DNA of 32,000 bases from NCBI GenBank assembly GCA_903902915.1, contig CAIUWR010000039.1, positions 7,594 to 39,593 on the forward strand, read 5' to 3'. The notes below the pieces were generated by a model. It did no database searches and was not told the DNA's origin. It worked only from the letters and a program-made list of their open reading frames with translations. The translations under genes were made by a program, and so were the position numbers. Shown here one piece after another: positions 1 to 32,000 of the stretch (its first letter is position 1; each line of letters opens with the position of its first letter). Origin of the DNA: an uncultured Hyphomicrobiales bacterium (GTDB lineage: Bacteria; Pseudomonadota; Alphaproteobacteria; Rhizobiales; Beijerinckiaceae).

Positions 1-2
1 AT

Positions 3-254
3 CTGGCGCGCGCCAAGACCCGCCTCATCGCGGACGCCGTCTATGCGCAGGACAATCAGGCCTCGCTGGCCCGCTGGTATGGCGCGGCGCTGACCACGGG
101 CACGAGCGTCGAGGACGTGCGGCAATGGCCCGCGCGGGTGGACGTGGTGACCGCTGAGGACATCAGGCAGGCCTGCCGCCAGTGGCTGGAGCCCCGGCGC
201 GCCGTCACCGGCTTCCTGCTGCCGCTGGCGCCTGTTGACGCGGAAGCGGCCTGA
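3..254 (+). CDS. M16 (pitrilysin/insulinase) family peptidase, C-terminal end only (5' part lies left of the window)
   Basis: Open frame from position 3 to TGA at 252-254. The translation (LARAKTRLIADAVYAQDNQASLARWYGAALTTG...VTAEDIRQACRQWL) resembles the C-terminal helices of M16 peptidases. It sits directly upstream of a second M16 gene, the usual tandem pair. Confidence 0.65.
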   Translation: MARAKTRLIADAVYAQDNQASLARWYGAALTTGTSVEDVRQWPARVDVVTAEDIRQACRQWLEPRRAVTGFLLPLAPVDAEAA

Positions 255-294
255 CCTTTTCTCCAGACGCCCTCAAGGCGCGATTGGACCCGAG

Positions 295-1575
295 ATGACC
301 ATACAGACCCAGAGCCTCCCGGCGTCCCGCGCTGCGAGCGTCCAGAAGGTGACCTCCGCAGGCGGCCTGCAAGCCTGGCTCGTGGAAGACTATGCGGTGC
401 CTTTGGTGGCCTTCGAATTCGCCTTCAAGGGCGGCTGCTCGCAGGACAGCCCGGCCAAGGCGGGCGCGGCCTCCATGCTCTCGGCCCTGCTGGACGAAGG
501 CGCCGGCCCCTATGACGCCGACGCGTTCCACCGGGCCATGGACGACAAGGCGGTGGAGATTTCCTTCTCCGCTGGCCGCGATTCCTTCAACGGCCGCATG
601 AAGACCCTGACGCGCCATCTCGACGCCGCCGCAGGCCTGCTGCGCCTCGCCGTCTGCGAGCCCCGCCTCGACGAGGACGCCATCGAGCGCGTGCGCTCCC
701 AGATGGTCGCCAGCCTGAAGCGCGAGGCCAAGGATCCGGACGCGCTGGCGGGCAAGGCGTGGCGGGAAGCGGCGTTCGGCAGCCATCCCTACGCCCTGCC
801 CTCGCGCGGCGATCTCGAAACGATCCCCGCCATCGCCCGCGACGACCTGATCGCCATGCGCCGGCGCCTGATGGCGCGCGACAATCTCAAGATCGCGGTG
901 GTCGGCGCCATCGACGCTACCCGGCTCGCGCTGTTGCTGGACGAGGTGTTCAGCGCCCTGCCAGCGCACGGCGATCTGGCCGTCATTCCCGATGTGGACA
1001 TGGCGAGCATGGGCGAGCGCAAAATCGTCGATCTCGACGTGCCGCAGTCCACCATCCGCTTCGGCCTGCCGGGCCTTGGGCGCAAGGATCCCGACTTCTG
1101 GGCGGGCGTTGTGATCAATCACATTCTGGGCGGCGGCGTTTTCTCGGCGCGCCTGTTCCGCGAAGTGCGCGAGAAGCGCGGCCTCGCCTATTCCGTGCAT
1201 TCGCAACTGATGACCTATGACCACGCCGCGCTCTTCTCCGGCGGCACCTCCACGAAGAACGAGCGCGCAGGCGAATCCCTGTCCGTCATCGAAGACGAGA
1301 TTCGCAAATTGGCCGAGGACGGCCCGACCGAGGACGAGCTGGACAAGGCGCGTAAATATCTCATCGGCTCCTACGCCCTGCGCTTCGACACATCGACCAA
1401 GATCGCGGGCAACCTGGCGCATCTGCAAGTCGAGGGTTATCCGGTGGAGTTTCTCGATGAGCGCAACAACCACATCGCCGCCGTGACGCTGGAAGACGCC
1501 AAACGGGTGGCGCGGCGCCTGTTCCTCGGCAAGAAGCTGCTGGTGGCGGCTGCGGGACGGCCTGTTGGGATGTGA
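295..1575 (+). CDS. M16 family peptidase (second subunit of a tandem pair)
   Basis: ORF 235..1575. The ATG at 295 (MTIQTQ) avoids overlap with the upstream stop. The sequence is M16-like throughout (LVAFEFAFKGG..., GRMKTL, RGLAYSVHS, GSYALRFDTS). No HxxEH motif was seen, so it is probably the non-catalytic type. Confidence 0.85.
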   Translation: MTIQTQSLPASRAASVQKVTSAGGLQAWLVEDYAVPLVAFEFAFKGGCSQDSPAKAGAASMLSALLDEGAGPYDADAFHRAMDDKAVEISFSAGRDSFNGRMKTLTRHLDAAAGLLRLAVCEPRLDEDAIERVRSQMVASLKREAKDPDALAGKAWREAAFGSHPYALPSRGDLETIPAIARDDLIAMRRRLMARDNLKIAVVGAIDATRLALLLDEVFSALPAHGDLAVIPDVDMASMGERKIVDLDVPQSTIRFGLPGLGRKDPDFWAGVVINHILGGGVFSARLFREVREKRGLAYSVHSQLMTYDHAALFSGGTSTKNERAGESLSVIEDEIRKLAEDGPTEDELDKARKYLIGSYALRFDTSTKIAGNLAHLQVEGYPVEFLDERNNHIAAVTLEDAKRVARRLFLGKKLLVAAAGRPVGM

Positions 1576-1621
1576 AGGTCTGAGCGGGCTCTGCTAGACT
1601 GCGCATCCGAAAGGATTCGGA

Positions 1622-3442
1622 ATGCCCGTTCGCCGCCTAGATCCCATTCTTGTCGACCGCATCGCTGCGGGCGAGGTCGTCGAGCGGCCCGCTTCCGCCG
1701 TGAAGGAGCTGGTCGAGAACGCGCTGGATGCGGGCGCGCGCCGCGTCGAGATCGTGATCGAGCAGGGCGGGCGCAAATTGATCCGCGTGGTCGATGACGG
1801 CGCGGGCATGAGCGCCGCCGATCTCGAACTCGCGGTGGAGCGCCACGCCACCTCCAAGATCCCCGACGGCGATCTGTCCAATATCGCGACGCTGGGCTTT
1901 CGCGGCGAGGCTTTGCCCTCCATCGCCTCGGTCGCCCATGTGGAGATCCACAGCCGCCATGCGGAGTCCTCCCATGGCAGCATGATCCGCGTCGAAGACG
2001 GGCGCAAACGGCCCGTGGCGCCCGCCGCCCATTCGGCGGGCACCCGCATCGAGGTGCGCGACCTCTTCGCCGCCACGCCCGCCCGGCTGAAATTTCTGAA
2101 GACCGACCGCACCGAGGCGCAGGCTGTCGCCGACATCATCAAGCGCCTCGCCATGGCCCATCCGCAGGTGCGTTTCGCCCTGACCGGCGACAATCTTTCG
2201 GGCCTTGAATTTTCCGCCTGCCCGCAAGGCCCCGAGGGGCTGCTGACGCGCATCTCCCAGGTGCTGGGCGCGGAGTTTCGCGACAATGCGCTGGAGGTGA
2301 ACGCCGAGCGCGAGGGCGTGCGCCTCACCGGCTTCGCGGGCCTGCCCACCTACCACCGCGCCAATGCGCAGGCGCAATATTTCTACGTCAACGGGCGGCC
2401 CGTGCGCGACAAGCTGCTGCATGGCGCCCTGCGCGCCGCCTATATGGATTATCTGCCCTCCGACCGGCATCCGGCTTTGGCGCTGTTCGTGCAATGCGAT
2501 CCGCGCATCGTCGATGTGAATGTGCATCCCGCCAAAGCCGAAGTGCGCTTCCGCGATCCCGGCCTCATTCGCGGGCTGATCATCGGCGCGCTGAAGCAGA
2601 CGCTGGGCGAGGCCATGCACCGGGCCACCACGACAGGGGGCTCGCGGACCATCGACACACTCGCCCGCCGCAACTTCGGGTCCGCGCCGCAGTTCGGCGC
2701 TGCGCCCATCCGCCCCGCCGCCAACTGGGATTGGCGCAGCTCCCCCGCAGCGCCAGCGCCTTTCAACGCGGGCCTTGCGGAGGCGGCGCAAGCGGCCTTC
2801 TCGCATATGCCCGCCGCCGACACCCGCGCCCACGAAAGCGCGCCAGCGCCCGACCTGCTGGACAGGCCTCTGGGCGCCGCCCGGGCGCAGGTGCATGACA
2901 CCTATATCCTCGCGCAGACCCGCGACGGCATCGTGCTGGTGGATCAGCACGCGGCCCACGAGCGGCTGGTCTATGAGCGCCTGAAACGCGAACGCGAGGC
3001 CAGCGGCGTCGCCCGGCAATTGCTGCTGATCCCCATCGTGGTCGATCTGGATTCCAGCGAAGTCGACCGCGTGATGGACAATCGCGAAGCGCTGGCGGAC
3101 TTGGGCCTCGTTGTGGAAAGTTTCGGCCCCGGCGCCGTGGCGGTGAGCGAGGTTCCCGCCTTGCTGAAAAGCGGCGACATCGCGCGTCTCGTGCGCGACG
3201 TGGCGGACACGCTGGCGGAAAACGGCTCCGCCACCTCGCTGGAACGCCGCCTCGACCATGTGCTGGCCACCATGGCCTGCCACCATTCCGTGCGCGCAGG
3301 CCGCAGGCTCACCGGCGAGGAGATGAACGCCCTGCTGCGCGAGATGGAGGCGACGCCGGGCTCCGGCCAATGCAACCACGGCCGCCCCACTTATGTGGAG
3401 CTGAAACTGTCGGATGTGGAACGGTTGTTCGGGCGCAAGTGA
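1622..3442 (+). CDS. mutL: DNA mismatch repair protein MutL
   Basis: The N-terminus ([37 protein letters not shown]) is the canonical GHKL ATPase signature of MutL. The C-terminal dimerisation region carries ACHHSVRAG and QCNHGRPT motifs. Confidence 0.97.
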
Positions 3443-3448
3443 GGGGGC

Positions 3449-5062
3449 CTAAGCCCCCCGCACCCTATCGACCAACCCCAAAACATCCGCAGGCGGCGCA
3501 TCGCCGCGCCAAGCCACGTGGCCATCGGGGCGCACCAGCACCAGCGCCTTTTCATAAAGCTGCGTCACCGCGGGCTCGTCCAATTCCACCACGCTCAAGG
3601 GCACATGGCGCGTCGCGGCGGCGTCCACCAGCGTGCGGGGGTCGGGCGCATTCTTGCCCAGCCGCAACAGCACGAAACCCTTGCCGAAAAGATCGAGCGT
3701 GGAACGGCCATCGGCGAGCCAGACATGGGGCGCGCGGGCCCCCGCGTGGGAGGACTGCACATAGTTGGCGGGATCGAAGGGCGGCGGGGTCGTGTCGTCG
3801 GGCACGCAGATGGGCGAGCCGTCGTAGCGATAGCCGAGCTGGATGCCCAGCGTGAACCACTCATGGCTCATGCGCTCGGTGTACCAATCGCCATAGGCCT
3901 TGCGCGCGGCGTCGCCATTCGGGCCGGGCGTGAAGATCTCAGCCGGGGGCTTGCGGGTGCGGGTCTCCAGCATGCGCGCCAGATTGCGCGCGGCCTCCGC
4001 CACATTGCGCGCGGCGACGGGCTTGCGCTCGATCTCGTAGCTGGCGAGCAGATTCGGCCCACCCCAACCGCGCACGCAGGCTTCCAGCTTCCACGCGATG
4101 TCCACCGATTCCTGCAAGCCGGTGTTCATGCCGAAGGCGCCGGTGGGCGATAATTGATGGGCGGAATCGCCCACCAGAAACACGCGGTTCGAGCCATAGC
4201 TGTCGGCGACCAATTCGCGCCGCGTCCAGGGCATGGTGGAGACGATCTCGATCTCGCAATCGCGCCCCACGGCGCGGCGCACGGCGGCGGTCAGCTCCTC
4301 GTCGCTCAAGGGGCGTTTGTCGCGGCCGCCCACCAGCGAGAAGCGGAAATGATCGCGCCCGTCGATGGCCACCAGCGTGGCCCAGGTGCCCTCGTCATCG
4401 ACGAAGATGTAGCGATAGGCCAGCGGCACATCCTGCACGCTTTCCAGATCGCGCGAGCGGAACACGACATTCGTGGTATAGGTGAGCACGGGATTGCCGG
4501 TCATGCCGATGCCCAGCTTCTCGCGCACGAATGAGCCCGCGCCATCGCAGCCGATGAGATATTGCGCGCGCACCTCCTGCGTCTCGCCGGAGGTCAGATC
4601 GCGGATGATCGCGGTGACGCCTTTCTCGTCCTGCGTGAAGTCGACGATTTCGGTCTGGTAGCGAAGCTCCGTCTGCGGAAACCTGCGCACGAAACGCGCC
4701 AGCGCGGGATCAAAGAAGTTTTGCGGCGCGCGCTCGCGCTTTTGCGGCGACTGCGGCGGGCAGGCCTCTTCAATGCAATTGGGGAAAGGCTCGCGGCCAA
4801 GTTCATAGCCGCCCGCCAGCGCCGTCACCCAGACATTGTCCTGCACATGGGCGCGGTTGTAGCCGCTGGTCTCGATCTCGTTCACGATGCCCCAGCGGCG
4901 GCAGAATTCCATGGTGCGCACCAGCACCATATCCATCTTCGGCTGGCGCACCGCGCCATCGGAGCGTTCGATCAAAAGGGAAGGCAATCCGCGCCACCCC
5001 AGATCGCCAGCGACCGCGAGGCCCACAGGGCCGCCGCCAACGATGATTACCGGCGTTTCCAT
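3449..5062 (-). CDS. FAD-dependent (class A flavoprotein) monooxygenase, PheA/TfdB-like
   Basis: GxGxxG Rossmann motif (VIIVGGGPVGLAVAGDL) and GDSAHQLSPTGAFGMNTGLQESVDIAWKL (GD..H / G-N motif). The ATG at 5062 has GGAAGGG 6 nt upstream. The ORF could also start at a GTG at 5077. Confidence 0.85.
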   Translation of the reverse strand: METPVIIVGGGPVGLAVAGDLGWRGLPSLLIERSDGAVRQPKMDMVLVRTMEFCRRWGIVNEIETSGYNRAHVQDNVWVTALAGGYELGREPFPNCIEEACPPQSPQKRERAPQNFFDPALARFVRRFPQTELRYQTEIVDFTQDEKGVTAIIRDLTSGETQEVRAQYLIGCDGAGSFVREKLGIGMTGNPVLTYTTNVVFRSRDLESVQDVPLAYRYIFVDDEGTWATLVAIDGRDHFRFSLVGGRDKRPLSDEELTAAVRRAVGRDCEIEIVSTMPWTRRELVADSYGSNRVFLVGDSAHQLSPTGAFGMNTGLQESVDIAWKLEACVRGWGGPNLLASYEIERKPVAARNVAEAARNLARMLETRTRKPPAEIFTPGPNGDAARKAYGDWYTERMSHEWFTLGIQLGYRYDGSPICVPDDTTPPPFDPANYVQSSHAGARAPHVWLADGRSTLDLFGKGFVLLRLGKNAPDPRTLVDAAATRHVPLSVVELDEPAVTQLYEKALVLVRPDGHVAWRGDAPPADVLGLVDRVRGA

Positions 5063-5170
5063 GCCAATCCCTTCCACTGCGCAGCCAGGTGCGAGCCGGG
5101 CCGCTTCTCGCGCGCATCTCTAGCAAGAAACGCAAGCTTGACGCCAGAGCGTCGATGAAGGGAGAGGCGT

Positions 5171-5533
5171 CTAGACTTTCGTCATTTCCGACAGGGTGGC
5201 GATGAGGCGGCGAAACCGCGCCTGATCGTCAATTTCGATCAGGCAACTCAACTCGGTCTCTCCGGCCCGCAGGAAAACCACGATGGAGGCGTCGCCCATC
5301 AACACATCCACGATCTCGACCTTGTCGAACCTGCCCCGCTCAAGGCATAGGCGTTGCAATACGTTCAGCTTGCCGCAGGTGAGGCCCGCTGCGTCCACCG
5401 GCTCGGTATAGGGCGAGGCGAAGACGACATCCTCGGCGAGCGAGCCCGCAAGGCCGACGATATCGGCGCTGCTCCAGGCGTCAAGCAGGGCGCCCAGCCG
5501 AAGCTTCACCTGCGCTTTGGTTTCATGCAACAT
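5171..5533 (-). CDS. small hypothetical protein, possibly NTF2/SnoaL-like
   Basis: The 241-aa ORF is plausibly coding only from the internal ATG at 5533 (MLHETKAQVKLRLGALLDAWSS...). The upstream part is Arg/Ala-rich and overlaps the regulatory region of the divergent gene. The fold guess is from size and pattern only. Confidence 0.4.
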   Translation of the reverse strand: MLHETKAQVKLRLGALLDAWSSADIVGLAGSLAEDVVFASPYTEPVDAAGLTCGKLNVLQRLCLERGRFDKVEIVDVLMGDASIVVFLRAGETELSCLIEIDDQARFRRLIATLSEMTKV

Positions 5534-5701
5534 GACGCGCACTCCTCGCCCACGCGGACATGCCGCCCCGCAGGCTTCCCCTATCTGACGCTGCGTCGGC
5601 GGTCGGCAACCGGAGCGGGCGATGCAAGCCGCAAAAAGGTATGGCGCCGCGTGCAGCGCTAGCGCATACTCTGCCTCAAAATGTCCGGAAAAGGTGACAT
5701 C

Positions 5702-6751
5702 ATGAGGGATCAAGGGAAACGCTCGGCTCTTTTGCGCGCCTGCATGGCCGCGCTTCCGATGCTGGCCGCATGGGGCGCGAGCGCGCAAGCGGCGGACTTC
5801 TATGCAGGCAAGCAGATCATCATGCTGGTGGGCAGCGGGGTTGGCGGCGGCTATGACAATTATGCGCGATTGTTCGCGCGCTTTCTGCCCAGACATATTC
5901 CCGGCAATCCCAATGTCATCGTGCAGAACATGCCTGCGGCGGGCAGTCTGGTGGCGATGAACACGCTCGCCAATTCAGCCCCGCGCGATGGCACGACCAT
6001 TGGCGCCGTGCAGACCCATATCGGCGTGGAGCCCTTGATGGGCGTCACAGGCCCGACCTCCAACGCCAAATATGACGCGCGCCAGATGAACTGGCTGTTC
6101 AGCGCGTCCCGGGAAGTGCCCGTGGTGGTGGCCTGGCACACGGCGCCGATCAAAAATTTCAAGGATCTGACAAAGCGGGAAATGCTTGTCGGCTCGAGCG
6201 GCGTGGCGACCTCGGACAGCGTCTATCCGCGCGTGATGAACGCATTGCTGGACACCAAATTCAAGATCATCGACGGCTACAAGGACAACCCGCAGATGCT
6301 GCTGGCCACCGAAAGCGGCGAGCTCATGGGCCGCGCTGGCTGGTTCGTGTCCAGCCTGCTGTCCACGCAGGCCACAGAACTCGAACAGGGCAAGCATCGC
6401 GTCATCGTGCAAGTGGCGCTGGCGAAACATCCGAAGTTTCCTGACGTGCCGCTGGTCACCGAATTCCTCAAAGACCCTGTCAAACTGGAACAGCTGCGCT
6501 TCGCGCTCAGCTGGCTGCCCATGGGCCGCCCCTTCGTCGCGCCCCCAGGCGTGCCGCCGGAGCGCGTGAAGATCTTGCGCGACGCCTTCCAGAACGCCTC
6601 GCGGGATCCTGAACTTCTGGCGGAAGCGGAAAAGATGAATCTCGAAATCAGCCCGCTCACCGGGGATGAGGTGCAAAGCCTGATCGCACAGCTCTACGCC
6701 ACGCCGCCTTCCGTGATCGAGAAGGTGCGCGACATCATGGTGGCCAAGTAA
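5702..6751 (+). CDS. periplasmic substrate-binding protein, Bug/TctC (tripartite tricarboxylate transporter receptor)-like
   Basis: Signal peptide (ALLRACMAALPMLAAWGASAQA) followed by GKQIIMLVGSGVGGGYDNYARLFARFLPRHIPGNPNVIVQNMPAAGS, which resembles the Bug-family N-terminal core. The start at 5702 or 5681 is uncertain. Confidence 0.65.
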   Translation: MRDQGKRSALLRACMAALPMLAAWGASAQAADFYAGKQIIMLVGSGVGGGYDNYARLFARFLPRHIPGNPNVIVQNMPAAGSLVAMNTLANSAPRDGTTIGAVQTHIGVEPLMGVTGPTSNAKYDARQMNWLFSASREVPVVVAWHTAPIKNFKDLTKREMLVGSSGVATSDSVYPRVMNALLDTKFKIIDGYKDNPQMLLATESGELMGRAGWFVSSLLSTQATELEQGKHRVIVQVALAKHPKFPDVPLVTEFLKDPVKLEQLRFALSWLPMGRPFVAPPGVPPERVKILRDAFQNASRDPELLAEAEKMNLEISPLTGDEVQSLIAQLYATPPSVIEKVRDIMVAK

Positions 6752-6859
6752 GCGAAACGCCTGCGCCAGAGAGCGATGAGATCATGCGCCATCGCCACTG
6801 AAGTGGAACCAACAAGGTTTTCATTCGTTCCCGCTGCACCGCTCATGAGGTGATGCTGC

Positions 6860-7450
6860 GTGTCTGAAGGCTCCTCCCGCCTCTCCATCACCGCCGCCGT
6901 CACGGCGCTGGCAATAGTGACGCCATGGTCTGGCGACGATGTCGCACGGGCGCAATTCTTTCCAGGTTTTGGAGCGCCCCAGCAAATCAATACGCCGCGA
7001 GGGGCCTTTCAGCTGGCGCCCGGCTGGCGCGTCGCCACAACGCCGATCCGCACAAGCCAGGGCTATCGCGTGGCGGTGCGCAGCGACGCCGGCGAACAAC
7101 GCAACATGCTGATCGGCAACAATGGGGCGCTGGCCGTCGGCCGCGCTTACGAACCGACGGCGGCGCGCCCCCGCCCGCGCGCCTCGCAATTCATCGAACG
7201 GGCGCCGCGACGAGTCGAGGCGCCCAAGCCGAAGGTCAAATTTGCAGCGATCCGGCCCGCGTCAAAGCCGACGATTGCAGCGCCGGCCCATCCAAAAGCT
7301 GCGCCGGCCAATTTCATCAGTCGCCCCTCCCCAACCGCACAGCCGACGCCGCTCCCCAAAGACACAAGTCCAAAGTTGCAACCGCCTACGCCAATTGGTC
7401 CCCAGGCGCCCGGTTACGCCCATGGCGTACCCATTAATCCACTCGATTGA
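6860..7450 (+). CDS. Pro/Ala-rich hypothetical exported protein
   Basis: GTG start with GAGGTG upstream and a hydrophobic N-terminus (LSITAAVTALAIVTPW). The C-terminal half is low-complexity and proline-rich. There is no recognisable family. Confidence 0.4.
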   Translation: MSEGSSRLSITAAVTALAIVTPWSGDDVARAQFFPGFGAPQQINTPRGAFQLAPGWRVATTPIRTSQGYRVAVRSDAGEQRNMLIGNNGALAVGRAYEPTAARPRPRASQFIERAPRRVEAPKPKVKFAAIRPASKPTIAAPAHPKAAPANFISRPSPTAQPTPLPKDTSPKLQPPTPIGPQAPGYAHGVPINPLD

Positions 7451-7540
7451 TCCTCCACATTACAGACGCCGACGCATTGCGGCGCGCCCGTCAAAACGTG
7501 AAACTAGCGCATCGTTCTGATCAGCACCCAGGAGGCCTTC

Positions 7541-8101
7541 GTGTCCGCCATGCAAAAGGAAAACTATAACGGAGCGAACGATCGCCAGATGGATGGCGCG
7601 CCCGCGCCCCAACAAACGCGCATGACATTCCGCAAAACCGAGGCGTCATGCTTCGCTGCGATTCAATCCTCACCTGAGCCGCTTTCCATCGTTTACCTCG
7701 ATGAACTGCGCCTGACCCGCGATTGCCTGACGGAGCTCATTCAGGAACACTGTCCGACCATGAATGTCACGAGCATGCCGCCCGCCGATTACGCCGCTGA
7801 ATGCGTGGCGCCGCATGCAAGCCTGATCATTTTTCATCTGCACGGCGCCTCTATTGGAGCCGCCGTCAGCATGCTGAAATTCGCCGCGCCATCCAGAAAA
7901 ACGCCGATCCTGTTTATCACTCCGCGCGAAGCGCGCAGCGAAACCGTTCATGCGGTCGAACATGACGCCGCAGGGATCGTTCATTCCGATTGCAGCATCG
8001 AACTTCTGGTGGCCGCCATCCATCTCATCATCGCAGGCGGGCGCTACTATCCCGCCGACTCGATCACCACGTCCGCGACGATGACCAAAGACATCGTCTG
8101 A
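7541..8101 (+). CDS. receiver-like (CheY-fold-like) protein without an output domain, paralogous to the N-terminus of the next gene
   Basis: GTG start with AGGAGG upstream. The alternating beta/alpha pattern (LSIVYLD..., SLIIFHLHG, PILFITPRE, GIVHSDCSIELLVAAIHLIIAGGRYYP) parallels GIITADSTIDITVAALRFALAGGAFAP in the downstream LuxR protein. Confidence 0.5.
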   Translation: MSAMQKENYNGANDRQMDGAPAPQQTRMTFRKTEASCFAAIQSSPEPLSIVYLDELRLTRDCLTELIQEHCPTMNVTSMPPADYAAECVAPHASLIIFHLHGASIGAAVSMLKFAAPSRKTPILFITPREARSETVHAVEHDAAGIVHSDCSIELLVAAIHLIIAGGRYYPADSITTSATMTKDIV

Positions 8102-8125
8102 AACAAACGAACGAAGGAGCGCTCC

Positions 8126-8863
8126 GTGACCGCACCAACGCCAGAACCGGAAGATAACGACGTCCGAAAATTCTTCGTCGCCTATCATCAGCCATCCCTG
8201 CTCCTTCATGCCCTGCGCAACGCAATTCCGAAGCGGGCGCCGGATTTGAATCTTCTATCCACTGCGGCCATAGATCCTGCGACGACGCCTGTCGATATGA
8301 TCCTGCTCACCATTTGCGACGAAACGATGGATCTGGACGCGCTTTTGAAGCCCTTCGAACCCATCAGGTCGGCGCAGCCCCAGGTTCCCGTCGTGGCCGT
8401 CCTGTCCGCCTGCAATTCGTCTGACGCGGCGATCCTGATCGAGCGCAACGTCAAAGGCATCATCACCGCCGACAGCACGATCGACATCACCGTCGCGGCT
8501 TTACGTTTTGCGCTGGCGGGCGGCGCATTCGCGCCTCCAAAACTTGTGCACCTTGAACCACAGGCGCAACAGACGGTCGCAACCGTGAAAACGCTACGCG
8601 CAGAAACGCTGGAGCTCACGACGCATAACGAGACCTCATTCACGCCCCGCGAAATCGAAGTGCTTCATCGCCTGCGTCAGGGATTGCAAAACAAGATCAT
8701 CGCCTATGAGCTCGGCATTTCCGAGAGCACGGTGAAGGTGCATCTGCGCAATGTGATGAAAAAACTGCACGCCTCCAACCGCACGCAGGTCGCCTTCATG
8801 CTGCGACGCTTGCCGCATCTGAATGTGAATGGCGCGACGAGCCGCGAATATACGCCGCAATAG
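8126..8863 (+). CDS. LuxR/FixJ-family transcriptional regulator with an atypical receiver-like N-terminal domain
   Basis: The C-terminal region (FTPREIEVLHRLRQGLQNKIIAYELGISESTVKVHLRNVMKKLHASNRTQ) is a canonical LuxR-type HTH. GTG start with GAAGGAG upstream. Confidence 0.85.
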   Translation: MTAPTPEPEDNDVRKFFVAYHQPSLLLHALRNAIPKRAPDLNLLSTAAIDPATTPVDMILLTICDETMDLDALLKPFEPIRSAQPQVPVVAVLSACNSSDAAILIERNVKGIITADSTIDITVAALRFALAGGAFAPPKLVHLEPQAQQTVATVKTLRAETLELTTHNETSFTPREIEVLHRLRQGLQNKIIAYELGISESTVKVHLRNVMKKLHASNRTQVAFMLRRLPHLNVNGATSREYTPQ

Positions 8864-8911
8864 CGATGGCGCGAGGGATGCGGGCGACGGACCGTCGCCC
8901 CTCCAGGCGTC

Positions 8912-10066
8912 CTAGACGCCATGTTGCGCCATCACCGCCCAGGGTCGCGCGGCGAAGGCGTTGTCGAGAATGGGAACGGCGCCGCTCATCAGGCGGTGGG
9001 CCATGAGCGGCTGGGGCGCAGGCGCGTCCTGCGCGATCGCGGGGGGCGCGAGAGGAACGTTCCAAGCGACCGGCTTTGGCGGAACATGCGCTGGAGTCAC
9101 GATCACGTCGCGGCCCGCATAGGCCAGAGCTTCCGGGCGGCTGACGTCGCCAAGGTTCACCCCCGCTTTCGTCATGGCCATGAAGATCGCATGTTGTCCG
9201 CCATCGGCATAGGTGGTGCGGATCGAGGCGCCGCCCTGTTTCACCAGCGCCGCGCTGCGCGCCTCCTCCTGCGCATGATAATCCCGCGCGATCTGCTCAA
9301 GCTCCGGCGTTTGATCATGGAAGACGTAGCGGGCGCCCACCACGCTCACGCGCGGCTCCTGCCCGGTGGCTTCGAAATGATCGGCGCCTTCTTTCAATTG
9401 GCGCCAGAAATCAATGTTCGGATCGGCGCGATAGTTCGCCATGTTCTGCGCGCTCATGCGGAACGGATAGGCCTGCATCTGAAAGGCGCCCTGCCCCGCC
9501 GCCAGCGCATCGCGCGCCAGCGCGTAGATCTCGCCGATTTGGCCATTGGTCATGGCGTAGCAGCCCGCTGACGAACAGATGCCGTGCACCATCAGGGCCG
9601 AGCCCGATGCGCCGTGGGCGCGGTCGTAGGCGTTGGGATAGCCGGTGTCGAACGACAGATAATACGCGGAGTTGGGATTCATCTGCCGGGGCGTGATGGC
9701 GTAGAAGCCCTCGGGCGATTGGCGGTCCCCCTGCCGTCGCTTGGGGCCAAGCTGGCCGGACCAGCGGCAGATCGGGAAGCTCTTGAGCAAAGCGTAGCGC
9801 CCTTCGCGCGTCTGTTTCCAGACCTCCAGCACCGATTCCTTCTTGTAGCTGCGCACGAGAATCGGCGCGCCCGGCGCCATGTTCTTCTGCGCCATCAGGG
9901 CCAGGGTGGCTGCGGGCGCAGGCGCCTCGCCCTTGCTTGTGGCCAGGGCGGGCGAGGCCAGAACGCAAACGAGCGCGCCCGCGCCAAACAGGCGGCGCAG
10001 GCTTTGGCTTTGATGCGCGGCTTGGCCGCGTGGCGGGAAAAGTCTCATAGCCTCGACATTCGACAT
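8912..10066 (-). CDS. L,D-transpeptidase family protein (YafK/YkuD-like)
   Basis: PEGFYAIT...YLSFDTGYPNAYDR...SALMVHGICSSAGCYAM matches the YkuD catalytic His...Cys motif as found in YafK-like proteins. It has an N-terminal signal-like segment. Confidence 0.85.
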   Translation of the reverse strand: MSNVEAMRLFPPRGQAAHQSQSLRRLFGAGALVCVLASPALATSKGEAPAPAATLALMAQKNMAPGAPILVRSYKKESVLEVWKQTREGRYALLKSFPICRWSGQLGPKRRQGDRQSPEGFYAITPRQMNPNSAYYLSFDTGYPNAYDRAHGASGSALMVHGICSSAGCYAMTNGQIGEIYALARDALAAGQGAFQMQAYPFRMSAQNMANYRADPNIDFWRQLKEGADHFEATGQEPRVSVVGARYVFHDQTPELEQIARDYHAQEEARSAALVKQGGASIRTTYADGGQHAIFMAMTKAGVNLGDVSRPEALAYAGRDVIVTPAHVPPKPVAWNVPLAPPAIAQDAPAPQPLMAHRLMSGAVPILDNAFAARPWAVMAQHGV

Positions 10067-10280
10067 GCAGGGTCAGGCTTAGGCGCGACCTGTGGCGAGA
10101 TTCGGCCAGAAGCGGGGCGCTGGCCCGTCACGGCGCCGCGCCGCCGCTTGGTTGAGCGAATCTTTGGCGCGTCCGGCCTGATTTAGAACGGCTCAAATGG
10201 AGCCGCGATTGCTTGACGTAGCGGGTCTTCGATCGCACAACAAACCATGCGATGCGCTCTGCGTCGGCTTGGAGAAACTC

Positions 10281-10811
10281 ATGAAAAACTCTGTTTTGGC
10301 CGCCTCCTTGCTGATGGTCTTCGGTTCGGCCGCCATGGCCAAGGAATATCCCGTCGGCAAGCCGCAGACTGTGGCGGGCATGGAGATCGGCGCGGTCTAT
10401 TTGCAGCCCATCGAAATGGAGCCCGCAGGCATGATGGGCGACGCCAAGGATACGGACGTGCATCTGGAGGCCGACATCAAGGCCGCCAAGGACAACAAGA
10501 ACGGCTTCGCCCAGGGCGACTGGATCCCCTATCTCAGCGTCACCTACGAGCTGAGCAAGGCGGGCGACGCGACGGTGCAGAAGGGCCCCTTCATGCCCAT
10601 GGTGGCCAACGACGGCCCGCATTACGGCGACAACGTGAAGATGATGGGTCCGGGCAAATATCTGCTCAAGCTGACCGTCTCGCCCCCCGACGCCCACAGC
10701 CATTTCGGCCGCCATGTGGACAAGGAGACCGGCGTTGCGCCATGGTTCAAGCCATTCACCGTCGAATACGAATTCACCTATGCCGGCACCGGCAAGAAAG
10801 GCGCTTACTGA
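10281..10811 (+). CDS. ftrA: periplasmic iron-binding protein, P19/FtrA family
   Basis: ATG at 10281 with GGAGA upstream and a signal peptide (MKNSVLAASLLMVFGSAAMA). EYPVG...MEIGAVYLQPIEMEP...HLEADI...GPHYGDNV is P19/Tpd-like. It lies in the genomic context of an FTR1 permease. Confidence 0.85.
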   Translation: MKNSVLAASLLMVFGSAAMAKEYPVGKPQTVAGMEIGAVYLQPIEMEPAGMMGDAKDTDVHLEADIKAAKDNKNGFAQGDWIPYLSVTYELSKAGDATVQKGPFMPMVANDGPHYGDNVKMMGPGKYLLKLTVSPPDAHSHFGRHVDKETGVAPWFKPFTVEYEFTYAGTGKKGAY

Positions 10812-10813
10812 TC

Positions 10814-12205
10814 ATGTCCACACGCGCAGTCCGCAACAAAGCCCGGATTCGTGACGCGCTGGTGGCTGGCGTGTGCCTGTTCGCCGCGCCAGCCTTGGCG
10901 GCTGACGCCCGGCCAGACTGGCTGCCGGAGGGATCGCTGGGCACGGGCCTGCCCATGCTGGCCGATCCGGGCGGCTTGCGGGCGGCGCTGTGGGAGCGCG
11001 GCTTCAAATATCAGCTGAACTATCTGGGCGATCTGTTTCACAACCAGAGCGGCGGGATCAGGGCAGGCACGGCCTATAGCAGCCGCCTCGAACTGGTGGT
11101 GGATGGCGACCTCGAGAAGGCCGCAGGCTGGAGCGGGGCGGCGGTGCACGCCAACGCCTATCAGATCAACGGGTCAGGCCCGACGCGCTCCTTTGTTGGC
11201 AATCTCATGCCGATCAGCGACATCGAGGCCCTGCCCGCGACGCGGCTCTACGAGGCCTGGATGGAGCAGAAATTCGCCGATGGCAAACTCGCCGTGCGGG
11301 CGGGGCAGCTGGGGGCGGATACGGAATTCATCGTCAGCAACTACGCCGCGCTGGTCATCAACGGAACCTTCGGCTGGCCCGCCATCACCACCAATGATTT
11401 GCCCAGCGGCGGCCCCGCCTATCCGCTGGCGACCCCCGCCGTGCGGCTGGGCTTCTACCCAACGGACAAGCTGAGCGTGCTGGTGGGCCTCTTCAACGGC
11501 GACCCCGCCGGTCGCAGCAATCCCGATCCCCAGGTCGCCAACCGCTATGGGCTGAATTTCCGCGTCAGCGACCCCGCTTTCATGATCAGCGAAGTCCAGT
11601 ACAAATACGGCGACGACAAGAGCCCCGAGGGGCTTTCAGGCACGGCCAAGCTTGGCGCCTGGTCGCATTTCGGCAAATTCTCCGATCAGCGTTATGACGT
11701 GGATGGCCAGTCGCTCGCCCTCGGCGCGGGGGAGGCCCTCCAGCGCCGGGGAAATCGCGGCGTCTATGGCGTGGTGGATCAGCAAGTTTATCGCCTCGCG
11801 GACGATCCGGCCAAGGGCGTCGGCGTCTTCGCGCGGCTCGCGGGCGCGCCCTCCGACCGCAATCTCGTCGATTTCTATGCGGACGCGGGCGTGCTGGTCA
11901 CCGGCATGATCCCCAATCGCCCCGACGACGCGGTCAGCGCGGGCGTCGCCTATGCGCGGATCAGTCGCGCCACGGTTGGGCTCGATCAGGATATGATCAC
12001 CGTCAGTGGAATCCCCGGTCCCGTCCGGTCGTCGGAGATTTTGCTGGAGGCGACCTATTCGGCGCAGATCGCGCCCGGCTGGACGCTTCAGCCTAACGTC
12101 CAGTATGTGGTGCGTCCGGGCGGCGGAGCCCCGGACCCCTACGACCCGACCCGCACCTTGCGAAACGCAGCCGTCTTCGGCCTGCGCACCACGTTGAAGT
12201 TCTAG
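10814..12205 (+). CDS. carbohydrate-selective porin, OprB family
   Basis: Start MSTRAV at 10814, 2 nt after the ftrA stop, with a signal peptide ending in ALA. GFKYQLNYLGDLFHNQSGG...LYEAWMEQKF...GQLGADTEF and the C-terminal ...FGLRTTLKF are typical of OprB-type beta-barrels. Confidence 0.85.
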   Translation: MSTRAVRNKARIRDALVAGVCLFAAPALAADARPDWLPEGSLGTGLPMLADPGGLRAALWERGFKYQLNYLGDLFHNQSGGIRAGTAYSSRLELVVDGDLEKAAGWSGAAVHANAYQINGSGPTRSFVGNLMPISDIEALPATRLYEAWMEQKFADGKLAVRAGQLGADTEFIVSNYAALVINGTFGWPAITTNDLPSGGPAYPLATPAVRLGFYPTDKLSVLVGLFNGDPAGRSNPDPQVANRYGLNFRVSDPAFMISEVQYKYGDDKSPEGLSGTAKLGAWSHFGKFSDQRYDVDGQSLALGAGEALQRRGNRGVYGVVDQQVYRLADDPAKGVGVFARLAGAPSDRNLVDFYADAGVLVTGMIPNRPDDAVSAGVAYARISRATVGLDQDMITVSGIPGPVRSSEILLEATYSAQIAPGWTLQPNVQYVVRPGGGAPDPYDPTRTLRNAAVFGLRTTLKF

Positions 12206-12226
12206 GCTCCGAAGGTGCTGACATCC

Positions 12227-12562
12227 ATGCGCAAGCTTCCGCTCCTCATCGCCACCCTCATCTGCGCCGCGCTGGCGAACGCAGGCGCGCGCGCCGAGGA
12301 TCCGACCTTCCGCATCGAATTCAAGGATGGCGTCGTCACCCCCAACCGCTTCGAGGCGCCCGCCAAGACGCGCATCGTGCTCGAACTGGTCAATACAGGC
12401 GAAACGCCCGCCGAATTCGAAAGCAAGGAGCTGCGCAAGGAGAAGGTGCTGGCGCCTGGAACCAGTTCGACCCTCGTGCTGCGCGCTCTCGATCCCGGCG
12501 AATATGACTTCATCGACGATTTCCATCCCGAGGCGCCCGCCTCCGTGCTGGTGGCGAAGTGA
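12227..12562 (+). CDS. ftrB: periplasmic cupredoxin-like protein, FtrB-like
   Basis: Signal peptide, then a small beta-rich domain (RIVLELVNTGETPAEFES...PGEYDFIDDFHPE). Its position immediately upstream of the FTR1 permease matches FtrABCD systems. Confidence 0.7.
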   Translation: MRKLPLLIATLICAALANAGARAEDPTFRIEFKDGVVTPNRFEAPAKTRIVLELVNTGETPAEFESKELRKEKVLAPGTSSTLVLRALDPGEYDFIDDFHPEAPASVLVAK

Positions 12563-13422
12563 TGAACACGCAGCTTGGCAATATCGTCTTCATCGTCTGG
12601 CGCGAGAGCATCGAGGCGCTGCTGGTGATCGGCATCCTCAACGCCTGGCTGTCCCAGCAAGGCGACGCCGCCCGGCGTGGGCGCGGCTTCCTGTGGGCGG
12701 GCGTGGGCGCGGGGCTCGTCACGGCTTTTGCGCTGGGCGCGGGGCTGATCAGCCTCGGCGACCATCTCGATCCCGACACGATGGAGCTCTACCAGACCGG
12801 CCTCGTGCTGCTGGCGGCCTTGCTCATCGTGCAGATGGTGTTCTGGATGCGCAAGCAGGGCCGCACGCTGAAGCGTGATCTGGAAGGCGCCTTGCAGGGC
12901 GCCGCCGACCGCAACAACTGGTGGGGCGTCTTCGCGCTGGCGGCCATCGCCGTGGCGCGCGAGGGCAGCGAAACTGTGGTGTTTCTCGCAGGCACGATCT
13001 CGGCCGCGCGCAATGGCGCGCTGGGCGTGGCCATTGGCGCGGCCGCTGTGGGCCTCGCCATTGCGGTGGCCACCTATGGCGTACTGCAACTGGGCGGGCG
13101 CTATCTCACTTGGCGCACCTTTTTCCGCATCACCGAGACCATGCTGCTGTTGCTGGCGGGCGCCCTGCTGGTGACCGCGACCGACAAGCTCATGGGGCTC
13201 GACCTGCTGCCTCCCCTGTCGGGGCGCCTGTGGGACACCTCATTCGTCGTGCCCGACAGCGGTCCTGTGGGCGGGCTGATCGCTGGCCTCACCGGCTATC
13301 GGGCGAAGCCCGATCTGTCGCAGGTGCTGGCGCTCGCGCTCTACTGGGGCGCCATGCTATGGCTTCTGCGCCCCAAGGGCGCCAAAAGCCCCACCCAGAC
13401 CAAAGGCCTGAAGGCCGCCTGA
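12559..13422 (+). CDS. ftrC: FTR1/EfeU-family high-affinity iron permease
   Basis: Two REXXE motifs (WRESIEALL and AREGSETVVF) in a polytopic membrane protein. Its start overlaps the ftrB stop (GTGATG). Confidence 0.9.
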   Translation: MMNTQLGNIVFIVWRESIEALLVIGILNAWLSQQGDAARRGRGFLWAGVGAGLVTAFALGAGLISLGDHLDPDTMELYQTGLVLLAALLIVQMVFWMRKQGRTLKRDLEGALQGAADRNNWWGVFALAAIAVAREGSETVVFLAGTISAARNGALGVAIGAAAVGLAIAVATYGVLQLGGRYLTWRTFFRITETMLLLLAGALLVTATDKLMGLDLLPPLSGRLWDTSFVVPDSGPVGGLIAGLTGYRAKPDLSQVLALALYWGAMLWLLRPKGAKSPTQTKGLKAA

Positions 13423-13424
13423 CC

Positions 13425-14837
13425 ATGTTGAACCCCGCGCAGAGGACCACGCGCTTCGATCTGGCGCTGGCGCAGGCCGGCGAATGGTTGAAGACCCATC
13501 AGACGCTGATAAGGCGTCTGCAATGGCTTGTGGTGGGCGTCTACGCCTTTCTCATCGTCACGCCCGCGTTGCTGCCCCTGCCGGGCCGCGCGGCGCATAT
13601 CTGGAACGACCTCACCCTCTTCGCCCAATTCGCCTTCTGGGGCATATGGTGGCCCTTCGTGCTCGTCAGCATGGCGCTGGTCGGGCGGCTTTGGTGCGGG
13701 CTGCTCTGCCCGGAGGGCGCGCTTTCGGAAGCCGTCGCCGAGCGAGGACGCGGCCTCGCCGTGCCGCAATGGATCCAGTGGCGCGGCTGGCCCTTCGTGG
13801 CCTTCGCCATGACCACGGTCTATGGCCAGATGACGAGCGTCTATCAATATCCCGGCCCCGCTTTGGTGGTGCTGGGCGGCTCCACGGGGGCCGCAATGGT
13901 GGTGGGCTATCTGTGGGGCCGCAACAAGCGGGTCTGGTGCCGCTATCTGTGCCCGGTGACCGGAGTCTTCGCCCTCATCTCCAAACTGGCGCCCTTCCAT
14001 TTCCGCGTGGACACCAGCGCCTGGCTCGATTGGGCCAAGCCGCGCGGCGAGCAGCCCGAGACCCTGAACTGCGCCCCTTTGGTGGCGGTGAAGACCATGC
14101 GCGGCGCCAGCCAGTGCCATATGTGCGGACGATGCAGCGGCTTTCGCAGCGCCGTGACCCTGGCGCGCCGCTCGCCCAACGCCGAAATCGTGGATGTGGC
14201 GGGGCTGCGGCCCAAGCCCTGGGACACGATGCTGATCGTCTTCGGCCTGATGGGACTGGCGGCGGGCGCCTTCCACTGGGGCGCGAGCCCCCTCTATGTG
14301 CAGATGAAGCAGACGCTGGCCGAATGGCTGGTCAACCAGGACATCATGTGGCCGCTGGAGCCGATCCTGCCATGGTTCGTTCTGACCAATTATCCCGCCG
14401 TGAACGATGTGATGACGCCGCTCGATGGCGCGGTGCTGATCGCCTATATCCTCGGCTTCATGCTGGCGCTGGCCCTCCCCGTATGTCTGTGCCTCGTGGG
14501 CGCCACGCTGGCCAGCGGACGCTTCGCCATGGCCCGCCTGCATCATTACGCGCAAGCGCTGATCCCCATGGCGAGCTGCGGCGTGTTCCTCGGCCTCTCC
14601 TCCCTCACCGTGACCATGCTGCGCGCCGAAGGCCTCGCGCTGGACTTCGTGGGCGTGCTGCGCGCCCTGCTGCTGGGCGGCGCCGTGCTCTGGTGCCTGC
14701 AACTGGCCTGGCTGATCAGCGCCAAATATGCGCCCGGCATCGCGCGCCGTCTGGCCGCCACCCTGTTCGTGGGGGCGGCGGCGGGTCTGGGCGCCTTCGC
14801 CTGGGCGAGCCTGTTCTGGCGGCTGGCCCGGCTTTGA
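13425..14837 (+). CDS. ftrD: membrane polyferredoxin (NapH/MauN-like 4Fe-4S protein), FtrD-like
   Basis: ATG at 13425, 2 nt after the ftrC stop. Cys clusters CGLLCPEG, CRYLCPVTG and CHMCGRCSGF are embedded among transmembrane segments. Confidence 0.8.
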   Translation: MLNPAQRTTRFDLALAQAGEWLKTHQTLIRRLQWLVVGVYAFLIVTPALLPLPGRAAHIWNDLTLFAQFAFWGIWWPFVLVSMALVGRLWCGLLCPEGALSEAVAERGRGLAVPQWIQWRGWPFVAFAMTTVYGQMTSVYQYPGPALVVLGGSTGAAMVVGYLWGRNKRVWCRYLCPVTGVFALISKLAPFHFRVDTSAWLDWAKPRGEQPETLNCAPLVAVKTMRGASQCHMCGRCSGFRSAVTLARRSPNAEIVDVAGLRPKPWDTMLIVFGLMGLAAGAFHWGASPLYVQMKQTLAEWLVNQDIMWPLEPILPWFVLTNYPAVNDVMTPLDGAVLIAYILGFMLALALPVCLCLVGATLASGRFAMARLHHYAQALIPMASCGVFLGLSSLTVTMLRAEGLALDFVGVLRALLLGGAVLWCLQLAWLISAKYAPGIARRLAATLFVGAAAGLGAFAWASLFWRLARL

Positions 14838-14978
14838 GATTGCTCGAAACCTGCAATTCCACCCATTGAAAAGACTGATCAATTTTTGAACTTCATGAAG
14901 TTTTAATCACTTCTACCTTAAACTTTTCGCCATAAGCGCCGTCTTGAATGTGAGCCCGGAGCTTCCTCGACAGGCGTC

Positions 14979-15716
14979 TTGAACATGATGATCTCTTCCG
15001 TCGGCCCGTCCCTGTTTCCCCAGACAAGCGCCCTTGTCGCCAACCTCAAGGCCAATGGCCTTTCGGTCGACAAGGCGGCGCTGGTCGCCACGGACGCCAA
15101 GGCGGCCGTCGCACAGGTTGGCAGCGTCAAACGAGGCCCGGAAGGCAAAACCGCGCTGCGCGACGCGCTGAAAGAGCGCATCAACGCAGATGTGACGGCT
15201 GGCAAACTCTCGGCTGACGACGCCAACGCGATTTTCCAGACGTTCGCGCAAATGGACCCCGCCAATCAGAACGGCGGTCAGACGTCAGGCGGACAGGGCG
15301 GCGCACCCGGCGGCGGCGCTGGCCAACAGGCCCCCCAGGACGACGACGCGACGACGACGACGAAGGGTGCGGGCGCCAAGACGGCAAAGGGCGCTGGCGG
15401 ACCCAAGGGCGGCGGTGGGGGCGGCGGTGGCGGCGGCGACTCCTCCAGCAAAACGGTCCTGAGCGAAACCATCACCGTCAGCGGCGCTTTGGAGACGATC
15501 ACCACACTTTATACGGACGGCACCTCCGAGACGAAAACGCAGGCGGCCACCTCCGGCACAACGAGCGACACCTACAGCAAAAACGCCATCGCCGATCAGG
15601 CGAAGGCCAGCACGGCGTCAACCGACAGCAATGCGGCGAATAGCGTCGTCAGCAAGGTGCAGAGCTACTTGTCCACGATCCAGCCTGGCTCCCTTTTTGA
15701 TATTCTGGTGCAATGA
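14979..15716 (+). CDS. Gly/Thr/Ala-rich hypothetical protein
   Basis: 245-aa ORF with an AT-rich upstream region. It contains a GGGGGGGGGG run and a T/S-rich tail. No family was recognised. It is the last GC-rich gene before the compositional break. Confidence 0.45.
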   Translation: MNMMISSVGPSLFPQTSALVANLKANGLSVDKAALVATDAKAAVAQVGSVKRGPEGKTALRDALKERINADVTAGKLSADDANAIFQTFAQMDPANQNGGQTSGGQGGAPGGGAGQQAPQDDDATTTTKGAGAKTAKGAGGPKGGGGGGGGGGDSSSKTVLSETITVSGALETITTLYTDGTSETKTQAATSGTTSDTYSKNAIADQAKASTASTDSNAANSVVSKVQSYLSTIQPGSLFDILVQ

Positions 15717-15924
15717 GCGGGCAGGCTTGACCGCCCTGTTTAGATTAGCCTGGATTCGCATATATCTGGCGCTGGTCCAGCTCCGAAATTTCCATGCGCG
15801 ACGCCGTCCTCGACCTGTGAGCCCGTCCCGAACGACGGGCGGCGCTGCTTGTGGGAACGAGCCGCTCAGGTGAGCGACGACAGAACCGTTCCGCGCGCCA
15901 GATATTGCCAAAATTTGATTTTGC

Positions 15925-15979
15925 TGGTGCTGCGAGACAGGATTGAACTGTCGACCTCTCCATTACCAATTAAATATAG
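15925..15979 (-). repeat. att-type direct repeat, copy 1: 3' 45 nt of tRNA-Thr(GGU) (positions 32-76 including CCA) plus 10 nt of extension
   Basis: The reverse complement is TTGGTAA-TGGAG-AGGTC-GACAG-TTCAATC-CTGTC-TCGCAGC-A-CCA. This folds as anticodon loop (GGT), 3' anticodon stem, variable loop, complete T-arm, 3' acceptor strand, discriminator and CCA. The 5' half of the tRNA is absent. It is identical to 22966-23010. Confidence 0.85.
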
Positions 15980-16024
15980 CGTAGCAAAAACAGCTATTTT
16001 AAAGGGGTTTTTGAGGCTTGCAGC

Positions 16025-16060
16025 TATCCGTTTACGATCCGCTTATGCTGTATCCGTTTA
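16025..16060 (+). repeat. three direct copies of an ATCCG(T/C)TTA motif near the left island end (candidate integrase arm-type sites)
   Basis: tATCCGTTTA at 16025-16034, gATCCGCTTA at 16036-16045 and tATCCGTTTA at 16051-16060. The same motif recurs as an inverted pair at 22858-22904. Confidence 0.5.
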
Positions 16061-16275
16061 ATTTCCTACGAACATACTAGAACTTAACAATTAGGAAAGC
16101 ACCTCAGTCATAGACTATTTATATCGATAAAACAGATATTTGGACACAAATTCTGCTTCTCTAATTGCTCTAAATCAGCAAACAAAAAACTTTCATCGCC
16201 GAGCACGATTATGCTTTCTTTCCTACCAAGATGCTATTATCTGGATTGGCTGTCCACTCGATAGGAGACAGCAAA

Positions 16276-16719
16276 ATGGCTCACCTAAAGTCCCTCACAT
16301 TCACTGTCGCTCCCCAGCAGATTGCTCGAAATCCTAAGCTGGTTCGTCGGCAGCGGCTCATCGACCGCCTCGAAGAGCAACAGAAGCTTGTAGCCGATCC
16401 AGCTTTCACCGTGCTGGTCCGCCGATGGGTGAAAGATCCTGACGGTATCAAGCAGCCCGTGGATCGGCACAGGCGGGTGAAGCCTTGGTGGAAGGCTGAT
16501 GGTGCTGGTAATCTCGTGCTTGTGCTGAAGAGCGGCTTGAAGACCATAGAGATCGAAAAGGGAAAGCCAGGTATCGTCGTCGGGGCTCTAGGGCGGCTGG
16601 AGGCGGTTCTGACGACCTTAATAGCCGCTGCTAAGGCTGGGGAGCTTGATGGTGCTCTGGAGGCTGCCAGCGGCTCTGGCGATGGGCGTGGTGTGCCTGG
16701 GCGGGCGAAGGCGGCGTGA
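16276..16719 (+). CDS. hypothetical protein (MAHL... family), paralogous to 23225..23689
   Basis: ATG at 16276 with AGGAGA upstream. It shares MAHL, RVKPWW/RVKEWW and AGELD blocks with the island-2 protein and is followed by a strong terminator. Confidence 0.7.
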   Translation: MAHLKSLTFTVAPQQIARNPKLVRRQRLIDRLEEQQKLVADPAFTVLVRRWVKDPDGIKQPVDRHRRVKPWWKADGAGNLVLVLKSGLKTIEIEKGKPGIVVGALGRLEAVLTTLIAAAKAGELDGALEAASGSGDGRGVPGRAKAA

Positions 16720-16741
16720 AAGACCCTTTCCTTGTAGCGTG

Positions 16742-16770
16742 ATAGCCCCGATAGTAGTCGGGGCTATTTT
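16742..16770 (+). terminator. rho-independent terminator
   Basis: Perfect 10-bp stem ATAGCCCCGA / TCGGGGCTAT with a 6-nt loop, followed by a T-run. Confidence 0.65.
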
Positions 16771-16772
16771 AT

Positions 16773-16783
16773 GGGGGGGGGGG
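16773..16783 (+). repeat. homopolymeric G11 tract, 7 nt upstream of the HNH nuclease start codon
   Basis: Read directly: atGGGGGGGGGGGctacgatATG. Confidence 0.95.
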
Positions 16784-16790
16784 CTACGAT

Positions 16791-17525
16791 ATGGACGCCG
16801 AGGGCAAACGTAATCCGACTTGGACCCGAGATGAGCTTATCCTCACTTTGGACTTCTATGTCCAATGCCAAGGGAACCCCCCAGCCAAAGATAGCAAACC
16901 GATAAAAGAGCTATCGGATTTATTGAATGGATTGGGTAATGCTTCCAACAAAATTTCGGACAAGTTCCGGAATATAAATGGCGTATATATGAAAATTATG
17001 AATTTCAGACGCTTCGATCCTCAATATGCGTCTAAAGGCGCAGTAGGTCTAAGCCGGGGTGGAAAGGGCGATGAGGAAGTTTGGAACGAGTTTATAAATC
17101 GACCTCTTGTTCTCAAAGCGGTGGCTTCGTCAATTCGTGCCAACCTATCGCAAGAACCCGAAACTCAAGAACAGCTTTCAGAAGAACTAGAAATAGCCGA
17201 GGCTGAAGAAGGTCATATTCTAACTCGAATTCATTTATTTCGGGAACGTAATCGTGAATTGGTCAAGAAGAAAAAAGCCGACACATTGAAGCGCACGGGC
17301 TCCTTATCTTGTGAGGTGTGTTCCTTTGACTTTGCAAAAGCATACGGCGTTAGGGGGGAAGGCTTTGCTGAGGTTCATCATACAAAACCGCTACACACCC
17401 TCCAGCCAGGCACCAAAACCAAGCTTGAGGACCTTGCAGTTCTCTGCGCTAACTGCCACCGAATGGTGCACGCTAAAAAACCTTGGCTTGAGATTATCGA
17501 GCTAAAAAATATGCTCGAAAAGTGA
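16791..17525 (+). CDS. HNH endonuclease, McrA/COG3183-like putative restriction nuclease
   Basis: The C-terminal region (CEVCSFDF...GFAEVHHTKPL...LAVLCANCHRMVH) is a CxxC...HH...CxxCH HNH zinc-finger nuclease motif arranged as in E. coli McrA. The N-terminal region (RNINGVYMKIMNFRRFDP...EEVWNEF) resembles predicted HNH restriction enzymes. Confidence 0.8.
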   Translation: MDAEGKRNPTWTRDELILTLDFYVQCQGNPPAKDSKPIKELSDLLNGLGNASNKISDKFRNINGVYMKIMNFRRFDPQYASKGAVGLSRGGKGDEEVWNEFINRPLVLKAVASSIRANLSQEPETQEQLSEELEIAEAEEGHILTRIHLFRERNRELVKKKKADTLKRTGSLSCEVCSFDFAKAYGVRGEGFAEVHHTKPLHTLQPGTKTKLEDLAVLCANCHRMVHAKKPWLEIIELKNMLEK

Positions 17526-18012
17526 AATAATTTTCAAAAATGTCTGAATTAAGCATTACCGCCGCCTAAATAGAATTGAAGGGGCGTTAATTGGCGTCCA
17601 TTGAAACTTCCGATAAAGCTGGGGGCAGCAGTAATCAGCCCCACCCACGTGGTTGCGAGACTACAGGTGACTATCTCTCGGCGGAAGGAGAACCAAAAAA
17701 ATACGCACTGAGCCCGCAGGGGAGTAAGAGCTTGAAGTACAGCTCCGCTACCATCGCCTACACTAGGTTACTCAGAGAGCGAATTTTGGTATTTCGAAAA
17801 GCCGTCGAAGCCTTAGAGCAATGACGGCACGATGGGGGCTACGTTGACAATTGCGACCCCCGAGCACACAGACGTCGCCTGATTGGCTCTGTTGTTGCTG
17901 GCGTTGATGGACAGGACAGAAATGGGAGAGCGCACGACCGCCCCATACCTCTAAATGAGGTGTTCCTAATCAGGGTGTATGACGGGGGCGCTAGACGCAT
18001 AACCAGAATACG

Positions 18013-18039
18013 ACACTTCGGCTGTAGAGGCCGAAGTGT
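18013..18039 (+). other. perfect 10-bp stem-loop in a long non-coding stretch
   Basis: ACACTTCGGC-tgtagag-GCCGAAGTGT. A third partial copy (ACACTTC, 18050-18056) could pair alternatively with the 3' arm. Confidence 0.5.
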
Positions 18040-18217
18040 GTTCTGAAAACACTTCCGCAGCTAATAAGAGAACAATAATTGATTAGCTAATTAGTAGCTA
18101 AAGAAAAATACAGGACCAACGAACGAGCGAACGAAGAGAGCGAGTGAGTGTTCCGAAGGAACGAATTGATAGCTCTAGAAAATAATCTGAAAACCAATAA
18201 GAAAGGGAACGAACAAA

Positions 18218-18415
18218 ATGAAATTAATTTCCACTGAAGAAAAAATCGAACTTCTCAAGAACCTACTAGCTGATCCTGATGATTGGATTAGCCGAGAAAT
18301 TCTCTCTCTGGTCTATCAGTTCGAAGAAACCGATGAAGACCAGCAGCAGCGAAGCGTAGCGAGCTTGCCGAAGGCAATCACTCGAAACAAGATTACCTCT
18401 ATCAATACCCAATAA
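18218..18415 (+). CDS. small acidic hypothetical protein
   Basis: 65-aa ORF with AAGGGA upstream. It is the first gene of a same-strand string of tightly spaced ORFs. Confidence 0.4.
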   Translation: MKLISTEEKIELLKNLLADPDDWISREILSLVYQFEETDEDQQQRSVASLPKAITRNKITSINTQ

Positions 18416-18475
18416 ATAATTCGTCCGTAAAAACGGAATTCCCACCAAATACCGATTTAAAATAGGATTAATTAA

Positions 18476-18661
18476 ATGAGATTAGCAGACAGTTACAGAG
18501 GAAAAGATGGCTACACGCTATCTTCTCTCATCGCCAGATCCAAGATTGTTGAGATTGTCGAGGTCTCATCCACCAGCGAGATTTCTAAGAAGCTCGATGA
18601 AATCAAAAAAGTGATATCAAAAAACTCTGGCAGTTTCACTATCATAGCATTCAAGCAATAA
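18476..18661 (+). CDS. small hypothetical protein
   Basis: 61-aa ORF with AGGA upstream. It is 9 nt from the next ORF. Confidence 0.4.
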   Translation: MRLADSYRGKDGYTLSSLIARSKIVEIVEVSSTSEISKKLDEIKKVISKNSGSFTIIAFKQ

Positions 18662-18670
18662 GGATTTTCA

Positions 18671-18883
18671 ATGAACATCATCCATAATCAGAACGTAGCA
18701 TTTCGTTGTCCGAACACACTTAAGGAAAAGCTCCAAACCTACGCTGATGAGAACGATCTTCGTGTATCGGCGGTCATCAGAAACGCCTGTGTGGACTACC
18801 TTAGAAAACAGATGCCAACAGCTTTTGCTCCACTGTCACCCGCCAGTTTTACTGATCCTCGTTTGGCGGAGTTGGCTCGATGA
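18671..18883 (+). CDS. ribbon-helix-helix (CopG/Arc-like) DNA-binding protein
   Basis: VAFRCPNTLKEKLQTYADENDLRVSAVIRNACVDYLRKQ has the beta-strand / helix / helix pattern of RHH proteins. AAGGA lies upstream. Confidence 0.55.
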   Translation: MNIIHNQNVAFRCPNTLKEKLQTYADENDLRVSAVIRNACVDYLRKQMPTAFAPLSPASFTDPRLAELAR

Positions 18884-19075
18884 ACGGAAAAAAGACAACC
18901 ATCAAGAGCAAACTCGAAGTCATTGCCTCGAAGAAGCGCAAACGTCTTATGGGCTTCAGGGAATGGTGCGAGACAGTCTGGGAGCCGAGCAAGCAGCTAA
19001 CCGCCAACGGGGCGTTGCTGGATCCTAAAAATTCCGACAAACTTGCTCCAGCGGATTTGGTGGCGGGAGCTGGCA

Positions 19076-19873
19076 ATGGCGGTCAAAAAATGGAAAGGCG
19101 ACGAGGCGCACCTCCTCCCCGCCCAACAGGTAGAGCCATATCGCCTGTGGTTTGAATTCCTTCAACTCGCCTCCAAGGACGAAACACTCACCATCGATAG
19201 GGACATCTATTCCCGTTGGGGTGAATTTGATCAGCTTAAGTTCAAAGATTGGTGGCAGTCCCATTGGCGAGACCTGTTCGCCGTGGATCTCGGTGTCAGG
19301 GAGATCGATCAGCTCCAGGGTGCCGAGAAGCTGTCTGAGAAGGAAGTGATAGTCATAATTCCGCTATATCAGGACCCAAAGCGTTCTTTAGCTCAAGTAT
19401 CTGACATCTTGGAGCGATACGGCGCCAATGATCGGCTCAAGGATATGGCAGAGGGTCAGTTTCGGCTCCAGGTCGATGATGGCCAGGACAAGCTAATCCA
19501 CCCATCCACCCGCTTCCTCCGTAATTTGCCGAAAGTTCGCCTTCTCCTTCACATCTACCGTTTCTGGTTAAGCCACGCTGAAGCTGATGACCGAAGGCGG
19601 CTGGAGAAGACCGCTATCTCATATTTCCGATGGGCTGATGGCTGGAACCGACAGGTCAAGGAAAAGAAGTGGAAGCGCCCGCTCATTGAAATCCCTTTCG
19701 CCCTGAGCACATACGTCCAGCACCTTGAGAAACGGGGTGCCCGGAAGCGGATCAGCCTGTATGAAGCCGATGACGTCTCCGATCATCGCCGCCAAATTGC
19801 CCGCTACATCCGCAAAGCAAGAAAGCTCGCCGCCAACGTGGCTGAGGGGCGTTTTCCGGGGAAATATGAGTAG
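19076..19873 (+). CDS. hypothetical protein (Trp-rich, basic C-terminus)
   Basis: Internal ATG at 19076 with GGGAG 8 nt upstream, within ORF 19043..19873. Its coding-like composition differs from the overlapping 18880 frame. Confidence 0.6.
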   Translation: MAVKKWKGDEAHLLPAQQVEPYRLWFEFLQLASKDETLTIDRDIYSRWGEFDQLKFKDWWQSHWRDLFAVDLGVREIDQLQGAEKLSEKEVIVIIPLYQDPKRSLAQVSDILERYGANDRLKDMAEGQFRLQVDDGQDKLIHPSTRFLRNLPKVRLLLHIYRFWLSHAEADDRRRLEKTAISYFRWADGWNRQVKEKKWKRPLIEIPFALSTYVQHLEKRGARKRISLYEADDVSDHRRQIARYIRKARKLAANVAEGRFPGKYE

Positions 19874-20041
19874 CCCGATCCAGGATGTGCTAGCCAAATT
19901 CAAGCTATGAAAAAAACGGGACAGGACCAAACTATCTAGCTGCCCCGTTGTTCTGTAAAAGTTCTAAAAGCGCTTCTCCTGTATTCTATAAAAATGAGGT
20001 TGGGAATGGTTCTTGAGCTCACACTAGAGAGGAACTTCATT

Positions 20042-21058
20042 ATGGATACCATCGAAAGCAACAATATTAAGTCTGTCGGAGAATTCGTCTCCTACATCCG
20101 CAATCGGATTCAAGAAGCAAACCGTAATTGGATGGAGATTGCTCAGGCGTTCGCCGAGGCGGAGGAAATGTACGGATCAGGAAGCGAGCGGTTTAAGCAA
20201 CTACGTGAGCAGACGAATTTCAGTCGCAGTAAAATAGCTAAACTTCTAGCTATCGTGTCGTCAGAGCGACTGAAAAAGTATGCCGTCCAACTTTCCTCCG
20301 TTCAAAGTTGGGGTACACTCTACGCCATCGAGACTTTGACGGACGACCAATTCAATAAGCTCAAGGAACAATATAAATTTGATGACCCGTATACCGTTGC
20401 TCCTTTCATAAGTCAGACGGATGTAGATAAAATTCGGAGGGGAGCTGTGGAGCGGTCGATGTTCCGAGGCTACGCCGTTATTCAGGTTGACGACGAAGCC
20501 GTTAAGGGTGGCCTTCTTTCAGGCGCTGAGTTTGAGGAGCTTGAGAGGCTTTTAGCAAAAATCGAGCAGCTGTCTTCATATGTAAAATTGAAGCGATCTG
20601 ATGCTGACGAAAAGCAGGAAATAAGTCGTATGAATCAAATCTACGAAAAAGTGAAGCAGGTAACCCGTCGTCATTATTTAGAAGCCGTCAATGCAACTCT
20701 TGAGAGGCGGGTAAAATACAAGGGTGAGAGCCAGACAGCCTATGAAGTTCGTTGTTTTGGGAAAAACAAATCGGAGTTGATGGGTGACCTTCATTTCAAC
20801 GCTGAGGAAGCCTTCAAGTGGATTGGCGCTAACTATGATATGGCCACTTTTTATAATGAAGCTGAAGAAGAGGTGAGTAAGGCTGAGAAGGCTAGGATGA
20901 ATAAATACGCCAATAAGGTGCTGAGCCGTCCAGCCATTATCAAGGAGCCTGTTTATGAAGAGGCAGAGACAACAGCTGCGCCGAAGAATTGGCTCTTTAA
21001 GGGGGTGGGCTCTCAAAAGGCGTCGTTCGAGAAATCGAAGTTCTCTTTTTCTGCTTAA
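20042..21058 (+). CDS. hypothetical protein
   Basis: ATG at 20042 with GAGAGGA upstream. It is 338 aa with helical, charged composition and is followed by a bidirectional terminator. Confidence 0.65.
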   Translation: MDTIESNNIKSVGEFVSYIRNRIQEANRNWMEIAQAFAEAEEMYGSGSERFKQLREQTNFSRSKIAKLLAIVSSERLKKYAVQLSSVQSWGTLYAIETLTDDQFNKLKEQYKFDDPYTVAPFISQTDVDKIRRGAVERSMFRGYAVIQVDDEAVKGGLLSGAEFEELERLLAKIEQLSSYVKLKRSDADEKQEISRMNQIYEKVKQVTRRHYLEAVNATLERRVKYKGESQTAYEVRCFGKNKSELMGDLHFNAEEAFKWIGANYDMATFYNEAEEEVSKAEKARMNKYANKVLSRPAIIKEPVYEEAETTAAPKNWLFKGVGSQKASFEKSKFSFSA

Positions 21059-21085
21059 CAAAGACAGGAAGTAAAACGAGGTATG

Positions 21086-21124
21086 AAAGACGCCCGCAGC
21101 CATCATACTGCGGGCGTTTTTTTA
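21086..21124. terminator. bidirectional rho-independent terminator between convergent genes
   Basis: 10-bp stem ACGCCCGCAG / CTGCGGGCGT with an 8-nt loop. A T7 run lies downstream and an A-rich run upstream. Confidence 0.75.
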
Positions 21125-21844
21125 TGCCTTTTTCAAGGGGGCAAATTGCTTCAGCGTAGATTCAAAAAAGTCTGCAGCAGCGTCGAAGTCTGCAAATTCC
21201 TGTCCCCAGTCGAAGATGCCGATACTTTCGCCTTCTTTAAGGTATGGGCGCATCTCTGCCAGTGGTTTTGGCTCGGAAAAGAAATGCTTCGACCCCATCA
21301 CTTCGTAAACGATACGGTCTCGGTCAGGAAATTTCACGATATTGAGGTGACAAGTTTCGTCTCGTAGACGGTAAGAGATATAGCGACCAAAGACGAGACC
21401 ATTGCTCTTTTGGCCCCCGCTCACTTTGGCGATCCCATTCTTCCCAACGAATGAGTGGGCAATAAATCGCTTTGTCCCGGCTGATAATCGTTTTGCCGTT
21501 TCCTTGCTTAGGTCGAAACGTTCTTGCAACCGGACTGCAAGAGCCTCTAGTAGAGCTGCGCTGTCTTTTTCCTCCCGCTTATCTTTTCCCGTGCGGTTGA
21601 TCGTGCCGTACTTGACTGCGCCGGCACTTGGGGGCGGACGGCGTTCCTCCAGGACCACCTCGCACATCTCAACAACAGGTTGGTTAGCTCGGCGCTCCGC
21701 ATTGGCCTTCAGCGCCTTCACGTCGGCGTCGGCAAGTGCCCTGACCTTCTCTAGGGTCCATAGGGGCTCTTTGGGTCCTCCGCCGCCCTTAGCGCCCCCG
21801 CCCCCCTTTGCTGCTTCCTTCTTGTCACTGTCGGTCATTGCCAA
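21122..21844 (-). CDS. hypothetical protein with a Gly/Lys-rich N-terminus
   Basis: 240-aa ORF, convergent with 20042..21058. No family was recognised. Confidence 0.6.
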   Translation of the reverse strand: MAMTDSDKKEAAKGGGGAKGGGGPKEPLWTLEKVRALADADVKALKANAERRANQPVVEMCEVVLEERRPPPSAGAVKYGTINRTGKDKREEKDSAALLEALAVRLQERFDLSKETAKRLSAGTKRFIAHSFVGKNGIAKVSGGQKSNGLVFGRYISYRLRDETCHLNIVKFPDRDRIVYEVMGSKHFFSEPKPLAEMRPYLKEGESIGIFDWGQEFADFDAAADFFESTLKQFAPLKKA

Positions 21845-22086
21845 AGCCCCAAGGAGATAACGGCAGAGGGTAGCCTCATCTCGGCGATCTGCCCAGCCTC
21901 CGTGCGTGGTAGGCTGGGGAATGGGCTGGGGGTGCCATTTGGAACTGGTTTTAAAACGGTGATTTTATAATTGGATCCGTCAAAGTATTGGTTTTATTGA
22001 TGAAAATTGAATTTGATCCTTTACCTCTACGAGAGGCCCATTATAATTACACCCATAGGTTGTGATTTATAATCAGAGGTCCCCAA

Positions 22087-22356
22087 ATGAGCCTTGGAAA
22101 ACAAGCCAAAACCCTCACCAAGCCCCAGATCGACGCCGTCTTGGGCTATCTCGCCAAGACCCGCTACCCAGTCCGTGATCGGGTCATTTTCCTACTTTCG
22201 GTGAAGGCTGGCCTCAGAGCCAAAGAGATTGCTTCGCTTACGTGGTCTATGGTGACAGACGCCGAAGGAGCGCTGGCAGACATCATCAGCCTTACCGATA
22301 TTGCCTCCAAGGGGAGAGGAGGGCGTGTGACCGTATTCGATGCCATTTTCCCGTAG
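22087..22356 (+). pseudogene. truncated small tyrosine recombinase (N-terminal 80 aa of the catalytic domain), paralogous to 25795..26361
   Basis: LTKPQIDAVLGYL...RDRVIFLLSVKAGLRAKEIASLTW...SKGRGGRV aligns with LTDKQLKQVLSHC...RDRAIVLFSFLAGLRAKEIAALTL...SKGRKARRV of the intact 188-aa gene. Similarity stops at about 22329 and the HxxR and Tyr motifs are missing. Confidence 0.7.
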
Positions 22357-22817
22357 CGAGAATTCTGGACTATCCAGACGTTCAAGTCAGCCAGCGTCGC
22401 CCCTGTGACCTCTTTGATCCTTATCGTTCCAAAGAATTTCTCAGTGTGTTTAAGAAACTGGATTCTGGTGAGCATCGTCGACTTGATGTTACCCATCGCC
22501 TCGATGCCCGCCACATATTCGCCGATAGCGACCGTGACCCGCTTTGAATGAAGGTCCTGCCCGTTGGCGACCTTGAGAAACGTCTTGTTGAAGAGGTCAT
22601 TGGCGAAGGCGAACGCCTGATGCTCGTCGGTGGTTTTCGTCGAGCAAGAAACGTAGCCTTTGCTATTGGGAACTTTGACCCGACAGAACCAAGTCGGTTT
22701 CACATAATCTGCCCTTTTGAAAAGATAGATTGCCCCGTCTTTGAAGGTTCGGCTCTCTAACTCAGTCTTCGCTTTACGCTCTGTTTTTGTTTTTGATACT
22801 TTGGTCGTTTCGTCCAT
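22323..22817 (-). pseudogene. integrase N-terminal fragment (arm-binding plus SAM-like core-binding region), catalytic domain missing
   Basis: GAIYLFKRADYVKPTWFCRVKVPNSKGYVSCSTKTTDEHQAFAFA...IGEYVAGIE...FLKHTEKFFG...IKEVTGATLADL...ASNTVTR has the layout of tRNA-targeting integrase N-termini. The rest of the ORF (22164-22322) is merely antisense to the plus-strand fragment. Confidence 0.65.
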
Positions 22818-22857
22818 AAGCTGCTCCCGTAGCCTAGCTTAGGTGGTCGAAACTGAG

Positions 22858-22904
22858 CATAAACGGAAAGTGAACAAAAGAAAACCGTTGACGATCCGTT
22901 TATG
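22858..22904. repeat. 10-bp perfect inverted repeat CATAAACGGA ... TCCGTTTATG (27-nt spacer) between the integrase remnant and the att repeat
   Basis: Read directly. It contains the same TCCGTTTA core as the three left-end repeats at 16025-16060. Confidence 0.6.
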
Positions 22905-22965
22905 GTTTTTGGACGAGCTTTGAGGAGGTGGTGAAAATCTAAGTCGTTGATTTTATTACGCTAAA

Positions 22966-23020
22966 TGGTGCTGCGAGACAGGATTGAACTGTCGACCTCT
23001 CCATTACCAAAAAAATATAG
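22966..23020 (-). repeat. att-type direct repeat, copy 2: 3' 45 nt of tRNA-Thr(GGU) plus 10 nt of extension
   Basis: 22966-23010 is identical to 15925-15969. The next 10 nt match 8/10. The 5' half of the tRNA is again absent. Confidence 0.85.
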
Positions 23021-23053
23021 TCAACCTAACCCATTGTTCTAACTTACTTTATA

Positions 23054-23092
23054 CAAAGTAGCATACCAAAGTAGCATACTTTGTAGCATATT
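23054..23092 (+). repeat. tandem 13-bp repeat CAAAGTAGCATAC x2 plus a degenerate third copy
   Basis: 23054-23066 and 23067-23079 are identical. 23080-23092 reads TTTGTAGCATATT. It lies 34 nt from the att repeat. Confidence 0.8.
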
Positions 23093-23224
23093 TATAGCCA
23101 CATAAGTATCTGTTTTCATTCACTTTTTTTACTTCACCAAACCGGGTCAAAGCGCGTGTTTAACAGCCACCAAGCAAGCCCACAACAGGCACCTGGTGGC
23201 TGTGGTTATAGCGGCGGAGTGGCG

Positions 23225-23689
23225 CTATTTCTTGCCCCCTGCCCGCTTATCAACTTTCGTTTTCACAAACTGCCTGTCTTTGGACGCCGCAGCCAACTCC
23301 GTGTCCAACTCACCTGCGTCTACTGCCTTCAAAACAGTGGTGATTGTGTTGGGCAAGTCAGCAAGTGAGCCAACCTCAATAGCAGCCATCCCGTTGGCTA
23401 TGGGCAGCAGCTTGGCGCCGTAGCGCACTGTGAGCAGCACTGAGCCCGCCACATTCTTACACCACCACTCCTTAACCCGCACAGGGCGTTGGACACGGTG
23501 AGGCTCTCCCTGCCCATCCACAGTATCCACCCAACGCATACGCCTATACGGACTGCCGCCCAACTGTGCCTCCGCCAAGCAGAGCTGCTCCTGTAGCTTT
23601 ACAATCAGCTTGTGCCTGCGGCGCTCCTCCGCAGTTGTAGGATTGAAGTTGGGCTTTGCTACGACTTTCAGTGTTTCCAAATGTGCCAC
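23225..23689 (-). CDS. hypothetical protein (MAHL... family), paralogous to 16276..16719
   Basis: 154 aa with shared blocks MAHLETLK, RPVRVKEWW, AIEVG and AGELD. Confidence 0.7.
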   Translation of the reverse strand: MAHLETLKVVAKPNFNPTTAEERRRHKLIVKLQEQLCLAEAQLGGSPYRRMRWVDTVDGQGEPHRVQRPVRVKEWWCKNVAGSVLLTVRYGAKLLPIANGMAAIEVGSLADLPNTITTVLKAVDAGELDTELAAASKDRQFVKTKVDKRAGGKK

Positions 23690-23869
23690 GCTTGCCTCCT
23701 GTGTGTTGCGTTACAAGAGCAAGTTTGTTGTCAGACTGCGCACATTCCTACCAAAATCCTGTCAGTCGCTCACAAAAACTGCCGTTGATATCGGTGTGCT
23801 CATATTGCCACGATTTCACATACTAGCACTGGACTAGACACACATAGTTGCGCCACACACGCTGCTGGA

Positions 23870-23903
23870 CAACCAATCTTTTCAAAAATCAACCAATCTT
23901 TTC
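23870..23903 (+). repeat. 14-bp direct repeat CAACCAATCTTTTC x2, 20 bp apart start-to-start
   Basis: Copies at 23870-23883 and 23890-23903 in the intergenic region upstream of the minus-strand gene at 23689. Confidence 0.8.
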
Positions 23904-24035
23904 GGTTGCTCACGTTCTCAATAGAACAACAAAGAGGATTGTAGTCACGTGCTACTATGCGCAATCGTGGCTGATAGGGAGAACTAGATGCTAGCGCCAA
24001 ACACATTGGACTGGCGCTACTAATAGCACCACGCC

Positions 24036-24347
24036 TTAAACGCTTTTAGAGCGTCGTGCAGCGGCGTTAAGAGCCTGCGCTACTTGGGTAGCGGGTGGCA
24101 AGTTTTTGAATGCTACAGGCTGGCAATAGGGCGGCTCTATGTTGTGATTGCGATTAGCTTGATATTGGGCAACTTCTTTCGCAACAGCAGCATCAATCAA
24201 CTGCGCCCAATGTCTGGCCCATCCAGGTGCTACAGGAATGCCCTCCTTAGACCTTTTTAACTGAACACCCAGGTATTTGACTTCCATCTCTCTTCGCTTC
24301 AAAGCGGCCACTAGTTTCACTGCAGAATCAATGTCATCCATTTTCAT
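24036..24347 (-). CDS. hypothetical protein
   Basis: 103-aa ORF, last in a three-ORF minus-strand string. Confidence 0.45.
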   Translation of the reverse strand: MKMDDIDSAVKLVAALKRREMEVKYLGVQLKRSKEGIPVAPGWARHWAQLIDAAVAKEVAQYQANRNHNIEPPYCQPVAFKNLPPATQVAQALNAAARRSKSV

Positions 24348-24360
24348 ACTATTATTTATC

Positions 24361-24543
24361 TCAACTCTTCGTTACTGCTAGGACATTTCCTTTTCCATAT
24401 AATCGTTCAGCAATAGCCTTGGCAAAGACCGCATCTTTCGCCTGCACCTCCACTATCGTAGTCGTCATTATTGAGATCACGCGGATTTTGATCGTCACGC
24501 GATAGAGCATTGCCGCACCTCCTGTGCCGCAACTTGCGTTCAT
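24361..24543 (-). CDS. small hypothetical protein (start uncertain)
   Basis: 60-aa ORF packed between two others. An internal Met (MLYRV) is perhaps the real start. Confidence 0.3.
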   Translation of the reverse strand: MNASCGTGGAAMLYRVTIKIRVISIMTTTIVEVQAKDAVFAKAIAERLYGKGNVLAVTKS

Positions 24544-24546
24544 ATA

Positions 24547-24879
24547 TCAGCTTGAGCAACCAGAATGACGAAGCAGTTTAGCATTAATCTGCAACTGCGC
24601 TTCCTCAAGCAGGCGCTCACTCAGCTTTACGGCACCTGATCTGATAACGGCATCCGACGCCTTGCTTGCACGTGAGCGGATATTAAAACTCAGCGTTAGT
24701 GCAGCATCGGTGGTCAGCGGTAAACCCTGCGCTTTGATGGAACTGAACCAAGCAGGCGTCCTCCCGCACATGATGCTAAAATCCCATTGGTTAGCTACGA
24801 AGCCAAGCGCCTTGACATCGAGATAAAGTTTTTCAAGATTTTGTTTGTTTTTCATACATTTATTTAGCATCAGCACCAC
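24547..24879 (-). CDS. hypothetical protein (start at 24879, 24870 or 24855)
   Basis: 110-aa ORF, divergent from the HUH-like gene. The MKNKQNLEKLYLDV start at 24855 is plausible. Confidence 0.45.
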   Translation of the reverse strand: MVLMLNKCMKNKQNLEKLYLDVKALGFVANQWDFSIMCGRTPAWFSSIKAQGLPLTTDAALTLSFNIRSRASKASDAVIRSGAVKLSERLLEEAQLQINAKLLRHSGCSS

Positions 24880-24896
24880 CTAAGCTAAATAAGTTT

Positions 24897-25436
24897 ATGA
24901 ACCAGCGCCCCTACACCGAAAACACAAAACGGAACAAGTTGGACTCTGCGCGATACAATGAAGCGCTTCTAGCTTGGCTCGGCGAACACAGCACACTATG
25001 GAATGTAGTTGTGACTTGGCATGTACCGGAGACAATGCGACGACATTACAGGGGCTATGATGAAGATTGGCTAGCGCGGGAGCTGACAAGATACTTCAAC
25101 AAGGTTGACCGACGAATATACAAGGCAGGTCTCAAAAATAGAGGCATGAGGCTGCCACGAATCATCACATTAGAGTACAATGAGAGCGTGGGCTGGCATG
25201 CACACGGCCTGTTAGATTGTGCTCCTGGCAAGAACGAAGATGAGACACTGGAGCTACTGACTAAACTATGGCGCAAACAGACTGACCGATTCGCAACCGA
25301 CAGGTTTGAGAAGCATCTTGTGATAGGGCAATACGATAATGGCAAGGCTCTCCCATATATTATCAAGCGAATAGATAGGCAAAATGAACAGGCACACGGC
25401 ATATTAGATTTGAACAACACCTATATTCCTGACTGA
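24897..25436 (+). CDS. putative HUH-motif replication-initiator-like protein
   Basis: Motif order: VVVTWHV (motif 1-like), GWHAHGLL (H-hydrophobic-H), then LPYIIKR (Tyr motif). The size, 179 aa, is small for a Rep. Confidence 0.45.
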   Translation: MNQRPYTENTKRNKLDSARYNEALLAWLGEHSTLWNVVVTWHVPETMRRHYRGYDEDWLARELTRYFNKVDRRIYKAGLKNRGMRLPRIITLEYNESVGWHAHGLLDCAPGKNEDETLELLTKLWRKQTDRFATDRFEKHLVIGQYDNGKALPYIIKRIDRQNEQAHGILDLNNTYIPD

Positions 25437-25621
25437 TCACCACAGAACGAAGCGGGACGGTACCGCTATAAAAGCATAGCGTCGTTGCGTGTGTTAGGAA
25501 CTCTCACAGTTGGCTAAATGCTGCTGTAGCTAAAATATTGCCTAAAAACCATTCTAACTATACCTACCATGTGAAAACTCAAAGTTGATTGATAAACTCA
25601 CTTTTCCAAAAAGAAAATACA

Positions 25622-25638
25622 TCAAACGGTCCGTTTGA
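25622..25638. promoter_or_regulatory. 17-nt perfect palindrome TCAAACGG-T-CCGTTTGA in an AT-rich 358-bp intergenic region
   Basis: Read directly. It lies upstream of the recombinase gene and has an operator-like geometry. Confidence 0.4.
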
Positions 25639-25794
25639 ATGAGGTACTGAAGAATGTCATGTAATGTGTGTTCTCTGATATTCCTCAGTAACCTATTGAA
25701 AACACTGGTCACTCATCTATCAAAAAAATAGGTAGGAATCTAGAAAGTCAGACAATATTTTTTACGCTATAAAAAATGACATTCAGGTGCTGAG

Positions 25795-26361
25795 ATGAAG
25801 CAAGCAAGAACGCTCACAGACAAACAGCTCAAGCAAGTACTATCCCACTGCTCCACCCGCCACCATGCAGCAAGAGATCGCGCTATAGTGCTGTTCAGTT
25901 TCTTAGCTGGCCTGCGTGCCAAGGAGATAGCAGCGCTCACTTTAGCGAATGTGGTAGCGGACGATGGCAAAGTCCGTGATGAGTTCACTTTGTCACCGCA
26001 ACAGTCGAAGGGGCGTAAAGCCAGACGGGTCTTCATCAATGACCGACTCCAGAAAGAAATCACTCTCTATCTCAAGCAAGTGAAGCTACGAGCAATATGC
26101 CCAGCTCTTTTCCAATCCCAAAAAGGAAGTCACTTCTCCGCCAACACCATGTGCCAGTTGCTGCTACGCATTTATGATGAGGCAGGCTTTTCGGACGCAA
26201 CTAGCCATACTGGCAGGAGGTCAATGATTACGGCATTGGCAGCAAAGGGCATCGGGGTGCGTGTATTGCAGACATTAGCAGGACACTCATCCATCAGCAC
26301 AACGCAACGTTACATAGACGTGAACGACCAGCAGTTGCGGGCGGCAGTGGAACTAGCTTGA
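25795..26361 (+). CDS. small tyrosine recombinase (catalytic domain only, 188 aa)
   Basis: All catalytic signatures are present: AGLRAKEI (Arg I), SKGRKARRV (Lys beta-hairpin), SHTGRRS (HxxR) and GHSSISTTQRYI (His/Tyr). There is no N-terminal core-binding domain. Confidence 0.85.
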   Translation: MKQARTLTDKQLKQVLSHCSTRHHAARDRAIVLFSFLAGLRAKEIAALTLANVVADDGKVRDEFTLSPQQSKGRKARRVFINDRLQKEITLYLKQVKLRAICPALFQSQKGSHFSANTMCQLLLRIYDEAGFSDATSHTGRRSMITALAAKGIGVRVLQTLAGHSSISTTQRYIDVNDQQLRAAVELA

Positions 26362-26511
26362 GAACACCTCTATGTCGCTCAAAGCCTTGTTGCATTTAAG
26401 CTAGAATAATCCATATTTACACATGTCGTACACTGGCAGTTACGCGGGACTAAACATGAAGCTACGCCAATACCCCCAGCACCGCTCTAATACCTTGCCA
26501 GGAGCAGCGTT

Positions 26512-27564
26512 ATGAAAGCGGCTATTCCTGATTTTCGACACCAATCCAGTCGATTCTCTGGATTCAAAATGTTTTATGAGTTTCATTACACGACCAATGA
26601 TTGCTCACCTGACATTGCAGTTGAGACGTGGCTGGCTAATAAGCTTGATTTTGATTTTGAACAAAGATGCGTACTGGCACTGTTTCAGGGCGCTGTGTAT
26701 TCAGGACCAATAGAGACAATCTTTGCGACTCAGTTTCCTAAGCTGACAGGGTCAATGGACAATCTCATATCCTTCTACAAAGATAATAAGGCTAGGATGG
26801 TCTTTTCGTCTGATTGCAAATACCGAAAGGTTTTTTTTGAACAGTTCCTCACCTCAGTGGCCAAATCCGTGTCGCACTACGGTAGCCTTGGCCAGCTGGT
26901 CGCTTCCTGCTTTGATTCAGACGATAGAACCGCGAACTATCGCAAGCTTCAGCGTCTGTGTGTTGACGAATGGTACCAATGGGGTCGTATGGGTCACTGG
27001 TGTTTTGCTGAGGCACTGTATAGCTTTGTCAAAGCACCTATCACTCCACCAACGATGGAGTTCATCGACGGTAAAAGTCATAGAGCGGGTTGGGCATTTT
27101 GCCTTAACCGTGATGATTTAACCCACGATAAAATATCACGAGCTGATTGTGATTATCTAGAACAAGAAGCTGCGAGATTCATTGCTAATCTCAAACACCC
27201 AAATGCAAACTACTTTACGTTAGAGACAGCCTGCTGCAACTACAAACGTCAACATAAAGGCAGTCGTTATGGAGGCTGCTACATTGACGAGCAGTACGAT
27301 GAAATAATATGGGCGCAGGAGAAATGGGCTGAATATAGCTCCTTGTGGGACACTTATATGCTGGGCAGGCAGGCGGTCCTCCCTGCTGCCCTGCTATATG
27401 AAAACAACACCCACCAATCTCAACCACGCTCCGAAGCAGCTTACCAAAAAAGTTGGACGAAATCCCTGAGCCAATATGGTAGGATTCCAAGAGTTGAGGC
27501 TTGGTTTGCCAACGAACCCCAAGTTTGGACTGACATCAAGAATCTGCCATTTGCTATCCACTAA
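26512..27564 (+). CDS. Trp/Tyr/Cys-rich helical protein; candidate aGPT-pyrophosphorylase / amino-acid:DNA transferase-like enzyme (function hypothetical)
   Basis: 350-aa ORF with coding-like composition. Its stop codon overlaps the convergent 1184-aa gene (CTAA/TTAG at 27561-27564). The functional guess comes only from gene neighbourhood (kinase plus dioxygenase) and the all-helical appearance. Confidence 0.7.
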   Translation: MKAAIPDFRHQSSRFSGFKMFYEFHYTTNDCSPDIAVETWLANKLDFDFEQRCVLALFQGAVYSGPIETIFATQFPKLTGSMDNLISFYKDNKARMVFSSDCKYRKVFFEQFLTSVAKSVSHYGSLGQLVASCFDSDDRTANYRKLQRLCVDEWYQWGRMGHWCFAEALYSFVKAPITPPTMEFIDGKSHRAGWAFCLNRDDLTHDKISRADCDYLEQEAARFIANLKHPNANYFTLETACCNYKRQHKGSRYGGCYIDEQYDEIIWAQEKWAEYSSLWDTYMLGRQAVLPAALLYENNTHQSQPRSEAAYQKSWTKSLSQYGRIPRVEAWFANEPQVWTDIKNLPFAIH

Positions 27565-30500
27565 GTCATACCAAAATAGCTCTTCATCTCAACCAATATC
27601 AGAGCCTGATGTTCGTCGGTGTTGTTCTCCATCGTCTTGACGCGACTAAAAAACGTTGGGGAGCCACATATGTTTCGGATTTTAGTGCGCTTGGCTTTTA
27701 TGAACTGTTCTGGCTGATTATCTTTACGTTTCTTATGACGAGCCTTGAGAACGGCGTCTGCGGCAACCACCTCAATGATTTTGAGTGAAACGCCCATCTC
27801 ATCAAGTGCTTCAAGAAAGCTGAAGTTAAACAAACGGTCTCCCTCAAAAATAACGTTTGATTTTATCTGCGTGAGAAAACTGAGTGCTACAGGCTGTACC
27901 GCCATGTCTAAACGGTCTGTGCCAGGAAAGTCTTCCCCATCCACATACTCGCCAAGAATGTAACAATCCAAATCCTTGTTATAAAGCGCCTTCAAGCCCT
28001 TGCCCGGCTTCAAACTTTCCCACTTGCCTGTTTCCTTTAGAAACGCTTTCATAAGCGTAGATTTACCAGTTGCGGGCAGTCCATTAATCGCCAGCACCTT
28101 CTTCTTCGTTTTAACACGAACGCTACTCTTCGGCTGCGCTACGTAATATGGTGGTATATCCTCAGCCTTTATCCCCTTCATTGGTTTCCCAGTTGAGATT
28201 GAGACGTATGGCAATGCATCGGTAATATAATCAAACCTCACAGTGCGCCCATCTTTCCTGAAATGAGCTAATCCAAGTTCATATGCTGATTCCTCATTTG
28301 GCTGGTATCTAGCATCAAGCTTAGGTCGGTTGATTACGCCGACGCAACTACTGACTGGGTGAAAACTTCGCACAGACAGAGATTTGTCTAACGCCTCAGC
28401 TTGATTGTCGGTGTCACCCTTTATGGATATCCCCCAAAGATACGAACTATGCTCCCGGCAAGCATCAAAACCACGCCTGATAACTCTTTGCTCAAAACTA
28501 TCTACGGATAGAATCGCATCTTTAGAAGAACCAGTCAGCCCATATATCCCATCAATGTCATCACGCAGATATACGATAGGGGTGTTTGGAGGGAAATACT
28601 CAGCGGGATGCATAGAGCTTATCTGGCTCCCAAAACCTACGTTCTTGCTATTTTTTTTGACTGTGATCGTTGCTGTTTTACGCAGGCTTGCATAACCATC
28701 CTTGCCCAGCCACTCTGTTATCTGTTCATTATTCCAACCCTGTTTCTGTAGGTCTACTATCTTCGTCGCCAACCGAACTTGATATGGCTTGTCCATTTCC
28801 ACACCATAGCTCTCTAACAAGCTCTCACCCGGTACGAATAGCGTTACACGGCGGGGGTCTATGTTCTGCTGTTTCAGATAGCGAAATATCTTTATAGGAC
28901 GGGGGTGTGCACCATCTGGCGATATCATCACGGCAATCTTGTAGCTGTTCCACTTGAAGTTTGGTCTCTCAGATTTGGGTGGATAGGCTTTCTCAGTGTT
29001 CTCTTTATATGCGAGCGTTGTTTTGGTGTAGCATACAACCGACAGACGACGCCCCTCCCCATTGAGTTGTTGGACGCCGTGGACCTTGCGGGAGTTAGCA
29101 ACAAAGACATCGCCATCACCAACTCTGAATGCGCAGCGATATTGGGGTATGACAAAATAACCACCCTCATATTTGCCTTCATTGAATACAGCGATGGTCG
29201 TCAAGCCACTGTTATGGTCACCGCTATCAATATGATAGTTCATGGCGGGCATATCATCGCCATAACGGTTGACGGCTAATGTGGTGAACACGCTGCCACC
29301 AAGCCGATGTTCCCGCAGGATCCGTGAGCTTAGGAACTTGGCCTGTTTCTGATAATCCGCCTTAGCCACCCTGTAATAGACAGTGTCACAACGCTTGGCC
29401 AATGCGAAGAACCCAGCTTTCACGTCCTCACTTGCGACCCCAGCTAAAGCGAACTGAGGCACTTTCGTCGTCTTATCGGGTATCCAGCCATAAGTGGATG
29501 ATGGGATGGGTTCACTACGTGGACGATCCCAATGCCCTTTTTTGCCATCACGCTCTTCGACCCACTTCTCATAAGTGCGCCCTTCATTAGACAGGCGATA
29601 TTTTAGGCCGCGCTTCTCAAAGTTGGCGATGGTCTTTTGGCTTATGGGGTGCGGCGATTCAGTTATCCTAGCACCACTTGTATCTTGGATGGCGCGGATG
29701 GATGTCACTGCTTCGGTACGGGCAGCGTCAGTGAAGATTTTTCTCTTCACGGCGCCAATGACAGGACGACGCCCAATCGTTAGGTCATATGGGCCTTCAA
29801 CAATAAAGTCCTTGTTGATGATGTCAGCATCAAAGAGATAATCGTAGTCCTTGTGCGTCGGCGTCTTGCCTATCAAATCGGCAGCAGCACGGTCCCCCAA
29901 GTCCTGCTCTGATATATAGAGCCTGACGTCGCCATCTGAGGATAACAGAGTGGCCGCGCGGCTGATGCTGAGTTCGCGTGGTGTGCTTGCTGTTGGCTTC
30001 TTCAGTTTGCCGGCTAGCACGATTAGGACAGCGTCTGCCACCATCTCAGCAATCTGGGTGGGTATCGCCTGTGCTAACAGCCGCGCCTTATCATTCTCTT
30101 TCGCTTTGATAGTGAATGCGTCGGGCATACCAATGAGGGCACTCATCTCTGAGGTGGTGAACATCCTGTCTTCTGCGGGATGTAGACAGCCATTGTCTCC
30201 AAGTTGCTTGGCTTTATAAAAGTCCAAGTTTGCACAGGGAGTGTCCCAAGCTGCCCGCATCACTTGGTGGCCTTTACTCTTTGGATAACCGCAGTCAGTG
30301 ACTGCCCTCAGCCCAAGACTTGCAAGTGTCGTCACTTTGGCTGGCTCTTTCCGCAAGAGCTTCCGTGCTGCCCACAAAGCCTTGCTGCGATGTGTCTGCT
30401 TCGTCCAGTAATCAGCATCAGAACGTCTGGTATCAACCTTACTCAGCACTGCCCTTACCGTGCTGTGGTCACTTGGCATTGGTAGTGGAAAGGCAAACTC

Positions 30501-31115
30501 CAACGCTTCGTCGGTGGTGACTTTGGCTTTTGCTGCTTGTTCCCTATGGACTACAAACACCACGCCATAGGATTTGGACACGGCGGAGCCATACTGGGCC
30601 GCGTCAACCACCCGACAGAATACAAAATAGTCGCGCTCTAGGTGTCCATCGCCCATTTTTTTATAGCGTAAAAAATCTACAGACCTATTGAATCGCGTCA
30701 GGTTCTCATTCGCCAGCAACTCCGGCGGCACATAACCCACAGCGACTTTAGGAGAGAGGCTGCGGACGATGTTGAAGAAGTCAGACAGCTGGGCGGGTGT
30801 ATTGGCGGTCTTGTCGGCTGGGCTGAGCTGGGCTGAGAAATCCAACAGGTCTAGCACGGCCCCTGCTGGTAGCCCCACCTTGGCCACAAGCTCAGCTCTG
30901 CCCTTCTCTTTGCGGTTGTTGAACCAACGAGCATCGGTGTTGTCGTGGGTGGTAGCAGGGAAGTTCGTGGCGAAGACCGACCTCTCCAAATCCTCTGTTT
31001 CAGTTCCATACAAAATCTGAAACCCTTTTGACCTGTAGGCAAATGCGGTTGTGCCGATTCCTGCTGAAAAGCAGGCAGCTGTGTAGGTGTTTTTCGCCAT
31101 CGCTGTTGCCTTCAT
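27561..31115 (-). CDS. 1184-aa multidomain DNA-modification protein: degenerate C5-MTase-like + TET/JBP-like 2OG-Fe(II) dioxygenase + DxD region + P-loop kinase
   Basis: It is an uninterrupted 3.5-kb ORF. The motifs are listed in the four domain features below. The start is at 31115 or at Met6 (31100). Confidence 0.9.
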   Translation of the reverse strand: MKATAMAKNTYTAACFSAGIGTTAFAYRSKGFQILYGTETEDLERSVFATNFPATTHDNTDARWFNNRKEKGRAELVAKVGLPAGAVLDLLDFSAQLSPADKTANTPAQLSDFFNIVRSLSPKVAVGYVPPELLANENLTRFNRSVDFLRYKKMGDGHLERDYFVFCRVVDAAQYGSAVSKSYGVVFVVHREQAAKAKVTTDEALEFAFPLPMPSDHSTVRAVLSKVDTRRSDADYWTKQTHRSKALWAARKLLRKEPAKVTTLASLGLRAVTDCGYPKSKGHQVMRAAWDTPCANLDFYKAKQLGDNGCLHPAEDRMFTTSEMSALIGMPDAFTIKAKENDKARLLAQAIPTQIAEMVADAVLIVLAGKLKKPTASTPRELSISRAATLLSSDGDVRLYISEQDLGDRAAADLIGKTPTHKDYDYLFDADIINKDFIVEGPYDLTIGRRPVIGAVKRKIFTDAARTEAVTSIRAIQDTSGARITESPHPISQKTIANFEKRGLKYRLSNEGRTYEKWVEERDGKKGHWDRPRSEPIPSSTYGWIPDKTTKVPQFALAGVASEDVKAGFFALAKRCDTVYYRVAKADYQKQAKFLSSRILREHRLGGSVFTTLAVNRYGDDMPAMNYHIDSGDHNSGLTTIAVFNEGKYEGGYFVIPQYRCAFRVGDGDVFVANSRKVHGVQQLNGEGRRLSVVCYTKTTLAYKENTEKAYPPKSERPNFKWNSYKIAVMISPDGAHPRPIKIFRYLKQQNIDPRRVTLFVPGESLLESYGVEMDKPYQVRLATKIVDLQKQGWNNEQITEWLGKDGYASLRKTATITVKKNSKNVGFGSQISSMHPAEYFPPNTPIVYLRDDIDGIYGLTGSSKDAILSVDSFEQRVIRRGFDACREHSSYLWGISIKGDTDNQAEALDKSLSVRSFHPVSSCVGVINRPKLDARYQPNEESAYELGLAHFRKDGRTVRFDYITDALPYVSISTGKPMKGIKAEDIPPYYVAQPKSSVRVKTKKKVLAINGLPATGKSTLMKAFLKETGKWESLKPGKGLKALYNKDLDCYILGEYVDGEDFPGTDRLDMAVQPVALSFLTQIKSNVIFEGDRLFNFSFLEALDEMGVSLKIIEVVAADAVLKARHKKRKDNQPEQFIKAKRTKIRNICGSPTFFSRVKTMENNTDEHQALILVEMKSYFGMT
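27564..28103 (-). other. domain: P-loop kinase-like (aa 1005-1184)
   Basis: Walker A: VLAINGLPATGKSTLM (nt 28056-28082). A hydrophobic strand plus acidic residues (CYILGEYVDGED), then GTDRLD and IFEGDRLF. The size is typical of small nucleotide or nucleic-acid kinases. Confidence 0.65.
28161..28943 (-). other. domain: unassigned region with a GT-A-like beta1 strand and DxD motif (aa 725-985)
   Basis: YKIAVMISPDG...VTLFVPGES...PIVYLRDDIDGIYG (D852-D853-x-D855). The pattern is reminiscent of nucleotide-sugar (GT-A) transferases. Confidence 0.35.
29001..29438 (-). other. domain: 2OG-Fe(II) dioxygenase double-stranded beta-helix core, TET/JBP-like (aa 560-705)
   Basis: NYHIDSGD (H628-x-D630), GGYFVIP, GDGDVFVANSRKVHGV (H679) and GEGRRLSVVCY (R689/R690 about 10 residues after the distal His). 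H628 maps to nt 29232-29234. Confidence 0.7.
29961..31100 (-). other. domain: C5 DNA methyltransferase-like fold with degenerate catalytic motifs (aa 6-385)
   Basis: Motif I-like ACFSAGIGTTAFA and TETEDLERSVFATNFP. The motif IV position reads DLLDFSAQLS (no Pro-Cys). The motif VI position reads PKVAVGYVPPELL (no ENV). The motif VIII position reads AAQYGSAVSKSYGVVFVV (no QxRxR). The motif IX/X-like region (MFTTSEMSALIGMPDAF and AQAIPTQIAEMVADAV) is retained. Confidence 0.6.
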
Positions 31116-31172
31116 TTGCCGTTTAGCTCAGGCTAGCTGGTAGTTGTAGGCTGTTCAAGACCGGGGCATTCG

Positions 31173-32000
31173 ATGGAAAGAAACTCACCACGTCCACGAG
31201 AGTTGGCGCAAAGGGTCATAAAGTCCGTCAAGGACAGTGTCGCGGCAAGCTTGGACACTTGCTTCGCTTTTGCAGAAGCTTGGACACTCTATTTAGAAGC
31301 TGGATGGACCGATAAGGACCTCCTCAGCTTTCTCAACCAACTCCATGCAGCACGTATTGGGCCAGACCCCGTAACACTAGGCAGGGACAAAGAGGACCGG
31401 CTCATTATCGGCACATCGTCAGCATCGTTCTACATGATGAAACGCATTGGTGAGAGCGCACTGCTGAAAGACAAAGAAATCAGGACAGCCTGCCTCATCA
31501 ACAGCCGCAGTAGCCTATACGACCTCATACAGCTCTATGAAGAGGCATGTGAGAGAGGCAGCGGGTCTGCTGTAAAAAAAGAAGAGCGGGCTAGAGAAAA
31601 AGTGCTTTCGCTGCTGACCGCGCACGGTGAAGGATTGACACGTAAGTTGATTGCTGAGGCACGTAAACAGCTTAGCAAACAGCGCCAATCCCATAAACCC
31701 AAAGACCTCCTACATAAAGCGCAGCCAAATGAAGGTGGCTTTTCGCTAGCAGAGCTGCTGGAGAGCGGCGCAAGTTTTCAAGAAATACTCCTGACGCCAT
31801 CTGCATTGGTTCTGGATGCGATTGAAGAGATGTCGATTGCTGATTTGGAGGAGCGGCTTGGATTGTGCAACCTGTCGTCTGGAAATTGTATTGAGCGTTG
31901 TTCAAGAATTCTGGCATCCCCACTTTATATATGCCTTTGTGTCAGCGCCCCACTTTTCATCGATTTCGACGAGGATGGCGCTAACGAGCCGCATGAGAGA
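31173..32000 (+). CDS. hypothetical protein, 5' part only (ORF runs off the right end of the window)
   Basis: ATG at 31173, then 276 codons without a stop to position 32000 (my own translation: MERNSPRPRELAQRVIKSVKDS...). It is absent from the supplied ORF track, presumably because it has no stop. It is divergent from the 1184-aa gene across only 57 bp. Confidence 0.55.
   Translation, partial: MERNSPRPRELAQRVIKSVKDSVAASLDTCFAFAEAWTLYLEAGWTDKDLLSFLNQLHAARIGPDPVTLGRDKEDRLIIGTSSASFYMMKRIGESALLKDKEIRTACLINSRSSLYDLIQLYEEACERGSGSAVKKEERAREKVLSLLTAHGEGLTRKLIAEARKQLSKQRQSHKPKDLLHKAQPNEGGFSLAELLESGASFQEILLTPSALVLDAIEEMSIADLEERLGLCNLSSGNCIERCSRILASPLYICLCVSAPLFIDFDEDGANEPHER

Follow-up and report, generated by a model that had tools for sequence, protein, structure and literature searches.

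We propose that the locus described here is a compact cassette for the post-replicative hypermodification of pyrimidines in DNA, most likely of thymine (T to 5hmU to 5-phosphomethyl-U to an amino-acid adduct), a reading to which we assign a probability of roughly 0.6. The cassette lies in a 32,000-nucleotide stretch of DNA (the window) and comprises a four-module fusion gene, a neighboring gene for an amino-acid:DNA transferase (ADDT, of the aGPT-Pplase type), and a divergent partner gene (Table 1). In the proposed pathway, the TET/JBP-type 5-methylpyrimidine dioxygenase (5mYOX) module would hydroxylate the C5-methyl group of thymine in DNA, using Fe(II), 2-oxoglutarate (2OG), and O2, to yield 5hmU. 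The C-terminal P-loop kinase would then phosphorylate the 5hmU hydroxyl with ATP, and the resulting 5-phosphomethyl-dU would carry a leaving group, the phosphate, which the adjacent ADDT would displace with an amino acid or amine. PLP, radical-SAM, and FAD tailoring genes were all absent from the locus, so that a simple aminoacyl-thymine would be expected as the product. This reading builds on what was observed of the modules (their identities, the state of their motifs, their conservation, and the genes with which they occur); from these observations we infer each chemical step, thymine as the substrate, and what two degenerate modules and the partner protein do.

Table 1. Positions of the cassette and island features in the window
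Feature	Position	Strand	Remarks
att scar, 46-nt 3′ fragment of tRNA-Thr(GGT)	15925..15970	-	left end of the low-GC island
Tyrosine recombinase, short, catalytic-domain-only	25795..26361	+	188 aa; Phage_integrase E 7e-29
ADDT (ADDT / aGPT-Pplase type amino-acid:DNA transferase)	26512..27564	+	350 aa; convergent to the fusion gene
Whole fusion gene	27561..31115	-	1184 aa, ATG start; modules MTase-like, 5mYOX, TAGT-like, kinase
Module 4, P-loop DNA-hydroxymethylpyrimidine kinase (PF18751 / 5-HMUDK-like), putative	27564..28103	-	aa 1005-1184
Module 3, TAGT-like (TET-associated glycosyltransferase)	28116..28982	-	aa 712-1000; eroded donor-site motifs, ~55-aa insertion
Module 2, TET/JBP-type 5-methylpyrimidine dioxygenase (5mYOX)	29001..29924	-	aa 398-705; apparently intact
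Module 1, C5-DNA-methyltransferase fold, predicted to be catalytically degenerate (pseudo-MTase)	29976..31088	-	aa 10-380
Partner gene, divergent, upstream of the fusion gene	31173..32000	+	cut by the window end; 348 aa in relatives

The fusion gene had been picked out in a first-pass annotation as a single long reading frame with four modules in a given order. The ORF list contained this frame, on the minus strand, and profile, hhalign, and motif evidence placed each module where it had been expected. Relatives of the protein begin with MAK, 5 residues downstream of the annotated ATG, and the true start may therefore be M6. Six full-length relatives with 70 to 98% identity were found, and the fusion was found in Beijerinckiaceae MAGs. 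The ORF was intact in at least 7 independent assemblies and MAGs, and all of its modules were under purifying selection (68 to 87% amino acid identity, with dS saturated).

The N-terminal module matched DNA_methylase (PF00145) over aa 18-362 (E 4.9e-12; 46.3 bits against a gathering score of 22), in agreement with the fold predicted for aa 1-390; the annotation had named a failure to match this fold as evidence against its interpretation. An AlphaFold2 (AF2) model of the module (pLDDT of about 85 to 90) gave Foldseek matches to 8yf3, M.HhaI, M.HaeIII, and DNMT1 with E values of 1e-12 to 3e-21, the top match being 8yf3, a C5-carboxymethyltransferase (E 3.4e-21; target TM 0.85). Motif IV (PCQ) reads FSAQ, motif VI (ENV) reads GYV, motif VIII (QxRxR) reads VSKSY, and motif X (GN(S/M)V) reads AQAIP. 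These losses were repeated in all of the approximately 20 members of the fusion family, in which the motif IV Cys is absent throughout, motif VI takes the form GYV, AYV, AFG, AVG, or similar, and motif VIII is VSKSY, VSKLY, or VAKPY. The catalytic motifs, including GSPPC, are retained in the active relatives P0069, P0079, and P0130 and in the Melnitz methyltransferase (MTase). Kept in module 1 are the GxG of motif I (FSAGIG) and the acidic residue of motif II (E39), so that SAM may still be bound; the module also carries a conserved motif specific to the fusion family (D-x-R-W-F-x-N-R-K). Judged by its motifs, the module is catalytically dead: it would be unable to methylate because the nucleophile and the acid/base residues are gone. 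It would act instead as a DNA-binding, sequence-reading, or base-flipping adaptor.

Module 2 appears to be an intact 5mYOX. Tet_JBP had been anticipated for aa 430-705, and PF12851 matched aa 571-698 above its gathering score (E 1.2e-11; 44.6 bits against 34.9); a further match was to phrog_24024 (E 1.9e-18). The core thus falls in a nucleic-acid dioxygenase family and not with the prolyl hydroxylases or PhyH, placements that had been named beforehand as adverse. The proposed iron triad (H628-x-D630 and H679) was invariant in 14 family members and 9 further loci, as was R690, which is the 2OG-binding arginine of the two initially suggested (R689/690). Stand-alone homologs of approximately 310 aa match the span of the module exactly (P0016; 48% identity). 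The module is the most conserved of the four, with 87% amino acid identity to locus L003; AF2 confidence was low for its DSBH core.

No direct Pfam match was found for module 3. Its homology to TET-associated glycosyltransferases (TAGT) emerged from hhalign comparison with the C termini of PF20691-matching relatives (99.9%; E 1.5e-32; 218 columns), and the DDxD sequence (R851-D852-D853-I-D855) falls inside the homologous domain, in line with the glycosyltransferase (GT) predicted for aa 725-985. AF2 confidence was low for this module. Its motifs are changed from DDD to RDD and from DKEDxERS to EESAYELG, and it lacks the GGxQ..R segment with which the TAGT C terminus is marked. Erosion of these three elements was seen in all four kinase-bearing lineages (the window protein, P0007, P0010, and L076) and in none of the approximately 14 kinase-less members, in which DDD and DKED are invariant. 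Those kinase-less sister proteins (P0008 type) pair a T-dioxygenase-like TET with an intact TAGT, so that their predicted product is glycosyl-5hmU. The window protein seems to derive from this architecture: module 3 would be what remains of an ancestral enzyme of the MTase-like-TET-GT type, whose product was a base-J-like glycosyl-5hmU, and the kinase and ADDT route would later have taken over from glycosylation. Residues TP, RE..Y, R930, and H951..D955.R957 are invariant, as D852 is within the window family, and we interpret the module as an acceptor-binding scaffold that was retained although its donor-site motifs are gone. Since GT-A enzymes can remain active with a variant DxD motif, the loss of GT activity is no more than probable here.

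For aa 1005-1184, a P-loop kinase of the AAA_33 or 5-hmdU-kinase type had been predicted, and the Walker A motif (GLPATGKST, aa 1012-1020) and further kinase motifs were found there. The Pfam matches of the window module to AAA_33 (E 6e-5) and to Ploopntkinase3 (E 1e-4; 22.4 bits against 27) are both below gathering, whereas orthologous modules exceed the threshold (60.7 bits, E 1.7e-16, for P0010 and 31.3 bits for P0007). The module is 42% identical to gp114 of Caulobacter phage Cr30. An HMM of the kinase family matched the PF18751 archetype, Heath gp4, with an E value of 8e-20 and the validated 5-hmdU DNA kinase M6 gp54 weakly (17.5 bits); in the hmmsearch alignment, Walker A, G(D/E)Y..G(T/L)DR(L/I), and hFEG of the family align with M6 gp54. 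The subthreshold Pfam score and the weak M6 gp54 match would count against the pathway. In its favor are the iron and 2OG ligands of the TET module, invariant across approximately 23 members, the kinase motifs common to M6 gp54 and Heath gp4, and the same putative toolkit in unfused form in the cultured phages Cr30 and Heath.

The transferase that had been expected next to the fusion gene is the neighboring ADDT, which matched PF18724 (E 1.3e-18; 68 bits against a gathering score of 26.2) and phrog_3271 (E 2.7e-30) and was approximately 27% identical to clade 2 of the ViI/Cba120-type aGPT-Pplases by tblastn. Its stop codon overlaps that of the fusion gene by 4 nt. The two genes adjoin in the window and in L001, L002, and L006, and in one relative (P0007/L065; 60% identity) the ADDT is physically fused after the kinase end. 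The ADDT was absent from the contigs of two four-module relatives (L003 and L005), in which the kinase product may thus be the end point or may be used differently. The earlier idea of a one-polypeptide machine stands as far as the four modules are concerned, but two of them (MTase-like and GT-like) are probably noncatalytic, and the last step would be encoded by the separate ADDT gene. With Cys, ENV, and RxR missing from one and DDD and DKED from the other, the fusion would amount to a two-enzyme polypeptide with two adaptor domains.

On the other side of the fusion gene, the partner gene adjoined it in all related loci whose flanks were long enough to tell (13 of 13), even where identity had fallen to 24 to 33%. 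Pfam, PADLOC, and Foldseek gave no assignment for its product (best Foldseek E value, 0.14); no ParB Pfam match and no fold match were obtained, and in the AF2 model only the first 170 aa, which are helical, were predicted with confidence, the C-terminal half being of low confidence. Homologs of the short recombinase flank the cassette in L001, L003, L005, L006, L067, L074, and L079-81, a distribution that marks the gene as traveling with the cassette. The element itself reads as a tRNA-integrated low-GC island of approximately 22 kb in Beijerinckiaceae, and no phage structural genes were found on it. Integration at a tRNA had been claimed before. The att fragment, which aligns with the 3′ half of the tRNA-Thr of L007 with two compensatory T-stem changes, sits exactly at the break in GC content from 65% to 48%, and near-identical islands abut tRNA-Ala(GGC) in L006 or tRNA-Thr(GGT) in L007, with an integrase next; these junctions bear the claim out, but neither ARAGORN nor Rfam found a tRNA gene within the window.

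The degenerate state of two modules could suggest that the fusion gene no longer has a function, being a relic in decay or an artifact of assembly. This reading is effectively refuted by conservation, given the number of independent intact copies, the invariant catalytic residues of the TET and kinase modules, and the strong constraint on every module. A different objection concerns module 1, which might bind SAM and carry out or regulate other chemistry (allosteric control or non-C5 transfer) instead of being a passive DNA adaptor. Its motif I GxG, E39, and family-specific motif are conserved, and the nearest solved structure, 8yf3, uses the noncanonical cofactor carboxy-SAM; with every catalytic residue replaced and also motif X, which contributes to the SAM pocket, we regard this as quite improbable. 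Module 3 might likewise be an active glycosyltransferase with a variant metal site, its product being a base-J-like glycosyl-5hmU and the kinase acting on the sugar or in a parallel branch. The clear TAGT homology and the residues kept in the module are compatible with such activity, as is the intact TAGT that occurs together with a kinase and an ADDT in Cr30. The first Asp of DDD, DKED, and the C-terminal segment are nevertheless missing from all kinase-bearing lineages and kept by all kinase-less members, and the DDD position even reads AGD in P0007 and KGD in P0010, which makes an active enzyme decidedly unlikely.

The alternative that bears most directly on the substrate is a cytosine route, in which the dioxygenase would act on 5mC that comes from a C5-MTase of the host or of another source, or from some unconventional activity left in module 1, and the resulting 5hmC would be phosphorylated and aminoacylated. 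Among cultured phages, the TET core has its nearest relative in Melnitz gp6 (39% identity over the core). That gene adjoins an active HhaI-like MTase, in an operon of active MTase, TET, a 427-aa protein, and then a kinase, and the TET clade may thus be of 5mC ancestry; an active MTase-TET fusion (P0069) is also found among the relatives, and both contexts may speak against thymine. Kinase action on TET-made 5hmC was proposed by Burke et al. in 2021 (PMC8256090), and cytosines are abundant in a host with 65% GC. Against this route stands the loss of Cys, ENV, and RxR from the fused MTase-like module of every family member. The island ORFs scanned included neither an active C5-MTase nor, as the first-pass annotation had noted, a thymidylate-synthase-like dUMP/dCMP hydroxymethylase. 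A TET of the window clade (P0047) lies next to an HMUDK_hel protein and a GT on a 6-kb contig on which no C5-MTase was called outside a cut 294-aa upstream gene. Moreover, 5hmdU is the substrate of the characterized AADT and 5-HMUDK enzymes (PMC8989533), and kinase- and AADT-linked 5mYOXs have been reported as T-dioxygenases (PMC13229309). On balance these observations favor thymine, and we consider the cytosine route unlikely.

If thymine is the substrate, the MTase-like module and the 348-aa partner might together form a new device for DNA targeting or duplex opening, with which the island would write a cellular thymine mark; we put this forward tentatively, as a possible but doubtful extension. 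Such a device would stand in for the ParB activator known from phage T-dioxygenases. The single polypeptide would then work processively on specific thymines of a DNA duplex, oxidizing and phosphorylating them, while the pseudo-GT domain would keep the flipped 5hmU in place for the kinase. A sequence-specific aminoacyl-thymine mark would thereby be placed on the bacterial chromosome or on the island itself. If true, T hypermodification would here be a heritable system of the cell, much like Dnd or Dpd, and not a phage counterdefense.

What is known of the TET/JBP-to-kinase-to-amino-acid-transferase route comes so far from lytic phages, in which the enzymes are separate, and some phage T-dioxygenases need a ParB-like activator on double-stranded DNA. 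The window locus would be a naturally fused, minimal version of thymine hypermodification in a bacterial chromosomal island. A construct of one to three genes would be convenient for reconstituting the chemistry and for biotechnology (site-selective DNA functionalization). The locus also offers a clear example of enzyme modules (the dead MTase and the eroded GT) that have apparently been retired to serve as adaptors, and a new obligate partner protein alongside the fusion. Should the mark be on the host chromosome, complex thymine hypermodification would extend from viruses to cellular genomes.

A hydroxymethylase-free post-replicative route is already in the literature. The presence of Tet_JBP in place of a dUMP hydroxymethylase beside 5-HMUDK and AADT was noted by Lee et al. 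in 2021 (PMC8989533), the action of 5-HMUDK and AADT on 5hmdU in DNA is published biochemistry (PMC8989533), and phage T-dioxygenases linked to kinases and AADTs were demonstrated by O'Toole et al. in 2026 (PMC13229309). With the route published and the toolkit present unfused in Cr30 and Heath, the window locus is best described as a variant of a known pathway and not as a new system. It shares with phage thymidine hypermodification (M6, PaMx11, ViI, PhiW-14, and SP10; Lee et al. 2018/2021, PMC8989533) a P-loop DNA kinase, here putative, that activates 5hmdU and carries the motifs of M6 gp54, and an amino-acid:DNA transferase that substitutes the phosphate and resembles ViI-type clade 2. Those phages are lytic and make 5hmdU before replication by means of a dUMP hydroxymethylase, whereas the window element is a bacterial chromosomal island with a TET/JBP dioxygenase fused to the kinase and lacks the tailoring genes.

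Further parallels come from the phage 5mYOX pathways, for which a ParB-dependent clade C1 and a ParB-independent clade C2 have been distinguished (O'Toole et al. 2026, PMC13229309). In these, as in the window, Tet_JBP is linked to a P-loop kinase, an AADT, or GTs, and the PF18751 kinase family is common to both; genes 1-4 of mycobacteriophage Heath encode, in order, ParB-like, Tet_JBP, ADDT, and Ploopntkinase3 proteins. The window differs in joining its enzymes in one polypeptide, in lacking a detectable ParB-like gene, and in having a fused, apparently dead C5-MTase-like module and an unrelated conserved partner. Phage Cr30, with an alphaproteobacterial host, has Tet_JBP (gp129), ADDT (gp123), TAGT (gp122), and the kinase (gp114) as unfused genes of one cluster (gp114-gp129) and an intact TAGT with DDD present, whereas in the window the genes are fused and DDD is eroded; neither an MTase-like module nor a partner gene was identified in Cr30. 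No characterization of Cr30 DNA modification was found in the literature. The association of a C5-MTase-fold protein with a TET recalls the phage C5-MT/TET(/GT) 5hmC pathways with clade III-VI C5-MTs (PMC8256090; Melnitz operon). Burke et al. (2021, PMC8256090) reported that cognate C5-MTs beside clade C/D TETs have motifs VIII-X disrupted and are inactive or nearly so; these are separate genes that keep the catalytic Cys, whereas the window module is fused and has also lost Cys and ENV. Finally, trypanosomatid base J (JBP1/2 and JGT) and the TET-TAGT fusions (PF20691) are mirrored in the P0008-type pairing of a T-dioxygenase-like TET with an intact TAGT, whereas the window protein has eroded GT motifs and an added kinase and ADDT route. 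JBP1 targets DNA via its J-binding domain; in the window protein, the candidate targeting domain is the dead MTase fold.

The 1184-aa fusion protein had been read by the first-pass annotation as a four-module, one-polypeptide machine for DNA hypermodification, an interpretation that the sequence evidence supports. The four-module ORF proved to be real. Pfam matched the methyltransferase (MTase)-like module 1, the TET/JBP-like module 2 and the P-loop kinase module 4, module 3 was placed by hhalign against relatives bearing a TET-associated glycosyltransferase (TAGT, PF20691), and PHROGs and NCBIfam concurred with Pfam in the module calls. The features of the window are listed in the table.

Features of the window (nucleotide positions in the window; aa, residues of the fusion protein)
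Feature	Position	Strand	Evidence or remark
46-nt 3' fragment of tRNA-Thr(GGT)	15925-15970	-	sits on GC break; island att scar
DUF6641 (phrog_31551) paralogue	16231-16719	+	
HNH endonuclease	16791-17525	+	PADLOC HNH E 1.5e-9; Type IV methyl-directed restriction enzyme model E 3.8e-6
ORF-free 1.2 kb	17526-18746		42-49% GC; no ORF of ≥90 aa on either strand
217-aa ORF	22164-22817	-	weak PADLOC matches Cas7d/Csc2 (E 6e-5); no Pfam match
DUF6641 (phrog_31551) paralogue	23225-23689	-	
Tyrosine recombinase, 188 aa	25795-26361	+	catalytic domain only; flanks cassette
ADDT, amino-acid:DNA transferase	26512-27564		convergent to fusion; Pfam E 1.3e-18
Fusion ORF	27561-31115	-	start ATG; 1184 aa
DNA_methylase (module 1)	aa 18-362		Pfam E 4.9e-12, above gathering
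Tet_JBP (module 2)	aa 571-698		Pfam E 1.2e-11, above gathering
Insertion of ~55 aa in module 3	28626-28793	-	aa ~775-830; contains LQKQGWNNEQITEWLGKDGYASLRK
AAA_33 + Ploopntkinase3 (module 4)	aa 1006-1150		Pfam E ~1e-4, below gathering
Partner gene	31173-32000	+	cut by window end; divergent, 57 bp upstream of fusion; full length in related locus L006 (8897-9943, 348 aa)

The C5-DNA-methyltransferase-like fold proposed for module 1 was confirmed by the DNA_methylase match and by structure: the AF2 model was confident over aa 10-370, and its best Foldseek match (E 3.4e-21, target TM 0.85) was the DNA cytosine C5-carboxymethyltransferase 8yf3, with M.HhaI, M.HaeIII and DNMT1 next. The motifs of module 1 were compared in an alignment that took in the active relatives P0069, P0079 and P0130, the MTase of Methylophilales phage Melnitz and M.HhaI, the last used as a guide only. 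Motif IV (GSPPC/FPCQ) was changed to FSAQ and variants with loss of the Cys, ENV to GYV and variants, QxRxR to VSKSY and variants, and motif X (GN(S/M)V) to AQAIP. An equation of ANENL with ENV, taken from the phmmer alignment to 8yf3, was dropped for PKVAVGYV ~ PKVVIAENV, the match obtained when module 1 was multiply aligned with closely related active enzymes. The Cys and ENV were also lost in eight additional metagenomic members, and motif VIII was replaced in most of these, the exception being L077 (RTRR). Module 1 keeps the GxG of motif I and the Glu of motif II. Because dS against the related locus L003 was saturated, dN/dS was not computable and was replaced by per-module amino-acid identity; module 1 is constrained (70% identity to L003 at saturated dS), and module 2 was the most conserved of the modules. 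Judged by its motifs, module 1 is a predicted dead methyltransferase.

Stand-alone homologues of ~310 aa span exactly fusion aa 398-705 (P0016, 48% identity), the region of module 2. The 2OG-Fe(II) core that had been recognized from H628-x-D630 and H679 belongs to TET/JBP by its Tet_JBP match, and H628, D630, H679 and R690 were invariant across all members examined. Module 2 is predicted to be an intact TET/JBP 5-methylpyrimidine dioxygenase (5mYOX). For module 4, the Walker-A kinase call was strengthened by 42% identity to gp114 of Caulobacter phage Cr30 and by an HMM built from the module and 43 stand-alone homologues. This HMM matched gp4 of mycobacteriophage Heath, a PF18751 archetype, at E 8e-20 and, weakly (17.5 bits), the biochemically validated 5-hmdU DNA kinase (5-HMUDK) M6 gp54, with Walker A, G(D/E)Y..GxDR(L/I) and hFEG aligning between the latter and the HMM. 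Module 4 is accordingly assigned as a putative DNA kinase.

Module 3, previously noted as a region of roughly 260 aa with a DDxD motif, had no direct Pfam match. It could be recognized as a glycosyltransferase-type domain by hhalign of fusion aa 712-1001 against TAGT-bearing relatives (99.9% probability, E 1.5e-32), but its motifs are eroded. In kinase-less members, TPVxFxDDDI and DKEDxERS are invariant and accompanied by a C-terminal GGxQ..R segment; all three were replaced in 4/4 kinase-bearing lineages, where the DDD site reads RDD (window family), AGD (P0007), KGD (P0010) or TDD (L076). Motif loss and kinase gain were probably a single evolutionary event, and the correlation therefore counts once. 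Further TAGT residues are invariant in module 3; we infer that sugar-donor binding was lost and a structural or acceptor-binding role retained. The ~55-aa insertion in this domain, which looks like a helix-turn-helix motif, has very low AF2 confidence and is not shared by the relatives P0002 and P0003.

A word-indexed search returned only six full-length relatives (70-98% identity), each of metagenome or MAG origin. Exhaustive HMMER searching uncovered a wider family at 30-41% identity, and scanning metagenomes contributed another 15 loci, most of them kinase-less. By Pfam, P0008, P0009, P0011, P0012 and P0013 combine MTase-like, Tet_JBP and TAGT domains; P0010 has the kinase in addition, and P0007 (1449 aa) both the kinase and a fused ADDT. 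P0015 showed Tet_JBP and TAGT only, its N-terminal MTase-like part being more degenerate. Every match among IMG/VR viral contigs started at fusion residue 397 or beyond, and the MTase-like module was not seen among them. The kinase-less sister islands of the P0008 type (L067-L069) have an Acyl_transf_3 gene next to the cassette, a hint that their putative product is an acylated glycosyl-5hmU.

On one flank of the fusion gene, the stop codon of ADDT overlaps that of the fusion by 4 nt. ADDT was also seen in L001, L002 and L006, is fused in L065 and is missing from L003 and L005, both of them relatives with all four modules; it is best described as a putative accessory to the cassette. Its kinship to known transferases rests on Pfam and ViI-type matches, and BLASTP detected no similarity between it and M6 gp51. 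On the other flank, a partner gene of 331-352 aa lies directly beside the fusion in 13/13 related loci with enough flank, its identity among them falling to 24-33%. AF2 was confident in its N-terminal helical half only, Foldseek against PDB gave nothing below E 0.14, and PADLOC gave nothing. A ParB-like activator was dropped as a candidate, with no supporting Pfam, AF2, Foldseek or PADLOC result, as was an MT-A70 methylase, whose sole Pfam trace was weak (E 0.17, 1/6 members). In L003 (73% identical, without ADDT), a gene for a 310-aa DnaJ-domain protein (2578-3510, minus strand) comes after that of the partner.

The GC content of the window is ~65% up to roughly 16 kb and ~48% thereafter. The tRNA and RNA scans of the window with ARAGORN and Rfam gave no match, tRNA genes included. 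The tRNA-Thr fragment coincides with the GC break. In L006 (97% identity), the island's far end adjoins tRNA-Ala(GGC), behind which comes a 463-aa integrase, and in L007 this end adjoins tRNA-Thr(GGT). The claim of tRNA integration was therefore borne out, and the element is an island of roughly 22 kb that continues past the window edge. Near-identical islands use tRNA-Ala(GGC) versus tRNA-Thr here; it seems that the integrase has more than one target or that the islands differ in integrase. The island carries two DUF6641 genes, a Rep-like gene, the short recombinase and the HNH endonuclease, which might act as the nuclease partner of the modification. A DUF6641 gene is present too on distant P0008-type islands (L067), and the recombinase is kept beside the cassette even in the distant islands L067, L074 and L079. 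A prophage was rejected, as a PHROG search detected no phage structural genes among the island ORFs scanned. Among known defence systems, PADLOC returned only MTase_II-type matches (module 1) and, for the HNH gene, HNH or Type IV-like ones. A genome scan found the element in Beijerinckiaceae MAGs; the E. coli genomes searched gave no match.

We propose, at a probability of roughly 60%, that the 5mYOX module would oxidize T to 5hmU, the kinase would phosphorylate this to 5-phosphomethyl-dU, and ADDT would convert the latter into an amino-acid or amine adduct. In the same reading, the dead MTase would be an adaptor that targets DNA, and the TAGT-like domain would have been kept as a scaffold. 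Among the island ORFs scanned, no thymidylate-synthase-like hydroxymethylase was detected, in agreement with the first-pass annotation, and no active C5-MTase. It is unlikely that the 5mYOX acts on 5mC instead: its TET core is akin to the MTase-linked TET of Melnitz, but module 1 is predicted to be dead, the island ORFs scanned include no further MTase, and the known kinase and AADT substrates favor T.

The proposed route to a thymine adduct has parallels in phages. Heath genes 1-4 encode ParB-like, Tet_JBP, ADDT and Ploopntkinase3 proteins as separate genes, whereas kinase and Tet_JBP are fused in the window. Cr30 carries Tet_JBP, ADDT, TAGT and kinase in one cluster (gp114-gp129), with the TAGT intact and not eroded as here; this predicts an uncharacterized thymine hypermodification in Cr30, which may combine sugar and amino acid. 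The Melnitz operon (4010-8090) runs from an active HhaI-like MTase and Tet_JBP through a 427-aa protein to a P-loop kinase. BLASTP matched the product of this middle gene neither with the TAGT-like module nor with ADDT, and it may be a novel transferase for phosphorylated 5hmC. Several of these phage proteins are publicly mis-annotated: Tet_JBP proteins are listed as "queuine tRNA-ribosyltransferase" (Heath gp2) and "SNF2 DNA repair protein" (Cr30 gp129), and DNA kinases as "terminase small subunit" (phrog_800; Heath gp4, Cr30 gp114 and M6 gp54). Lee et al. 2021 (PMC8989533) showed that 5-HMUDK and AADT act on 5hmdU in DNA and noted contigs with Tet_JBP in place of a hydroxymethylase, and O'Toole et al. 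2026 (PMC13229309) demonstrated phage T-dioxygenases linked to kinases, AADTs and GTs. Together with the phage toolkits, these studies mean that the fully post-replicative route of the first-pass annotation, although supported here by sequence, was already an established concept. A partial precedent comes from Burke et al. 2021 (PMC8256090), who reported degenerate C5-MTs of low activity, encoded separately next to phage TETs of clades C/D; these retain the Cys that module 1 lacks. The dead-MTase-TET-TAGT architecture may have been drawn already in Iyer et al. 2013. Compared with these systems, the novelty is not conceptual but architectural and ecological: a fusion with two retired modules and a new partner, carried on a bacterial island.

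Follow-up and report, generated by a model that had tools for sequence, protein, structure and literature searches.

The 32,000-nt stretch of DNA analyzed here (the window) carries a 350-codon open reading frame that converges on a much larger gene for a protein with TET/JBP dioxygenase and P-loop kinase domains, and the question raised by this arrangement is whether the smaller gene encodes the transferase of a thymidine hypermodification pathway. A first-pass annotation had put it forward as a candidate aGPT-Pplase/amino acid:DNA transferase (AADT) of no recognizable family. The candidacy is supported by a Pfam family match, by a fold match to the characterized transferase PUGT and by a conserved E-T-x-x-C motif; the family indeed escapes the eye, but Pfam family PF18724 matches at once. 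We consider it likely that the reading frame at 26512–27564 is a functional AADT in a distinct, invariably TET/JBP-linked subfamily, and that it acts in the pathway proposed below. The features of the locus are collected in Table 1.

Table 1. Features of the AADT locus and its surroundings (window coordinates; a dot marks features without a strand)
Feature	Position	Strand	Remarks
Direct repeat, 55 nt	22966–23020; second copy 15925–15979	.	Minus-strand reading resembles a tRNA 3′ end (by eye)
HUH rolling-circle Rep-like gene, 179 aa	24897–25436	+	Weak PF23343 match, E 3.6e-4
Inverted repeat, left arm, 20 nt	25757–25776	+	7-5-7 dyad TTTTTTA-CGCTA-TAAAAAA, 5′ of recombinase gene
Short tyrosine recombinase gene, 188 aa	25795–26361	+	Catalytic domain alone; R, K, HxxR, H and Y present
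Ribosome-binding site AGGAG	26500–26504	+	7 nt 5′ of the AADT ATG; read from sequence
AADT gene, 350 aa	26512–27564	+	ATG start; PF18724; predicted amino acid:DNA transferase
Predicted catalytic residues of AADT: E238, T239, C242			Motif LETACCNYKR
Overlapping stops of the convergent pair, CTAA	27561–27564	.	TAA on plus strand, TAG on minus strand
Four-domain partner gene, 1184 aa	27561–31115	-	MTase-like, TET/JBP, TAGT-like, P-loop kinase
P-loop kinase, clade 3 (PF18751), partner aa 1001–1184	27564–28115	-	Walker A GLPATGKST
Divergent TET-associated glycosyltransferase (TAGT-like, GT-A), partner aa 716–1000	28116–28970	-	
TET/JBP 2OG-Fe(II) dioxygenase, partner aa 376–715	28971–29990	-	PF12851; Pfam core aa 571–698
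C5-cytosine-methyltransferase-like domain, partner aa 1–375	29991–31115	-	PF00145, 46–51 bits
Inverted repeat, right arm, 20 nt	30657–30676	-	Inside partner gene, codons D147–K153 (DFLRYKK)
Conserved ~348-aa gene, 5′ part	31173–31872	+	Divergent from partner gene

The AADT reading frame is a real gene and not a chance open reading frame, since 93 homologs were found and dN/dS, calculated against two relatives with 92% amino acid identity, is 0.14. As initially described, it converges on its neighbor with overlapping stop codons: its TAA (27562–27564) and the TAG of the 1184-aa reading frame (complement of 27561–27563) share the letters CTAA, so that the two genes have 4 nt in common. This 4-nt overlap is kept in the relatives L003, L008, L009 and L012, and in L003 (78% amino acid identity) its letters are CTAG. 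The description of the pair as having no terminator between them also holds, with no terminator-like site at the junction; the 25400–31400 region contains three such sites, whereas 5.7 are expected. The protein had been called Trp/Tyr/Cys-rich and helical, and its composition (W 3.1%, Y 5.7%, C 3.1%) and all-alpha structural model agree. A second 350-aa reading frame in the window (20006–21058) showed no relation to AADT when the two were compared.

Family PF18724 (ADDT, formerly aGPT-Pplase2) matches the protein with 68 bits (cut-off 26.2; E 1.3e-18), and phrog_3271 matches it at E 2.7e-30. The same Pfam family is present in 93/93 of the homologs found, and it also matches the characterized proteins PaMx11 gp46 (97 bits) and CBA120 orf248 (195 bits), the latter a homolog of ViI gp247 that aligns with AADT directly by BLASTP (E 4e-15, 28% identity over 281 aa). 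Identity with the characterized AADTs is only 25–28%, and NCBIfam and PADLOC scans of the protein gave no match. The AlphaFold2 model (pLDDT 96) has 19 helices and fits the all-alpha two-helix-bundle fold of PUGT. When it was compared with the PDB by Foldseek, the top two matches were both PUGT entry 8z2n, which alone was significant (probability 1.0, TM 0.55/0.65, 304 columns), and all remaining matches had E > 3. Sequence-only searches of the PDB with AADT alone or with a 54-sequence profile gave no matches, PUGT included, and hhalign of the AADT family profile with gp46 gave a local match at the catalytic motif that is not significant (E 0.18).

The agreement extends to the active site. Residues E238, T239, C241 and C242 are invariant across 54 homologs with 41–93% identity, and E238, T239 and C242 align with PUGT E243, T244 and C247 by both hhalign and MAFFT. 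Residues at these positions have been described as essential or catalytic (PMC8989533, PMC11472151); in M6 gp51 and ViI gp247, mutation of the nucleophilic Cys or the nearby Glu kills activity (PMC8989533). The substrate-binding residues W146, K150 and D24 of PUGT have no reliable alignment to AADT.

PUGT, which is PaMx11 gp46, is a 5-phosphomethyl-dU (5-PmdU) glycinyltransferase (PDB 8Z2M/8Z2N; PMC11472151) that shares PF18724 with the window protein, and its R94 aligns to AADT R105. They share only ∼11–12% identity in the structural alignment, and AADT exceeds PUGT in length by 60 aa and has a conserved extension at its C terminus (YGRIPRVEAW). No conserved counterparts of the glycine-binding W146 and K150 can be aligned, which makes a different nucleophile probable for AADT. 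Whereas AADT is paired with TET, gp46 acts together with a dUMP hydroxymethylase and a kinase of the PF18748 type. The serine:DNA transferase ViI gp247/CBA120 orf248 and the glycine:DNA transferase M6 gp51 belong to the same family as AADT (PMC8989533) and likewise have an essential Cys and a neighboring Glu. They differ in being virulent-phage enzymes whose 5hmdU comes from the nucleotide pool and whose kinases are of the PF18747/PF18748 types, and their systems have further tailoring enzymes (PLP, rSAM) that are missing at the window locus.

The convergent partner had been described as a fusion. Besides TET and kinase domains, the protein also has a probably catalytically dead C5-methyltransferase (C5-MTase)-like domain and a putative glycosyltransferase domain, and its kinase is of clade 3. 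The MTase-like domain exceeds the PF00145 cut-off of 22 bits and matches PDB entry 8yf3 (E 2.5e-6). Its motif IV Pro-Cys is missing; aa 58–135 contain no Cys in 7/7 close homologs, where DLLDF[ST]A[QH]L stands at the expected site, and five of six wider-family members also have no Cys in this region, the exception being P0114 with ECS. Motif VI is ENL in the window protein; P0099 has Q in place of the Glu, which the wider family lacks, and the QxRxR of motif VIII is replaced by VSKSY and lost in all seven close homologs. PCQ and ENV are missing from the wider MTase-TET-TAGT family too. Judged from these motifs, the domain is probably a non-catalytic DNA-targeting module.

The TET/JBP domain matches PF12851 with 44.6 bits (cut-off 34.9), and its iron triad (H628-x-D630 and H679) and 2OG-binding R689/R690 are invariant and form the most conserved block of the fusion. 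The TAGT-like region gave no direct match to PF20691 at E ≤ 10; an exhaustive phmmer search gave 39 representative relatives, with which the domain aligns end to end. PF20691 matches 8 of the 10 relatives scanned at E ≤ 0.001, four of them reaching the 27.5-bit cut-off. A family-invariant DD, a DxD-type motif, aligns to D852-D853, and D852 is invariant in seven fusions. When compared with the GT-like protein found after the kinase in phage cassettes, neither the middle domain of the fusion nor the TAGT profile showed a relationship to it.

The kinase domain has an invariant Walker A motif and AAA_33 and Ploopntkinase3 matches, scoring 27.5 bits with PF18751 (Ploopntkinase3, cut-off 27) when scanned alone and 22.4 bits within the full protein. 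It is presumed to be a 5-hydroxymethylpyrimidine DNA kinase. In a Pfam scan it is not a member of the experimentally characterized families PF18748 (HMUDK_HMUD1) and PF18747 (HMUD2); PaMx11 gp49 itself matches PF18748 weakly (18.1 bits, under the cut-off of 27) and CBA120 orf243 matches PF18747 with 497 bits. Pairwise BLAST of the kinase domain with these two proteins aligned the P-loop alone (gp49) or nothing. A tblastn search of plasmids with the whole fusion found no match.

The first-pass annotation would have given up its proposal had there been no relation to the aGPT-Pplase/AADT families and no conserved linkage of the homologs to kinase or dioxygenase genes; the family relation is described above, and the linkage is found as well. 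A kinase homolog lies directly 3′ of the AADT gene in 39/39 viral loci with enough flanking sequence, a TET/JBP gene lies 5′ of it in 25/26, and an MTase-like gene is linked in 30/37. T4-like phage contigs carry the cassette TET-MTase-ADDT-kinase3, and the TET/kinase cassettes of such contigs contain the nearest relatives of the window AADT (41–61% identity), whose own convergent partner carries both the TET and the kinase domain. The metagenomic protein P0113 (1449 aa) combines MTase-like, TET, TAGT-like, kinase3 and ADDT domains in a single polypeptide, and its ADDT part is 60% identical to the window AADT over 344 aa. The related element L010 has the fusion gene and no AADT gene, so the transferase is not obligatory. 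Among cultured phages, Melnitz and Cr30 have a clade-3 kinase, and Cr30 has an AADT relative as well. We predict that the window AADT is a new member of a TET-linked AADT subfamily in an unusual architecture.

The most likely pathway, we infer, runs from T through 5-hydroxymethyluracil (5hmU) and 5-PmdU to an amino-acid or amine adduct. The 1184-aa partner would bind DNA, probably via the dead C5-MTase-like domain; its TET/JBP domain would hydroxylate DNA thymine to 5hmU, and its clade-3 kinase domain would convert this to 5-PmdU. If the roles of the conserved residues carry over, AADT would then flip the base out and Cys242 would attack C6, E238 and T239 would hold a metal or water at O4 as the phosphate departs to give an exocyclic 5-methylene, and an amino acid or a polyamine would add to the methylene, with an amine or hydroxyl as the nucleophile. 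Base flip, Cys attack, phosphate loss and nucleophile addition are the established mechanism of M6 gp51, ViI gp247 and PaMx11 gp46. More speculatively, the TAGT-like domain would probably glycosylate residual 5hmU or the adduct, and with such a domain in the fusion the final product may be something other than a plain amino-acid adduct. Marking by the module presumably protects island DNA, host DNA or both from nucleases. Thymine is favored over 5mC as the starting base because the motif IV Cys is missing, because AADT keeps the O4-coordinating Glu/Thr pair, and because of the literature, in which phage T-dioxygenases are linked to P-loop kinases and AADTs (PMC13229309; PMC8989533).

A like logic is found in the T-dioxygenase cassettes of phage TET/JBP proteins (5mYOX clade C1; PMC13229309; PMC8989533 Fig. 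2, sequences 22–25), namely post-replicative conversion of T to 5hmU by TET, followed by a kinase and then an AADT. Unlike those cassettes, the window has TET, kinase, glycosyltransferase and dead C5-MTase-like domains in one polypeptide, no ParB activator was seen at the locus, and the AADT gene lies on a chromosomal island and runs toward the fusion gene, with overlapping stops, instead of being co-directional. The base J pathway (JBP1/2 and a glucosyltransferase) and the TAGTs (PF20691) are comparable to the fusion, in which a TAGT-like GT-A domain that keeps a DxD motif comes directly after TET/JBP; here, unlike in those systems, the TAGT domain is too divergent for a direct Pfam match and coexists with a kinase/AADT branch.

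The AADT module is on a chromosomal island of an alphaproteobacterial (Beijerinckiaceae-like) soil bacterium and not in a phage. The island is ∼15 kb long with ∼48% GC, within ∼65% GC DNA that resembles a Beijerinckiaceae MAG, and a tRNA gene appears to have been its integration site. The 55-nt repeat at 22966–23020 is probably the att site that bounds the AADT-bearing islet on its left; ARAGORN and Rfam call no tRNA or tRNA fragment at either copy, the likeness being by eye alone, and there are no tRNA calls in the window or the related loci. Motifs IITLEY, HAHGLL and YIIK can be recognized by eye in the Rep-like gene. The window sequence departs from that of its relatives after position 31872, inside the ∼348-aa gene.

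Dnd (phosphorothioation) and Dpd (7-deazaguanine) islands are also horizontally acquired and chromosomal and carry out complex DNA-modification chemistry, with enzymes unrelated to those of the window, where no restriction partner was found. By analogy with them, a different role can be conceived, in which the module is not protection for a mobile element but the modification half of a restriction-modification-like defense island: the host chromosome would be marked at specific motifs and a nuclease, for example the 348-aa partner, would attack unmarked DNA. We regard this role as possible though rather unlikely. The chromosomal site and ∼15 kb without virion genes suit it, and the 348-aa partner accompanies the fusion in the window lineage, L010 and L062; yet the 348-aa protein matches neither a nuclease nor any other family or fold (no Pfam or PHROG match, a mediocre model with pLDDT 64 and no meaningful Foldseek match). 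The MTase-like domain could confer sequence specificity and the adjoining islet has an HNH nuclease with a Type IV-like match, but PADLOC is silent on AADT, the recombinase and the other island proteins scanned, and it assigns only generic MTase models to the fusion. The rolling-circle Rep-like gene and the recombinases on the island suggest a mobile, replicating element instead.

If cytosine rather than thymine were the starting base, 5mC would be converted to 5hmC and 5-phosphomethyl-dC, and AADT would make an amino-acid-substituted 5-methylcytosine; the source of the 5mC would be a methylase, of the host or another, or else unusual chemistry of the fused MTase-like domain. This is improbable in our judgment. 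A C5-MTase-like domain is fused to the TET domain, but in 7/7 close homologs it has no motif IV Cys and has lost QxRxR, and the wider family is also without PCQ and ENV. The cultured phage Melnitz has, in order, a genuine C5-MTase (187 bits), TET, a 427-aa protein and a clade-3 kinase, whereas the phage cassettes of the closest AADT relatives have no C5-MTase. Phage TETs of clades A and B are 5mC dioxygenases (PMC13229309); against this, 5-PmdU is the substrate of all characterized AADTs, and AADT retains the Glu/Thr pair that in PUGT coordinates the metal bound to thymine O4. That the protein is not a transferase is very improbable. On that view it would bind DNA or excise bases in the manner of HhH glycosylases, or would read the modified base without catalysis, and the Pfam match would reflect fold alone. 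The nearest folds of PUGT are glycosylases and lyases (PMC11472151), Foldseek lists an 8-oxoG glycosylase (TMt 0.47), one mycobacteriophage homolog is annotated "DNA glycosylase" and L010 does without the gene. Against this view, the E-T-x-x-C catalytic motif is invariant, the glycosylase match is non-significant (E 4.1, probability 0.25, against 1.0 for PUGT), the gene lies strictly next to a kinase, the expected source of the leaving group, and P0113 has the domain fused downstream of its kinase.

With AADT as a thymine-directed transferase, the locus is a compact system in which two genes should suffice to examine the TET → kinase → AADT route from end to end. The distinct AADT subfamily and the clade-3 kinase may yield a new nucleobase adduct, perhaps a glycosylated one, and the joining of TET to a dead C5-methyltransferase domain would be a notable reuse of an enzyme scaffold for DNA targeting. 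To our knowledge, thymidine hypermodification by a kinase and an AADT has been demonstrated in virulent phages only, and TET-initiated thymidine hypermodification has so far been predicted from metaviromes only. With the predicted pathway located on a chromosomal island in an alphaproteobacterium that is free-living, hypermodified thymine may also be an epigenetic mark of bacteria or mobile elements.

Finally, the recombinase gene 5′ of the AADT gene, which overlaps it in L003, encodes a protein with invertase-type NCBIfam matches, and the window contains a perfect 20-nt inverted repeat where 0 are expected. The same site is found, identical at 20/20 positions, beside recombinase homologs in the metagenomic loci L068, L070 and L076; the recombinases there have 68–86% protein identity, and the DNA flanking the site is ∼65–67% identical in L068 and L076 and 77% in L070. 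One could imagine a self-contained, sequence-targeted thymine-hypermodifying machine in a bacterium, in which the pseudo-methyltransferase steers the megaenzyme and the recombinase inverts a 4.9-kb segment as an on/off switch, an idea that we hold to be quite doubtful. If it were true, the DNA of the cell or the island would contain an unprecedented glyco- and/or aminoacyl-thymine built by the megaenzyme and AADT, and inversion between the sites at 25757 and 30657 would truncate the megaenzyme after residue 153 (a TGA comes next) and put the recombinase and AADT genes behind the megaenzyme promoter. The inverted orientation was not found, five of five contigs of the window lineage showing one orientation. 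Conservation of the repeat as a pair was considered and rejected for L003 and L010, each of which has one of the two sites.

The orientation of the 5-bp spacer relative to the recombinase gene is reversed in L003, L068, L070 and L076. In L070 this was seen by direct reading of the homologous flanks on both sides, and L076 has the same gene order.

The 350-codon AADT (amino acid:DNA transferase) ORF is a real gene: it has 93 homologs and is under purifying selection, with a dN/dS of 0.14 when compared with two lineages whose proteins are 92% identical. As the first-pass annotation had described from the translation, its product is rich in Trp (3.1%), Tyr (5.7%) and Cys (3.1%) and is predicted by structure modeling to be all-helical. 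It converges on the gene of a large multidomain protein (here the fusion), and the overlapping stop codons and absence of a terminator previously described for this pair both hold: the AADT TAA (27562–27564) and the fusion TAG (complement of 27561–27563) have the four bases CTAA in common, and a scan of the junction for terminator-like sites found none there. The 4-nt convergent overlap is also seen in the related loci L003, L008, L009 and L012; in L003 (78% protein identity) it reads CTAG.

Features of the AADT–fusion locus and of related loci (window coordinates unless another locus is named)
Feature	Position	Strand	Remarks
AADT ORF	26512–27564	+	350 aa, ATG start
AGGAG	7 nt 5′ of AADT ATG		read from sequence
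Fusion ORF	27561–31115	−	1184 aa
C5-MTase-like domain	fusion aa 1–375 = 29991–31115	−	match to C5-cytosine methyltransferases
TAGT-like domain	fusion aa 716–1000 = 28116–28970	−	phmmer relatives, then Pfam on relatives
P-loop kinase	fusion aa 1001–1184	−	Walker A intact
Inverted repeat, 20 nt, perfect	25757–25776 and 30657–30676		7-5-7 dyad TTTTTTA-CGCTA-TAAAAAA
Direct repeat, 55 nt	15925–15979 and 22966–23020		copies 96% identical
HNH endonuclease, neighboring islet	16791–17525		PADLOC matches incl. Type IV methyl-directed restriction model, E = 3.8e-6
Overlapping fragments, end of first islet	22087–22356; 22164–22817	+; −	opposite strands
HUH Rep-like gene	24897–25436		179 aa; motifs IITLEY, HAHGLL, YIIK; weak PF23343 match
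~348-aa gene	31173–32000; L012 7824–8870; L010 3507–4550		conserved
L010 fusion region	4609–8820		fusion 73% identical; short recombinase gene directly after fusion
P0113	L062 1476–5825		Logan DRR337536
Methylophilales phage Melnitz (L063)	MZ577097, 4010–8090		T4-like; bona fide C5-MTase, TET, 427-aa protein, clade-3 kinase, in that order

The suggestion that this gene is a candidate aGPT-Pplase/AADT transferase is borne out by family, fold and active site. The protein matches Pfam family PF18724 (ADDT, formerly aGPT-Pplase clade 2) at 68 bits (cut-off 26.2) and PHROGs family phrog_3271 with E = 2.7e-30, and all homologs found carry the PF18724 domain. PaMx11 gp46, a glycine:DNA transferase with a crystal structure, and CBA120 orf248, a homolog of the ViI gp247 serine:DNA transferase, match the PF18724 model too, and AADT is 28% identical to the latter (E = 4e-15). 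Sequence-only PDB searches with AADT were unsuccessful. An AlphaFold2 model built from 54 homologs (pLDDT 96) retrieves only 8z2n (PaMx11 gp46, called PUGT), with probability 1.0 and TM 0.55/0.65 over about 300 columns, and the remaining structure matches all have E > 3. In PUGT, the metal at thymine O4 is held by Glu243 and Thr244, with Cys247 proposed as the nucleophile that attacks C6 (PMC11472151); M6 gp51 and ViI gp247 cannot do without the equivalent Cys and Glu (PMC8989533). The AADT motif L-E238-T239-A-C241-C242-N is invariant among 54 sequences of 41–93% identity, and its E238, T239 and C242 align residue for residue with PUGT E243-T244-x-x-C247. On the strength of the PF18724 match, the PUGT fold and this catalytic motif, the predicted AADT has all the family-defining features checked.

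The linkage to kinase and dioxygenase genes expected of such a transferase is also conserved. Homologs of 41–61% identity sit in T4-like phage contigs that encode gp23, UvsY, UvsW, clamp and clamp loader, where a co-directional cassette runs from TET/JBP through a short N6/N4-MTase-like gene and ADDT to a clade-3 P-loop kinase. Among 46 IMG/VR loci, all 39 with enough flank have a kinase homolog on the ADDT strand, no more than 1.5 kb downstream; TET is upstream of ADDT in 25/26, and the MTase-like gene is present in 30/37. An exhaustive search also found P0113, a protein of 1449 aa in which MTase-like, TET, TAGT-like, clade-3 kinase and ADDT parts form a single polypeptide, the last 60% identical to AADT over 344 residues. 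With both the family relationship and this conserved linkage found, the predicted transferase assignment clearly stands.

Two further features of the phage cassettes may be mentioned. The “N6_N4 MTase” (L004, 9394–10053; L006, 9261–10004) matches Pfam over its last 50 residues only and has an unusual SPPCY where SPPY or DPPY is expected, and an unannotated GT-A-like protein of 284–319 aa (FIDADI) lies 3′ of the kinase in 20 loci, 18 of them from IMG/VR.

By its domain matches, the convergent partner is more than a TET–kinase fusion. Its MTase-like domain lacks the motif IV (Pro-Cys) Cys, which is absent in 7/7 homologs; QxRxR is replaced by VSKSY, the motif being lost in all homologs, and the ENV Glu is variable across the family. 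By established C5-MTase chemistry the domain cannot methylate. It probably has a DNA-targeting role, and looks like a pseudo-enzyme module conserved at the N-terminal side of TET throughout a family of fusion proteins of about 900–1450 aa (P0113–P0125). In the TET core, the best-conserved block of the fusion, H628-x-D630, H679 and R689/R690 are all retained. Residues 716–1000 have no direct Pfam match, and a phmmer search of 1.84 billion representatives gave 39 relatives, which are TET-associated glycosyltransferases (TAGTs, PF20691). The segment aligns end to end with them and still has D852–D853 as the DD of a DxD motif, with a variable insert of about 45 aa that is deleted in the homologs P0095 and P0096; by this alignment it is probably a hidden, divergent TAGT domain. 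The kinase belongs to PF18751 (clade 3) and not to the characterized 5-HMUDK families PF18748/PF18747, and so we only infer its substrate. The whole architecture is seldom found (six clusters at 90% identity, none in plasmids) and belongs to a broader MTase-like–TET–TAGT fusion family of 900–1005 aa.

What is shown (the family, the fold, the catalytic residues, the gene linkage, intact motifs in TET and kinase, dead ones in the MTase-like domain) is the basis for a proposed mechanism: TET would turn thymine in DNA into 5hmU, which the kinase would convert to 5-phosphomethyl-dU; AADT Cys242 would then attack C6 with departure of the phosphate, and an amine or hydroxyl nucleophile would add onto the exocyclic methylene. 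The TAGT-like domain may glycosylate 5hmU in a branch that competes with this route, or may decorate the adduct. 5mC is a possible substrate instead: in the cultured phage Melnitz, TET and a clade-3 kinase occur together with a true C5-MTase. The Melnitz locus is possibly a cytosine-directed analog and offers an accessible experimental system. However, no active C5-MTase is present in our locus, the phage relatives are without one, and AADT keeps the O4-metal ligands, so thymine, though not proven, is the more likely substrate. The module may protect the mobile island, or may serve as a restriction-modification-like host mark. Caulobacter phage Cr30, too, encodes a clade-3 kinase, 42% identical, and matches AADT in part.

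The chemistry and structure of AADTs are established, but the TET-linked subfamily here, with its predicted activity, is only 25–28% identical to the characterized members. TET–kinase–AADT cassettes have already been noted in metaviromes (PMC8989533; PMC13229309). Further differences from what is known are that the upstream steps are joined in one protein to a pseudo-methyltransferase and a TAGT-like domain, that the kinase is of clade 3, that the two genes converge with overlapping stops, and that they are located in a chromosomal island of an alphaproteobacterium. Bacteria account for only about 1.5% of TET/JBP sequences (PMC13229309).

Positions 1–16000 of the window are about 65% GC with host genes such as MutL, and from about 16000 onward GC is about 48%. 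The 55-nt direct repeat splits this low-GC DNA in two, implying that a pair of islets sits in tandem at a single attachment site; on the minus strand the repeat resembles, by eye only, a tRNA 3′ half (T-arm GACAG-TTCAATC-CTGTC, end ...GCACCA), and ARAGORN and Rfam call no tRNA there. A DUF6641 gene opens both islets, and in the second is followed by the HUH Rep-like gene, a 188-aa tyrosine recombinase, AADT, the fusion and the ~348-aa gene; in the 96%-identical locus L012, from a Beijerinckiaceae MAG, MORN/protease and Sel1 genes and a 447-aa integrase come next. No virion genes were seen in the island context. The HUH rolling-circle Rep motifs and weak PF23343 match suggest that the islet may be able to replicate after excision. 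The two fragments ending the first islet look like decayed recombinase genes; one is a truncated paralog of the short recombinase, and the other, judged from translation only, resembles an N-terminal piece of a P4-type integrase.

Since locus L010 has the fusion and its 347-aa partner without AADT, AADT behaves as an optional add-on to the fusion. Even where AADT is missing, the ~348-aa gene and the fusion gene always diverge, and the ~348-aa product gave no family or fold match; a homolog also lies divergently upstream of P0113 in L062. The window copy stops resembling its relatives after 31872, with 128 nt left to the end of the window and contig; the ORF is truncated as a result, which may be an assembly-end artifact.

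The perfect 20-nt inverted repeat (0 expected by chance) brackets the recombinase gene, AADT and fusion codons 154–1184, its right arm encoding DFLRYKK. If the segment were inverted, the fusion ORF, as read from the sequence, would stop at a TGA right after K153. Phase variation by inversion is a possibility and no more; against it, five contigs all have the same orientation, L003 and L010 are without the second site, and the 5-bp spacer is, unexpectedly, opposite to the window left site in three metagenomic loci (L068, L070 and L076). In these three the left site is kept 20/20 beside recombinase homologs of 68–86% protein identity, with flanking DNA identity of only about 65–67% in L068 and L076 and 77% in L070, and in L003 the site takes a compensated 15-5-15 form whose spacer is the same.

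Follow-up and report, generated by a model that had tools for sequence, protein, structure and literature searches.

The minus-strand open reading frame at 27561-31115 of the window (the whole 32,000-nucleotide stretch analysed, from an uncultured Hyphomicrobiales bacterium) encodes a 1184-amino acid multidomain protein, and its N-terminal C5-cytosine methyltransferase-fold domain, referred to here as MT*, appears to be catalytically dead. The explanation which we consider best, and probable rather than secure, is that MT* is a pseudo-enzyme, a C5-methyltransferase fold unable to methylate cytosine, which serves DNA binding, site selection or activation of the oxidase in a thymine-hypermodification enzyme. 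By the same explanation, MT* is the N-terminal module conserved in a rare family of DNA-hypermodification enzymes that consist of one polypeptide and are located on small integrative elements of Alphaproteobacteria.

Domain architecture and genomic context

The reading frame was defined from the ORF list, Pfam matches and a full-length alignment with eight homologues (A2). MT* is followed by a linker, a TET/JBP dioxygenase, a TET-associated glycosyltransferase (TAGT)-like domain and a P-loop kinase. The coordinates given for MT* in the first-pass annotation, 29961-31100, were correct, and on the minus strand they encode amino acids 6-385. Pfam DNA_methylase (PF00145) matched amino acids 18-362 (profile positions 8-321 of 324; E-value 4.9e-12; 46.3 bits, cut-off 22). 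When the clade profile was aligned with a profile of active methyltransferases using hhalign, a probability of 100 % and an E-value of 1.4e-50 were obtained over 341 aligned columns. The AF2 model of MT* (pLDDT 88.3, pTM 0.88) was closest in Foldseek to SpCmoX, PDB 8YF3 (E-value 8.5e-22; target-normalised TM 0.84); MET1, DNMT1 and M.HhaI came next, and all four E-values were 1e-13 or lower. The SpCmoX entry was also the only PDB sequence match below 1e-3. From these sequence matches and the predicted structure we are confident that MT* belongs to the C5-cytosine DNA methyltransferase fold and homology family, with similarity extending over the catalytic domain and the target recognition domain (TRD).

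The linker and TET/JBP dioxygenase (amino acids 386-720; 28956-29960, minus strand) were identified by PF12851 (44.6 bits; cut-off 34.9). The iron triad and the 2OG-binding Arg (H628-x-D630, H679 and R690) are intact, and these columns are invariant in A2. The TAGT-like region (amino acids 721-1000; 28116-28955, minus strand) had no Pfam match in the window protein; it was recognised by alignment with the part of P0002, P0006, P0007 and P0012 that matches PF20691, and its acidic DDD motif is degraded to R-D-D. The kinase domain (amino acids 1001-1184; 27564-28115, minus strand) has the Walker A sequence G-L-P-A-T-G-K-S-T and is probably of the Ploopntkinase3 / 5-hmdU DNA kinase type. Its PF18751 score is 22.4 bits, short of the threshold of 27 that the corresponding domains of P0005 (60.7 bits) and P0003 (31.3 bits) exceed; AAA_33 was matched as well.

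Throughout the family, MT* is always followed by the TET/JBP and TAGT-like domains, while the kinase and an amino acid:DNA transferase (AADT, formerly aGPT-Pplase) are found in some members. The four PF20691-positive homologues named above have the MT*-TET-TAGT architecture. P0001 and P0005 share the MT*-TET-TAGT-like-kinase architecture of the window protein, and P0003 is extended further by a fused AADT. In the window, the AADT is a separate, adjoining and convergent gene (26512-27564, plus strand; PF18724 E-value 1.3e-18; 68 bits, cut-off 26.2) whose closest phage homologues are ViI-like members of 'aGPT-Pplase clade 2' (27 % identity).

A short tyrosine recombinase of 188 amino acids (25795-26361, plus strand; PF00589 E-value 7e-29) lies nearby, and equivalents adjoin the system in several related loci (L001, L009 and L018). 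The system is carried on small integrase/resolvase islands in the chromosomes of Alphaproteobacteria, and no viral contig matched it. On the other side, a divergent gene (31173-31872, plus strand) belongs to a conserved family of uncharacterised function of about 345 amino acids (alignment A3 of seven loci; homologues P0092-P0101). The window copy matches its orthologues only to about amino acid 233 and then diverges; the blastn match to L002 ends at 31872. The actual targeting factor may be this partner instead.

Catalytic motifs of MT*

MAFFT, profile-profile alignment and comparison with the closest active relatives converged on a single register. The motif IV equivalent is D92-F-S-A-Q-L97-S98 (30822-30842, minus strand), with Gln96 in the Pro80 column and Leu97 in the Cys81 column of M.HhaI (MAFFT and hhalign). 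An alignment to M.HhaI had been proposed earlier as the way to find the Cys81 equivalent, and Leu97 is the residue which it returned. The first-pass annotation was right that Pro-Cys is missing, but its pairing of FSAQ with FPCQ was two residues off, as DFSAQL pairs without gaps with DGSPPC of the nearest active relatives, which places Cys81 on Leu97 and not on Ala95. Its other two readings agree with all of our alignments: Y128-V129-P130 (30726-30734, minus strand; motif VI) replaces Glu119-Asn-Val, and V179-S-K181-S-Y183 (30567-30581, minus strand; motif VIII), previously given as AVSKSY, replaces Gln161-x-Arg163-x-Arg165. MT* has thereby lost the Cys nucleophile, the N3-protonating Glu and the O2-holding Arg.

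All three losses were observed in 25 of 25 aligned clade sequences, some of which are near-identical loci, and none of the 25 has Cys in the Cys81 column. The losses thus characterise the clade and not one decaying gene, and the question raised earlier of whether the Cys loss is conserved among homologues is answered positively. The clade pattern is [YFWLIV]-[GACVT]-[PS] for motif VI and [VI]-x-[KR]-x-[YLFM] for motif VIII (V-R-T-R-R in one sub-group), where the Gln is Val or Ile in all members. In addition, the catalytic loop of the clade is 6-12 residues shorter, and hydrophobic residues have taken over the pocket positions. With all three catalytic motifs replaced clade-wide and this loop shortened, the sequences support the earlier description of the domain as catalytically dead. 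We also considered C167 or another Cys as the catalytic residue and rejected this, as no conserved Cys column exists (at most 3 of 12 sequences share Cys in any column). Placing ENV on 'ANENL', as in the pairwise phmmer alignment with 8YF3, is a mis-register; E137 is found in the three closest sequences only.

The next-nearest standalone relatives have SPPC, ENV and PQxRxR intact. The sister protein P0016, whose gene has a further DNA_methylase gene and a gene with an EVE domain beside it, is a methyltransferase with intact SPPC, ENV and QxRxR fused to TET/JBP; therefore fusion alone does not cause catalytic loss. SpCmoX, the carboxymethyltransferase of Synechococcus phage S-B43 (PMC12783734), shares with MT* a helical insert after motif III, an 'LDxLR' segment and, within the TRD, FPxP and LPKNP segments. 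However, SpCmoX, which is active on GC sites, has Cys98, ENV, QxRxR and Arg350 (for Cx-SAM), where MT* has Leu, YVP, VSKSY and Gln, and the catalytic loop of MT* is the shorter one. The public annotation of a close homologue reads 'site-specific DNA-cytosine methylase'. This label is almost certainly wrong and would mislead methylome predictions.

The motif I and motif IX/X regions had been described as retained, which our alignments bear out (S17-A-G-I-G21; R317 and E323; A348-Q-A-I-P352). The motif I equivalent F16-S-A-G-I-G-T22 (31050-31070, minus strand) keeps G-x-G, with G19 and G21 invariant in A5, and has Ser17 at the M.HhaI Phe18 position. The motif II acid (E39) is retained, and the motif III Asp (D61) is followed by the clade-specific R-W-F-x-N67-R-K69-x-x-G72 (30900-30935, minus strand). 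The motif X equivalent (30060-30074, minus strand) corresponds to GN[SA]V of active enzymes. MT* with the motif I, II and III residues kept could still bind AdoMet or a related ligand.

It is highly improbable, in our judgement, that MT* uses such a ligand as a sensor or switch of the oxidase, or acts as a Cys-independent transferase on the hydroxymethyl group (e.g. 5hmU O-methylation). Such roles are consistent with the invariant G-x-G, with Glu or Asp at motif II in every aligned sequence covering that site, with the motif III Asp in most sequences and with O-methyltransferases reported in 5mYOX gene neighbourhoods (PMC13229309). However, the positions of M.HhaI Phe18 (adenine-stacking; Ser or Asn in the clade), Trp41 and Asn304 are unconserved and the pocket is hydrophobic; the Rossmann-fold motifs may persist for structure alone, and three other domains (kinase, AADT and TAGT) are already rivals for the hydroxyl that such a transferase would modify.

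Substrate and proposed pathway

In the proposed pathway, the TET/JBP domain would oxidise thymine in DNA to 5-hydroxymethyluracil (5hmU), the C-terminal P-loop kinase would phosphorylate the hydroxymethyl group, and the neighbouring AADT would swap the phosphate for an amino acid or amine. In the kinase-less relatives, the TAGT domain would glycosylate 5hmU to a base-J-like product. We infer the thymine substrate and the order of reactions (thymine, 5hmU, phospho-5hmU, amino-acid adduct) and consider this pathway likely.

Thymine rather than 5mC had been suggested as the substrate in the first-pass annotation; the context supports this well, short of proof. MT* shares its polypeptide with a P-loop kinase probably of the type accompanying thymidine hypermodification, an AADT adjoins it, and a six-frame search of the window and 17 related loci revealed no other C5-methyltransferase homologue. 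TET/JBP enzymes without a neighbouring C5-methyltransferase that co-occur with kinases and AADTs have been tied to thymine oxidation (PMC8989533, PMC13229309). TET_JBP genes beside thymine-hypermodification genes without a 5mC source were read as converting thymine to 5hmU (PMC8989533), and in phages the 5mYOX enzymes associated with P-loop kinases and AADTs act as thymine dioxygenases (PMC13229309). The phage thymine-hypermodification clusters combine TET/JBP, a Ploopntkinase3-type kinase and a PF18724 AADT (PMC8989533; PMC13229309), with neither an active neighbouring C5-methyltransferase nor a dUMP hydroxymethylase, and the window system, its kinase being probably of that type, resembles them in this. 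The phage clusters differ in consisting of separate genes, in many cases together with a gene for a ParB-like activator, whereas the window system is fused behind a dead C5-methyltransferase domain and lies on chromosomal islands.

Alternatively, MT* might be a reader or flipper for 5mC made in trans by a methyltransferase of the host or element, so that 5mC would be converted to 5hmC and then to a phosphorylated, aminated or glycosylated cytosine. MT* descends from cytosine-specific enzymes and its nearest structure is the GC-specific SpCmoX (PMC12783734); the TAGT-type glycosyltransferases and phage TETs first characterised, the latter of clades A/B, act on 5hmC/5mC (PMC8256090); and P0016, judged by its motifs, is an apparently active MT-TET fusion. 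We nevertheless regard this alternative as decidedly unlikely, as every residue that reads the cytosine face is replaced (Glu119, Arg165 and the Pro-Cys loop), a C5-methyltransferase gene is present neither in the window nor in any of the 17 loci, and the kinase and AADT chemistry is known for 5hmdU only (PMC5889632, PMC8989533). A counterpoint to the proposed thymine pathway is that 5mC might be provided in trans by a methyltransferase encoded elsewhere in the host genome; another is the sub-threshold Ploopntkinase3 score of the window protein.

Methyltransferase homologues without detectable activity are also genetically coupled to TET/JBP in phages, where inactive C5-MT clades III-VI lie beside clade C/D phage TETs (PMC8256090). 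TET89, one of the TETs coupled to inactive C5-MTs, oxidises thymine (Burke et al. 2021, PMC8256090). Unlike MT*, which is a fused domain lacking motifs IV, VI and VIII but retaining IX and part of X, clades III-VI are separate genes that keep the catalytic Cys and are defective in motifs VIII-X (PMC8256090).

Constraint on MT* and its probable role

MT* is the least constrained and fastest-evolving domain of the protein. Pairwise identity among members is 25-43 % (mean 31 %; mean 60 % for the TET core), and dN/dS is 0.39 against 0.05-0.13 elsewhere (Fisher p = 0.003, raw counts). When these values are taken with the unconserved Phe18 and Asn304 cofactor-contact positions, MT* could be seen as a functionless relic, kept only because the fusion needs it to fold or stay soluble, or else awaiting deletion. 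This is unlikely, as MT* is full-length in all loci covering the 5' end despite such low identity, its dN/dS is still well below 1 and its AF2 model is confident. In addition, 23 positions are invariant, including the clade-specific N67, K69, G72 and N138, all absent from active relatives. Because MT* is present in every member at 25-43 % identity, with these invariant positions and a confident fold, a retained function is favoured.

Co-option for base flipping or targeting had been proposed, and here a retained function is favoured, while classical flipping into the old pocket is disfavoured because the catalytic loop has become shorter, the pocket is hydrophobic and most members lack the conserved 'T-L' motif of the TRD and the loop after it. 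The same TRD loss weakens a sequence-reading role. DNA binding or targeting, or a role as scaffold or activator, thus seems to fit MT* better than base presentation; most likely, MT* would supply DNA binding or site selection, or otherwise activate the oxidase on duplex DNA.

Some phage thymine dioxygenases need an accessory activator (ParB), and need it on double-stranded DNA only, a requirement on duplex DNA that was shown only recently (PMC13229309). No ParB-like activator was found among the Pfam families listed for neighbours in the window and related loci (25 of 39 families in one set). We tentatively suggest, as a possible though rather doubtful extension, that MT* is a built-in module for engaging duplex DNA, equivalent to ParB, which sets the sequence context of thymine hypermodification written by a bacterial integrative element. 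The natural fusion of an oxidase to a dead methyltransferase fold would then be a second answer to how thymine dioxygenases are targeted or activated. If true, the protein would be a self-contained four- to five-domain bacterial 'writer' of a base-J-like or amino-acid-thymine mark, and a single polypeptide installing a bulky thymine modification could be a DNA-labelling tool. The location on chromosomal integrative elements and not on phages suggests that thymine hypermodification may mark bacterial or mobile-element DNA too.

DNMT3L is a eukaryotic C5-methyltransferase-fold protein which has lost its catalytic and cofactor motifs and stimulates an active methyltransferase. It resembles MT* at the level of the fold and in the lost catalytic motifs, and it serves another enzyme as a regulatory partner, as MT* may do; the partner of MT* is an oxidase instead. 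In kinetoplastids, base J is made by JBP1/JBP2, whose accessory domains are a J-binding domain and SWI2/SNF2, together with a separate glucosyltransferase. This pathway couples a TET/JBP converting thymine to 5hmU, with an appended DNA-binding or remodelling domain, to subsequent glycosylation (PMC13229309), as the MT*-TET-TAGT members would, but the accessory domains are unrelated and the glycosyltransferase of base J is a separate protein.

A clear evolutionary path leads from an apparently active MT-TET fusion (P0016) to a dead-MT-TET-glycosyltransferase and then to proteins that gained the kinase and AADT while the glycosyltransferase motif decayed. This path may represent a substrate switch from 5mC to thymine caught in sequence.

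Domain layout and alignment of the methyltransferase-like domain

The methyltransferase-like domain (MT*; 29961-31100, minus strand) covers residues 6-385 of a 1184-aa protein (27561-31115, minus strand). In Pfam, the protein matched DNA_methylase (PF00145) at aa 18-362 (profile positions 8-321 of 324; E-value 4.9e-12) and Tet_JBP (PF12851) at aa 571-698 (44.6 bits; cut-off 34.9). AAA_33 and Ploopntkinase3 matches, each under its cut-off, pointed to a P-loop kinase at aa 1006-1150, and the stretch between oxidase and kinase received no Pfam assignment. The neighbouring gene (26512-27564), convergent with the main gene, encodes an amino acid:DNA transferase (AADT; PF18724, E-value 1.3e-18). In PDB sequence searches the AADT, the kinase and the TET region were all without a match, and PADLOC and PHROGs returned only generic methyltransferase, integrase and kinase matches.

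When 1.84 billion representative proteins were searched exhaustively, 91 relatives were found. Closest is a set of long proteins (960-1450 aa) that share this N-terminal domain, and the second-nearest group consists of standalone enzymes of ~390 aa. Both groups were aligned to M.HhaI with MAFFT, and a profile of the long proteins was compared with one of the active enzymes plus M.HhaI using hhalign (probability 100%, E-value 1.4e-50, 341 columns aligned). The M.HhaI ruler sequence reproduces the canonical numbering of C81, E119, Q161, R163 and R165, and these residues fall in invariant columns with the database-derived active relatives.

Both methods gave a single register. M.HhaI Phe18-x-Gly-x-Gly corresponds to S17-A-G-I-G21 of the window protein, Glu40 to E39, Asp60 to D61, and Arg272 and Glu278 to R317 and E323. 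Pro80-Cys81 falls on Q96-L97, Glu119-Asn-Val on Y128-V-P130, Gln161-x-Arg163-x-Arg165 on V179-S-K181-S-Y183, and Gly303-Asn304 on A348-Q349. The first-pass annotation, which had described the domain as apparently catalytically dead, was right that ENV, QxRxR and Pro-Cys are lost; its register at motif IV was off by two residues, as Cys81 aligns with L97 and not A95. Compared with active enzymes, MT* is missing 6-12 residues from the loop after motif IV in the alignment.

An AlphaFold2 model of MT* built from a 28-sequence alignment reached a pLDDT of 88.3 and a pTM of 0.88, and its sole internal low-confidence segment (98-105) is the remnant of the catalytic loop. When the model was compared with the PDB using Foldseek, the best structural match was 8YF3 (E-value 8.5e-22; TM 0.84 normalised to target), which is SpCmoX, a phage DNA cytosine C5-carboxymethyltransferase, followed by MET1, DNMT1, M.HhaI, DNMT2 and M.HaeIII. 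A pairwise phmmer alignment to 8YF3 had placed ENV on 'ANENL'. This was ruled out as a mis-register, because E137 is present only in the three closest sequences and both MAFFT and hhalign put ENV on YVP.

Catalytic loss among relatives

Clade loci were added from public collections (3 genomic and 14 metagenomic), the genomic ones coming from one Alphaproteobacteria MAG and two from Beijerinckiaceae (97% and 78% identity); no relative was found in the IMG/VR viral contigs scanned. The Cys loss is conserved: none of the 25 aligned clade sequences has Cys in the nucleophile column, and all of them lack ENV and carry Val or Ile in place of Gln161. A substitute nucleophile such as C167, raised earlier as a possibility, was not found either, since any column holds Cys in at most 3 of 12 clade sequences. 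The JGI label of the close homologue P0001, 'site-specific DNA-cytosine methylase', is contradicted by the present analysis.

SPPC, ENV and PQxRxR are intact in all of the nearest standalone relatives. A natural control is provided by P0016 (606 aa), in which a methyltransferase with intact SPPC, ENV and QxRxR is fused to a TET/JBP domain, so that fusion to an oxidase alone does not cost the catalytic residues. Its gene neighbours another DNA_methylase gene together with genes for an EVE-domain protein, an integrase and a resolvase. P0019, P0020, P0022 and P0026 (~680-700 aa), which belong to the closest active relatives, combine an N-terminal PP-loop / asparagine-synthetase-like domain with an intact C5-methyltransferase domain, and may be CmoY-CmoX-type fusions for carboxymethylcytosine amidation.

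Dead C5-methyltransferase folds can serve as regulators, as in DNMT3L. The TET-associated glycosyltransferase (TAGT), the aGPT-Pplase (now AADT) and the P-loop kinase were reportedly defined by Iyer et al. 2013 (NAR), and TET/JBP-based thymidine hypermodification clusters are known already. Inactive C5-methyltransferase homologues beside phage TETs are also known (PMC8256090), but those are separate genes that keep the Cys and are defective in motifs VIII-X, whereas MT* is Cys-less and fused. We found no description of a fused TET/JBP-TAGT(-kinase(-AADT)) enzyme in bacterial integrative elements that has a Cys-less C5-methyltransferase fold as its conserved N-terminal module. This arrangement may be new; related architectures may be shown in Iyer et al. 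2013.

Attached domains, substrate and role of MT*

By homologue Pfam matches and the full-length alignment, MT*, linker and TET/JBP form a core common to all members, and a TAGT-type domain comes next. Four representatives (P0002, P0006, P0007 and P0012) end there, the window protein, P0001 and P0005 carry an extra P-loop kinase, and P0003 (1449 aa) has the kinase plus a fused AADT. The TET iron and 2OG residues H628, D630, H679 and R690 are invariant in the full-length alignment. All kinase-bearing members have a broken version of the acidic TAGT motif F-[IM]-D-D-D (R-D-D in the window protein, otherwise R-D-N, A-G-D or K-G-D), which suggests that the glycosyltransferase has been superseded in them. 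Judged by its motif, the TAGT-like domain of the window protein (28116-28955, minus strand; aa 721-1000) may be its second dead domain. The window protein and P0001 also share a ~45-aa insertion inside this domain.

In published systems, thymidine hypermodifications are built on 5hmdU by a 5-hmdU DNA kinase and an AADT (PMC5889632, PMC8989533). In situ 5hmU was predicted for viral contigs with TET_JBP in place of dUMP hydroxymethylase and without a 5mC source (PMC8989533), and the phage 5mYOX enzymes that occur alongside kinases and AADTs are T-dioxygenases, of which some require ParB, on dsDNA only (PMC13229309). Following this chemistry, the TET/JBP domain would convert T to 5hmU, the kinase would convert this to 5-phosphomethyl-U, and the AADT would form an amino-acid or amine adduct; relatives with only the TAGT would glycosylate instead. 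From this context we infer that T is the substrate, as the first-pass annotation had suggested in place of 5mC. The nearest phage homologues of the AADT are 'aGPT-Pplase clade 2' genes of ViI-like phages; the best phage match of the kinase is in Caulobacter phage Cr30, where the neighbourhood is uninformative. No dUMP hydroxymethylase or ParB family was seen among the neighbour Pfam matches listed for the window and related loci.

The role of MT* is the weakest step of the mechanism. One rival reading is that it is a relic. MT* is the least constrained part of the protein: between the window and the related locus L002, dN/dS is 0.39 for MT* against 0.05 for TET, 0.10 for the TAGT-like domain and 0.13 for the kinase (Fisher p = 0.003; counts are small), and mean pairwise identity is 31% against 60% in the TET core. 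MT* is nevertheless full-length in every case with the 5' end covered, and has 23 invariant positions among sequences 25-43% identical. Some of these were gained, as N67, K69, G72 and N138 are missing from active relatives, and the first three sit in an R-W-F-x-N-R-K-x-x-G motif after motif III. That MT* has been retained and has gained invariant residues speaks for a function, which could also be that of a ligand-binding switch.

Another rival makes MT* a 5mC reader. When the window and 17 loci were translated in six frames and searched with an active C5-methyltransferase profile, the dead domain itself was the only match. The first-pass annotation had proposed co-option for base flipping or targeting. 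Three features speak against classical flipping into the old pocket: the short catalytic loop, the hydrophobic pocket replacements and a TRD T-L motif that most members have lost. We tentatively prefer the reading that MT* might serve in DNA binding or targeting, or in activation on duplex DNA.

Genomic setting and partner gene

GC content drops from ~65% to ~48% near 15.9 kb of the window. A 55-nt sequence is directly repeated at 15925-15979 and 22966-23020 (96% identity, 7041 nt apart). Its first copy is at this drop, and it resembles the 3' end of a minus-strand tRNA gene; ARAGORN found no intact tRNA within the window. The two copies are probably att sites bounding a tandem pair of integrated elements; the modification system is located in the second of these. 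Genes for tyrosine integrases, resolvases, a short tyrosine recombinase (~190 aa) and DUF6641 occur in related loci, which contain no phage structural genes. The island that holds P0002 is ~10 kb long and is flanked by ccm genes on one side and ffh-rpsP-rimM-trmD on the other, on a 128-kb contig.

In nearly every locus the main gene has an adjoining, usually divergent partner gene (~345 aa, no known family). Locus L002 has the operon intact, with partner, main protein and AADT. In the window copy (31173-32000, plus strand) the match to orthologues stops at 31872 (~aa 233), and the last ~130 nt resemble pieces of unrelated ORFs on other contigs (P0103, P0104), which suggests that repeated or mobile sequence or a rearrangement has cut the gene short in this genome. 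An AlphaFold2 model from database homologues was poor (pLDDT 63), with no Foldseek match below E 0.49. The partner profile gave only repeat-protein matches in the PDB, which were judged spurious and set aside, as was an MT-A70 assignment (faint Pfam hint, E ~0.1).

Several minor observations concern the elements. DUF6641 proteins occur once per tandem element (16231-16719, plus strand; 23225-23689, minus strand) and in the P0002 island (locus L018, 14953-15378), and seem to mark this integrative-element family. The same island holds, beside the short recombinase, an Acyl_transf_3 gene (L018 7037-8086, minus strand) whose product could add further decoration to a glycosylated base. In PADLOC, an HNH endonuclease of the neighbouring integrated element (16791-17525, plus strand) weakly matched Type IV methyl-directed restriction enzymes (E 3.8e-6). 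Locus L006 (contig Ga0208004_1001068, 10.7 kb) carries an integrase and a resolvase along with the partner and main genes. The C-terminal part of the main gene is at the start of the contig and an N-terminal part at its end, which is consistent with an element of ~10 kb that is circular or has been excised.
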